From the NCBI GenBank assembly GCA_040954595.2, contig CM082587.2, forward strand, positions 8,995,403 to 9,059,402: 64,000 nucleotides of DNA, given 5' to 3'. Position numbers and translations under genes: made by a program. Numbering within the stretch: the first letter of the stretch is position 1; every line of letters starts with the position of its first letter. Origin of the DNA: Balanoglossus misakiensis (taxonomy: Eukaryota; Animalia; Hemichordata). The notes under the pieces were generated by a model that was not told where the DNA came from, did not search any database, and worked only from the letters and a program-made list of their open reading frames with translations. This document shows positions 1 to 64,000 of this stretch, piece after piece.

Positions 1-530
1 GAAGTTTTTTTTTTCATTTTCGCAATACCACCCTGTTTCATCATTTTGCTAGCCTGGTCTCCATACCCAGTGTGTTTTAGATAGACTCACACACAAGGGT
101 CTGGCCACAGAGTCAACTATCTTCCATTTAGAAGATCTGCATGTCAATAGAGCTCAAAATGCGATGTTACGGCAACGACGTCACCGCATGGTCTTGACTC
201 TGACGTCGTTCAAGTCAATCAAGTGACACACCACTGATTGGCCAGAGCAATGGGGGTCTCAGTCTATGCTGTGACCAGGTGTAACCTCTTTTGTTGTCCA
301 CTTTATTGTAGCTGTATGCAGATTCTGCGCAATATGGCTGTTGCTATCGTGGTATCGATGCATCGCCAAGAGATGACAAACTGATGCAAATGCAAGTAAT
401 ATGGCTTAATGGTGGGGATTTTAAAGGATAAGAAATATATTTTAAGTATTTTATTATGGAAAAATAAGTGAAATCTGGCAGGGGCTTTTATGCTTGAAAA
501 TATTCGCATGGCTACAGTCCACACTAACAT

Positions 531-880
531 TATACACATGATGACTGACAATGAGGGCAACAGTGTATTTTGATGACCGAGGGCGCTGCTAGTCACAACT
601 AAAACAGTCTTGTTTTCCCAAGGGCATAGCCCGAGGGAAAACAGACTGTTTTGGTGTGACTGGCAGTCCCGAGGTCATCAAAAATAAACTGTTGCCCGAA
701 TATGTCAGTCCTCATGTGTTATATAACACACCAAACACGACACACACCACATCCAGGCAACAATACCGGGCAGAAACCGATTGAACTGATGCCTTAGGGA
801 ACAGTTCGAAATGACTAAGGTCACGTGACGGCGTATTGACGAATCACGATCGAGGGTTTGCTGCATGGTGTGTTATAATA
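531..880. mobile_element. Non-autonomous hairpin element (long imperfect palindrome plus short IR-bounded module)
   Basis: Arms ~531-620 and ~632-725 are imperfect reverse complements around CCCAAGGGCATAGCCCGAGGG; second IR ATAACACACCA/TGGTGTGTTAT encloses a TCACGTGAC...CGAATCACG motif also seen at ~14430-14456. Confidence 0.6.
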
Positions 881-899
881 AACAGTGATGATCGGAGAC

Positions 900-1310
900 C
901 GGAGACCAGGGCGTAGGGGAAAAGAAACGCCCGGGGACAGTCTCTTTTTACGCACAGAATTCTGTGCGCAGAACGACACGGGTGGTAAATCTTGCATGTA
1001 AGCTAATTGGTCACTCAATGTAAACCAAATGACTTCATCGCATTCTAAATAAGGAAATAGAGGTGGAGTCACCAAGTATGTTTTCAAAACGGGATGTGGG
1101 AGTGGTTTTGAAGGTGTATGAATATTCATAACCAAGCTTTGTTAATTATATCATCCAACCACTGGCGCCGTCAACATTTGATAGATCACTCGTTATCCAT
1201 TCGTCACTAAGCGACCCTGATCGTTGCCAGGGCTACTATCTTTCAGCTCAGCAGGACATTACGCGACTGTCCCCGGGCGTTGTATTCTAGATCGACGCCC
1301 TGGTCTCCGG
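900..1310. repeat. Inverted-repeat-bounded element (MITE-like)
   Basis: GGAGACCAGGGCGT (~901) pairs with ACGCCCTGGTCTCC (~1295); ACGCCCGGGGACAGTC (~927) pairs with GACTGTCCCCGGGCGT (~1265). Confidence 0.45.
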
Positions 1311-1400
1311 GCTAGGAAATCTGCCCAGAGAGGCTAGGTAAGCTGTAGTCTTGCTCCAAGACTGTGTGATACTGAACAAGAAATGCGCGTCCGCGTTGCG

Positions 1401-1590
1401 TATAGGGCTGGTTTGTCTTAACCGCCATCTTGGAAACAAGGTGCGTTGTGGGATAGAATTGGAGGGTTTTGGAGGGGTAATTATGCACATGTGCATAATG
1501 AACCCTCCAATTATCCCTCCAAAACCTTCCAATTCTATCCCACAACGCACCTTGTTTCCAAGATGGCGGTTAAGACAAACCTGCCCTATA
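1401..1590. mobile_element. Near-perfect 190-bp palindromic MITE
   Basis: TATAGGGC...GCCCTATA ends; the two halves are reverse complements around TTATGCACATGTGCATAA. Confidence 0.7.
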
Positions 1591-2555
1591 GAACAGGACG
1601 CGACGCTAATCACACATATATGTGTGCAGAAACGTACAGTCGCTATGCCTGGCGGCGCGTCCACGTACGCTGACGCAGTTCCGAAAGTTCCATAGGCACA
1701 GCGACTGCAGTCTAGGTAAGGGCGACGTTTTTATTTTCTGTGTTTCTCATCTCCCGACCGACCGTAAATTTCAGCTCCGACATGAAAATAAAAAAAACTG
1801 TTTTATTTGCGCCGACTCTGAGCCTGAGGCGATCATCCTAGCAACAGCGCCCCCAACGGCTAATTGTGAGATTTTGCAAATATGACGTCATATTCATCAT
1901 GGCGGTCGTGTCGGACCATGCAGACGGTAGAAGTTGCAACTGGAAAATGACCTGAGGGCAGCGCTGCCCTCAGGGCAGCAGCAAATGGGTACACAACATT
2001 CAATGACGTCACAGAAAATAGTCCCGCGTAAGAACCCATGCGGCGAGTGCCAAGTCCTGGCTGCCAGTGTCCTGCATGCTGCAGATTACACCTCGGTGTG
2101 GGATCCTACCGTTGTTGAAGGTAAGTTAAATTCCCGAAAGACATGTTGAAAATACATAATATATCAACACGTTCGTACTGACTACATTAGCAGAGTTGCA
2201 TGGGCAATTAAATTTGCAAACGATGTTATTTTGTTAGTAATGTCTAATGGTTCGCAGCTGACCAGGCCCTCATGATGCATGCACGAGACATATATATTAA
2301 ACATGACAGAAAAATTACAACTTCTTTAGAAATTCGTTGCATAGTGAATATCCGATAATACCTCCATGTGTATACGGTATATATCAATCTGCTCTGATCG
2401 TAGCAATATTAAGAGGTTATAACTTATAAACGGCAAGCTAGGCTATTTGGTTTTGAATATGAGACCTCTGGGGTAAAAATTAGCATATTTGGCAGGCGGG
2501 AAATACTAGTAATCTGCCCTGAGGGCAACTCAGACATTCATTTCATATGTTTATA

Positions 2556-2883
2556 CATGTCATTGCATAGCATCTGCCCTGAGGGCAACACTATATCTGA
2601 GCTGCCCTCAGGGCAGACATACATTTCATTTGTACGTACATGTCATTGCATAGCATCTGCCCTGAGGGCAACACTATATCTGAGCTGCCCTCAGGGCAGA
2701 CATTCATTTCATATGTACGTACATGTCATTGCATAGCATCTGCCCTGAGGGCAACACTATATCTGAGCTGCCCTCAGGGCAGACATTCATTTCATATGTA
2801 CGTACATGTCATTGCATAGTATCTGCCCTGAGGGCAACACTATATCTTAGCTGCCCTCAGGGCAGACATTCATTTCATATGTA
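2556..2883. repeat. 83-bp tandem array, left part (~4 units)
   Basis: Unit ACATGTCATTGCATAGCATCTGCCCTGAGGGCAACACTATATCTGAGCTGCCCTCAGGGCAGACATTCATTTCATATGTACGT, e.g. starting at 2721 and 2804. Confidence 0.95.
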
Positions 2884-3448
2884 TGTAGAGGTTTAACGAG
2901 GTCCATTTTACATTTCTGAATGCCTTTGCGGTTTTTGTAATTACTCAGCAGGCGCGGCACACGCGCCAAAACCGATTAGCCTGTTAGTACGCACGTTCAG
3001 TTTTCATTCAATGTTTGCCTTTGGTTGTCTAGCAACGACGATTTCGAGCGACAGCTGTCAATCATTTATTTAGCTACTTTTCTTGGCTTGAAGCCGACAT
3101 GATATGTAGATTTTAGGTGCTTTCTCCGACGTCCGATATGCAAATTAGCTTTTCTGATTTTGAATCCGACCCGAGGGTATATAAGTAGCGATTCTCTTTA
3201 AAACGGGGTCGCTCAAGGGGTTTTTCTTATCGAGGCCACACCAGCAACAGCAAAGAAGGTACAGCTCTTCATTTTTACGCAGTATTGTTGATCATTTTTC
3301 GTGTTCAGTTAATAAATACGCCACGTTGGCTTCTACACTTTATTATTTTGTCCTTGTGCGCTCTGTCACTCGGGTGTAAGGTCGTTACCCTTACTGATCA
3401 CCTGACCAGTCTCAACGTAATAATAACGGCGAAGGAAAAATCTCGACA
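2884..3448 (+). repeat. 5' LTR (565 bp)
   Basis: TG...CA ends with imperfect terminal IR TGTAGAGGTTT / AAATCTCGACA; TATATAA ~3178 and AATAAA ~3311; repeated at 10689. Confidence 0.93.
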
Positions 3449-3450
3449 AT

Positions 3451-3469
3451 TGGTGGCAGCGGTGGGATT
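3451..3469 (+). promoter_or_regulatory. Primer binding site complementary to tRNA-Leu 3' end
   Basis: TGGTGGCAGCGGTGGGATT, 2 nt after the LTR, is the reverse complement of the metazoan tRNA-Leu 3' end AATCCCACCGCTGCCA-CCA. Confidence 0.88.
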
Positions 3470-3557
3470 TTACGTCAGAGACTGTAGTACGAGAGCACAA
3501 GTTGAGCGACCAACGAAATAAAACTGAAATCGAGAACTTAGCTCCCCTTCGAAAATT

Positions 3558-5147
3558 ATGTCAGCCCCCGACGACAGCACATCGGCTATCGACAGAACAA
3601 GTAGTTTAGATGACACCGATAAGGTAATAATGTTTAAGGCATCGAACAAATCACCTGATACGTCCGACTCCGAAGAGAGCACTTGTGGCCTCACGAGTGG
3701 AGCTGGAGGTCCTGCCAAAGTACACAGCCCCTTTGCCGAAGTTTTGTCGAAAACTGTCGGGAGGGTGCGGTCCACGTTATTCGGTTCAGCGGCATCTAAA
3801 CAAAACAGCCCCGTCACGCACTCGCCTGGCCCACAACTCTCGACCCCAGGACCCTCTGGCGACCAACTCAGCCAATTCGTCCCCCAATCTCCGTTGTCTA
3901 ATACCGACGAATCGACGTCATCCCCGAAAATATATGAACAACAAGGGGGGCGACCAAAACACCGTTCTCCAGTCGTGCCACCGCAGCGGGAGTCGACGAT
4001 CGAACGAAACGCCGTGCGGTTCGACCTCCGCACGTCTACACCCAACTTCGAATCTCCCCCAGAAAGACCTACCGTAGTCCCGGTGTCGTATGACCACGAC
4101 CCTAGTACTCGAAGACGTGAGGAATCAGCTTTGTCTCCGTCTGAACAGCACCGTAATATACGCAAAAACGACGATCAGCGCTCCAGCACGACCGACCGAG
4201 ATTATCCCGACCATTTCTCTGCCGACGCTGTACCCTATCCGTATCACCGCCTAAACGACGAAATGAATGTGAACGTCACACCTCACCCTCATGGACCGTA
4301 TGGGATACGCCCCCCTCACCGCCCACTGGTTATGCCCGACCGATTTGACGGAATAATATCATGGGAAGATTATAAATCCCATTTCCAATATTGTTCCCTG
4401 CTTAATGGCTGGAATGAAGCACAAAAAGGTCAGTTTCTAGCAGCCTTGCTGAATGGCCCCGCCCAGAAAGTGTTAAAGCGATTAGAGAATAATGGTAAGG
4501 TGACGTATGCCCGTTTAGTTCGACAATTGGACAACCAGTACAGCACCGTCGGCCAAGCTGAAAAGTTTCTGTTTCAGCTACAAAGTCGACGTCGCCGTCG
4601 CGACGAATCCCTCGCAGAATTCGGAAACTCCATCCTAGAGCTCACCGAATGCGCCTATCCTGAGCTCGATTCTACCGCCGTAGACAGATTAGCGAGGCAG
4701 TACTTCGAGACAGCCCTTACCGACCCGATGTTGCGCATGGATCTGCACCGTTCCCAACCGAAGTCGATGAACGACGCGATCCGAACGGCCATCTCCCTGG
4801 AGGCCTATTTCCTAGCTGAGGACGACCGGGCGAATCGCCGCCGCCCCTTATCTCGACGCATCCAACAGACTGATCATAACATCGACGAAGCTACATCCTA
4901 CAACGGCTCAGTCCTGCGTGTCCGGAACGAACGGACTTCATCGGACCGACCTCCTGATCGTCGCGATTCTTGGAGCGACGAAACACAGAGAAGGTATCAG
5001 CGGGGCGAATGTTTTCTCTGCGGAGAAAAGGGACATTTGCGCCGATCTTGCCCCCATCGTCAGGACGGGGGAAACGACAGCCGACCAAACGACAGGGGCA
5101 ACGCGAGGTCGGACAACGGTACCCAGCCCCGCCCCCGAAATTTGTAA
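3558..5147 (+). CDS. gag: Gag protein (529 aa)
   Basis: Capsid-like region PDRFDG..WEDY..HF..CS.LNGW; CCHC knuckle CFLCGEKGHLRRSC. Confidence 0.93.
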   Translation: MSAPDDSTSAIDRTSSLDDTDKVIMFKASNKSPDTSDSEESTCGLTSGAGGPAKVHSPFAEVLSKTVGRVRSTLFGSAASKQNSPVTHSPGPQLSTPGPSGDQLSQFVPQSPLSNTDESTSSPKIYEQQGGRPKHRSPVVPPQRESTIERNAVRFDLRTSTPNFESPPERPTVVPVSYDHDPSTRRREESALSPSEQHRNIRKNDDQRSSTTDRDYPDHFSADAVPYPYHRLNDEMNVNVTPHPHGPYGIRPPHRPLVMPDRFDGIISWEDYKSHFQYCSLLNGWNEAQKGQFLAALLNGPAQKVLKRLENNGKVTYARLVRQLDNQYSTVGQAEKFLFQLQSRRRRRDESLAEFGNSILELTECAYPELDSTAVDRLARQYFETALTDPMLRMDLHRSQPKSMNDAIRTAISLEAYFLAEDDRANRRRPLSRRIQQTDHNIDEATSYNGSVLRVRNERTSSDRPPDRRDSWSDETQRRYQRGECFLCGEKGHLRRSCPHRQDGGNDSRPNDRGNARSDNGTQPRPRNL

Positions 5148-8100
5148 GACCCCACAATCGACCAGCAAACCGCAACGGCAACAGAGATGTTACTTTTTCC
5201 CCCAGTTCCAATAAACGACAGAATGACGACAATGGTTTTAGTCATAATTTGCGACCGGCGTTCTACGTAATGACTCGAATCAATGGGTTAGACGTTTGTT
5301 CTTTCATTGATAGCGGGTCGGAAATCACAATAATTTCAAAGCAAGTGTATAATAAGTTACCGGAGTCTCGTCGCCCTCCGCTAGCCCCGTCAACTATTCA
5401 ACCGTCCATGGCCGATGGGTCTACACGTCTTTTTCTTTACGGGGAGGCCGACTTCAATATTTCGGTGGGTAATAATACGACAGAAATACATGCATTCGTT
5501 GCCGACATTAGTGAAAATGTAATTCTGGGGGGCGACTACTTACTACAGGGTCAGGCAGAAATTCGTACGCATTCTTTGACGTTGGGATTTCACGACGGAG
5601 ACGTCCCCTTGTTGGACCGGCGGGGAGGAAACCTGACTGCCCGGGTGTCAGTGACACACGACGTCGTCGTGCCTGCCGGTCATGAGGTGGTCATCGCTGG
5701 TCATTTATCCCGTCCCATCACAGGTAGTATTTGTGGTGTTGTCGAGCCAACACGAGGTAACCTGGCGGCGAAACACGGTGTTGTCGTCGGAAGAATTTTA
5801 GTCAGTACCGCCAATAGAAACGTGCCATTGCGATTATTGAACGTCAGCGAAAAGGACCACTTCATTCGGCGTGGTACGGTGGTCGCCGTAACTACCAGCA
5901 CCGATACAACAATTCTTCCCCAACCTGTGGAGCCAGCGATTAGTGACCCTAAGAACGAATTCTCCACCCCACCTAAACCGATACCGACGCATCTGGAAGA
6001 TATATATAAGGAAAGTCTCGAGACAGTGGGAAAATCGAATGCGGGGAAAATTGCCGACTTTCTCTGCAAATGGGAGAATATTTTCTCCAGAGATAAAAGC
6101 GACGTCGGCCGGAGCAACATAACGAAACATCATATTTCAACTGGTGATCATCCACCGCTCAGACAACAACCCCGACGACAATCCCCCTGGACTCGGGAAG
6201 AGACGACCAAATTAGTGAATGAGATGCTTCGTAGTGACGTAATCGAGCCATCTCACAGTCCCTGGGCTGCTCCGATTGTTCTAGTGCGTAAATCGGACGG
6301 TAGCTCTCGGTTCTGTGTAGACTACCGCCGTCTTAACGACATCACGAAAAAGGATGCATACGCCATACCACGAATCGAAGACAGTGTCAACGCACTTGCC
6401 GGAGCTTGCTGGTTCACAACGCTCGACCTCACCAGTGGCTTTTGGCAGGTGGCACTCGACGACGATGCCAAAGAAAAGACTGCCTTCACAACATGGAACG
6501 GCCTGTTTCAGTGGAAAGTGATGCCGTTCGGACTTTGCAACGCGCCGGCAACTTTTCAACGACTGATGGAGTACGCACTGGCAGGGTTACAATGGGAGAT
6601 CCTGCTGTTGTATTTAGACGATATCATCGTTTTCGCCTCTTCCTTCGACCAAATGTTAGAACGACTAGACATGGTATTCCATCGTTTGCAGACAGCCGGC
6701 TTAAAGTTGAAACCCAGTAAATGCAAATTGTTTCAGAAACAAGTCGACTATTTAGGCCATCGCGTTTCCGCCGCCGGAATCGAAACGAGCCCCAAAAAGG
6801 TCGAAGCCGTCAAGTTTTGGCCCACACCGACAAACGTGCATGAAGTTCGCGCATTCTTAGGCCTTGCGTCTTACTATCGCCGGTTCGTCCACAACTTTTC
6901 AATCATCGCGAGACCCCTTACCAGGCTGACCGAGAAAAACCAACCCTTCTTCTGGGACAACGAATGCGACTGCGCCTTCAACACTCTCAAAGGAAAGCTC
7001 ATAAGTGCGCCAGTGTTAGCTTATCCAATCCCCGATGCTCCCCTCATCCTCGACACCGACGCTAGTAAGTTTGGGATAGGCGGCGTCCTCTCTCAAATCG
7101 AAAACGGCGTTGAACGAGTCATCAGCTTTGCCAGCCGGAGTCTATCGAAAGCCGAGCGGAACTACTGTGTTACGCGGAAAGAATTACTCGCAGCGGTCCA
7201 CTTCATGAAACACTTTCGCCCATATTTATACGGTCAGCCCTTCACACTTCGAACAGACCACGCCTCTCTCCGATGGCTTGTCAACTTCAAGGAACCTGAA
7301 GGACAACTGGCTCGTTGGCTCGAAGTTATAAGCGAATTCGACTACAAAATAATACATCGACCGGGAAAGAAACATCAGAATGCAGACGGCCTGTCAAGGA
7401 GGCCGTGCCGACAGTGTGGACGAGCCCACCCCAGCGATAGGCCTGCCGACCGAGAGAACGCACCAACGTTAGCGAAGGTGACGGTGCCAGGTTACCAATC
7501 GACAGCAACACAGACCGAGACCGACCCAGCGAACACAAACTCATCATCAACCGGGGACCTGCCAACGTCGACGTCAACCGGACCCGAAACCGAGCGTCGT
7601 AAATCAAGTTGTCCTGATGTCGACGGCGACCCGGAAGAGAAAACGACAAATGCAATTGGCCTACAACTACGTTATGACAACGAAACACTGCGAAAACTAC
7701 AACTGGATGATCCCGACGTTGGCCCAATATTACGACTGAAGGAAGGTGACGATACGCGCCCAGACTGGCAAACGGTATCCCCTTCCAGTTCAGCAGTAAA
7801 GGCATATTGGGGTTCGTGGGATTTGCTAGAAATTCACGACGGCGTACTTTATCGGCGATGGATATCCAGCCGAGACAATACCCACCGATTATTACTGATT
7901 CCCCCGTGCTCACTCAAAGACGAAATATTCGACGAGTTACATTCGGCCAAAACTGCAGCTCATTTTGGTGTTTTTAAGACGAAACGGAAAATTCTCCAAC
8001 GGTATTATTGGTATGGTGCGACGAACGACATTAGGGCGATGATCAGACGATGCGACGTATGTGCTGCTAGAAAGAGCCATGGACGAAAACGTCGTGGACG

Positions 8101-9205
8101 GCTTCAACAGTACGTCGTCGGATCCCCTCTTGATCGAGTGGCATTCGATATAATTGGCCCCTTTCCTATCACCGAACGCAACAACAGGTGGATTTTGGTC
8201 ATCGGCGATTATTTCACCAAGTGGGTAGAGGCGTACCCCATCCCTAACCAAGAGGCTGCGACGGTCGCCGAGAAATTGGCCGGCGAGTTTATAACCCGTT
8301 TCGGCACACCACGTCAACTTCATTCCGACCAAGGTGCAAACTTCGAGTCACGGGTTATGTCAGAAGTATGTCGGCTGCTAGGCATTAAGAAAACCCGCAC
8401 AGCGCCCTACAACCCAAAGAGTGATGGATACGTCGAACGGTTCATGAGGACAATTTCGCAGTCAGTCTCAATCTTGGTCAACCCCGACCAATCCGATTGG
8501 GATCTTGTGGTCCCGTACGCGATGATGGCGTACCGAAGTAGCGTCCAGGCGAGTACGTCGGAAACACCGGCGATGTTGATGCTCGGTAGAGAAGTCGCAC
8601 TACCAATAGATTTACTACACGGCCCCACACCCGAACCCGACCAGAACGAGAATACAGATTATGCACTACAACTCCGTAAGAGGATGCAACTGGCGCACGA
8701 GCGCGCCCGCCTTGCACTGAAAAAGAGTGCGGTTACACAGAAGCGAGAGTACGACAATCGTGCATCAGGAACTCCACTTGAAGTTGGCCAGTTCGTCTGG
8801 CTTCACATCGAGGCGTTCAAAAAGGGGACTTCAAGAAAGTTAGCAGCCCGCCGGTGGGACGGCCCCTACCTCATCACTGATAAATTGTCCGATGTGCTAT
8901 TCAGAATTCAACGTGGTAGAAATTACCGACCAAGAGTGATACACTACGATCGCCTAAAACCTTATACGGGTAACGACGGCGTCGACTGGCGGGACAAACA
9001 GCGAATTATCACGGCTACCGAAAACAGTGAAAATGATAGAAGCGAACCGGGTGACTGTGTTCACCGCTCGTCCCCACCGCGGCAACGTTCACGCGCCTAC
9101 CGGCGTTCGAACATGAGCCGCCACCGGCTATATCCCCAGAGACAACGGCAACCGCCCCAGCGCTACGGTGATTGGTCATATTGTCCCGGCAACGACAGCG
9201 TGTAG
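4970..9205 (+). CDS. pol: Pol polyprotein (protease, RT, RNase H, integrase), -1 frame relative to gag
   Basis: FIDSGSE protease motif; MPFGL and YLDD RT motifs; DASKFGIGGVL RNase H; HHCC (H..AHFG..CDVC), DIIGPF/HSDQG/ERF integrase core, WDGPY motif; no stops. Confidence 0.97.
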   Translation: MERRNTEKVSAGRMFSLRRKGTFAPILPPSSGRGKRQPTKRQGQREVGQRYPAPPPKFVRPHNRPANRNGNRDVTFSPSSNKRQNDDNGFSHNLRPAFYVMTRINGLDVCSFIDSGSEITIISKQVYNKLPESRRPPLAPSTIQPSMADGSTRLFLYGEADFNISVGNNTTEIHAFVADISENVILGGDYLLQGQAEIRTHSLTLGFHDGDVPLLDRRGGNLTARVSVTHDVVVPAGHEVVIAGHLSRPITGSICGVVEPTRGNLAAKHGVVVGRILVSTANRNVPLRLLNVSEKDHFIRRGTVVAVTTSTDTTILPQPVEPAISDPKNEFSTPPKPIPTHLEDIYKESLETVGKSNAGKIADFLCKWENIFSRDKSDVGRSNITKHHISTGDHPPLRQQPRRQSPWTREETTKLVNEMLRSDVIEPSHSPWAAPIVLVRKSDGSSRFCVDYRRLNDITKKDAYAIPRIEDSVNALAGACWFTTLDLTSGFWQVALDDDAKEKTAFTTWNGLFQWKVMPFGLCNAPATFQRLMEYALAGLQWEILLLYLDDIIVFASSFDQMLERLDMVFHRLQTAGLKLKPSKCKLFQKQVDYLGHRVSAAGIETSPKKVEAVKFWPTPTNVHEVRAFLGLASYYRRFVHNFSIIARPLTRLTEKNQPFFWDNECDCAFNTLKGKLISAPVLAYPIPDAPLILDTDASKFGIGGVLSQIENGVERVISFASRSLSKAERNYCVTRKELLAAVHFMKHFRPYLYGQPFTLRTDHASLRWLVNFKEPEGQLARWLEVISEFDYKIIHRPGKKHQNADGLSRRPCRQCGRAHPSDRPADRENAPTLAKVTVPGYQSTATQTETDPANTNSSSTGDLPTSTSTGPETERRKSSCPDVDGDPEEKTTNAIGLQLRYDNETLRKLQLDDPDVGPILRLKEGDDTRPDWQTVSPSSSAVKAYWGSWDLLEIHDGVLYRRWISSRDNTHRLLLIPPCSLKDEIFDELHSAKTAAHFGVFKTKRKILQRYYWYGATNDIRAMIRRCDVCAARKSHGRKRRGRLQQYVVGSPLDRVAFDIIGPFPITERNNRWILVIGDYFTKWVEAYPIPNQEAATVAEKLAGEFITRFGTPRQLHSDQGANFESRVMSEVCRLLGIKKTRTAPYNPKSDGYVERFMRTISQSVSILVNPDQSDWDLVVPYAMMAYRSSVQASTSETPAMLMLGREVALPIDLLHGPTPEPDQNENTDYALQLRKRMQLAHERARLALKKSAVTQKREYDNRASGTPLEVGQFVWLHIEAFKKGTSRKLAARRWDGPYLITDKLSDVLFRIQRGRNYRPRVIHYDRLKPYTGNDGVDWRDKQRIITATENSENDRSEPGDCVHRSSPPRQRSRAYRRSNMSRHRLYPQRQRQPPQRYGDWSYCPGNDSV
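5069..5131 (+). promoter_or_regulatory. Predicted -1 ribosomal frameshift signal (slippery heptamer plus pseudoknot)
   Basis: G GGA AAC in the gag frame at 5069-5075; 5-nt spacer; stem CCGACC (5081-5086)/GGTCGG (5107-5112); loop GGGGC (5095-5099) can pair with GCCCC (5126-5130). Confidence 0.7.
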
Positions 9206-9865
9206 CCGCAGAGGATACGACGGGTATCACGGGAGAATCGCACGCTCCCCAGAGATTGGCATCTCTGCCCAGTGTAGCCAGGAACAAGAGTGCGGGAGGA
9301 AGGACGACGGAAGTGAAGTGCGGGAAAAGGAATTATTTAATAAATCAGAAGGCCGAGATAGATAGAGATGGTGATGTATCTTAGCCTACGACTACGACTA
9401 CGACTACGATGAAGCGAGAAGTCGCACGATGCAGCGAGAATGCCGTCGAGCGATATACCTGATATATTAGAATTTAGATAGGAGCCGGCCGATAGTATCA
9501 TATGCCGTATGTACCGGCGACGATATGCTGTCTTCAAAAATTATTTCGACTCTCCAGAAGGTAAGCACGTCGAATTTTGTGCTTTCTACATGAATTCACC
9601 ATTGGCGAAAACTTCTCTTTTTCTGTTTGGATTGAGGATCATCGGCACTCCGCTGGCCGTGAAAAAGCGTCCAATCAGTGCACGACTTGCGTGGATTTCT
9701 TAGACGACCAACGGCAATCCTCCGTTCCGTCACGGTTAATTTTAGGGGGGTTGGACCAAGCTTGGTTCGCTACGTTGAGAACAGTATAAATAGGGCAACA
9801 ATGAACCGGGAACGTCGCTCTTCTCACCCGGTCCGATCAGCGCAGAAACCACTAAACTACAAGAG

Positions 9866-10534
9866 ATGAACTCCTTCAGGCGAGATCAGGCAGGGAGACG
9901 AATTTGTATTAGGTGTGGATGCGTATTCGAACACTCGTTCGAGTACAACGAACACCCGTGCGTCGCCAACCGAAACACCGGCAGCGTAGCTACCAGTACC
10001 GTGTCCGTCGCCGAGGCAGATCCAGCCCCACCCGCAGATTCCACACGGCGCCGACCGTCAACACCCCAACCCATCCGTCATGGTGATGTATTCGCCCCAC
10101 TCGATCTCAATCGGGTGGAGAGAGTGGAGGACTCTCACACCCACCGCATATACTCCCATGGAGCAATCAAGGCGGAGACCAATACCAAGCGGGTCTACTA
10201 TCTGCTGAATTCGACCACAGCATCAACGACAACGTCCGGTCCACCTGTGGAGCCGGGGACCGTTCTGCAGCTGCCGGCGGCAGCGACGCCGACCGTCTCC
10301 TCCTGCGCCCGTACAGTCGTCCTTCAGCAAAGGACCGACAAGCCACCTGCCAACACCCCGGGGACCCAGACCAAGAAGAGAAGGAGGGGAGCCCCATCAG
10401 CAAAGAAGGTAACTACCAGCCAGGCCAGAACCAGCACCGCCGGTCGACCCAGACTACAGCTATTAGAGCTGAGCCCAGAAGATGAAGAGAATTTGAATCT
10501 GCCGCCGCGGACGCCGGGGAGAGACGACGAGTAA
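9866..10534 (+). CDS. Additional retrotransposon ORF3 (222 aa), unknown function
   Basis: ATG-initiated ORF between pol and the PPT; N-terminal CIRC-x9-NEHPC, Pro/Thr-rich middle, basic KKRRR; no transmembrane segment. Confidence 0.55.
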   Translation: MNSFRRDQAGRRICIRCGCVFEHSFEYNEHPCVANRNTGSVATSTVSVAEADPAPPADSTRRRPSTPQPIRHGDVFAPLDLNRVERVEDSHTHRIYSHGAIKAETNTKRVYYLLNSTTASTTTSGPPVEPGTVLQLPAAATPTVSSCARTVVLQQRTDKPPANTPGTQTKKRRRGAPSAKKVTTSQARTSTAGRPRLQLLELSPEDEENLNLPPRTPGRDDE

Positions 10535-10674
10535 CATTTTTGTATTGAACTCTTTTTCTTGAACATTTTCTGCATTTTTCTCATTGTGAAGCTGTACGGG
10601 GTGGGGGTCCCTTCCCTTAGAAATATTTTTTGCGATTCAACTTTTTCTTGTACAATAGTCGGAACTTTATTGTC

Positions 10675-10688
10675 TTAGAGGGGGGTAA
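10675..10688 (+). promoter_or_regulatory. Polypurine tract
   Basis: TTAGAGGGGGGTAA directly before the TG of the 3' LTR. Confidence 0.85.
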
Positions 10689-11233
10689 TGTAGAGGTTTA
10701 ACGAGGTCCATTTTACATTTCTGAATGCCTTTGCGGTTTTTGTAATTACTCAGCAGGCGCGGCACACGCGCCAAAACCGATTAGCCTGTTAGTACGCACG
10801 TTCAGTTTTCATTCAATGTTTGCCTTTGGTTGTCTAGCAACGACGATTTCGAGCGACAGCTGTCAATCATTTATTTAGCTACTTTTCTTGGCTTGAAGCC
10901 GACATGATATGTAGATTTTAGGTGCTTTCTCCGACGTCCGATATGCAAATTAGCTTTTCTGATTTTGAATCCGACCCGAGGGTATATAAGTAGCGATTCT
11001 CTTTAAAACGGGGTCGCTCAAGGGGTTTTTCTTATCGAGGCCACACCAGCAACAGCAAAGAAGGTACAGCTCTTCATTTTTACGCAGTATTGTTGATCAT
11101 TTTTCGTGTTCAGTTAATAAATACGCCACGTTGGCTTCTACACTTTATTATTTTGTCCTTGTGCGCTCTGTCACTCGGGTGTAAGGTCGTTACCCTTACT
11201 GATCACCTGACCAGTCTCAACGTAATAATAACG
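10689..11233 (+). repeat. 3' LTR, missing terminal 20 bp
   Basis: Matches 2884-3428 at offset 7805, then runs directly into the 83-bp array. Confidence 0.92.
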
Positions 11234-11775
11234 TACATGTCATTGCATAGCATCTGCCCTGAGGGCAACACTATATCTGAGCTGCCCTCAGGGCAGACAT
11301 TCATTTCATATGTACGTACATGTCATTGCATAGTATCTGCCCTGAGGGCAACACTATATCTTAGCTGCCCTCAGGGCAGACATTCATTTCATATGTACGT
11401 ACATGTCATTGCATAGCATCTGCCCTGAGGGCAACACTATATCTGAGCTGCCCTCAGGGCAGACATTCATTTCATATGTACGTACATGTCATTGCATAGT
11501 ATCTGCCCTGAGGGCAACACTATATCTTAGCTGCCCTCAGGGCAGACATTCATTTCATATGTACGTACATGTCATTGCATAGCATCTGCCCTGAGGGCAA
11601 CACTATATCTGAGCTGCCCTCAGGGCAGACATTCATTTCATATGTACGTACATGTCATTGCATAGTATCTGCCCTGAGGGCAACACTATATCTGAGCTGC
11701 CCTCAGGGCAGACATACATTTCATATGTATATATACATGTCATTGCATAGCATCTGCCCTGAGGGCAACACTATA
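11234..11775. repeat. 83-bp tandem array, right part (~6.5 units)
   Basis: Same unit as 2556-2883. Confidence 0.95.
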
Positions 11776-12781
11776 TCTGAGTTGCCCTCAGGGCAGATTA
11801 CTAGTATTTCCCGCCTGCCAAATATGCTAATTTTTACCCCAGAGGTCTCATATTCAAAACCAAATAGCCTAGCTTGCCGTTTATAAGTTATAACCTCTTA
11901 ATATTGCTACGATCAGAGCAGATTGATATATATACACATGGAGGTATTATCGGCTATTCACTATGCAACGAATTTCTAAAGAAGTTGTAATTTTTCTGTC
12001 ATGTTTAATATATATGTCTCGTGCATGCATCATGAGGGCCTGGTCAGCTGCGAACCATTAGACATTACTAACAAAATAACATCGTTTGCAAATTTAATTG
12101 CCCATGCAACTCTGCTAATGTAGTCAGTACGAACGTGTTGATATATTATGTATTTTCAACATGTCTTTCGGGAATTTAACTTACCTTCAACAACGGTAGG
12201 ATCCCACACCGAGGTGTAATCTGCAGCATGCAGGACACTGGCAGCCAGGACTTGGCACTCGCCGCATGGGTTCTTACGCGGGACTATTTTCTGTGACGTC
12301 ATTGAATGTTGTGTACCCATTTGCTGCTGCCCTGAGGGCAGCGCTGCCCTCAGGTCATTTTCCAGTTGCAACTTCTACCGTCTGCGTCGGACCATGGCTG
12401 AAGCCATCGAGGCCGGAGGAAAGGGAAGAAATTGTAGAGAATGAAAGGACAGAGCATTAAAGTGAAAGACAAGAAATTATAGTGACTAAAAGGACAGAGA
12501 GCACAAAACACTGGACTGAAAGATAAGAAATTGCAATGACTGAACAGCCAGAACATTGAACAGAAACAAATAGGCCTACACATTTGTTTGTAATGGATAA
12601 AACATTGAACTGAAACATGATTTTTTTTTGGTACACGTTTTTTTTTATTTCGCCCGCCCGCCCTGCCTGACTATTCCTTTGGAGATGAGAAACAAATAAA
12701 AAAAAGGGTCACCCTAAGCTGGTGCACCGATTAACTGTGAACAACAGAAGTGTATGAACGAACCAAAGAGGGCGTCTCTGG

Positions 12782-13537
12782 GGCTAGTTATACTTTGCGA
12801 AACAACGAAACAGCGAAACGAAACAGCGAAACGACGAAACCATTATTAAAATAGGGGCCAGTCATCAAGACGGTGGCGTATTATTATTTTAAAAGTTTCC
12901 AAATAAGTTCCTGGTCTGCGGCCTGGTACTAGTGGTTGCGCGCCAAAAAAGAATCCCGCCCCAAAAGGTCAATGTACGAGTATATTCACAGGGCTAAGGA
13001 TTAGTTGAAACAAAGCAGTAGTGTCCGTAATAGAAGCTTTCGAGGGTCAAACACTGATGGGGGGTAAGAGTAGTAGTTATATATAGAAACACATGTAACT
13101 CACACAACACAGTATCATTGTCGAAATTTCTTTATTATCTTAATTGCAATTCATGCCTCCCCGCCTTGTGGTATTTAAGGAAATAGTGTCAGTTGCTGCC
13201 GCATTTTGAGGTTTCGATCTGTTGTGGTTTTATATTCACTGTGTATATGTAGCAGTTTGGCATGAATCGTTTGCGCGCACACGACGTCGACTCTACCACT
13301 ACATAGTACCAGGCCGCAGACCAGGAACTGGCGACCCGCCGTTTGTTTCCAACGCCAAATTCTAATGTTGAATTTCCGAGAAAACAATTTATCTGACCTG
13401 TAGTTTTCTTGGCTCGCTTACGTTTTAATTTGGAAACTTAAAAAAAAATCATACGCCACCGTCTTGATGACTGGCCCCTATTTTAATAATGGTTTCGTCG
13501 TTTCGCTGTTTCGTTGTTTCGCAAAGTATAACTAGCC
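12782..13537. mobile_element. Non-autonomous TIR element with >100-bp TIRs
   Basis: GGCTAGTTATACTTTGCGAAAC... / ...GTTTCGCAAAGTATAACTAGCC with CGAAAC subrepeats; TSD GTCTCTGG (8 bp), or CGTCTCTGGG (10 bp) if the ends are 12783/13536; inner IR ~12906-12931 / ~13304-13329. Confidence 0.85.
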
Positions 13538-14029
13538 GTCTCTGGGTTAATATTTAACAGACTGGACGCAGGGATATGGTAGGAAGCAAGCTGGAGGCAG
13601 AATTCTGAACAGTTCTCTCTCGGCTAAATGTAAGTGTTTTCTTGATGAATTCTCCAATTATTCTTGACAGATCTGGTAAATAAGTGCATGAGGAATTATG
13701 TGAATTGGATTTTTGAACAGATTTGCTGCAAAATAATGGTTAAAACGGTAAATCTGCTTGCGTTCACTGCCTTCAGGGGTCACCTAAGGTCACTTTAAGT
13801 GGCATTTTCAGTAGCTATTTCCTTGTAGCAAATTAGGAATCACGAAAACATAAGAAGCGATAGAAGGGAAATATTATCGTTATCAGTATTTTGGATTGTT
13901 CGGCTAAAATTCACAGACTAGGTTGGAATCATTATGACATCGGAAAGTACCTGAAATTTGTGATTGAACTCATTACAGTCACTCTCAGACGACTGCTGTA
14001 GTTCTTACACTGCCCATGCCACTTGTGAA

Positions 14030-14485
14030 TAAATATTGAACACCTATTGCCTGGCCATGAGGGCCATAGCGGCCGTTTATTACACCCGAGGGGCTGTGAG
14101 TTACCAGAATCATATGCTATTTCCCGAGGCCGCAGGAAATAGCATATGATTCTGGTAACTCACAGTCACGAGGGTGTAATAAACGACCGCTATGGCCCGA
14201 ATATAGGCCAGGCTATAGGTGTTTTATAATAAACCTCATGCTAACAGCTGGGAAAATCTTGCAATTTTCTCTTGAGGCTGGCAGACGACATCTTCCGCGG
14301 TGGCCATTGTGTCGGACGACGCGACGCTGATTGACGTGACCGAGTCTGCGCACTCACGTTGGTCACGTGACCGGTTTATATTTTTTCTGCTATTTCCCTA
14401 GCGGTTCATAGTCGATTCTATTTTCCTATCACGTGACGGATTCTGGCGAATCACGGCACATTATTAGCATGAGGTATATTATAAA
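14030..14485. mobile_element. Non-autonomous hairpin element, same architecture as 531-880
   Basis: ~190-bp hairpin centred on CCCGAGGCCGCAGG; second IR ACCTCATGCTAA / TTAGCATGAGGT; absent from the paralogous intron at ~24370. Confidence 0.7.
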
Positions 14486-15036
14486 GTCATATATTGCCAG
14501 TATCTAAGCCATGTCATTTAGAGTCCACATAGCTATAGCCAAACTCGGGAGTGGTTGGACTATGGACCTGCTCACATTCAGTGGATTGGTTGTATTTTTC
14601 CCAACAGACAAGGTATAAGCTGAGGCCTGCCAAAAAGTTTGGTCCACGGTTGCGTCAACAAATATAAACAATGAGAAAATTATACTACCCAATAATGTTA
14701 AGTAGAGCTACCATAATTAGGAAAGTGTTAATTACTGATACTGTGGATTGTAACTATTTGGTTTGATATTTCTAATGACAAAATATTTAATTAGCCCTCA
14801 GTCGCATTATGGTCAGGTAACAGTTCAAAAAGTTAATCAATGATGTGGTCCCATGTGTGTATCATTGATAAAATCATATGACTTTTTCATCCAAATTTGA
14901 ACTTTCGGTTTTGCTCAAGCTTCAGGTCAATCACCAATAATACTAAATGTATAATCATATGTCTGTACATTCTTTTTACAGGTGTAGTAGATGTTATTTG
15001 AGCTGTAGTATATCACTCTGATGAATCCAAGTTAAA

Positions 15037-18000
15037 ATGGCATCTTTGCAAGCAGACGACTGTCAAAGAACACATACCAGTACAATGCCATACTTTGATC
15101 CCTTCAATTTGTATCTTATCAAACTGGCAGAAGACATAACTGAAGGTGTGTAGAACTTTGTTCATTTTGCTTTCAGAATTCAGGGTGGAATTCAGTGATG
15201 GGTTTGTTTGTTCTCCTTCCTATGGATAATGATCCAGGAGACATTGTGATTCCTACATCAGTGTATGACGGCAATTTCTCATGGCTACCGGTAGATCCCT
15301 AAGTTAACTCACAAATGTCTCAATTAAATTCACTCAATATTTCAAGCTGCACAAGATTGTAAATTTGATCCCACATATCAATGCATTATATGCATGCAGG
15401 TCCCATCAGTGTGTTACACTGTACATTTTGAAATTGTTAAAGCAGAATTACCAACTGTGACAACTTCAAAAAGTCTCATTTGAACTTTTGAACAAGACTC
15501 AGAACAGAGATAGCAAGTTTATTCTCTTCTTCTCTTTTTCTTACAGATGGCCTGAGAAAGTTGGTAGAAACAGTAGCTGCTTTAATGAACCCTCCAATAC
15601 CTAAAAGTGTAAGGGAAGAAATTTTGAAAAGCAATCGTCCGTACAGTTTGTTCGAAGTATTGTGTAACTATGGACATTTATCAAGGGACAAACCTAAGAC
15701 ACTTATTCAGCTGCTGACAATTACCAGACTTAACCTGTTAGCGAAGCATGTAGAAGTTCGATATAAGAAAGGATTTGACAAAGACTATCCATATGACAAA
15801 GTGACAACAGAAGCAGAGTCCAAGACTCCAATATCCACCATAGAATCTTATGGTAAGGACTTGCAGCATTTTACAATACAAGTGTGCATTTGTATTTAAA
15901 TACCCTAAGGGACCGTTCAGTTTTTACGGCCTGGGGGGGGGGGGATGTTACTTTTCTGGTAAGTTACCAATTCTAGCAACTATTGTATTGACTTGTCGTT
16001 TTAATTTGTTCATAGATTTTTTATTGCAATGATATACTATTATATACTTCAATAATACTTTAAGAAATTTATAATTGAGGTGTGAGGAGCCTCATTACCT
16101 TTATTGCATACAGTGTACATAGGATCAGGACGGCAAATGTTTTTGGCGTGGGGGGGGGGGGTCATCATATTTTTGGGTCTGTCAAAGGGGTAGGGGGTCA
16201 TCATTTTTTGGTCAGGGTGAAGGGGGGGTCGACCTGATTTTGAAAACCGATGACACAAACTTGCCGGCCCCCCCCCCCTGCCCTAAAAACTGAACGGTCC
16301 CTAATCACCCTTAATGTTCAACCAGAATTAAATCTGGTCAAACCTGTTTATAGAGGCCAATCAAGGCTTTCTTGGCCTTTAAGGAAGGTGATCTTTATAG
16401 ACAGATCAATTAACGCACATGTTAATTGCTCAGGGACAAAGTACAAAGTGGCCACTATATAGAGGTGGCCAATATCACAAGTTTCTGTGTGATTTTGAAA
16501 AAAGAAGTGATGTAGGCAGTCTATATCTTTAGCTTTGTCAAAGTGACTGAAACACTGAAATGAAAACTTAATTTTAAAAGGAAATAGTGGTCAAAATAAT
16601 TTTGAGAAGTCAAACACTTGGATCGTGCCTGTGGTAATTGAAATATATTTTTAAACGAGTACCACACACACACACACACACAATTAATTCACCCATCTGG
16701 GTTATCTTTCACATACTTCAGGTTTTTCATATGTCGGTGATGTTACTGCTAGCAGTGCAGTTAGTTCAGCTGCAACACAGATAGAGATGACGACAATGAC
16801 GAAAGATCCAGAAGGTGAAACCACAAGTGTACAACACCACATAGACAGACATGCACAGTATCCCTTGACATCAAGACGACAGTTACCATCACCTAGGCAA
16901 CAAACTGTTTTAGTAGGAAAGGACACTAATGAGAAAGGTAAAAAATTTTTACCAATCAATGATAACCAATCAGTGATTCCCAGGTGCAAGTATTGACAGC
17001 TACATGTTTTGTAATATATGGAGAATTATCTGCATCACCAGTGTCAGATGTGAATTTGCATGAAAGGTAAGATTTTTTCAAACAATCAATGATACTGCTC
17101 AGTAGGATAAAAATACTCTTTTGAGAGAAAAATAGAATTTAATCATGATTACATGTAATTTTTTAGCAAAGTAATCTTGACCAATTCATTCAAGGGCACT
17201 TAAAGCCCCAGTATTTCTCGTGTGCATCCATTTTTCATCATCGAAAAAAGCCCGTTTTTCCAGTACATCCATCATGGAATACTATATAATGAAGATGTAA
17301 GAAAGGTTTGGGCAATTGTAGCTACATGCAAGCCGAAAATATCGCCCGTAACACTTGAAATGATGCGCGGGTTTGTTTACAATGGAAATGTTGTACATGT
17401 CGATCAGCAAACGTGCCACTTTGACATTTTGATGGTCAGACCATTTTCGGATTTGATCTGGTTCCATCGACTGATTTCTCCCATAAAGTTATCTTCCAAA
17501 AATTTCGCCGAATTAGTGCGCATTTCTTCGCTGAGTCGCTTGATTTGGGGCGACCAAACCTCTTCCGCATAGATTCACATTTGAGTGCGCATGCGCACTA
17601 GTCACGTGTGTCAACACTCACGTGACTTTCTGTCCGGACAGAAAGTCATTCTTCACTCGTTATATTGTAAATTGTATGAGTTTATGAGCAGAGCTGGGGA
17701 TGATGACTGTTCGATTCAGTATCAATTATCATCTACTTTTAGAAATTATAGATGCCGTTTCAAACAAAATTTTGCCCCTACGAGAAATACTGTGGCTTTA
17801 ATGACTGTACTTTTCAGAACAAACTGTTTTTGTTTCAGAAGAGACACCAACAATTAAGTGATGAAACTCATAAATCAAAGTTGATACAACAAAAAAGACC
17901 TTCGACGCCAAATAAGTTATGTTTCCTTCATGCAGTGTTGCAGTGTACTCTTTCATGAATTGATTACTACAGTTATATTTATTTTCACAGAATTAAACCT

Positions 18001-21000
18001 TCCCATACACCATAGGTTCTAGGAGTTATATTATATCAGAGTACAGCATGACAACTTCATTGTCATGATTAGATGAGAATGTGTTTAATTTACGCAGCCT
18101 AGTTAGGGCACTGTCTTACCGGGTATTGGGGAGGGCACTATTTAGATATCAGGCAATTTTGGGGTGAGATATAGGGAATGTATATCGATTTGGATACATT
18201 CAATCTTTTGAACAGTACGATTTGCGAAAATGTATCATTTTTACTTCTGTCTTCATTGTATGCATGCTGTATAACTCAAGCAAATATATCATCATAGATT
18301 TTCTATGGGGCTATATTCTCTCAGAAATTTTATAGATAGCACTTTTATTGAATTATGTCGTTCCTTATGTGTAGTTGTCATCTTTACAAATGAATATGTT
18401 GTTACAGGGTGATGATGGAGAAAAGTTTAGGTTATTGCAGACAGCATATTCCTTTACCTTTGAAACTTTTCCAGAAAGCGTCTCATTAGAAATTCAGTAC
18501 GGGCTTGATTAATAGATTAAGGAAACATTTCTTCATGTTTCTTTAATTTATTAATAAAGCAAGGACTATGTCATTGACAATGACTTTTTCCAATCTGGTG
18601 ACATCCAAACAAAAAGTAACAAAAAACTACACAGCTCAACCAAAATTAAAATAAAATATTGTTTGTGTGAGCACAGCTAGGCTAGACAATCAAACTTATG
18701 TGATTCTTCAGGGTGCAGTGATCAACTCTTGATAGTGTATTGAGTTTGACTATCCAGTCTCCACCATAAATACCTTTGATTTGGCTGTAGAATAATCTCA
18801 CTAGTTGTATCTCTCTTTCCATAGTTGCAGGAGATGCAATACAACCAAGCAAAGGGAGCAGCACTGAAAAACAGTTAACAGAAGAGAAACCCATTCAAAC
18901 TGAACTGTCTGGGAGGGATCAGGAAGAAATGAAAGTGCTGCAAGAAAGGCTGAGAGAAAAAGAGGAGGAAAAGGAACATCTGGAGAAAACACTCAAAGAT
19001 GTCAGAAAAGATTATGAAGTACTACTAGCAAAGAGAGATACTGGCCAAGAGAAACCCATTCAAACTGATCTGTCTGAGAGGGATCTGAACAAAATGAAAT
19101 TTGACACGAAATTGCTGCAAGGAAGGCTGGACGAAGAAAAGAAAAAAGAGAAAACACTCGAAGAAGTCGAAAAAAAGAAGGAAATAGAAAGTTTGAAGAA
19201 AGAGATTGACCAGCTTAAAGAACGGAATATGCTAAAACAGAAGGCGATCAACAAGTTCCTTGAATTAGACGAGAGCACAAGAACCGAAGGACCTCATCAT
19301 CAAGGTGTGTTTTGAGCTCATTTTTCATAGTTTTGCCTGACAACCACACTTTGAGCGACTCATTGTTTATCAAGCTGAATTGTTACGTTTTACTGAGAAC
19401 ACATGGCATTGATTATGTCACTGTTTGGTGTGTCATGCATGCATGCTGTTTGAGTGTCAGTCAACAAATCTGCACATAGATTGTCAGGACACATACCGGT
19501 AGACTGCCAGGAAACTGCAAATTTAGGAATAAATTATTTCCTGCAAAGTTCACCAGATATGAGTAGATTTTATGCATTTTAGATTATGTATCAAATAGTA
19601 TTCAGGCTAGAATGACGAACAGAAATATAAAAGGTCAGTGCAATTATCCGGAGAAAATACCATTCTTCAATTTCAAGATTGACTAATATGTTACAAACAT
19701 ATATATTAATTTATTGTCAACATTACTCTCAGACAAATAACTTCCCTAAAATATCATTCTGCATTTCAGATATCAAAGACCAAAGATCACTTCTGCTCAT
19801 CGCTGCTAATGAGGTAGGCATGATGATTAAAATAATTAACTTAGGTTTTGTTCAATACGTACTGTTCAAAATTGCATTTGTCATAATTACATCTCAAACT
19901 TGATAAATTATAATTAAAGCGACAAAGTCTCTCTCTTGCTGCCCTTTTCCCATTAATTATGTTTGATACAAGACACCCTTTGTATTAATATTCATATGGA
20001 TTAATAGTGAATTAACATTAGACCACACACAACTGTTCCTTTATAAAATTATACAATTGTATACAATTGTGCTGGTCTCTGGAACTTCGTTTTTGGTCGC
20101 AAGGATGCTTTCTAGTTCTACCGGTATGACAGAATTTGTTTAACATTGAACTTTCAAAAGTGGAGATTTCCAGCCCCAATTTCTGATTTGTAATGATTGT
20201 TGTTTTTCCCTAAAGGAAAGATGTTCCTACAAATTACCATGTGGATTTTCGCTCGAGGTCCCACCAGAATGTGTGGAAGAAGACACAACATTGTTGGTCA
20301 CATGTAACAAGAACGTCACCAAGGTCCCTCTTGCAGACTTTGTATGGTATCAGTCAGATGTCCTTGATTTTGAGGCAGATCACATTACACTGAAGAAACC
20401 AGTCTACCTTGTGAGGAAGTGTTTAAATGGTCAGCCGTTTACGAGAGAACAGATCATCCTGACAAGTAAAAATAGTGAAACGTGGGAAGAGTTGAAAACT
20501 GTTGAAGTAAGTACCCACTAGTAGCTCACCCATGTTTTCGAGGGACACCCCTCCCCCCCCCCCACATCATGACGAATATGTTTCAGAGCCCCCTGTTATT
20601 GGCCTGGTACATCATGGGTCTGCACAGTGAAATTGTACTACAGTTATCAGTGTCATTGCAATATTACTAACCTTCCATTTGGCAAAACAAAACACAGTCT
20701 CTGAGACAATGTTTGTTTTACTACCAGAGCAATAAATACCACCATCAATCAAAAGTGCTAATCATTTGTTCATAAAGATTCTGACCATACACTAAAGTGA
20801 AAATGATATTGTTAATGTTGATTTTTATTCAGGAAGACAATCATATCAAGGTAGAAGTTCGCCATTTATCACGTTTCTTGGCAATTTCAAGACCTTATAC
20901 AGACACATTTTATATCAGCAAAGAAGGTGGAAAATTTACCTCAAGAAAAGACGAACGGATTAGCATCGTAGTTCCAGAAGATGCCATAGAAGATGAAAAG

Positions 21001-21021
21001 GCTGTAATATTAGAGGTAAAT

Positions 21022-21065
<44 letters not shown>

Positions 21066-23268
21066 TATCATCATCACAACCACCATCACAACCACCAACA
21101 TTTACCCATACCTGTTATTACCCCACATAGAGATTAACATGACAAGAGATTAAGGTGGAACTGCATCAGCTGCTAGATTGCTTGTTTGATTGATTGATTA
21201 ATTTTGCCAAAAACTTTGACAGGCGGCAACCACAAGCAGTTAAACTCTCAGACAGGAGATAATTCAGCCGCAGGTATACATGTACCGGTATGTACTGGTA
21301 TAGAGACAACAGGTTTACTGTTTGTATTGAAGGTCCATGACTGTAGCTACAACACAGTTGATAGTGTCTTCCCAACTGGTGGAGAATCTCTCGATGTGTC
21401 CTTCGCATCCATAGTGTACATCAATCGAGGCCAGAGGGAAAGCATAAAGTTCAACAAGCCTGTAAAACTAACCATCCCACTGCCACCAGACATCCCAGGT
21501 GTTGTGTCTGATGATACAGAACTCTGCATACTAAAAGATGAAGCTGGTAATTATGAATGGAAAGATGTTACCAAGGATTGTTTTTTTACTGTACAACACG
21601 ATGTGGTGGAATTTCACACTCAGATACTGAGTGGGTAGGTTGAATTTTTCTTGCGTAAAAATACACCAGCATAGACTTCAGTGGAAATGCAATGTAATGA
21701 CTGCAGTTATGTCGATATTGCTCTGAAGAAATCTTCCTTTGATTGGATCCGCAAGTAATGGTGATAACACACCTCTTCCGTAATCTATGATTCTAAATGT
21801 GGGGTCAGCGGTAGAACATCTACCGGTAATTGCATTTCACCATTTTCATTCCTTGAAAGTGTCTGGAATTATTTTCAGATATTCTTTGGGAAGATACATC
21901 AAAGAAGTCATGCCACGAATTTGTTATATGCTATCAACCATCACAAACTTCAAGAAGACTTGGAGTCAGATTGTTAAGATTAAACAATACACTGATGAAA
22001 GAACAACACACAGTCCTGATATTGAGATGAAAAGTGGAGATGTTGTCAAAAATTCTGTACCCACAAAGGGGGCTTTTGATGAGCAACCAAAAGTTGAGCT
22101 CCAATTCTCAATGCCAAATGTAAGAACCTACCTAAACTTATTAGCATGTTAATAATTGAAATGAAAATCGGTTATCATTTTTGTATCACAAAGAGATGAC
22201 TGTGCATGCATGTATGAAATGTGTTAATTGCAGAAAGCAATTTATTTTGTTTGTACGATACAAGTCAAATTACTGGTGCTAGAACTTCAAGGGTTTGGGT
22301 TAAATGTATCATTTTCAATGACTGCATAATTGAAAAGAAAAAAAATTATGAGTTTGAGTATGGAGAGAGTGCCAGATCCAATATCTTTGGTTTCACCTGG
22401 AACTGAATGTGTCTAGGCTACAAATTGGCTGTCAGTGGGTAATTTTCCAGGTTGGTCAACAAAGGGGTCACTGTGATGAGTACCTCAAAGTTTTTAAGCA
22501 CAAAATGATGAGGAAAATTGAAACATATACTGCATAATATGTTCTATTTTATGGTGGTGGTGTGTTTCTGTTTAATATTAAATATGAGATGTTTCTTTTT
22601 CTCATGTAGGGAAGTCAAGTGCAGCAAATTGCTGACAGTTCTTCAAATGGAGGTGAGTGTCAAAAATAATGCAATGCCAAATTGTTAACACTTAAAATAA
22701 AACATATCTCTTATTACTGAGGTTGATATAATTGGCATTTTTCACACAGTATACGTCAAACAGCCAAAAAGAAATCTTAAAAGTTAAATACATTTGAGTA
22801 GTTCTTAATTGACTCAGTGAGGCATTGTGTTGATTTGTGGCCATCTTAGGGATGACTTATAGTCACATTTCCTAACATTGTGATGTCAGACGTAATTTAC
22901 ATATTTCCCATGTTTGTACAATATAACATGAACACAGTAACATTTTCATTACAGCTTCAAAACTTTCTCCACTGAATGTCCTTTTCACGGAGATTGAAGA
23001 TCATTTTAACAGAGATAATGAGCGAAGCCTTAGGAGCCTCTTGCGAGGTTCGCTAATACCCAAAGGAGTTTTACAGAAATTGAAATCTCCCTCGAAAATA
23101 TTTCTGCATTTGCTAGAAGAAGGTCATCTCAGAGATGTTGATTTATCACTTCTGAAGGAATTGCTGCAGCGCGTGCATCTGACAACATTAGTCTCATTTG
23201 TGGAGGAGTGTGAAAAAAACTGCAATCAGAAAAACAATGTGGGAAAAAAAGACCATTTACAGAGGTAG
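15037..23268 (+). CDS. Gene A: DED - linker - coiled coil - ZU5 - ZU5 - UPA-like remnant - DED protein (PIDD1-like core), ~842 aa
   Basis: Exons 15037-15145, 15547-15852, 16722-16937, 18825-19304, 19770-19813, 20216-20506, 20833-21015, 21333-21634, 21879-22119, 22610-22652, 22955-23268: all GT-AG, 2529 nt, open frame. DED-like FNLYLIKLAEDITEDGL...LFEVL..YGHLSRDKP..LIQLL; ZU5-like LEVPPECV, VRHLSRFLAISRP, FNKPVKLTIPLP, WKDVT; C-terminal DED-like IFLHLLEEGHL...DLSLLKELLQRV. Probable non-coding exon ending ~13629. Confidence 0.8.
15909..16301. mobile_element. Tourist/Harbinger-type MITE in gene A intron
   Basis: TIRs GGGACCGTTCAGTTTTTA / TAAAAACTGAACGGTCCC; TAA TSD; the paralogous gene B intron (~26401-26436) has the empty site with one TAA. 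Confidence 0.9.
17204..17797. mobile_element. Kolobok-type non-autonomous element
   Basis: TIRs AGCCCCAGTATTTCTCGT / ACGAGAAATACTGTGGCT (17/18 match); TTAA on both sides. Confidence 0.75.
17825..17945 (+). pseudogene. Decayed copy of gene B exon 29355-29447
   Basis: GAAACTCATAAATCAAAGTTGATACAAC matches the gene B exon; the donor reads ATAAGT instead of GTAAGT and the acceptor is lost. Confidence 0.65.
19914..20050. mobile_element. Partial copy (one arm) of the MITE at 36244-36590
   Basis: TTAAAGCGACAAAGTCTCTCTCTTGCTGCCC...GATACAAGACACC matches the left arm at 36240. Confidence 0.75.
21022..21076. repeat. (ATC)n microsatellite in an intron
   Basis: Direct reading; follows the donor at 21016. 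Confidence 0.95.
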
Positions 23269-25193
23269 ATTAAGAACCATACCATATGCACAAAATGAAA
23301 GCGGAATTCAAAACAGATGTACAGCCACATTCACCACATATCTCCAGACTGTTGCGGTGATAAAGGCAATACCAGAATTCTCACAAATGGTCATTGTGAA
23401 AATAAATGCCAAGACTCCTATAGCACTTAATCTATGGTTGGCAGCTACATGTACCTTATGCTTTCATTCCCAGAAGAGGAATTCTTGACATAAAACAAAT
23501 TGTTAGCTGAATTTAAAGGTAATGTTGCCTTGCTAGTAAATGGTTTCTATTAAAATCTGTTTGAAAACTGAAGTGATCTGTGTCAGTGGCGTATAAGTCA
23601 TTCAAATTATTGAAACATTTTCAACTGATTTTTAAAAGTTGTTCTTTTACTCTATCTTTTACTGCTGAGGACAAATAAATGAAAACTGCCTGTAAAATAC
23701 ATTGAAGAAAATATAGAAATGGTAAATGAATTTTACTGCACATTCCTCCCTCAAGTGACACCCGCCCCAGCTGGTAGTACACCCAAAGGTCTTTTTTATT
23801 AGATCTTCATAATGATGAGTGGAGTGCTTCGATTGGACCTACATCTTGCAAGTCCCAGGGACTGAATTACCCTGACCCACATAAACGTAAGAAGCTACCG
23901 TAGAGGGCATCTCATCCAGTTAATGTTTGACAGACTGCAACAGGTGGGGTATACTCAGGTAAGATTCTAACCAGTTCTTTTTCAAATCAAAGTAAGTGGG
24001 GTTTTTTGCTGCAATCTCCTGTAATTCTAGACATACATGAACAATAAGTTCACAAACAATCATTTGAACCATGAGTTGTTGAACAGATTTGCTGCAAAAT
24101 AATTCAAACAGTGAATCTACTTATTTGATCTGGCTCCGTGGTTGTGCAGGGGTCACCTGAGGTCACTTTTTGTGGCCATTTTAGAAGTTATTTCCTTGTA
24201 CTAAATTAGGGATCAGGAAAACAGACATTGCGATAGAAGTCTTATAGTATCATTTTTAGTATTTTGGGTTGTTCAGTTAAATTCACAGATTAGACTGGAA
24301 TCATTATGAGTTCTGAAAGTAGTTGAAATTTGTGTTCAAATTCATCACACTTGCTCTCAGACCACTGTTGTTGTTGGCCCTGATATAGCGAGCATACTTA
24401 ATATACCCTTTACCGTGTGTTTTGTGGAGTTCACAAAGCTGTCTGAGTTGTAAGGCTATATGTTACTATTAGTGGGCTATTGTGATTCCTCAAATCACCA
24501 ACTACCAGCCCTCAATGTATGTTCTCTTGGATTTATGTGTCAGGAAACAGATTCTGTCTTGTGACGTGCTGGGAGTTTCACCTCGAGTCAAATTACTGAT
24601 TCTGAAAATTACCTCGAGTCAAATTACTGATTCTGAAAATTAAAGTCTATCCCAGTATATTTCACATCGTCTGTTGTATGACTTACCTTTTTTACTCTGG
24701 AAAGGGAAATATGTTATTGTTGATAAATTTTTGAGTTATGGACAAGAAGTCAACTTTAGATGGCCTTTCACAACACTGCTTGTCCGGGAAGGTAGATCCA
24801 AAGTGGATTGAACGCACAAAGCGTAGTTCCCCTCAGAAATCACCCAAAAACACAGAGAATATTGATATTAATTAGGCAAAGAGAATAGCAGATATGAATT
24901 TTGACATGGAATGGGTGGTATCGATGGCAATTTATTGATTAAATTTCGCCTTTGTTTGAGTGAAAACATCTTTGGAACTTTGAAATACTTGTGTCGAAAG
25001 TAGATTTGATTTCATGACTTCCCGCTTTTCTAAGTCATAGGTGTAACAACCCCCAAGCGACCGGTGTGTTATTATTGCCGTAACAATACTGATCTGGTTA
25101 TATTCTTTGATAGGTGAGACAGATGTATTAGTTCTGTTGGTGATCACTTTGAAGAACTTCAAAAGCTGAAGGCAGCTCAAAGATTATCCAAAG

Positions 25194-28100
25194 ATGGCAG
25201 ATTTTGATTGGTTTAAGGAGTACCTTATAAGGCTGGCAGATGACATCGGAAATGGTGAGTGTACATTTAATATTTGAATGTTTTTATCCCTGAGTGAGTG
25301 GTGCTCTAGGACACTCATGAATGGATGTCTCTACCCATCAGTGTGCATGTCCTGGTTGTTCAGGGAATGTCTATAATGATGCAGTTGTTGCATCCACAGT
25401 CATCTCACATACAACCAGTGTTTCATCTAGACGGGGGGATGGGGGGATTGACATGTTGGCACCCCCTAGCAATTTGTCAGGGGGGGGGGACCAGTGCCCC
25501 TTAAAATGATGCCATTCACATGTTGGAGATTATCACAGTCCCCCCTTGCCAGAGTGGAATCCCCCTCAAATATTCTGGCAAAGGGGGACATATCCCCCCT
25601 GCTGATACCATCCCGAATGAAACACTGAACTAGTATCAGTAATAAAACTAACATTTTCCCCTGTATTCTTGTAACAATCTTCTGTTGGAGCACCCAATGA
25701 AACACTGTACAACAAGGCTGATTTATTCAAACTTGGCACAAAGACAATACATGATCATCCCATTTTCACTTTGAAATTTAAGACTAGTGATCTCCTGTAC
25801 TTTTAAAATTTTTCTCAAAAGATTTCTTTCCAGAAAAATGTGTACAGTACTATAACTTTTTCTTTTTTCCGTTAAAGATGACCTGATTAAATTGGTGGAT
25901 GGACTGGGTGCCTTAAAGAAACCTTCAATACCAACAGTTGTGAGGGAAGAAATTCTGAGAGAGAAACGTGCATATGTTTTGTTTGATATGTTGTTAAAAT
26001 ATGGACATTTATCAAGAGACAAACCTGGAACACTTATTCAGCTGTTGAAAAATGCCAGACTTTACATGTTAGCAAGGCATGTAGAAGTTCGATATGAGAA
26101 AGGATTTGACAAAGACTATCCATATGATGAAGTGACAATTGAGTCTAGGATGAAAGTTGATAGCCCTCAAGAGATAAATGACAGAAGTGGAGAAAGTTTG
26201 CCAACATTTCCAACTGAGAGGACCTCAGCAGGACCACAGTTACCATCTCCCTCACAGCATCCAAGTCCCACAACAGAAGTGCAGTCAATGACATCAACTC
26301 GTCCCAAGATTCCAGCAGTGACAGCCACTCATTCCCAGACTCAATACACAACAGAATCTTACGGTAAGCACTTCCAGCAAGTATATACTAGTACCTATGT
26401 ATTTAATACCGTAATCACCCAAAATGTTCAACCAGAAAATCCAGTCAAACCTGTTCATAGCCGCTAATCACAGCTTTCCTAAACTGGCCTTATGGCTAGG
26501 TGATCTTTATAGACAGATCAATTAATTCACCCATCCATGTTTATTTTCCACATACTTCAGGTATTTCAGATGTCGGTGATGTTGCTGCTAGCAGTGCAGT
26601 TAGTTCAGCTGCAACACAGATAGAGATGACGACAATGATGAAAGATCCAGAAGGTGAAACCACAAGTGTACAACACCACATAGACAGACATGATTTAAAT
26701 CGTGCACTGTATCCCTTGGTGACAAGACTGCAGTCACTATCACCTAGGCAACAACCTGATTCAGTAGGGAAGGACACTAATGAGAAAGGTAACAATTTTT
26801 TTTACAAAATATACTGGAGCACTTCAACCAATCAATGATAGCCATTCAGTATGTGATTTCCAGGTGCAAGTATTGGCAGCTGCATGTACCGGCACCATTA
26901 TATTCAAAATCATCATAAGTGATATGGAGAATTGTCTAGCGCATCACCAATGTCTTCGTTGAGTCAGTTGCATGTCAATTGACGTAGAGGGTTCCCTACC
27001 CAGGGTGAAATTGACAGAAAGTTCTCATAGGTGTCCTGTATCTTTGACAAAAATGCAGATCCTATTTTAGTAACTGCTGAATGAATCATCTTGGTATTTG
27101 CATCAAAATTGCATTTTGGACTTTTGATGGGAATTTGTGGAAATGAAATTCTCATTACCAAATCTATGCATTATTTGAAAAAAAAGAAAATGATCAAATA
27201 TTTTGCTTAAATTCTGTAACAACATCTGCTTCTGTCATATTGCTGTGTTAGTGTGCGATTTCTTCACAAATAGGTTTGGATTGCAAATCAATAAACACAT
27301 CTTGTGTGTTCATTGTCCAGATAAAGACCAGCTCAAAACGACCATCATATTCCTGGCTGAAAAGTGGAATCGTGTGAAGGACACTGTATCTGCCCTCAAC
27401 TGTCAACTTGCCAGCAGTGTAGCTGAAGACAGACAACGTAAAACATGCTGTGTTGTTTTGGAGGCAAGTGACGAAGAAAGGAAAGATGCAGCTGATTGTG
27501 GAGTTGAGTTGATACTTCCAAGAATAGAAGAAGATGTGATTGAGAGATACAAGAACGACACACCGAAGCCAGATTGGTTTCTTTCTCCAGATACATTCTT
27601 CACAACCCTCACAGAGTTACAAAATGTGGAATTCATTGTGGAACACGTCAAGCCTTCAGCAAAGCTCCTGGTTGCAAATGTTTTGAGGAAACGATATTTC
27701 AAAGATGCTAACATTATCCTCATCAATCACACCATCCCATCAGTTGAAGTACAAGACAAACACATCAAATTTGCTGAGGAGGCATCTGCAGTTTTCTCTG
27801 TTGGACCAGATGTCTTTGAACATTACAAGAAACTCTACCAAACAACCAAAGTTCCTGTAAAACATGAATTGTATCTTCCAAGACCAGAGAAAGAATTCTT
27901 TGATGTTAATGTGGATCAAATAGAAAAAACAAGTGACTTGAAACAAATCCTGACTGTGATAACTGATGAAGATGTGAAATCCCCACGATATAAAACACTG
28001 GCAGCTGAAGTTGGAAAAACAGCTGAAGGATTCAAATTTATGTGCATGACGGTTCCATTGTGGTGTGTCCCTACTCCTTCAGAAGCTGATCTTGAAACTA

Positions 28101-31100
28101 CAAATACTTTTCTTACAGGCAACTTAAATTGTCTGCACATAAAACCAAACACTTATCCCTCATACAGCTCTCAAGATGAGATTTACAGAGATTTACGCCA
28201 GAGTAATGTCTGTATTATACCACCTGATGAGCCATTCAGGATGGAGGGATTACGATCCATTGCTGCAGGACTACCTGTGTTAGTTCCGGAAAGAACTGCC
28301 TTAGCAGCTTTTATGAACACATACCTAGGCCAAGAAGCAAAGTATTTCCTGTATAACCCTTTAGTTGATGGGGAATTATCAGAACAGATCAATAAGATGT
28401 TGAACACAACACATGCAATACCCACAGCAACACGTTTGAAGAATATGTATCTCAGTCACACAGAGATTACTGACAGTCATGAAAAGTTCAGAGCTTGTTT
28501 CAAAGAAGTCCAGAGTACACAGCCTGCACAAAGTAAGTATTTCCTTTTCGTGGCCAGCCTTCCCAGTCACTCTCAACCAAACCAGAAAACCTGGGTATTA
28601 GTAGAGTTTAAGGTTTAACTTTTCACTTGACTTTTATCAAAGATGTTGGCACCCTGTGTGATTAAGTTAACGACCATACTTCTGGTGGTATGTATCCAAT
28701 TATATCTTTATGATAACCTCACATTGATAATGTTGACAGCTGACTTACAGTCCAGACTTTAATTTAAATTTGTCAACAATAACTATGTTGAGTGTAAATT
28801 TGCATAAGCTTGTGTTGGGCATTACATCATGATTGGAGTAGAATAAAAAACTGCAGATGATACAAAAATAGTGTAAAATAACCACAAGATACGGTACTAA
28901 CAGAACTGAAGTGGTAGAAATGGGTGCATATCAGATTTCATATGTTTGATTGATAAGTTGAAAACAACTAAAGAAAAGATATAACTACAGAAACAAATGT
29001 TTTCATGAACTAAAGAAATAAACAACTAGTGTGTTTTTGCTAGTAATTTGTACATCTTGATATTATAATTAATTGAGTTGAAGCGATTTAATATAGTGCA
29101 AATGTCAGTCACATTTTTTTTCTGTTTGCTAGTTACAAGTCCCCAATCTGCTACCCATAGTGTAAGGAGTCCTTCAACTGATGAAGGTGTAGGAACTTTA
29201 GAAAATGCCTGTTCTCCTCAGCCACAAAAAAATGGTAAGTAGAGTTGGGATTACTTAGTTTAATATGCATAACGGTAGTTTCTGAAGTGAAAAAAATACA
29301 CACATATTTTCACTGAACTGCTCTTATTTAAAAATTTAAACTTTTCTCCTATAGGCGGTCCAGAATCTGCTGTTGTTTCAGATGAGAAACCAACAAGTGA
29401 AACTCACAAATCAAAGTTGATTCAACGGAAAAGGCCTTTAATGCCAAGTAAGTTGTGTTTTCTTCAGTGTTGCAGTATGCTTCATCATGATTTCACCACA
29501 AAATCTAGTTTTACAAAATTCATTTCCTTTTACATATTATCCAATGATCCTAAACACCATAGGTTCTAGGGCAGTCACCCCCTGGACATTTCATACCCAC
29601 AAGAAGCTTACTCTGATCCTATCCCATATGTCTATGCTGATTATCGGAAATGTCCAGTAGGTGTGTTCAGTGGGTAACCAAATTATATTCCGTCAACTGC
29701 TCTAAACACACTTAAACTGAGCATTAAAATTAACATCAACTGACTCTTCATGTTTCGTTTTACTATCATCTGCATTGATATTTCATTGCTATTTCAAGTA
29801 GGATAAATATATAATAATCTTTTAGGAGAAAAACCTAAATTAATGCTGAACTGTTTCACTGTTTATTCAACCCATAGCTGTTCATAGTGAAGTAAATCTA
29901 GAGTTTGAAGAAAAAAAGATGAAGATGGAGATGGAGATGGAAAAGATGAGAGGGGAAACAGAATGCAAGAAAATGGAGCTTGAAACAGAACAGAAAAGGA
30001 TGGAGCTTGAAAGAGAGAAAATGGAACTTGACAGGGAGAAAATGAAGCAGAATCAGATGTTCATAAATCAAATAACGGCAATTTATGAATTTCAGAACAA
30101 GAAAATCATGGATAGAGATGACCCAGATGTAATGGAACAGTTAGCTAAGGCCTATGAGGAATATAAAGCAAGATTAGATGGAGTTGGACTTGGCTCTTTG
30201 TGGTTCTTACTGAGTTTCCTTTCAGAGGAAGACATTGATTATTTCTGGCAGAAATACAAAGCTGGAGAAGTTGATGAAATGCTGAGTGGTATCCTAATAA
30301 CATCCGAGATGAGATCCCTAGCAGAGAAAGCTGGACGTGTTGTTAGAATCAGAATGAAGATAGATGAAAAGGAGTTTGAGATTGTCAAAGACATACTTCA
30401 CAGTGAGTATTATACGGTAGTTTTCACAACTATAATTATTATTGAATATCTTGAAGCACCAAATTAGAACTGAATCGTTTGTAGCAGCAAATGAACTTGA
30501 ATTGAATTCCACACAAGAATTTAATGGAGAAGGTCTCCAACTTTTGGTTATTTTATTTTGATAGGTATGTTGTTCTACTGATTGAAACATACATCACTCA
30601 ATTCACAACCATTACATGGATATTACACATGAACATTTCCATCATTTAATTTTTAGTCAATATCAGAATTATATTGCTGACATATTCTTTCTCAAGTCAT
30701 ATCCATGTACAGGGTGCTGATGGAGTTGTAACAACTGGTCATTTAGTTTGTGTTAGGGAGAAGAATAAAAAATAGCCCATCAAGATGAAAAAATGTTAAA
30801 AAATTAGCAATGTTATCCCTTTAATGCATCCATGTTTATTTTCCACATACTTCAGGTATTTCAGATGTCGGTGATGTTGCTGCTAGCAGTGCAGTTAGTT
30901 CAGCTGCAACACAGACAGAGATGACGACAATGATGAAAGATCCAGAAGGTGAAACCACAAGTGTACAACACCACATAGACAGACATGCACAGTATCCCTT
31001 GACGACAAGACTGCAGTCACTATCACCTAGGCAACAAACTGATTCAGTAGGGAAGGACACTAATGAGAAAGGTAAGATTTTTTAAAATAAAAATATACTG

Positions 31101-34100
31101 GAGCAGTTAAGGTACACATGTTTCCAGCAAAATAAAAGTGAACTGAAAATTGATGAAGTGATTGTTCTGTAGCTCTTGTACATGCACTGGTATGGAACAT
31201 ATATTCTGTTAAGAACAGTAAATGATTAATTATGTGATAGTGACGCATTTTTACCAACTTGTAAATATACGGTAGGGTAGGTATAAGGTTGGAAGGCAGG
31301 CCGTTGATTGAAAACAGTAGAAGAAAAAATTATTTCAGAAACAAAACAATTGCCAATGTTCTGTTGAAAGAAAACTTTAAATGACTGATAAAATCAGAAG
31401 CAGCAACCATGTTTTAAAAACTGGGCTGATCCTGGCTAGGCTGCGTGAACTACAGGCTGGGCAGTGAAACACTTATGTGATTCCTCAGGGTGCATTGATT
31501 AACTCCTGATAATGTATTGAGTTTGACTATCCAGTCTCCACCATAAATAACATTGATTTGGTTGTAGAATAATCTCACTAGTTGTATCTCTCTTATCATA
31601 GTTGCAGAAGATGCAATACAACCAAGCAAAGAGAGCAGCCCTGAGAAACAGTTAACAGAAGATAAACCCATTCAAACTGAACTGTCTGGGAGGGATCTCA
31701 ACAGAATGAAATTGGAGATGAAAGTGCTGCAAGGAAGGCTGAGTGAAAAAGAGGAAAAGGAACATCTGGAGAAAACACTCAAAGAAGTCAGAGAAGATTA
31801 TGAAGTACTACTAGCAAAGAGAGTTACTGGCAAAGATACACCCATTCAAACTGAACTGTCTGGGAGGGATCTGGAAGAAATGAAAATCGTGATGGCAGTA
31901 CTGCAAGAAAGGCTGAAAGAAAAAGAGGTAGAATTAAAGAAATGGACAGAGAAAAAACTCAAAGTTACTGGCAAAGAGAAACCCATTCAAACTGAACTGT
32001 CTGGGAGGGATCTGGAAGAAATAAAAATCGAGATGGGAAAAATGAAATTTGACATGAAAGTGCTGCAAGGAAGGCTGAGTGAAAAAGAGGAGGAAAAGGA
32101 ACATCTGGAGAAAATGCTCAAAGAAGTCAGAAAAGATTATGAAGTACTACTAGCAAAGAGAGTTACTGGCAAAGAGAAACCCATTCAACCTGAACTGTCT
32201 GGGAGGGATATGGAAGAAATGAAAGTGCTGCAAGGAAGGCTGAGTGAAAAAGAGGAGGAAAATGAACATCTGGAGAAAACACTCAAAGAAGTCAGAAAAG
32301 ATTATGAAGTACTACTAGCAAAGAGAGTTACTGGCAAAGAGAAACCCATTCAAACTGAACTGTCTGGGAGGGATCTGGAAGGAATGAAATTGGAGATGAA
32401 AGTGCTGCAAGGAAGGCTGGACGAAGAAAAGGAATGTACAGAGAAAATACTCCAAGAGAAGGAAGTACTAGAAAAGAAATTAACTGACAAACTAATCCAA
32501 GCCAAACAAGGTGATTCTAAGATGGACAGTTTGCAGAAAGAGAAGGTCCTTGAATTAGACGAGAGCACAAGAACCCAAGGACCTCATCATCAAGGTGTGT
32601 TTTCTGCTCATATGTCATAGGTTTGCATCGATAGCCACACTTGTGTGACAAATTGTTTATCAAGCTAAGTTGTAATTTTCAATCCGATCATTCTGAGCAG
32701 ATCTTTTCTCACACTCCTGGCCGCTGGGAGTGTGGGATAGAGAGTGTGGGATCAAATCAGTGTTTACCTTTCCTATTCCGTACATAAGGTATTTCAGATG
32801 TCGGTGATGTTGCTGCTAGCAGTGCAGTTAGTTCAGTTGCAACACAGACAGAGATGACGTCAATGATGAAAGATCCAGAAGGTGAAACCACAAGTGTACA
32901 ACACCACATAGACAGACATGCACAGTATCCCTTGACATCAAGACTGCAGTCACCATCACCTAAGCAACAAACTGATTCAGCTGTTGAGGACACTACAACC
33001 GCAGGTAAACTTGTTTTTAAAATCATCATTTATTCAAATTTTTCCACCAGTAATATTTTCCATCCTACAACTCATTAAAATTAGTTTAAGTTGAGTTTTA
33101 AACGTTGGAATGATTTATTATGTGGATGGTTACAAATAATGACTAGAATAGGATTAACTAATGTGTGAATACATCTCTATGGACAAGTAATCTGATATGG
33201 ACTGAGCCCTAATATTCATATATGATAAAAGATTAAGATTACCGTAGGCAGGAAATTCAGAGAAGACCAATTTCAGTCAAACATGTTTCATGACTTGTCT
33301 ATCATTCATTCTAGTATGTAGTCGTGGTAAAAGATCTACTGAAACTGACGAAAATTATTCAAGTCCACCCAAGAGAAAAAATGCATCATTTACACTCATG
33401 ATATGTATTAAAAGTATAAACTTACAGATTTATTCAACAAGATGGTCTGCAAGTTTTTCGATTGTTTGATCACACCTGAATCTGTTTAATTTTGATAGAT
33501 TCACAAGAGGACAAGCTTCAGGATGCTTTTGCTAACCAGCCAAGCACTTCTGATAATACACCAACCATGAATATGCCAACCATGCATATGCCAACCATGA
33601 AAACTACACCAGGTACGTTTCTCACCATGAATTGGTTGAACCCTTTCACCCCAATGGTTTGGTCCAAAACTATTGTTTTCCATGGTGAAATTGGTCCTTC
33701 ATAAAATGAAGTGGGTGAGAAAATTAGATTTTCTGGTCTCAATCACAAGAAGACATCTGAGCCCATCCATCATTTTGCTTTCAGTGCTTGAAAATTTTTA
33801 ATCAGAAATCACTTCAATGATGTTCAAAGATGTTGTGAGGCCTAATGCTCAAAAAATCACAATTGATGAAATGCTAGCTGGTGCACCATGATACTTTGGT
33901 TCTTGTGATCAGTATTTACAGAAATATTCAATAATAATAATTTCAGATGTTGTCATCAAGTGCCAACAAAAGTTGCAAGAATACTACAAGAGAAAGTCCT
34001 ACATTCTCCCCTTACCATGGTGGGATGGAACAGAGAGATTGAAACTCGAAGATATCTACGTACAGTTAGAATTACAAACCAAAGATGGACATTTGAGAGA

Positions 34101-35703
34101 TTTTGCAATACAAGATTTATTCACTGGAACTAATGATCGTGAAAATCCAAGACGAATTTTAATAGAAGGTGATCCAGGGTATGGTAAGTCAACTCTTTGT
34201 AAAGAGTTGGCATATGATTGGGCAAACGGCAATGTAAACTTTCTCAATTGTTTCAAACTTCTTTTTCATTTTGAATTGAAAGATCTACATGAATACCATT
34301 CAGGAAATAGTCAGAAACAAAGTCTTAAAGATGCAGTTTTTGATTGCTTGTTACAAAATGTTGAAGGAGCAGATGAGATATGGAGTTTTGTTGAAAGCAA
34401 TCAATCACAAGTGTGTTTTGTCTTTGATGGACTTGATAAAGTCAGTACTGATGATCTCCCAGTGTACTTTAAGCAAATGATCCGAGAAAAACGACGACTG
34501 CTGCCTGACTGCCCAGTAATTGTAACGTCTCGGAAAATCAGGGACAAGAACTCCAAACAGATGTACGAGAGACAATTATTGATTAAGGGTTTTGATACAG
34601 AGAATGCAGAAGCTTTCATTAAAAAGCATATAAATGCAATGTCTTCAATGGATGAAACTGTAACACCAGAAACAGCTGAGAGTTTTATCAATGAATTGGA
34701 CACATCCATCCACCGCAGCATTTTGTATGGATTTTTGCAGAGTCCTTTGAATACTTTGATGTTATGTGATATTTGGATGGAAACAAAGAAACTACCACAC
34801 ACAATCACAGAACTTTACAAAGAGTTAATTGATTATGTTGTAAAACGATACTGTGAAAAACAAGATAACATTATTGATCCAAATAGTGATGAAATCAGGG
34901 ATGAAATTCTCTACTTAAGTAAACTCTCATATACTGCTTTGAAGTCTGGTAAATATTCTTTCAGTGAGAAAGAAATTTCAGGTCATCCACACTTACAGAA
35001 ATTGGGACTTCTGACAAAAACCTCTCGACCTCCAAGCTATAACTTTTATCATTTCACATTTCAGGAATATTTTGCTTCATTGTACATTTCCCATCTATGC
35101 ACTAGTAACCATAAAGAATTTGAAGATTCTGTTGCATTTTCAGTTATTGGAGATTATTTACGGAGGAATGATGCAATGTTGAAGTTTCTTGGTGGTCACT
35201 TGCGAGACAATGTTGGTGAAGTATTCAAGGTTTGGGAGAGAAAGTCTTTTTCAGTTGAATCCTTTGATGTAAGGCCAATGTTGTATGAAAGTGGTTGTGA
35301 ATCTGAGGAAACAATATTTTATTGTGCGAAGTTTTTACCCGAAGATCTGAGAATAGACCTTAGGGACCGTTCAGTTTTTACGGCCGGGGGGGCCGGCAAA
35401 ATCCAGGGGGGGGGGGGGGGTCACTTAAATTTTGAAGTCCAAAAGGGGGGGGGGTCATCTGGTTTTTTTAAACGTTTAGGGGGGGGGGTCACATACTTTT
35501 GCCACCGAACTTTTGCTTTTGAGTCCACAAAATTGCAGTTTCACGCCCTTTATTTTACAAAATTTTCTAATGTGGGAGGGGGACACCCACCCCCTTCATT
35601 CTCCGCCACATTTCATTTTTTGCTGGTTTGTCTAGTGTACCAGGGCAGAGTACTTGCCACCCCAACCCCACCGATGATAATAGTTAACAAAGTAAACACA
35701 TAA
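25194..35703 (+). CDS. Gene B: NLR-like protein DED - GT-B glycosyltransferase-like - TRADD-N-like - coiled-coil repeats - NACHT, 3'-truncated by a MITE (no LRR)
   Basis: Exons 25194-25254, 25878-26363, 26561-26788, 27321-28532, 29133-29234, 29355-29447, 29878-30402, 30856-31071, 31602-32594, 32789-33004, 33499-33612, 33947-35703: all GT-AG phase 1, open frame. NACHT: Walker A GDPGYGKST, Walker B FVFDGLDK, VIVTSR, FYHFTFQEYFAS. Probable non-coding exon ending ~23958. 35363-35703 is read-through into the MITE. Confidence 0.8.
27321..28532 (+). other. Exon encoding a degenerate GT-B (GT4-like) glycosyltransferase domain of gene B
   Basis: IFLAEKW...VSALNCQLA, ILINHT, AVFSVGP, SNVCIIPPDEPFRMEGLRSIAAGLPVLV resemble GT4-type motifs found in invertebrate NLRs. 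Confidence 0.75.
33947..35362 (+). other. Exon encoding NACHT NTPase plus winged-helix/HD2 region of gene B
   Basis: LEDIYVQLEL, RRILIEGDPGYGKSTLCKELAYDW, DGLD, TSR, IKGF, SPL..LMLC, HFTFQEYFA. Confidence 0.93.
35363..35600. mobile_element. Harbinger-type MITE (left end only) inserted in the NACHT exon
   Basis: TTA then GGGACCGTTCAGTTTTTACGGCC, same as the 15909 TIR, followed by G-runs; right TIR not found; end coordinate approximate. Confidence 0.85.
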
Positions 35704-36243
35704 AGGAGAATAATTGTTTAAACCATTTCGCATAACTGATAGTTTCGCGCTGCATTTTATATACTAGAAGTTTTATAAATGATGTCATGACGAAGATAAC
35801 GCCAAATCTTCTAACTTTGAGTGGAGTGGCAAAAAGTAAAATTGGTCCTCCCAAACATTGAGATAATTTGCTTTTGAGTTCATAAAAATGCAACTTTGAG
35901 CTACATATTTTACAAAATTTTCTATTTTCTTATAAAGAGGCCACTAATTTTTAATCCCTATGAGTATTTTAAGAGAATTTAAAATGTTCCCTGACCAAAT
36001 GTAAATTTTTTAAAACTTTGAGATTCATTATGTATGTCTACGTCTGTGATTTGTGTGAAGGATATACCATATTTTTCGTTTAAGAATAAAGTTTCTTTTT
36101 TGCTTGATTGCAATAATTTGTAAGCGTTTTTGTTTCATCCATAACATAGTTTACATAGTTTGATCTTGTACTTTTATGGAGACAAAAATGACAGATTGAA
36201 CTTTGGGTGTCACCCCTTAAAATGATATATTACTTTCAATTAA

Positions 36244-36590
36244 AGGGACAAAGTCTCTCTCTCGCTGCCCATTTTTCCATTAATTATATTTGATACAAGA
36301 CACCGTTTGTTATTCTACATGTGGATATATAGTGAATGAACGTTCAACCACACACAACTTCCATCCCTCTTATAGACAGGAGAGTGAAAAATCTCGCCAA
36401 AATGAATAATCGTTCTTTACCATTTATTCATTTTGGGCGAGTTTTTACTCTCATATCCTACAAGTGGGATGGAAGTTGTGTGTGGTTGAACATTGATTCA
36501 CTATATATCCACATGTAGAATAACATAAACAGTGTCTTGTATCAAACATAATTAATGGAAAAAGGGCAGCGAGAGAGAGACTTTGTCCCT
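36244..36590. mobile_element. Kolobok-type palindromic MITE (347 bp)
   Basis: AGGGACAAAGTCTCTCTCTCGCTGCCC ... GGGCAGCGAGAGAGAGACTTTGTCCCT; TTAA TSD; nearly the whole element folds back. Confidence 0.88.
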
Positions 36591-36982
36591 TTAATTTTAA
36601 TATTGGGATATGTTCAGCTGAAAAACATTCAAATTTCTTTTTGAAGCCTTCCTACATTCACTTATAGTCTGTCTTTGAGTCCAGTTTGACCTAAAAATGT
36701 TAGGGGCAACGTTTGCTATTAAAAGAATGTGTCAGTATGCAGGCAAACGACGAACTTCTCGGAAAGTGTGAACTTTGACCCAAATCACTATGGTAACCGC
36801 GCTGTAAGTACAGTACCCCCTAGCCCTGTACAAAATGTGTATTGACGAGCGCCACCAATCTTTACATTACCCACCATGCACTGTAAATTGCCTGGACGTC
36901 CTCAAGGGTCAGGTCACTGACGAATCCTTTAGTTTTCAACGATTCTTGAACGACGGGGTGGGTGTTTCGTGGTGTTACGAGC

Positions 36983-39419
36983 ATGTCGTCACCAGCGGAT
37001 ATCACTCTTTCGTTGCGGAAAACTATAAATGTAATGTTTATGACAGAAAGCAGCACGGAGCAGTTTGATAGTGGTGACGCCTACTTTTTGTCGTCTGCGA
37101 AACAACGAGTACTTCCGGGTTTCACCCAACAAGGTAAGGGTTTGTTTACGTGTGTATTAATCACGGGAAGTCGTGGTCGTTTGATGTTCCAAACGGGACA
37201 ACAGTACGGGAATTTCAAGATAAATTCGTTGTTGCTGTGATTATCGAAACGGTGACCGTTGTGTCAAGCCCTGGCACGAATTGACAAGGTCATATTGTCA
37301 CACAAAGTCACAAATACGAGCGATTCCATTAAAATCTCTGCAACTATAATCTTGCAGCTCGATCGTTCCCCAACACCAAATTTCCAACGATAACATGCAT
37401 GTAGAGGTGAAACAGAGATATTTATTCCTTGTGACTACTAATGGGTGATAGAGTTTCTTGCCTATACCTGTGTGCATTTGTTCATGTATGTATGCACATG
37501 TAGTACCAGTTTTAACAGACTGTAGCACAAATAACTTCAGCATGTCTTCTTTGATGTGATTGGTCAATAGATTGCAGTTATGTCTGGGAGGAAGCCAGGA
37601 GAACCAATCAGACCACTCAGCTTGAAGACTGCTTGGTGAGAAAAACTGAACAACTGATCCATCATCTCAGAAATGATACTCTTTCAGAGAAAGGTAAACT
37701 TGACGAATGCTTCTTATTATCTTTCCACCCAAAAATTAAAAAATATCTTTCCACCCAAAAAATAACTTTACTATTTAGTGAACTTAATACCCTTATTATT
37801 GTGTAAGGCAATAGTCAGACATGAGGCCAAAACATCAAATTAAAAAAGCTAGGAATAAATAAAATGTACCCTTCAATCTTGTTATTAGAGCAGTTGACTT
37901 AAAGGAATAATAGGCCACGTAATTTGCAAAGCTTATGTTCCTAACCCCTAGTTCCCTCTTTAGAGGTCCAACTTTACCATATAAAACAATGGGTTTGGAC
38001 TGAACCATTATGGTGAAAGGGTAATCATTGTTTTCGTTAGCATAAAAAACTTGTGTCCTACACGTATATCTCCGTCTGTGAACTCAAGATTAAAATCTTT
38101 CGCTTGTTTCAAAGCGGGTCTCAAAGAACGAAAGGTCATTCATCGTGTTCTGTGTCGTCACCCTGTTAATACTATAAATAGTAAGGAATGTACGCGCCCG
38201 CGTGAAAGTTAGACTTCTTTAGGATATGGCAGAAGAAATGTAAGAATGATAAAAGTGGGCAAATTACATTGACATCAATCAAGTCATGCCAAGGAGGGGT
38301 AGTGAAGGATTTTTAATCGCTATTCCTGTGTATTTGACAGAAAAATCGACCCTGGTCAACTTCCTATTTGAAAGTGGTGCCATCTCTGTGGAAGTGACGA
38401 CCAGCCAATTGCCACGCCCTGAAAGCCAGTACCATGGAAACACCAGCGAAAGAGTGTGTCACCATGACGATGGCACGTATTCTGTGGTGCCAGAAACTAA
38501 CATGGGAATCACTGACGTTAAAAGTATTGCTGTTGACTCGGAAATGAATCAACAAGAAAATGAGGGCTATCAAGCGAGACACTGTGACAGTTTGGATGTT
38601 GATACCAGACAATGCCAACCGAGCTCGACAGCAATAACCGGCCAGAAATTTGAGAGTGTGAGAGACATTGTGGATAATTTTGACAGCATCGATGAACAGT
38701 CAGGAAATTCAAATCGAGAGAACTCGAAATTGTATCCGAATGTCGGAATTGACAATGCAGCGTTGTATCGACACACCGGCGATGGAAGTTCGCACGCTCG
38801 CGGAGACGTCAGTTTTGTGGAGAGTGTCTCTTTCCCAACTCAGTGTCTGGAGAATGTCACCCAATCGGAAATCTCGCAAAGTGTGGATGAGAAGGAGAGC
38901 AAAGATGAGATTGTCATCAAAGAGGAAAGCCCTGGGGACGAGATTGTGTATATGTGTAACCCCGAGGGGCCATCAGTGTCACGTGTTGGTGAAACGACCG
39001 AGGCAGACCGCCTGAATGTGGAAATAGAAGCAGAGTCTGACAGCTCGCAAATCTTCATCCCCCCTTCTGAGACCTCCCAGGCACTGACACGGCCTAAACA
39101 AAACATCCAACCATTCAGACCCACAGCCAACACTGCAAAAGTTCCAAAATCCCGGAAGTCAAAACTCGGACTGTTGTCCGTTGCTGGCTACAACAAGAAA
39201 AGATCCTTGAAAGGACGATACTTTGTGTGTAATCTATGCTCAGCAGGGTTTGACAACAGAAGTCGGCTTCTAGCCCACATGAAAAGTCACACCAAGGGTG
39301 CGCAGAAGAAGGCCGTGGAATGCAAGGACTGTCGGGAGAAATTCAACAACAAGGAAAGCCTGGTTGCCCACCAGAGATTCCATATCCACACCTGTGCAAT
39401 TTACATATGCATTAATTGA
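36983..39419 (+). CDS. C2H2 zinc-finger protein 1 (~450 aa, two fingers)
   Basis: Exons 36983-37133, 37571-37693, 38341-39419; fingers CNLC..HMKSH and CKDC..HQRFH; N-terminus paralogous to the gene at 43919. Confidence 0.8.
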
Positions 39420-39506
39420 CCTCTTGATAAAGACCACCTGTCTATAAAGGCCACTTTATGAAAGTCCCTTGACTGGCCACTAAATACACAGTCAGGTTTG
39501 ACAGTA
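39405..39506 (-). mobile_element. MITE fragment at the 3' end of ZNF 1
   Basis: ATTAATTGACCT...ACCTGTCTATAAAGGCCAC...CAGGTTTGACAGTA resembles, in reverse, the intronic repeat at ~16335-16500 and ~26442-26525. Confidence 0.55.
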
Positions 39507-39541
39507 TCATACATTTCCTTCATTTTCTGCCAGCATTGCAA

Positions 39542-39751
39542 TGTAGACTGACCATATGCCACATGACTTAATGCAGATATTTTTTTTCAGTGCATTATTT
39601 CTATTGTTTTTCTGGTTACAGTAGAAAAATGTAGCATCTCTGCCTCCGTTGTAGACTGACCATATGCCACAAGACTTAATGCAGATATTTTTTCAATGCA
39701 TTATTTCTATTGTTTTTCTGGTTACAGTAGAAAAAATATAGCATTTCTGCC
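39542..39751. repeat. Tandem duplication, ~109-bp unit x2
   Basis: TGTAGACTGACCATATGCCACA...TCTGCC occurs twice. Confidence 0.85.
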
Positions 39752-39844
39752 GGTAACTTCATTGCCGAGGTTTTATGTTTAGATAAGTTAAGATAAACAG
39801 TATTGAGAAATAAAGGTTTATCAACTGTAAGGCCATTGTCACAT

Positions 39845-39940
39845 TTTTTTTCACTCATTTTAGCAAAGCTACAACTTTCTACTGTTTGCTTAATTTCTTC
39901 CTCTGACTTGGGATGGCCCAAGGATTCTACAATATAGATC
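39845..39940 (-). pseudogene. Sulfotransferase gene fragment
   Basis: IVESLGHPKSEEEIKQTVESCSFAKMS matches IADFLDRPKSDEEIEKVAESCSFVAMS of the neighbouring gene. Confidence 0.75.
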
Positions 39941-40090
39941 ACATCTCATAAAGTTGAAGTCAAATCTGTGAAATTTCGCATATGCTGAAATTCTGCTATA
40001 AAGATCCTGCAATTAGAACCTGTTCTGGCTACTTCACATTTTGGAATGAATATAAAATCATCCGTGTACAATTTTAATCATGGCAGAAAT

Positions 40091-41059
40091 TTAATTCTTT
40101 GTTTCCATAACTGATGGATGTTTATTCGGTGTTGAGTCTCTCATATCATAAACAAATTTCAATCCATGTTCCTCAGCTTTCTCAGTAACTTCTCGATCAA
40201 AAAATTCATTTTGCGCGACAGTGAAGTGGTTCTTCCAATCACCGACTCGACCTCTGCGCTGGTGACGAGCATCATCTGGAAAGGAATGTGTGTCCGCGCC
40301 AACCATTGAATATTGACGGAAGATTTCCTTCCCTTGACTCATTGCAACAAAACTGCAACTTTCAGCCACTTTTTCAATTTCCTCGTCTGACTTCGGACGA
40401 TCCAGAAAATCTGCGATCTGGCATAACACAGATTTCAAATCTCTCTTCATATCTTCAAATGTGACGTGTAGCACATTGTCCTGCTGGGTGTATCGTTTCC
40501 ATGCCAACACATGATCCAACCAAGAGCCGTACAACACTCTCCCCTGGACGAAAGCCTTAACCCAGTCGTTCCAATTCAAATCCATCCCGATCCAAGGAAT
40601 TGATCTCATGTAGCTATAATACGACACGCATACATCTTTCGGATTTCTGGCTACATATATAACTTTACACATCTTTTGACCTTTGACCCATGACTTTGGG
40701 AACAACTGTGGAGGAAGATGGCAGAATAATAACCTTGGTGACGTCATCTTCTGCAAGGATGTCTTCACAGCCTTCGCATGTTCACCATACATACCAGGTA
40801 TATGATCAGCGTCCTCGTAAAGTAGGTCAAGGCGCACTGTTTTCTTTGTAGCTGGCAGTAAGAAATTGAGGTCACTATACATGCTAGTCAAGGCCTTTAA
40901 CATCCAGTATGTTCCTGATTTGATATACGTCACAATGATGATATCGTCCTCTCTAACGTCCCATGTGTCTATCGGATTGGTCTGCACGGTCTCTATGTTA
41001 TGGACACAGTTTATGAAGTAACAACCGTTGTAGAAGAAACCTGGCCATTCCTTCGCCAT
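40091..41059 (-). CDS. Cytosolic sulfotransferase (SULT family), intronless, 322 aa
   Basis: 5'-PSB loop TYIKSGTYW, 3'-PB RNPKDVCVS, YGSWLDH, C-terminal RRGRVGDWKNHFT; first ATG at 41059. Confidence 0.92.
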   Translation of the reverse strand: MAKEWPGFFYNGCYFINCVHNIETVQTNPIDTWDVREDDIIIVTYIKSGTYWMLKALTSMYSDLNFLLPATKKTVRLDLLYEDADHIPGMYGEHAKAVKTSLQKMTSPRLLFCHLPPQLFPKSWVKGQKMCKVIYVARNPKDVCVSYYSYMRSIPWIGMDLNWNDWVKAFVQGRVLYGSWLDHVLAWKRYTQQDNVLHVTFEDMKRDLKSVLCQIADFLDRPKSDEEIEKVAESCSFVAMSQGKEIFRQYSMVGADTHSFPDDARHQRRGRVGDWKNHFTVAQNEFFDREVTEKAEEHGLKFVYDMRDSTPNKHPSVMETKN

Positions 41060-41372
41060 TGTGTTTATTGTACTGTCCAAAGCATGAAGTGAAAAGAACA
41101 ATTTACAGTGACCTTTGCTTGTCAGTTAAACCTAGGAAATGTTGAGGGCGCTCTTCACTTGTAACATGTCATAGACAATCGTCGCCCTTTAATCCACTCT
41201 TGTCCCATAGATTTCCTTTTGTATAAACCACGTGGTACGTATTCGCGGTCTGCCTTGAAGGTCACAGTAACCTTGAAGCCACTGTTCTCGTTTCAAACAT
41301 GAAATAGCGAATAAATGGTCTGGTTCTTGCTTGTTCTGTAGAGGGCAAGTCGCGAAAAGATTGAGCCAACCC

Positions 41373-41626
41373 TGTTCATCACAGGACAGGTGTCGCTAAA
41401 ACAGCGTGTTCCAGTCGAACTATATCGACCTACCTAATTAAATTCTATATTTGAGGGCAGAATGTATACTATTTGGGAACACACGCAAGTACATCTTATT
41501 TTAATAAAAGTGTTCATCACATGACAGGTGTCGCTAAAACAGCGTGTTCCAGTCGAACTATATCGACCTACCTAATTAAATTCTATATTTGGGGACAGAA
41601 TGTATACTATTTGGGAACATACGCAA
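41373..41626. repeat. Direct duplication (138-bp period) between the divergent SULT genes
   Basis: TGTTCATCAC..GACAGGTGTCGCTAAAACAGCGTG...ACGCAA at 41373 and 41511. Confidence 0.9.
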
Positions 41627-41904
41627 TTCGCCAGTTATTATCGACGTGGTTTAGGCCAGTGGCCCATAGTTGAAGAAAAAAGACATGAATATATTGTACT
41701 GCCCTACGGGTACCGATTGATTCCCAGGGGCCCATAAGGATCTTGTATCTTTGACCTGCGAATGAACAAAGCAGATAAGGGACACTTTCATGTCACGTGA
41801 CACAAGAAAATACCAAGCCCATAGAAACCAGACACTCCCTGCCCGACTGAGTTAAATCGCGCGGCGTGTAGATCACCCAGACGTTTTTAAGTCTAGTTTT
41901 GACC

Positions 41905-42827
41905 ATGTCGCAGGATTGGCCAGGTTTCTTCTATGATGGCAATTATTTTGCATCGATTGTGTATTTGACGAAGAAACGGTGAAAAGCAACCCCATTGAGA
42001 AGTGGGTGGTCCGGCCAGACGACGTCGTCCTGGCAACCTATCCCAAATCTGGCACGTTTTGGATGTTGAAGACAATACGTACAATCTGCGGTGATCAGCT
42101 CAACTTTTTGCTGCCCCGCACCCAGAAAGCTGTTCGCCTGGACACGCTGTACGAGACTACAGACAACACGTCAGGACCCTATGCAGAACTCGTGGATGCT
42201 GTGAAGACATCCCTGCACGAAATGCCATCACCGAGATTGCTGTACCATCATTTTCCTCCCCAGTTCTTCCCAAGGTCGTGGAAAGAAGGTGATCGCCGGT
42301 GCAGAGTCATCTCCTTATCACGAAATCCGAAGGATGTCTGTGTCTCTGATTATTTCCACATGAAAGCTACCCCCTGGTGTCACATGAACTTGACTTGGGA
42401 CGAGTGGGTGAAAGCGTTCATCGAAGGTAAAGTGTGGTACGGATCGTGGCTGGATCACGCGTTGGCATGGAAACAGTACGGTCTCCAAGACAACGTGCTT
42501 CACGTCACGTATGAAGAAATGAAAGTGGATTTCAAGTCGGTGGTGGCGAAAATTGCTGACTTCTTGGGTCGGCCGAAGACTGACGAAGAAATCGAGAGTG
42601 TGGTGGAAAGTTGCAGCTTTGCTGAAATGAGTAAAGGAGAAGGTTTCTTCAGGAAATACTCAATGTGTGGAGGCCCCGATTCATTCACTAAAGGATCGCG
42701 ACATCTACGCAAAGGTCAAATCGGCGATTGGAAGTACCACTTCACCGTCGAACAAAACGATTTCTTTGATCGCCAGATTGTTGAAAAGGCAAAGAAACAC
42801 GGACTGGACTATACTTATTACGTGTAA
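41905..42827 (+). pseudogene. Cytosolic sulfotransferase paralog with a +2 frameshift near codon 15
   Basis: ATG 41905 gives MSQDWPGFFYDGNYF; homology continues IDCVFDEETVKSNPI in another frame; TYPKSGT, RNPKDVCVS and RKGQIGDWKYHFT intact. Confidence 0.8.
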
Positions 42828-43918
42828 TGTAATAATTTTACGTCTGGCTTAATAAGCATTGCCCACCCACTTTCCCATGTTCAATGGGGGTCGATACAGT
42901 GGGGTCAGTCACTTTTTGATATCCACGGTGAAATGTATGTTTTTTTCTTACTTCTACGGTAATCTGATTAAAATCTACATAGTTGGAGTAGATAGGTTTA
43001 TATACTTCGTTTTTTTTATTACAGACTGCTGGTTTTAAATTGGCTGGTGCTTCAGTGCAGCTCAGTCATGCAGAAAATGTTTCCCTGGGCCCCTTTGTCG
43101 AGCTTGGACTTCGCCGCCGGCAGGGTCGTGCTCTCCGCAAAATAGTCGCATAAATTGAGCAGTCTCTTCACGGACTGCATATGTATTATTCTGCGATATA
43201 CAAAGGTACCGGCGTGGCGGCCTAGTTTAGACGTGGGGGTTAGGGTGGTGGTTCTTCGAGGAAGTATCGGTGTGTTCACGGTACGATCATGGTCTGATAG
43301 ACATCTTGAAATCATTCTAAGGAAATTTTAATCATCATTTGCTCGTGAGCTAAACTTGGTCTAGTCCTCGTTTTAGAAACTGCCCGGAATCATATCCTGA
43401 ATGCCTCAGTGTGCAAGAATCAGCTATTATAGACTTCAATTTTGGTCTATCACATGGCTGGGCTTTAACACAGCGCCACCATGCGAAAGAAATGGGGCGG
43501 GGACCAGATTACTTTGTTTTTACCCCCACGTGACGAGATCGCGACCGCAGTAGCCCCCGGGCCGGTGCCGCAACCTGGAATCATTCGGAGGAAAGTGTTT
43601 ATTATCATTTACATCATCACGAAAAATGGCATGACGACTATTATTTGCACATAAGACGAACATGCGCTCGTCTTCACTTTATTAATTGCCCGTATAATCT
43701 TTTGCATAGCTCAAACCATGGTCACTAAACTGACTGTACTGCAACAAGCTCGGCCCCTTTCCCCGAAAACAGGTTTGTCTATGAGTGCGTCCCCCGGAAA
43801 GCACATCCCACAATCCTGTGCGTGCAGCTGCATAGCCAGTCGATCGGAGAGACTGTGTATCGCCAGTATTTCATGTATTTCTGTCGTTCTCTGGGTCCTT
43901 GGTAACGCACAGGGAATC

Positions 43919-45450
43919 ATGAGCACCGCCGCAGATATCAGTCTTTCCTTCCGCAAGACCATCAATCTCATCTTTGCCGCTGAAGCCGAGAACGCTCAGC
44001 GACAGACCATCCGGTCGTCTGCTGCCAGCAAGCACTGTCCACTTCCGGGGTCTAATGGTGACATCGACAAGGAGCCTCTTTCGTTATCTTCACAAGGTAG
44101 GGAATATTCTCAGGATTATTTCTCCGCGCCACCGATCTAGTTAACAATTTTCGGAGAAAAAAAACGCTCATTATATTCCCCAGTGTCGCAGAACAATAGC
44201 GTGTCCGTGTATGTTATTCATACATGAATAAATTATATTTATTACCAGAATAATTTATGAATTTGCATATCAAATTAACTAAATAATGGTACGTGTGGGT
44301 AGCTAGTTGTTATCTATTTCAATACACAATGAAACTTGCATTGTGATTTCATTTTGGCAGTGCTTTTTACGATCGTGGTAAGTCGGAGTTTGTATCTCGA
44401 CATTATAGTGTCACAAACGAGGTAATTACTAATAAAGTATAGTTGTGTATAACTGGTATTATTCCTGTCAAAAATATTTCAACACTCTCTCTCGATAAAC
44501 CGTCTCATCATAGCAGTGATGATCATTATGCAAGGTAATCCCTAATGTATAAAGCATCTATAGCTTGTTAATATTGCAAAGCCCAGCAGCAGGCATTCCC
44601 ATGTCGGCATTATTTAATAATGAATTGTAGGTATGGGATATTATATATAATAAGGGGCCAGGGTAGGGTATTGTAGCTATTGTATTCTAAGAGAACTGCT
44701 TTGTTGCAGTTGATAATAAAACATTTGTCTTTGTCCATTCCCACAAACTGAACTATGCTGAGATAATTTTAAATATAAATCATGGTCAATGGCCTTTAAT
44801 TTTCAATAATATTTTTTATATTATATATTTTTATACATCAGTTGTAGAGTGATGTTTTCAATTCCTAAATAAGGCTTACCAAAGAGACATTATACCACAT
44901 CAATTTTCGACTTTTCACCTTGAGCTGATAATTTTTTTTGAATAGTAATTGAGTAGCCAAATTGTCTTAAATTGGACAATTATCAGAAAAAGTGAATGGC
45001 TTTTCGAAAAAACAAGATGTAATGGGTCGACCTGTGATAATATTCTTTCCCAGTGTCACTGACATGACTCTGTAAGGCATACATTTTATTGAAAGAATAA
45101 TGACCTCTTCACTCTTTACTTTTGCTGTGTGTGTGTTGTGTGATTATGTGTGTTTGTGTAGTGATAACTGACCCACAATTTTCGTCTCCTCAACTTTTCA
45201 GATTGTTGTTATCTTTGGGAGGAAGCCAGGCGAGCTAACAAAGTGACTCAGCTGTGGGACTGCTTTGTCAAAGTTACCAATGAAATGTTTCATCGTCTTA
45301 CTCATAATACACTCTCAGATAAAAGTACGTACTCAACAGGTATCTTGTTTGTTTGTTTGTTTGTTTATTTATTATTTATTTATTTATTTATTTATTTGTT
45401 TGTTTATTTATTATTTACTTATTTATATTTGTTTGTTTGTTTGTTTATTT

Positions 45451-45494
<44 letters not shown>

Positions 45495-47008
45495 TGTTTG
45501 TTTGTTTGTTTGTTTGTTTGTTTGTTCCAGAATCAGTAGTTTGGGAACAAAGTGACATTGACACTACTTTTCTGTTGGTTCTCACAGAGAAAGCCAATAT
45601 TGTCAACTTCCTGTGTGACTGCGGCGTCATCAAAATGCAAGTGACCACAGCGAGGATGTCCGGCGAAGATCTTCCGGAACCGGAGGGTCACGGAATACGG
45701 GAGCAGGAACAGAATGGGAATGCACAGCAGTCGGAATATCCCGTGCCGGAGACACTCATTGAAAATCACTTCCCGGAGCCTCCTGTACCATCGGAAACGA
45801 TTCCATCACAGGCTGGTGGATCTGGATCTACGTGTGATCAGGATACGCAAGTCGGTGAACAAAATCCGTGCTCGCAGAAAACTGTTCAAAGGAATGAATT
45901 CGCCAATATTCGGATCAAAGAAGAGAAAGAAGAAGTCGGGGAATTGTATCACGCGTATAAGGATGAGCCAAGGGATGCGAATGTTGAAACCCCTGCAAAT
46001 AATAACATACAAGAAATTCGGAACTCTGCAATTAGATTGCAACAGAATACTGCAACATCTGATGTCAATAGGGGAGATTCCATTGTTGAGCAGGGGGGAG
46101 AGCTATCTGGAGGAGATGTTGTGAGGCAGGGCAGTGGGGATCTTGGTGGTGAACTGTCTGGGGTTAATAGTACTGTGTCCGGGCAGGATGATGAACAGGG
46201 TAGACGTGGAACCCAACAGCAGAGGTTTGAAGCGGCCTGTGGAATCACTTCCCAGCAGGTTAATACTCGAAGTTCATCGCAGCAACACAGGACTGCAGCA
46301 AGTTCTGCCGCAGCGCAAAGGGTGGGGTCGCCACGCGAATCTGGCAGTCTTTCTCGCGGGATGCAAAGTGACGTTCAGTCGAGCAATACCACAAGACGCA
46401 AACTGAAGGAGCCGAAGATCGTAGACGGATTAATCCACTGCCCGTTCTGTCGGCGAACCTTCAAAACCCGGACCACCTTCAACCAGCACATCGTGATCCA
46501 CGACATGGACCGACCGTATGAGTGCACCCGATGCAACATGACGTACAAACGACGGATCCATCTGACGGAGCACATGCGCGTGCACACAGGCGAGAGACCT
46601 TATACCTGCAAGGTGTGTGGCCGCGGATTCACTCGAAGCACGTATCGGGCGGTCCACATGCGAACACATACAGGCATCAAACCCTACCACTGCAATATCT
46701 GCGGGACGAACTTCAGTCAGAAACAGATTCTGAACCAACACGTACGGCGACACTCTTGGGAGCGCCCGTTCTCGTGCACAGACTGCGGAAAGCGGTTCCG
46801 CACCGAGAGAGATTTAATAAGCCACACGCGGGTCCACACAGAAAGAGCATACACCAAGTGTAAAATCTGCAGCAAAAAGTTCCTCTACGCGAAAAGTTTA
46901 CTCGGCCATATGCGAATACATACTGGGGAAAAACCTTTTGAATGTATAACATGCCAAAAAAAATTTAGGTTTAAAATTCAGTTTGATAATCACATGATAA
47001 CTCACTAA
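43919..47008 (+). CDS. C2H2 zinc-finger protein 2 (~573 aa, seven fingers)
   Basis: Exons 43919-44096, 45202-45324, 45588-47008; seven CxxC-x12-HxxxH fingers, several with TGERP/TGIKP/TGEKP linkers; AATAAA ~47027. Confidence 0.9.
45345..45526. repeat. (TTTA)n/(TTTG)n microsatellite in an intron
   Basis: Direct reading. Confidence 0.95.
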
Positions 47009-48990
47009 AGGTTTGACTGATACAAAAATAAAATTATAGTATATTTTGTGATTTATGTGTTTACCAAGGCTTTTTCATTGTGGTCCTTTTGAAGATTTTT
47101 GTTTGATTCTGACTGGTGCCGGTATCCAGCTCAGTTTTGCTCACGGATTGTTTGTCATTTTGAGTCTTGCACATTTTTGTAGTCTACATATTACTGTTTC
47201 AAAATTTGTTTGATGAAATTAATGAACTTTGAATTAATGAACTTGAATTAAAGACTCGCTGTACATTTTAAAATTGGAGAAAATGCCTGTTACTGACAGT
47301 CTACATAGTGACCACAACACTGTTTTCACTCTATATTTTGAGTGAAATGCATATTAATTAGCAACATAAATGAAAATTGTATTCCATGGATGTTTATCAA
47401 GCTGATGCAATGCAATGACATACGTTTCTTGAAAAATTTGGCATGGTTGTGTAAATTATGGCTCTATGATTTTGTTTCTAAATTGCCCTAAATTGTCCCC
47501 ATGCTGTATGCTGTTTCTGCTGACAAACTAATCATTAACTAATTCGTAAATAACTAAATCATTCCACCCAACACTTGCACTCACCACAGAACAGCAATTA
47601 TGGCAAACTAGTCTGAATTTCAAATTCTCCACAAAAACTGGACAGATGAATGACTATGGTCACCATCTCTCATTGGCGAATTTGCTTGATTTGAAAGTGG
47701 GTCCTTGCCATGTATATGTTTTCTGTTCATCACAGAACATTGCGGGGTAGTGGAATTAGTATGCATTGCATGATAGACTTGTATCCATCGATGGAGATAC
47801 AATGAAAATCGTTTGAGTTGCACAGAAGGAAGTTACTGACTATATTTTCTGTGTTATCATGTTAATCCTCCATTAAGATTTTGTGAAATGAACACTTTAA
47901 GCTTTAAGGCAGTATGAGCCTTTGTCATGTTATATGTACCTTGAAAATCAGTCTTAGACTTGTTGTTTTTGCTCAAGGCGACTTCAGACGATTCTTGGCC
48001 TAAAAGCAATTTCACTGGCCATACATAACAAAGATGTTACCACTTGAGGGCGCCATATTCTGTCCCCAGTACAGTTACCAGTATGTTTGACAAAATAGCC
48101 AGAAGTTTTTGATGAGCATAGTGTGGGAATTTTAATTGCTATGAGAAATTATTTTTACTTTTTGTCACTGGACACCATTTTTTAATTCCAAAACGATTTT
48201 AATGTCAACGTTTATTACTTTCACAAGTTCCAGTATCTTAAAACTTTAAAACTTCAATTTTCAATTAAACAGCATAAAATGGAACTCTATCCATTCATTA
48301 ACTCGTGTTTGTATCATTTTATAACCAACACTGCCTGGATGGCCGAGATGATAGAAACATGCAAGGTCAGAAGTCGGCCCTTGATTTGAAAAAAAAAATC
48401 CGTTTTATTGACCCTCATCAGAAAGCACTAGGTTTGCATCATTATAAATGCCGACACGTGTCAAACGTCGTGAAAATTTGGAAAACAAATTATGCTCCCT
48501 CATTTAGCCATACCTGCCAAGATCTTGATCTGTGCCTTCTACTAAAGATTACCTGTACACGTGGACAAAAATTCTGGTTCGCATTGTTCTCTGATGTTGC
48601 CTGGTCGTGATCTGTCTTCGGTTCGAAAAAAAATCACTCCGAGATGTCATTGCCATTGCTAAGAAAGCTCCCAGCTTGAACAAGTCAGAAATCCTATGAA
48701 AACTTAACTGTAATGATAAGGCGCATGCGTGATCAATTAAGGACCCTGATGGGCACTGAGGGCGCCCCTCATGCTCCCCCATATGAACCAGATACGTTTT
48801 CTAAAGGTGCTGAAAATTTGTCCAGTAGTTCAATAGTTGCTACAAAATCCAACGTCTGATCCCTTATTGAGCTCACTTGGTTCGGTGTCACTATATTGAG
48901 GACATTTGCGATTACAGAACGGTAGTTAGACAACCTTCAACGAGGTGTGTGGAAATGCTAATTATTCTCGATTCATCCGACATTCATTTA

Positions 48991-51388
48991 CTACCCATTT
49001 CAAAATACCTTGGAAATTCTTTGTGTTCGAGTGTTACAATAAACGTCTCCCATGATATAAAGAAAAAGCGACCGCACTGTGTTTATTTTGCAACAAAGTT
49101 ACCGTTTCAAACGTGCGTAATCCCACTGTGAGATTGTCTGTAGTCTACTCTGAACCTTGTATGAGGATGTTTTGCACTGACAACCAAGGAAACTTCCTAA
49201 TGATGAAGAGCAATATATCGAGTATTTAAAACGACAAACTCCTTCGATTTCATACGAAGAAATTCAACAAAAATTGGCGGAATTTTCGCAAGCAGACGTG
49301 TCTATACCCACCGTCTGTCGAACCGTCAGAAATCGATTGTCCGACAAAACGCGGACTTGGAAAAAGATGGCGTGTTGCAAACGACGAGAGTTGTTTAGCG
49401 TGTCGAATGCTGCTCTACGAAGCTCGTAGTTACCTTCTGACCGGGACATTTACGCTTGAACGGACTGGGTTCCTTCCGATGGGTTCTTGCCGATTGCCGC
49501 ACGCCGGCGGGTATGAAAGTGTAGGCTAAGACGTCGATCCACCGGCCGGCTGCACTGCTCCAAACATGACCAGCTCCACGCCACTGTGAGCTGCACCGCG
49601 GTCGGATATCCCACCCCGGCTGCCGGACAGCATATGAAGGTGTCTGAGGCCTTTTCTAAAGTGTACACGTTTAAAACTTTGGGGTTTTCGTAATGGAAAT
49701 AGCGGAACAAGAACATGGATTTATACTAATCATGAACACCAAACAAACGTTGAAAAAGCCAGATCTGAAAAAAAAAAATCCGCTGGGCGCGATGACGCGC
49801 CGACGTTATTTTTCAAACAATGTAGCCTGTCACGCTGAGTTCATATATTTTGCTGCCACAAACAAGTTCATGCGTAGGTCGAGAAAGTTCTCAAGCGGCC
49901 GGGTGATCGCTGCAAGGTTAGCGGCGGCCTCGCACGCCCGAATTTGCCACAAAACTATCAATCCATACAGCGATGCGGTTCAAACTCTTCCGTTGTATTT
50001 CATTTCAACAACACAAATTCAGAAAGGCTGCCTCGGCCACCCGATTGTTTATTGCTCAACTCGTACGAGTACGTGTAACTGCGTTCAAAATAACGCGAAA
50101 AAAAGGAGGCGAAACCTTAAGAGTCATACAGATAAATGGATACTTCTCTACTCTTTGTCATAAAATCTACCATTTTACGTCTTGAATACAGTGCAGTCGA
50201 TAGTCAGAACGTACACTTCCGGGTGTTGCTTTACAGGGCGCCCGATTGGTCAATTTAAATAGGCAGAGAAAACGGAGCCATCACCATCGGGCGCGTGATT
50301 CAAATGTGATTGAATTTGACTGGGTACGACTTGGAAATCGCCGTTTTTCCACTCGTTTGCAGGTCAATAGATGAAGTGAAGCCCAAATTAGGTCAGTGAG
50401 ATAAATTTCAATGCCTATGGTGGCATAATTTAATCGCTCGCTGGTGAATGGGGTGATTTTTCAGGGCCTTGAAGGTGGCCCATGAGCCTACATTTGTAGA
50501 TCCAGGGCATGTGGATTCCACCCTTGCCTGTATGTAAGACGGTAGTGACATTCGGCGACCTAGGTCGTGTTTTCCACGATTATGGTTGGGTTTTTTTACA
50601 GTTATCTACAACATCGACAAACATAGCAAGAAATGACACATTGATTTTTTTTTAAATTTTATTACCAATCTTAACAACAACAACAACAACAACAATAACA
50701 AAATTACTAAGTTCCCTGTGATACAACACGGCGGTTTGGTACGTCGTCTCTATATCCTACACCGCTAATTCTCATCTCAATCGTCTCTCTTCGCATGCAA
50801 TACGTCGATTCTCTACAAGAAAGTTCAACAGACGGGATACACTGCAACCCGCGGAACAAGCAATTCACGTCTCTGCTTCAAAGGAATATACCGACCTGAA
50901 GTGGGGGGAACCCAGTCCGTTCAAGCGTAAATGTCCCGGTCAGAAGGTAACTACGAGCTTCGTAGAGCAGCATTCGACACACTAAACAACTCTCGTCGTT
51001 TGCAACACGCCATTTTTTTTTCCAAGTCCGCGTTTTGTCGGACAAACGATTTCTGACGGTTCGACAGACGGTGGGTATAGACACGTCTGCTTGCGAAAAT
51101 TCCGCCAATTTTTGTTGAATTTCTTCGTATGAAATCGAAGGAGTTTGTCGTGTTAAATACTCGATATATTGCTCTTCATCATTAGGAAGTTTCCTTGGTT
51201 GTCAGTGCAAAACATCCTCATACAAGGTTCAGAGTAGACTACAGACAATCTCACAGTGGGATTACGAACGTTTGAAACGGTAACTTTGTTGCAAAATAAA
51301 CACAGCGCGGTCGCTTTTTCTTATCATGGGAGACGTTTATTGTAACACTCGAACACAAAGAATTTCCAAGGTATTTTGAAATGGGTAG
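48991..51388. mobile_element. Tc1/mariner (IS630-like) non-autonomous foldback element with ~480-bp TIRs
   Basis: CTACCCATTTCAAAATACC... (48991-~49473) is mirrored at ~50907-51388; TA on both sides; each arm contains a transposase-like HTH remnant. Confidence 0.85.
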
Positions 51389-51886
51389 TATCTAAGTTGA
51401 AGTAGAAAATCCCTGGGGATAGGGGAATTTTTTTTAAACAATGCATTTTGATCGACGTATGCGCACGCGTCATACATCCTGCTTAAAGATTAACTATGCT
51501 CTCTGTCACGCCACAGCAACCGCATTCCTCCTGTCAAACTGGACATATAAATATATTGTCAAGTTGATAGGAACGCCATATACCTCGTCCATGCATCTAT
51601 CTATTGCATACACACTTGGCATTTATGAGGGATTTTGTTATTTCCTTATCTTCTCCGCATGCCTGGTGAATAACTTAAAGAACAATATATGTACATTTGT
51701 AAACACTCAGCGACTTTACAAGTCACGATGTTCTGACATTTTTATTTTATTTTAATATGATAAATTATACGACGGAAAGTTCAAACGTCACGTTCAGCTA
51801 TATTTATATGTCATATAAAAAATGCATATAATTTTGGTCTTTATAAACGGGAATTCAACAAAGTGATTCGTCATTTGATCACCAAA

Positions 51887-54800
51887 ATGGCATTGCTAAA
51901 CAACTGTCTGGTTTTCTTGCTGGCCTGGAGTGTGGTCAAGATGGCCGCGGCGAATCGCAATTCGGTGAACCTAACAGACAATGTTTATTCTACTGTCTTG
52001 GTTGCGATCAATGAAAATGTACCGGAAAATCAACGTTTGGTGGACAATATCAAGGTAAAGTCCTCAGAGAAACGTAGGATACAGTGAGATGCATTTGTTT
52101 TGTGCTTCTCTGGAGATAAATTTTCTTAAACATGATTTAGGTACATACACTGGAAGGGATACCGTCGTGTGATGATAGCTCTATAAAAGTTCTATAACAG
52201 CTCTGCGAATTATGTGCGGAGTTTGTTCGTGGGGAGACTGACCACAGCTCAACTTGGTCGGTAAAATTTTAGTTGTTGTCAGCACTACCGAAATTGGCGC
52301 GAATATCTATCATTTTTTTCTTTGGCCATTGTCAATAGATTAAAAATAGTTGTCGGTTCCCCGATGGCCGTCCGTACCCACCACGGGTGAGACTAAAGCG
52401 AAGGAAAGCGAAGGACACTGATTTATCCATATTTTAGTGCGAAGGACACGGTTTTCTGTATGCTGGAGGCCGAAGGACGGGTGTAGCTCCGTAATTTAGG
52501 CCGAAGGAAAGCGAAGGACACTGATTTATCCATATTTTAGTGCGAAGGACACGGTTTTTTGTATGCTAGAGGCCGAAGGACGGGTGTAGCTCCGTAATTT
52601 AGGCCGAAGGAAAGCGAAGGACACTGATTTATCCATATTTTAGTGCGAAGGAAAGCCAGTAAGGTGCGGAATTGTGTTTTATCACTACGATAATTATCGC
52701 TTTCTAAATATCGTTCTAAATTTATAAATTAGCCACAGTTTAGAAAGCCCCCCCCCCCCCTCCGACTAAAATTTTCTGCCGACGATATAAGTGCTGTATT
52801 TCCATTTCAATATTTGCGGACGGGAGAATGTTGGGAATCGTTTATTGCACAAATCAAGCCTTATCTCAAAACTCCTCTCAGTTTATCGGGTTAATGGAGT
52901 AGCTCTAAGTGAGCGCTGTTTAAGGCGCGGTGGGTGTCCGTGTGCCAGCCAATCATATGCTGTCTCAAGCCCGCCGGAGGGAAAGTTTCCCGGGCTTTGG
53001 TCATTGCCACTTTTGCATTCGGAGGAGCAGCAGGCTGGACACGGGACGCTATTGAGCTCTGTTATATCAAGCGACATTACCACCGTACTGGACGTTTTAC
53101 AAGCGGTACGTTCGATCTGCTTTTACAATACCTGAAGCTGTTCAGGTATCCCTTGTCTAGGCCCTAACGTTTTTCCACAAATAGCGAGACTTTTGACTCG
53201 TGCTACGCTCCCCGATATGTCTTAACACCATTGTTCTACCATTATGAGGTGTTGTAAAATGTCAGAGTTAGAACTTCGGCTATATATACTGTTAAAATAA
53301 AACAGAGATCACATTTGACTTCCCACCGAAGTACTGGCCATCCCGTCTCTCTCTTCATTCCGAGCCTACTTCCAAAGTGTACGCCGTACATTTGTAAACG
53401 CCAAAGTAGTCCTACTTTCTAAACTGCTGCTAGTTTAGAAAGTTTAGAACGATATTTAGAAAGTGATAATTATCTTGATAAAAGCCATGTTTATCATTAT
53501 TAGCTAAATTAGCTTCCTTAGACAATACATGTAGTTTAGAAATGCCCCTTCAATAAGACACAATTCCGCACCTAACTCAGGAAAGCGAAGGACAGTGATT
53601 TCTCCATATTTTAGGGAGAATGACATCAGTATCCATCTCTCTGTATCTCGAAACTAGGATATCAATAGTGTGATCTTGCGTTGAGATCGTTTTTTGTTAG
53701 TTGTTTTTCATTTCCAGTTCATGGAACGTAATGTCGGCTATTCCCGGTGAAGCATTTGAGCCCACGGTACAACTGCATGTTTGCTTGTAGAATTCGTTGT
53801 TTAATTCAAAAGTATTGTTACCTAGAATTAGTGATAGCATTTCCATGAGGTATGTTTGTTTAGATTTGTTTCGTGTAAACATGACACTCTACTTAAGATC
53901 TCGACATTGATATCAGTAACTCTGGTCAGACGTGTACTAGCTGACGCCAAGTCTCTGATAATCGTGAGAGAATCGTGTCCTTCGCCCTAAAATATGGAAA
54001 TATGACTGTCCTTCGCTTTCCTTCGCACTAAAATATGGATAAATCAGTGTCCTTCGCTTTCCTTCGGCCTAAATTACTGAGCTAAACCCGTCCTTCGGCC
54101 TCCAGCATACAGAAACCGTGTCCTTCGCACTAAAATATGGATAAATCAGTGTCCTTCGCTTTCCTTCGGCCTAAATTACGGAGCTAAACCCGTCCTTCAC
54201 CCTCCAGCATACAGAAAACCGTGTCCTTCGCACTAAAATATGAATAAATCAGTGTCCTTCGCTTTCCTTCGGCCTAAATTACGGAGCTACACCCGTCCTT
54301 CGGCCTAAATTACTGAGCTAAACCTGTCCTTCACCCTCCAGCATACAGAAAACCGTGTCCTTCGTACTAAAATATGGATAAATCAGCGTCCTTCGCTTTC
54401 CTTCGGCCTAAATTACGGAGCTACACCCGTCCTTCGGCCTAAATTACTGAGCTAAACCTGTCCTTCACCCTCCAGCATACAGAAAACCGTGTCCTTCGCA
54501 CTAAAATATGAATAAATCAGTGTCCTTCGCTTTCCTTCGGCCTAAATTACGGAGCTACACCCGTCCTTCGGCCTAAATTACTGAGCTAAACCCGTCCTTC
54601 ACCCTCCAGCATACAGAAAACCGTGTCCTTCGCACTAAAATATGAATAAATCAGTGTCCTTCGCTTTCCTTCGGCCTAAATTACGGAGCTACACCCGTCC
54701 TTCGGCCTAAATTACTGAGCTAAACCCGTCCTTCACCCTCCAGCATACAGAAAACCGTGTCCTTCGTACTAAAATATGGATAAATCAGCGTCCTTCGCTT

Positions 54801-57800
54801 TCCTTCGGCCTAAATTACGGAGCTACACCCGTCCTTCGGCCTAAATTACGGAGCTACACCCGTCCTTCGGCCTAAATTACTGAGCTAAACCCGTCCTTCA
54901 CCCTCCAGCATACAAAAAGCCGTGTCCTTCGCACTAAAATATGGATAAATCAGCGTCCTTCGCTTTCCTTCGGTTTCCTTCGTTTTAGGTTATGCTCCCA
55001 CCGCTTTATTACGGATTGCTTCTTCTCTAACAGGATATATTTACCGAGGCTTCAGCACGTTTGTACGAAGCAACCAATCAACGGGCCAGCTTTGGTGACA
55101 TCACCATTCTAATACCGAAGACTTGGAGCGACAACATTACATCACTGAGGGCTAAAACGGAAATATACGACATTGCCAATGTCATTGTTGACCATGAACA
55201 TCCAGATTATGTCGACAACCCGTACACGAAGCAACCTTATGGGTGTGGAAGAAAGGCAGAATATATGCATTTGACTCCAAGGTGGATAGTGGACCGAGAC
55301 TATTCACAGAAATTATGGGGTGACTCAGGTAATTACAATTTTATTGTTTACAATATTAAAATAATCTGGTATACAAAGTCGACCATCCTTGAATTTGGTA
55401 ACATCACCGACGCGCATCTTATCTCATTTCCCGGCCATTCATCTCTCTCCACAACCCGAACCCTCCCCCCCCCCCCCAAGTGTACGCCGTACAGCCAACA
55501 ATCTTATTTTATTTTTCAATACACCAATGCAGGTAAAGTTATAGTTCACGAGTGGGGTCATCTACAATGGGGCCTCTTTGATGAATATCCAACGGAAATA
55601 GACGAGCAGTTCTACGTAGACCCAAATGGCCGGGTTGAACCATCAAGATGTTCTCTATCTATCACTGGTGAGTCTCGTGCACTAGACCCTTACAACAGAT
55701 GGAAGCCTTGCAACACTGATCCCGATTCTGGAATAATACCAGACCCTGGTTGTGTGTTTGTCCCAGATGAAGACAATGTTGGCAAAGGATCTTACATGAA
55801 TGCAAACTATCTTGACAGTGTAAGTGTTTATATACAATTATGTATATGCGTCGTGGTAAGGGCTAGTGTCAGAATGGGTCACATCTGTGAAAAAGTAAGT
55901 CCGTGACCGACCCATTCCAGTGTTAGAAAATATGGTTGCTGTTAAGTGTTTGGCTGAAATCTATCATCAATATGTTCAAGACTCAAATTCCCTTTGCAGG
56001 TGGTTGCGTTCTGTCATGATGACCCGGATGCTGACGTGAATTCCAAGCACAATCCTTTGGCTTTGAATAAACATAACAAACAATGCGGCTACAGAAGTGC
56101 GTGGGATGTTATGAATTCCTCAGAAGACTTTAACGGGACAAACCCACCACAGCCAAAGATGGATTCCCGGCCAACATTTACCGTGGTCAGAGAAACTGAA
56201 TTTCGAACAGTTTTGGTTCTTGATTTGTCCAACAGTATGATACATGTAAGTACGTTCTGACACCATTGTCGTATAAAATATTGTATGCCTAACATGGCCC
56301 GTGCCTTTTCCACACAACATCAATAACTGTATTACAGACGATGGTATACCACACGAATTAATTTTCTGATATACTATTCATATACCATAACTCTGACTAG
56401 GGTATATAGGCCTACATAATTTTGTGGAAATTTGTTGGGCATGACTAAAGAAAGGTCTTCACAGCAAAACGTGAAATGTGACAATAATTTTAAGCTGAAT
56501 AACAGGTTTAATTGTAAATATCTTCGTTTATGCATAATCATTAGAAATGACAAGATAGAACAAAATGTGTCTATATTCTTTTAACGCTCTTGCTCGTATT
56601 ACAGAATGACCGGGTATACGAACAACAACAGGCTGCCGCTTTATACATCGGCTCGACTCTTCCAAACAACAGTTGGGTTGGCATTGTTGAGTTTAGTGAT
56701 ACTGGGAGAATAATTGCACCTCTGACACAGATTGTAGATGACCAAAGTCGGCAGGATCTGATCGACTTGATACCAACAGCTTTAACATATGCCACTTGCA
56801 TTGGGTGCGGACTGCTGACTGGAATACAGGTAATATCATGATTTTGATTGGATCAAAGATAGATAAATGCAAATCTCATTCCCCTCTTTCTATTCCGCTC
56901 ATACACACGCGTGCACATTAAGAATATATTTTTGTTCATAAACAGTACAAGTATAGCAATATGTTAGTGTTATTTCTTTGCTCTGTTATTAATTAATTAC
57001 ATGGTAATATAATTGTCTCCAATATGCTGGAGGTAATTCACTGATCTTTTGAAAAGGTTCTTGAAAACAGCCAGTTTGGGGACGCTGCCGGTGGAATCCT
57101 ATTTCTCACAACAGATGGCGCAGAAGGTGTGGCACCTTACATCAGTGACGTCACTCCCGAATTAGTGGCTAAAGAAGTTATCGTCGACACACTGGCATTT
57201 AGTAGTGCCGCCGACCCTAAATTAGTTCAGTTGTCAGAAGACACAGGAGGGATAGCGTGTTGGTATTCAGAGAGTGACGATTCTACAGCTGTTAACGACT
57301 GCTTCACTGCTTCAGTTACAGACAGGATAGGAACTAGTCAAGATACCCCTGTCCAGGTAATGAAATTTCACTTACTATAATGGCAGGTGATTTCACCTAC
57401 TATAATGGCGCCAATTACACTATAATGGCAGATATCCAACCATGGTCCGAATCCACTGATCGGACCGTGGGTAACTCACCTCGAACACCCATACCCAGTT
57501 CAGTATACATTATCAAGATTAATCCCATCTCTGAACGACGTTAGAGACTGACCATTTACACTTGAATGTTCATATGTTTCAGCTCACAAGTTCCATTATG
57601 AATATTGCATTTAATGGCGACTCTTTCGATGTTGCGTACATTGACTCAACAATTGGAAAAGATACAACGTTTTCATTCTTTTGGGAGTTCGGGAAAACAA
57701 CAATCGCTGTTACAGTGACATCACCTGACGGTACTGTGATTGACAGTAGCGATAGCCAATATCACATCGATACCAGTACTTCCACTATCATTGTCAAAGT

Positions 57801-59853
57801 GGATGGAATCGCAGAGGTGTGTTGAGAATATAATTATACAAATGCACATTGTACTTGTATGTATGGGATGGTTGTATGGGATGGATGGATGGACGGACGG
57901 ATGGATGGATGGATGGATGGATGGATGGATGGATGGATGGATGGATGGATGGATCAAAAGGTCCGTCACCAATTGATATGCATCATTTGCCGTTCTTACA
58001 GACTGGAGCCTGGACCTATACAATTAACAACCCAGACAGCACAGCTCAAGCAATAGAGATATCGATCACATCTAAAGCAAAGGATTCGTCAGCTAGCCCA
58101 ATCAGACTAAATTCTGTACCAGGCACAACTTCTGTAACTGTATCTCCACCAATGGTACCCATCTATGCTGATCTTAACCAAGGACATAGTCCTGTGCTAA
58201 ACGCCGTGGTTATCGCCACCATAGAAAGACCCAGTCCTCACAGCAGTGTGGACCTACAACTTTTCGACACAGGAACAGGTGAGATGGTCAAAAAAAAAAA
58301 AATTGCAGAGTCATTGTAAACGTATAGCACCAATATAATGTATAGATTTCACGATATTTCATAACCTTCTCCTTAATGTATTTGTTTCAGGTGCTGACGT
58401 CACAAAAAACGACGGAGTTTATTCTGCCTACTTCATTGACTTCGTAGAGGCCACATGTACTAACGAGTGCCGGTATAATATTCAAACGATGGCAAATGAT
58501 ACGGATGGTATCGCTGAGATCAAAATCACTGGACATGTAGGTGCCATGCCAAGAAACTATTGTAAGTAAGCCTTCACGTTTGCAGAAAGCTTAGTTTAAC
58601 ATTTTACTGGATAAACTCTGTAGATGAGAGATGAGAGCAATCACTTTGGTTATGTTTACTATTTTAGTATTGATTAGTATCTCTATTTGTTATCCACGTA
58701 ATTCATTTTGACTTCAGTATTTTTGCTGAGGAAAAATTCATCCACAACTAAGAACACACATTATTTCCACAGCTGTTATACCAAAGGAAACAGAAGGCAC
58801 GCCGATCGGTGCTTTTAATAGAGTGGCGTCGGGTGGAGTCATACAAGTGGATGACAGTGTCACCTATGTTGATTGGAGTGACCCAAATGATGATCAGTTT
58901 CCTCCATCTCGCATCGCTGATCTACAAGTGGTTGCCACTTCTGTTGACAATGCCACGGTCACATTGACATGGACTGCAACAGGCGATGACCTTGACGTTG
59001 GGACAGGTATGTGTGTCTCAGGGTCGTGCCAGTATGCCTTTACGCCAAGTCTGTTATACGCGTAAGACCAGGAGTCAACATTAGTGGAATTAAGAGTCTG
59101 CGAAAATTTCTAATTTCGAAATCAGCATAGCTTAGCTAGCGAAGATGGCGAAGTCGTCCGCATCGGATTGGTGTGATTCAGAGGTGTTGCAACCGCAAAA
59201 ATCCACGATGGGTCAATTGTTCAAGGGAATGAGGCGTTTTTAAATCTGTGATTAGGTCAAATATCTAATTCACTTTGATTTCCTTTACAGCATCCATATC
59301 TGACCTCCGCTACGACACTCAGTTTGAAAATGTCGCCTACAACTTTGAAACTTGTTCCCAATTCACAAATGATAACCTGACAGAAGGAAATCTCACAGAC
59401 CCTCTCCCAAGCGGTCAACAGGAATTGGTGACTGTAATACTGCCATCTAGCGGTCCTGGCGTCACATATTATTTCGCTATTCGAGCCATAGATAATGCTG
59501 ACAATGCCGGACAGACTTCGTTCATCGCACAGACCACTATCACCGCTGCACCACCCGCCGAAACCACAACGGAATTGCCACCGACTACAAGTACTGAACT
59601 CACAACGATCGTCACAACAGACGCCTATGCTGAAATAGGTGGTCTGGAACCGTGGAAAATTTTTCTGATCGTATTTGCACCATGTGTCTGTCTGTTGATG
59701 ACATTTGGAGTGGTGGCTGGTGGATACCTTTATTGTAAGAAGGTCAAAGCTCGAGCCAAAGTACACGACAAGCTTAGCCATTACGTATGTACTACTGATG
59801 TTGAGATGAATCGCACAAGCAGGCCAGAAGGAGACAAAACTGTGTCTGAATGA
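51887..59853 (+). CDS. CLCA: Calcium-activated chloride channel regulator (CLCA family) protein, ~999 aa, membrane anchored
   Basis: Exons 51887-52054, 55034-55328, 55533-55819, 56000-56245, 56605-56829, 57057-57356, 57583-57816, 58002-58278, 58391-58561, 58773-59006, 59291-59853 (3000 nt, open). Signal peptide, [23 protein letters not shown] metalloprotease motif, VWA MIDAS DLSNS and [22 protein letters not shown]3 [17 protein letters not shown], Thr-rich stalk, C-terminal TM helix. Confidence 0.93.
52657..53578. mobile_element. Non-autonomous TIR element with 8-bp TSD (hAT-like), nested in the foldback
   Basis: TIRs CAGTAAGGTGCGGAATTGTGT / ACACAATTCCGCACCTAACTC; TSD AGGAAAGC at 52649-52656 and 53579-53586. 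Confidence 0.85.
53700..53860 (-). pseudogene. Penelope-like reverse transcriptase fragment
   Basis: [46 protein letters not shown] resembles the PLE RT segment L..NN.F.FN..FY.Q..G.AMG....P..A.I.M..LE. Confidence 0.7.
57880..57954. repeat. (GGAT)n microsatellite in a CLCA intron
   Basis: Direct reading. Confidence 0.95.
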
Positions 59854-60303
59854 TTCATGCAAAGGCAGTAGCAACCAAAGCGTTTTACAGGTTGCATAAG
59901 TTATACTAGTTTACTGTGGAACTATTAGACGATTTATTTGAATGTTAAGTAGACATAAATATCTACATGTGGTCTGAACCACAGGGTTTACTTATCAGGC
60001 TATTTACAGAAATCAATAAAGGGGATAGCTTTATCAGAGACACCTTGCTATTTATTATGTCAATATCGATCCATTCACATTAGAATTGCTGACCAAACCT
60101 GTCACACCACATATACGTAGAAACTCCACATAGTGATCGTTGTACAAGTAAATTTATATCAAACAAAAAAACATGTGGATACAAAATCAGTTTAGATTAT
60201 CATTATCTTTCAAAGTGAGTTAATTGTACTAGTAACTAGGTCCGACAAAAGTCAAAATGTTGGCCTAAATGATAAAAGGGTTCGTGTTCGGAATGGGTTG
60301 GGC

Positions 60304-60409
60304 CAATCTGATTAAAATCAGATGTAGGGAACGGCGACGTGGTTTTTTTATGCTGTCGCATAAAAAAAAATCACGTCGCCGTTCCCTACATCTGATTTTA
60401 ATCAGATTG
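60304..60409. repeat. Near-perfect ~106-bp hairpin
   Basis: CAATCTGATTAAAATCAGATGTAGGGAACGGCGACGTG... / ...CACGTCGCCGTTCCCTACATCTGATTTTAATCAGATTG. Confidence 0.85.
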
Positions 60410-60424
60410 ATCAGAGTTATAACC

Positions 60425-61050
60425 CGCAGCAGTGACATACTGTTGTCTATTAGACAGATAGCTTGTAAACCAGTGTAGGGGGTGCCTCGAATACCAATGT
60501 GAGAGAGCCTTGAGAAAAGTATACTGTGGTTGATAGTGTCGAAGGCTTTAGTCAGATCCAGAAAAACACCAAAAACAAAATTACCATTTTCGATTTCCTC
60601 GAGAAGTTTGTGGACCAGATCAATAAGTGAGAGTTTCGTGCTAAAGTTCTTCCTGAACCCATATTTGTCATCACCAAGAATATTGAAGCGATCAAGAAAA
60701 GACAATAATTGCTTATTGACAATCTTCTCGAAAACTTTGCTAACTAAGGAAAGGACAGAAATGGGACGATAGTTGTTCAGACTATAAGGAGAGCCTTTCT
60801 TGTAGATGGGTGTAACTTTGGCCAGTTTCAATTGATCAGGAACAGTACCTGTTGTGAATGACAAGAATGTGAGACAGTGGATGGCTAATGAAAGGAGTAG
60901 CATCACGTAGAAGGCGAGCACTAAAGAAATCATGACCGCATGATTTATGCTGGTCTAAGTTTCTCAGCTCTACCTCAACATCCTCTTTAGAGACTGGGGA
61001 AAGAAAAAAAGACTGTTGATTTGAGGGTCCGAGGAAATCTCCTGGAGTAA
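60425..61050 (-). mobile_element. Non-LTR retrotransposon (CR1/L2-group LINE) ORF2 RT fragment, frameshifted
   Basis: KSCGHD, VPDQLKLAKVTPIYKKG, NYRPISVL, KYGFR, FLDLTKAFDTINH, spread over different frames. Confidence 0.9.
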
Positions 61051-62304
61051 AAGTTTTGCTATGCAAAATAAATAATTGCGCCCTCACATAAAACTATCCT
61101 CTGTGACGCTAATTTGCGCCCTCAAGAATAGTAAGTTTGATTATTTCTTTATCGGTTGACCAAATGAATAAATGATACTAAAATGTAGGAAAGTCTAAAA
61201 AAATCATTTTTTTGTCCTCAAAAAGGATTACGTTGTCCAAAATGGACTCGGGGCTATGAAGAAAGAAACAAATCAAAACTTGGCGTTGAGGGCGATGAAT
61301 GGTGTATGGTACGCATGTGTGGTACGTCATATCATGGCGAATCATGGCGGTGGTTCTGAAGGAGGACTTCATGGTATCTTAATTTGAATGGAGCGCGGAG
61401 CCCCCAGAACGGAAATATTATTCATCAAATATGGTTCCAAGTATTCGCCTGAGGACCGGGTGCAAAGTTTTAGATAGTAGAAGTTTCTAGTGTAGCTCTA
61501 TCGCAGGCAGTGAGTGAAAATTGTCCAACGCAATGGAATGTTACACGATGACGTCGCATGGAGTATGACGCAGTTATCTATCTGACGAGAATATATGAGG
61601 CATGGAGGATATTATGATTTGTGTACACGTTTGAATCCAAATTTCCCGGTGGAGTCTGTTCTGAAGATGGTACATAGTGTGCATGGACTGCCGTTGGTCG
61701 ACATGAATGTTTCGGTGAGCAATTATTTATCATGTTTATGTCATGACGTAATTTGTAAATCACAAGTTTTCGTTTCAACTTCAAGCACTAAGCAGCACGT
61801 GCTATAGTATAGCTGCAATAATTGTAGCGGCCATTGCTGCTTGGTTGACTGGTGTGCAGCATAACCGCTACAAGGCCATGTGTGTAATTTTCCAATCAAC
61901 TTTCGGTCGTCAGCTCAGTTATGGGGTTTAACTCTTACCTCCGATAACATTTGAAAACCGAACGGGTGCACCCCCCCCTAAAAACACCTCCGACGCCAAA
62001 ATTTCCCCCAAAATTGTCCTGCTTCCATTAAAAAAAACACCGATAAATCCACTGAAGTTTCGCCGATGTGTTCCGCCATGTTGGAGCAAACATGGCGGAC
62101 AAAGTTTGTAAACATCGGCGAAACTGTGTGACAGCCATCGAACTGCCTTTGCTTCTGTGAGTTTCTAGTCTGGATCACCCAAAATTTTCTGTAAGAAAAA
62201 ATAAATAAGTCCAAAATTAACAAAAAATTAAACTACAAACAATTAAGTCATACTTTTGAATTGATGTGCATTACTGATTAAAAATGTTTAAAAATACTGA
62301 ATGA

Positions 62305-62700
62305 TTATTACATATGTACCGTCGATTACTTGCACCGAGCGCGCGCGTAACATCGGTACTTGCACTCAGTGCAATACCAAAAACATTATGCTATACCTGT
62401 ATGCAAATGAGTGGCCTGTTCACGAAACAAGCAATATCATTCCGCGGTCTCATTTCTTTCATTTTCGGTCTTTTTTTCAAAATGGGATGAACATATGTAA
62501 TAAAAACAGAACCCCATGTCTCAATCGTGCCAGCACGGCGTACCGGTAGTATTTGCAGTCGTGCTGGCGGTGTATTCTTGCTGCCCCCCGCACTCGCTGT
62601 CGCTCGTGCGGAGGACTGGGCAAGAATACACCGCCAGACACTCGATGCAAATACTACCGTTACGCCGTGCTTGCATGATCGAGCCATGGGGTTCTGTCAT
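62305..62700. mobile_element. Non-autonomous hairpin element, reverse orientation of the 531/14030 architecture
   Basis: Perfect 13-bp IR TTATTACATATGT (62305-62317)/ACATATGTAATAA (62491-62503), then hairpin 62506-62697 centred on GCACTCGCTGTCGCTCGTGC. Confidence 0.65.
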
Positions 62701-64000
62701 ATTAATCACTGTAACCATTTTTATAATAAGAGATAAAATATAACAATGCTGAGCAACAACGCAATTATCATAAGAGCACCTACCTGGATTTCACCAAGCC
62801 CTGCCATCCGAACTGATGAATTCTTATAAAAGTTGTAGAGTTGTTGGAGGGTGCTGCTGAACTTACTTACATGTAAATACGTCACATCCTTCATGGCCTG
62901 CGCTGCAGCTATGACTGCAGTTTCTCGGGTATTGCAGTGTTGCAGCCAGGAATTTTATAACAGGGGACACTGTGTCCCCCCACTATTTAATTTGGGGGAC
63001 ATTTTGCATATTTTGGGGACAACATAAACCATGGACATACATGTTTAATACATGTAACCTATAAAATGCAGAAATAGTATGCCACAGACGGCAGGGCCGG
63101 AAGAAAAAATTCTGACAACTGCTAAAAACTATAGGAACAGAGCATATGGGCAGCTAATAGGTAGCCAATGAGAAATCCATTTGTAGTACACATTTCTGCC
63201 TTGTGAGCCATGTTTAACTGTCCTCCAGGTGGAACCCTGTGGTGATCCCTGATTGCTGCATCCCCAAATGGCATCCTACATGTATACCGGTACACTTGAC
63301 TCTGATCAATAGGGGTATATGTGACATATAGCTGTATCCCAGAAGCCCAGGTGCAGAAGTCAGCAAAGTTATAGAGCATGTCTGTTACAGATCAGCCATT
63401 CACTTCTTCAGTCGGTAAAGTAATATTGTTAGATTTCAAGACAGCAGTTATAATCTGTGCTAAGTGGACAAGGGTGCAAATATTACAGCTGCGCTGGTGG
63501 CTCCACTCATAAACCCACATTTCTAAGACAAGATTCTGCAATGTTGAAGTCAGGACACATGGTCCACAGGAGTATGAAAGAAGAAGTGGCACTCAAACCA
63601 TACACCCACTATGGGTGTAGCAAAATGTTTGACACAAGTAAGAAACAAGAGGGTAATTCACACAAAGGCTAACAAGGCAATACATGTATTTTTGTTGGCA
63701 CGTTCCTTTTGAGTGTACACATTGCTATTTTTGAACTGCTTGAGGCTGGGCCGACCAGACATGTGGCACATGACGACTACACTACTGTCATGAGTTACCA
63801 CATTTACAATATGCAAATATTATGAGTGCGCTCTAATGAAAATGGAAATTGTGTCCTGAAAAATATAAAATGTGACTGCAAATAGTATAGTTCTGACAAC
63901 AAAATTAGACTTTGTGCCAATTTCTGTAGGCACAGAAGTGCCACTGTAGTATCATGTATATTCAACTTTACAAAAATATCCAAGTGTACACCACACCTAC

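Follow-up and report, generated by a model that had tools for sequence, protein, structure and literature searches.

A predicted acorn-worm gene combining two DED-type domains with a degraded ZU5-ZU5-UPA module

Results

The window, which is the whole stretch of 64,000 nucleotides analysed, contains two adjacent paralogous genes on the + strand, gene A (15037..23268) and gene B (25194..35354). Gene A has 11 exons that join to 2529 nt and encode 842 amino acids and a stop codon. All 10 introns are GT-AG, there is no internal stop, the 20 splice sites and 842 codons are all intact, and an in-frame stop lies 15 nt upstream of the ATG. The open frame of 11 exons proposed in the first-pass annotation is therefore upheld. 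The predicted order of the product is a divergent DED, a linker, a coiled coil, two ZU5 domains, a UPA remnant, and a second DED.

Exon 1 (14982..15145; all exons are on the + strand) begins with the 5' UTR at an acceptor (14982), carries the ATG at 15037 and helix 1 of the N-terminal DED, and is paralogous to gene B exon 1. Exon 2 (15547..15852) encodes helices 2-6 of this divergent domain, with R-L-N-L (aa 97-100) in the place of RxDL. Exon 3 (16722..16937) is a low-complexity, Ser/Thr-rich linker, and exon 4 (18825..19304), a paralogue of gene B exon 9, encodes a charged coiled-coil repeat (aa 236-360, 54% charged). The first strand of ZU5-A is in exon 5 (19770..19813), which opens the ZU5-ZU5-UPA block, and ZU5-A continues in exon 6 (20216..20506), for which tblastn detects relatives at E values down to 3e-22. 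Exon 7 (20833..21015) contains the end of ZU5-A with the first cleavage-site position (H493-L494-S495, nt 20863-20871) and the start of ZU5-B; exon 8 (21333..21634) contains ZU5-B with the second position (I641-L642-S643, nt 21624-21632). Exon 9 (21879..22119) completes ZU5-B and adds a UPA remnant of 48 residues (aa 676-723), shortened by two in-frame deletions inside it. The block ends in phase 1 with a short linker in exon 10 (22610..22652), and exon 11 (22955..23268) encodes the C-terminal DED and the stop. Exons 2, 3 and 4 are each phase 1-1, as is the block of exons 5-10. Pfam gave no LRR match in any gene A exon scanned, and NACHT was found only in gene B. The coiled coil, the paralogy with gene B, the degenerate cleavage motifs and the internal UPA deletion are all features beyond those in the first-pass annotation.

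Intron 3 contains a dead relic of exon 6 of gene B (17818..17912, + strand), which has lost its donor GT and gained a 7-nt insertion. It retains its acceptor and, if spliced in, gives a stop after 14 codons. Read-through at the exon 4 donor meets a stop within 11 nt, and AATAAA occurs at 18553, 18650 and 19528. These features would suit an over-joined model, in which the main transcripts extend no further than exon 3 or 4 and their product is a short DED-only or DED-coiled-coil decoy, the ZU5 block being included rarely or never. However, AATAAA is common in DNA of 36% GC, exon 5 begins only 465 nt past exon 4, and the phases fit unadjusted. Exon 5 also needs an upstream exon, since it begins at a phase-1 acceptor and has no start codon. 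Early termination of this kind is considered quite improbable.

The C-terminal domain is a DED at 45.4 bits (E 1e-11), above the Pfam cut-off of 35.9, and 16 of the 18 PDB matches to exon 11 are DEDs of caspase-8 or FADD. The last exon, a possible weak point of the first-pass annotation, is thus a death fold. DED hallmarks are the FL motif and RxDL (PMC7156525). Alignment to caspase-8 places S766 at the FL-motif Phe and L-T-T-L (814-817) at RxDL, although these motif rules derive from vertebrate DEDs and may fail for acorn worms.

The N-terminal domain, queried without helix 1, scores 21 bits (E 3.4e-4), below the same cut-off. Its structural model has a pLDDT of 81.5 and was built on a 3-row alignment that included the C-terminal DED. 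Nine of the 10 best fold matches to the model are DED proteins (Z 6.0-6.9, below the tool's caution line of Z 8), the closest being cFLIP, PEA-15 and MC159 (Z 6.5-6.9); Foldseek returned no match to it at E 0.001. Against a 3-sequence DED profile the domain scores 6.9 bits, exceeded by 4 of 1000 shuffles, and a PDB sequence search with exon 2 gave nothing useful. Of the DEDs claimed for both ends, the C-terminal one is secure by Pfam, whereas the N-terminal one appears to be of DED type by fold but falls below the family cut-off.

The tandem ZU5 assignment is confirmed. Exon 8 matches ankyrin ZU5-B (best E 0.011), and spliced gene A matches eight acorn-worm ZU5-ZU5 proteins at E values from 1e-34 to 1e-96 (local blastp). 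The model of one of these, P0005, matches the ankyrin-B ZU5-ZU5-UPA-DD structure (4d8o), the best solved-structure match, at a Foldseek E of 3.5e-27. Exons 6 and 7 had no useful match when searched by sequence against the PDB. Fold models and remote searches were made with single exons and with relatives of gene A in place of the spliced protein. The ankyrin match does not assign the family, because full-length PIDD1 is absent from the solved structures searched.

The cleavage motifs of gene A are H-L-S and I-L-S, as opposed to H-F-S. Ser is retained in both, and His in the first but not the second; in the model of P0005 the corresponding positions (T149 and S300) fall where the strand of each ZU5 domain kinks. 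Among the nine sequences only gene A, P0001 and P0002 lack Phe at site 2, and these three group together at 100/99. The Phe is the structural anchor for cleavage in PIDD1, Nup98 and CARD8, Leu stands in its place in UNC5b, and loss of the His alone hardly affects Nup98; the mutants described in the relevant parts of the same paper do not include Phe to Leu (PMC3210808). Because His and Ser are kept at site 1, and its clade-mates have Q-F-S and H-F-C there, gene A may still be cleaved at this first site.

The UPA, which promotes death-fold filaments in CARD8 and NLRP1 (PMC7794386), is about two thirds deleted in gene A, leaving 48 residues compared with 119 in P0002 and 140 in P0005. Approximately 4 of the 10 modelled strands are left. 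The remnant scores 15.9 bits against a UPA profile, the best of 1000 shuffles scoring 9.3, and the missing piece was not found elsewhere within the window. The shortened UPA-like region of the first-pass annotation was therefore rightly recognised, but its nature is an internal deletion. Both deletions preserve the frame into the last DED, an outcome that we estimate at 1 in 9 by chance if they were independent.

Eight true relatives of gene A were found, all of them acorn-worm proteins and all automatic predictions: XP_070548985, XP_070536463, XP_070531668, XP_070571011, XP_070569423, XP_070571184 and XP_070545313 from Ptychodera flava, and XP_077980467 from Glandiceps talaboti. They are 31-51% identical to gene A across the ZU5 pair. 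HMMER gave 12 matches, and the remaining four (P0006, P0009, P0011 and P0012) were excluded as chance matches, being adhesins rich in repeats or Ig-like proteins. Word-based protein searches had very little sensitivity for this family (exon 8 found no matches, the family alignment three and P0008 one, all already known), and such sparse matches do not imply that it is small. Pfam searches of the family matched neither UPA nor FIIND, nor the PIDD-specific family, which we take to be Peptidase_S68; this last result is weak, the motif region being split between exons in gene A.

The family has a ZU5-ZU5(-UPA) core with variable ends (LRR, FN3, CARD, DD and DED). The UPA is full in seven of the eight relatives, XP_070548985 ending at the first UPA strand. 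LRR-ZU5-ZU5-UPA-DD can be read in two acorn-worm proteins, and a C-terminal DED is present in two of the eight relatives, XP_070536463 and XP_070531668. The latter (P0010) is CARD-ZU5-ZU5-UPA-DED. Gene A shares with the family the ZU5-ZU5 core over its length, a UPA-derived segment and a death fold at the C-terminus. What sets it apart are its N-terminal DED and its coiled coil, both absent from all eight relatives, as is its exact architecture.

An Atlas structure search with P0001, the closest relative of gene A and automatically named PIDD1-like by NCBI, ranked chordate LRR-ZU5-Death (PIDD1-type) clusters first (scores 1704, 1667 and 1445), followed by ankyrin-type clusters (1406 and 1375) and DTHD1 (1014, yet with the best TM, 0.71). 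The clusters nearest to P0001 by features are ZU5 clusters of sponges and echinoderms, and the result for P0010 is similar. That the core of gene A is a ZU5-ZU5-UPA module is supported; its description as PIDD1 with the LRR and death domain both replaced is not. Gene A belongs to a multigene family with varied ends, the C-terminal DED is common to Ptychodera relatives, two of which already end in this way, and the N-terminal half probably comes from the NACHT gene family of its neighbour, gene B.

Gene B has 12 exons with 1884 open codons, all 11 of its introns are phase 1, and its product is predicted to consist of a DED, a linker, a GT4 glycosyltransferase, further linkers, a coiled coil and NACHT. 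No LRR exon was seen in it. Its exon 7 presumably resembles TRADD-N, although Pfam gave no such match. Exons 1-4 of gene A are colinear with the paralogous parts of gene B. Exon 2 is 64% identical in amino acids between the two genes, and the exon 3 linker has three copies in gene B with 92-94% nucleotide identity to that of gene A. A search of gene A for traces of GT4 found none. Judging from exon phases and paralogy, gene A was likely built by phase-1 exon shuffling.

Exons 2-3 have no indels relative to gene B in 477 aligned nt, whereas 1049 nt of aligned non-coding flanks have 22 indels, 16 of them frame-breaking (Poisson P 7e-4), which indicates that the reading frame was kept under selection. 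In the alignment of exon 4, four gaps have lengths not divisible by three; they lie within repeats, and both frames are open. Estimates of dN/dS between the genes range from 0.67 to 1.67 and never differ from 1, and the comparison therefore does not separate selection from drift. Gene A could also be a young chimera of a fast birth-and-death immune cluster that is drifting to a pseudogene, its open frame a leftover. The destroyed UPA, eroded motifs, dead exon, dN/dS near 1 against gene B and an exact architecture that none of the eight relatives has are consistent with such decay, as is the small transposon at 35360 that appears to cut gene B. Against this stand the intact codons and splice sites beside flanks with many frame-breaking indels, and UPA deletions that both stay in frame up to the last DED. 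We regard decay to a pseudogene as unlikely.

Discussion

The reading that we tentatively favour, though at somewhat less than even chances, is that gene A is an intact gene of 11 exons, likely made by shuffling, and is predicted to encode a mostly non-cleaving scaffold with two DEDs, which would act as an adaptor or decoy on DED proteins of acorn-worm immunity. Because the self-cutting motifs and the UPA are degraded, a docking adaptor or decoy is the likelier role, rather than a self-cleaving death switch. The ancestor of exons 1-4 would have been like gene B, and the source of exons 5-11 would have been a P0002-type gene for ZU5-ZU5-UPA-DED. Site 2 would remain uncut, so that no PIDD-CC-like death fragment would be released. 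Site 1 would be cut poorly or not at all; we put the chance of cutting there at about a quarter, and the products would be pieces of 57 and 39.5 kDa. The UPA remnant is probably unable to fold, in which case UPA-driven oligomerisation would be lost, and the coiled coil may supply multimerisation instead. The N-terminal DED and coiled coil, common to gene B, would give entry into the complexes of that NACHT family, and the C-terminal DED, with no FL phenylalanine, would terminate chains of the caspase-8 type and not nucleate them.

A rewired PIDD1-type switch, in which self-cleavage by the ZU5 pair would free a C-terminal DED piece that goes on to recruit and activate a caspase-8-like protease, is about as unlikely as decay to a pseudogene. 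It draws on the Ser nucleophile at both kinks, the His at site 1, the PIDD1-type clusters heading the structural search, the caspase-8 and FADD matches of the C-terminal DED, and P0010. The replacement of Phe by Leu at both sites and of His by Ile at site 2, the UPA deletion, and a C-terminal DED with neither the FL phenylalanine nor RxDL speak against it, and on the same grounds the earlier suggestion that gene A redirects ZU5 processing to DED caspases is not upheld. The design may nonetheless work in P0010, as S-F-S and the full UPA are retained there.

A broader and more speculative proposal, to which we give a lower chance than to either the switch or the pseudogene, is that acorn worms made the PIDD1-type ZU5-ZU5-UPA module a shuffled family of self-cleaving switches with DD, CARD or DED outputs. 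In the gene A clade cleavage would have shifted from the second ZU5 to the first, and gene A itself would be a cleavable DED-to-DED bridge that connects a caspase-8-type pathway with a GT4-NACHT receptor and works without a UPA.

Shuffling of ZU5-ZU5-UPA in marine invertebrates is already published. In immune proteins of corals, sea urchin and amphioxus the block is mobile and stands next to death folds, TRADD-N and GT4; Death domains flank it on both sides in PFX28323.1, and ZU5-ZU5 occurs without UPA in Acropora GT4 proteins (PMC8195603). ZU5 is paired with DED in none of 90 of the 96 ZU5 places in file 4 and 30 of the 66 in file 6 of the supplement to PMC8195603. No paper describing a two-DED ZU5-ZU5 form was found in a literature search mostly outside subscription journals. 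PIDD was not found in lophotrochozoans and has been suggested to be vertebrate-specific, according to the relevant parts of PMC11463336, and the acorn-worm family bears on the question of PIDD1-like architectures outside vertebrates.

Genes A and B provide a snapshot of immune domain shuffling: the presumed donor lies next to the chimera, the joins are at phase-1 introns, and one dead donor exon can still be recognised. The family varies in its front (LRR or CARD), its back (DD, CARD or DED), and in whether the cleavage motif and the UPA are kept or lost; these variants could test the need for ZU5 self-cleavage and UPA in licensing a death fold. A DED-coupled switch would be better tested in XP_070531668, gene A being one eroded member.

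The C-terminal DD of PIDD1 binds RAIDD. PIDD1 as a whole is LRR-ZU5-ZU5-UPA-DD, with His-Phe-Ser closing each ZU5 (PMC9162469). Gene A resembles it in having UPA-derived sequence and then a death fold after two ZU5 domains in tandem, and in the Ser at both cleavage positions. Unlike PIDD1, it has no LRR, a DED in place of the DD, altered cleavage motifs and a mostly deleted UPA, and it is one of many paralogues in acorn worms, not an established PIDD1 orthologue. The ankyrin ZZUD module, DTHD1 and UNC5 have the same fold as its core, and UNC5b shares the Leu at the Phe position, but gene A has neither ankyrin repeats nor a membrane part. Like PEA-15, FADD and the short forms of c-FLIP, which serve as DED decoys and adaptors, gene A has DEDs and no catalytic domain. 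Its DEDs lie approximately 630 residues apart and do not form a packed tandem, and its likeness to these proteins in function is a prediction.

Gene structure and DEDs

Gene A, the 11-exon locus under study, lies on the + strand at about 14982-23268, in intron-rich DNA of animal type with a GC content of about 36-39%. Spliced at the given coordinates, its exons yield 842 codons plus a stop; GT-AG boundaries flank 10 of 10 introns, and an in-frame stop lies upstream of the ATG; the open frame claimed in the first-pass annotation was thus recovered at the same length. Its predicted product is ordered DED-coiled coil-ZU5-ZU5-UPA remnant-DED. A small terminal-inverted-repeat element (15905-16304) takes up most of intron 2.

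The last exon scores 45.4 bits against the Pfam DED model (cut-off 35.9), and caspase-8 or FADD chains make up 16 of the 18 PDB matches to its sequence, bearing out its earlier reading as a death fold. It has Ser at the position of the caspase-8 FL-motif Phe and lacks RxDL; both are DED motifs (PMC7156525), and FL is retained in the DED of P0002, an acorn-worm relative. The DED claimed for the other end is likely, not firm. Exon 2 matches weakly (E 3e-4), and the folds closest to its structure model (pLDDT 81.5) are the DEDs of cFLIP, PEA-15, MC159, caspase-8 and FADD, at Z 6.0-6.9, all below 8 and from a model whose alignment included the other gene A DED. Foldseek returned no significant match to this model. 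The alignment to those DEDs begins at their second helix, consistent with helix 1 being in exon 1.

Origin and reading frame

Gene B, the downstream tandem paralogue (+ strand, 25194-35354), comprises 12 exons with an open frame of 1884 codons, and all its introns are phase 1. Its order is DED-linker-GT4-(possible TRADD-N)-coiled coil-NACHT, with GT4-conflict at E 6e-25, NACHT at E 1.5e-24 and one linker exon in three copies; the TRADD-N is suggested by resemblance. Gene B may be truncated, as its last exon passes into a small transposon (about 35360) and the interval up to the next gene, near 37100, showed no LRR exon. An element end related to that in intron 2 of gene A lies at 35358-35400, at the break of the NACHT exon.

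Colinear in the two genes are the upstream flank, exon 2, exon 3 together with the sequence on either side of it, and the coiled-coil exon; common segments share 67-91% nucleotide identity (blastn), exon 1 is similar in protein sequence, and a dead copy of gene B exon 6 occupies the matching place in gene A. Similarity stops at about 19383, inside gene A intron 4, and no trace of the GT4 exon or NACHT was found in gene A. Exons 2, 3 and 4 are each phase 1 at both ends, as are exons 5-10 taken together as one block. On the simplest reading, gene A would be a chimera with its fusion point in intron 4, the front half gene-B-like and the back half of ZU5-ZU5-UPA-DED type. The dS between the genes is 0.32 in the DED exon and 0.06-0.09 in linker and coil, a mosaic that suggests repeated duplication or conversion, with no copying direction assigned.

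Exons 2-3 carry no indels in 477 nt aligned between the genes, while the 1049 nt aligned in non-coding flanks carry 22, of which 16 would break a frame (P 7e-4). In exon 4, which is rich in repeats, four alignment gaps are not multiples of three, and both frames are open. From the indel contrast the gene A frame looks maintained; dN/dS (0.67-1.67, none significant) gives no evidence of amino-acid constraint. A decaying chimera would fit these dN/dS values and is opposed by the indel contrast; we consider it unlikely. That the gene yields short isoforms only seems more doubtful still.

Elsewhere in the window, the stretch 1920-12385 contains an element whose inverted arms are 455 nt long, in it a tandem array of 83-nt units, and inside that array what looks by eye like a Gypsy-type LTR retrotransposon, with gag- and pol-like frames and direct repeats of 300 nt, identical to each other, at 2883 and 10688. 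Also identified by eye were C2H2 zinc-finger frames (38253-39419 and 45323-47008), two inverted single-exon sulfotransferase-like frames, 70% alike (40091-42827), and exons that resemble a CLCA gene, a calcium-activated chloride channel regulator (55031-59853). An element with near-perfect inverted arms of 306 and 113 nt and a short transposase-like frame lies at 49060-51322, and a 31/103-nt composite satellite forms two inverted blocks at 52395-55028.

Relatives of the ZU5-ZU5 core

Exon 8 weakly matches ankyrin ZU5-B. A HMMER search of 1.84 billion representative proteins gave 12 matches, eight of them acorn-worm proteins (seven from Ptychodera flava, one from Glandiceps talaboti), the relatives considered here, which would suggest that the window too comes from an acorn worm; the remaining four were rejected as repeat-rich proteins matched by chance. 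Around the core, with the front end named first, Pfam places LRR and DD in P0003 and P0004, a C-terminal DD in P0005, LRR-FN3 and CARD in P0007, LRR and DD-DD in P0008, CARD and DED in P0010 and a C-terminal DED in P0002; P0001 has the ZU5 pair only. The P0005 structure model matches ankyrin-B ZU5-ZU5-UPA-DD at E 3.5e-27. For the relatives (not gene A), PIDD1-type clusters lead the Atlas structure rows by score, not by TM, and the clusters nearest in features consist of ZU5 proteins from sponges and echinoderms.

A nine-row tree without outgroup joins gene A to P0001 and P0002 (support 100/99) and leaves P0010 outside. P0002 and P0010 show that public predicted proteins already include this core with a C-terminal DED, and that of gene A was probably inherited. 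P0003 and P0004 show the full PIDD1 order LRR-ZU5-ZU5-UPA-DD, P0004 retaining H-F-S at site 2, and are candidate non-vertebrate PIDD1-like genes.

Cleavage sites, UPA and proposed function

PIDD1 is cleaved at His-Phe-Ser after each ZU5 (PMC9162469). The Phe is a buried anchor: in PIDD1, Nup98 and CARD8, its change to His abolishes cleavage; the motif His is less important, and UNC5b has Leu at the Phe position (PMC3210808). The equivalent positions in gene A are H-L-S at the end of ZU5-A (site 1, 493-495) and the more eroded I-L-S at the end of ZU5-B (site 2, 641-643), where a cut would release the death-fold fragment. Among the relatives, Phe at site 1 is retained only in the two clade-mates of gene A (Q-F-S, H-F-C), and Phe-Ser at site 2 in six of eight, those clade-mates being the exceptions. 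In the P0005 model the equivalent residues, T149 and S300, lie at a break between two strands.

The UPA remnant of gene A is genuine, scoring 15.9 bits where the best of 1000 shuffles reached 9.3. It measures 48 residues, against 119 in P0002 and 140 in P0005, and no missing piece was found within the window. With about 4 of the 10 modelled strands left, it would fail to fold. In CARD8 and NLRP1 the UPA reduces the threshold for death-fold filaments (PMC7794386).

The first-pass annotation proposed a cleavable switch redirecting ZU5 processing to DED caspases. The His and Ser kept at site 1 leave that some room; Leu in place of Phe at both sites and the erosion of site 2 speak against it; we think it improbable for gene A. 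P0010 (XP_070531668) is the better candidate for a self-cleaving, DED-releasing switch: its order is CARD-ZU5-ZU5-UPA-DED, its UPA is complete, and its site 2 reads S-F-S. Tentatively, and with somewhat less than even confidence, we favor a mostly uncleaved two-DED scaffold for the gene A product, each functional step being read from motifs. The coiled coil would multimerize it, it would bind DED proteins of the same network, and the most plausible effect would be dampening of gene-B-type receptors or DED caspases.

Comparison with known architectures

Gene A is a tidy, testable case of shuffling, yet a single eroded family member; intact members of its family would make the better experiment. 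No published description of its exact architecture was found in the literature searched, mostly at listing level, and none of the PMC8195603 supplement rows examined pairs DED with ZU5. Domain-shuffled immune proteins of this kind are known, death-fold shuffling among invertebrate immune proteins being established (PMC2575513). A coral has ZU5-ZU5-UPA blocks flanked by death domains on both sides, Acropora has ZU5-ZU5 without UPA, and Saccoglossus has DED-GT4 and DED-TRADD-N-coiled-coil-DED proteins (PMC8195603).
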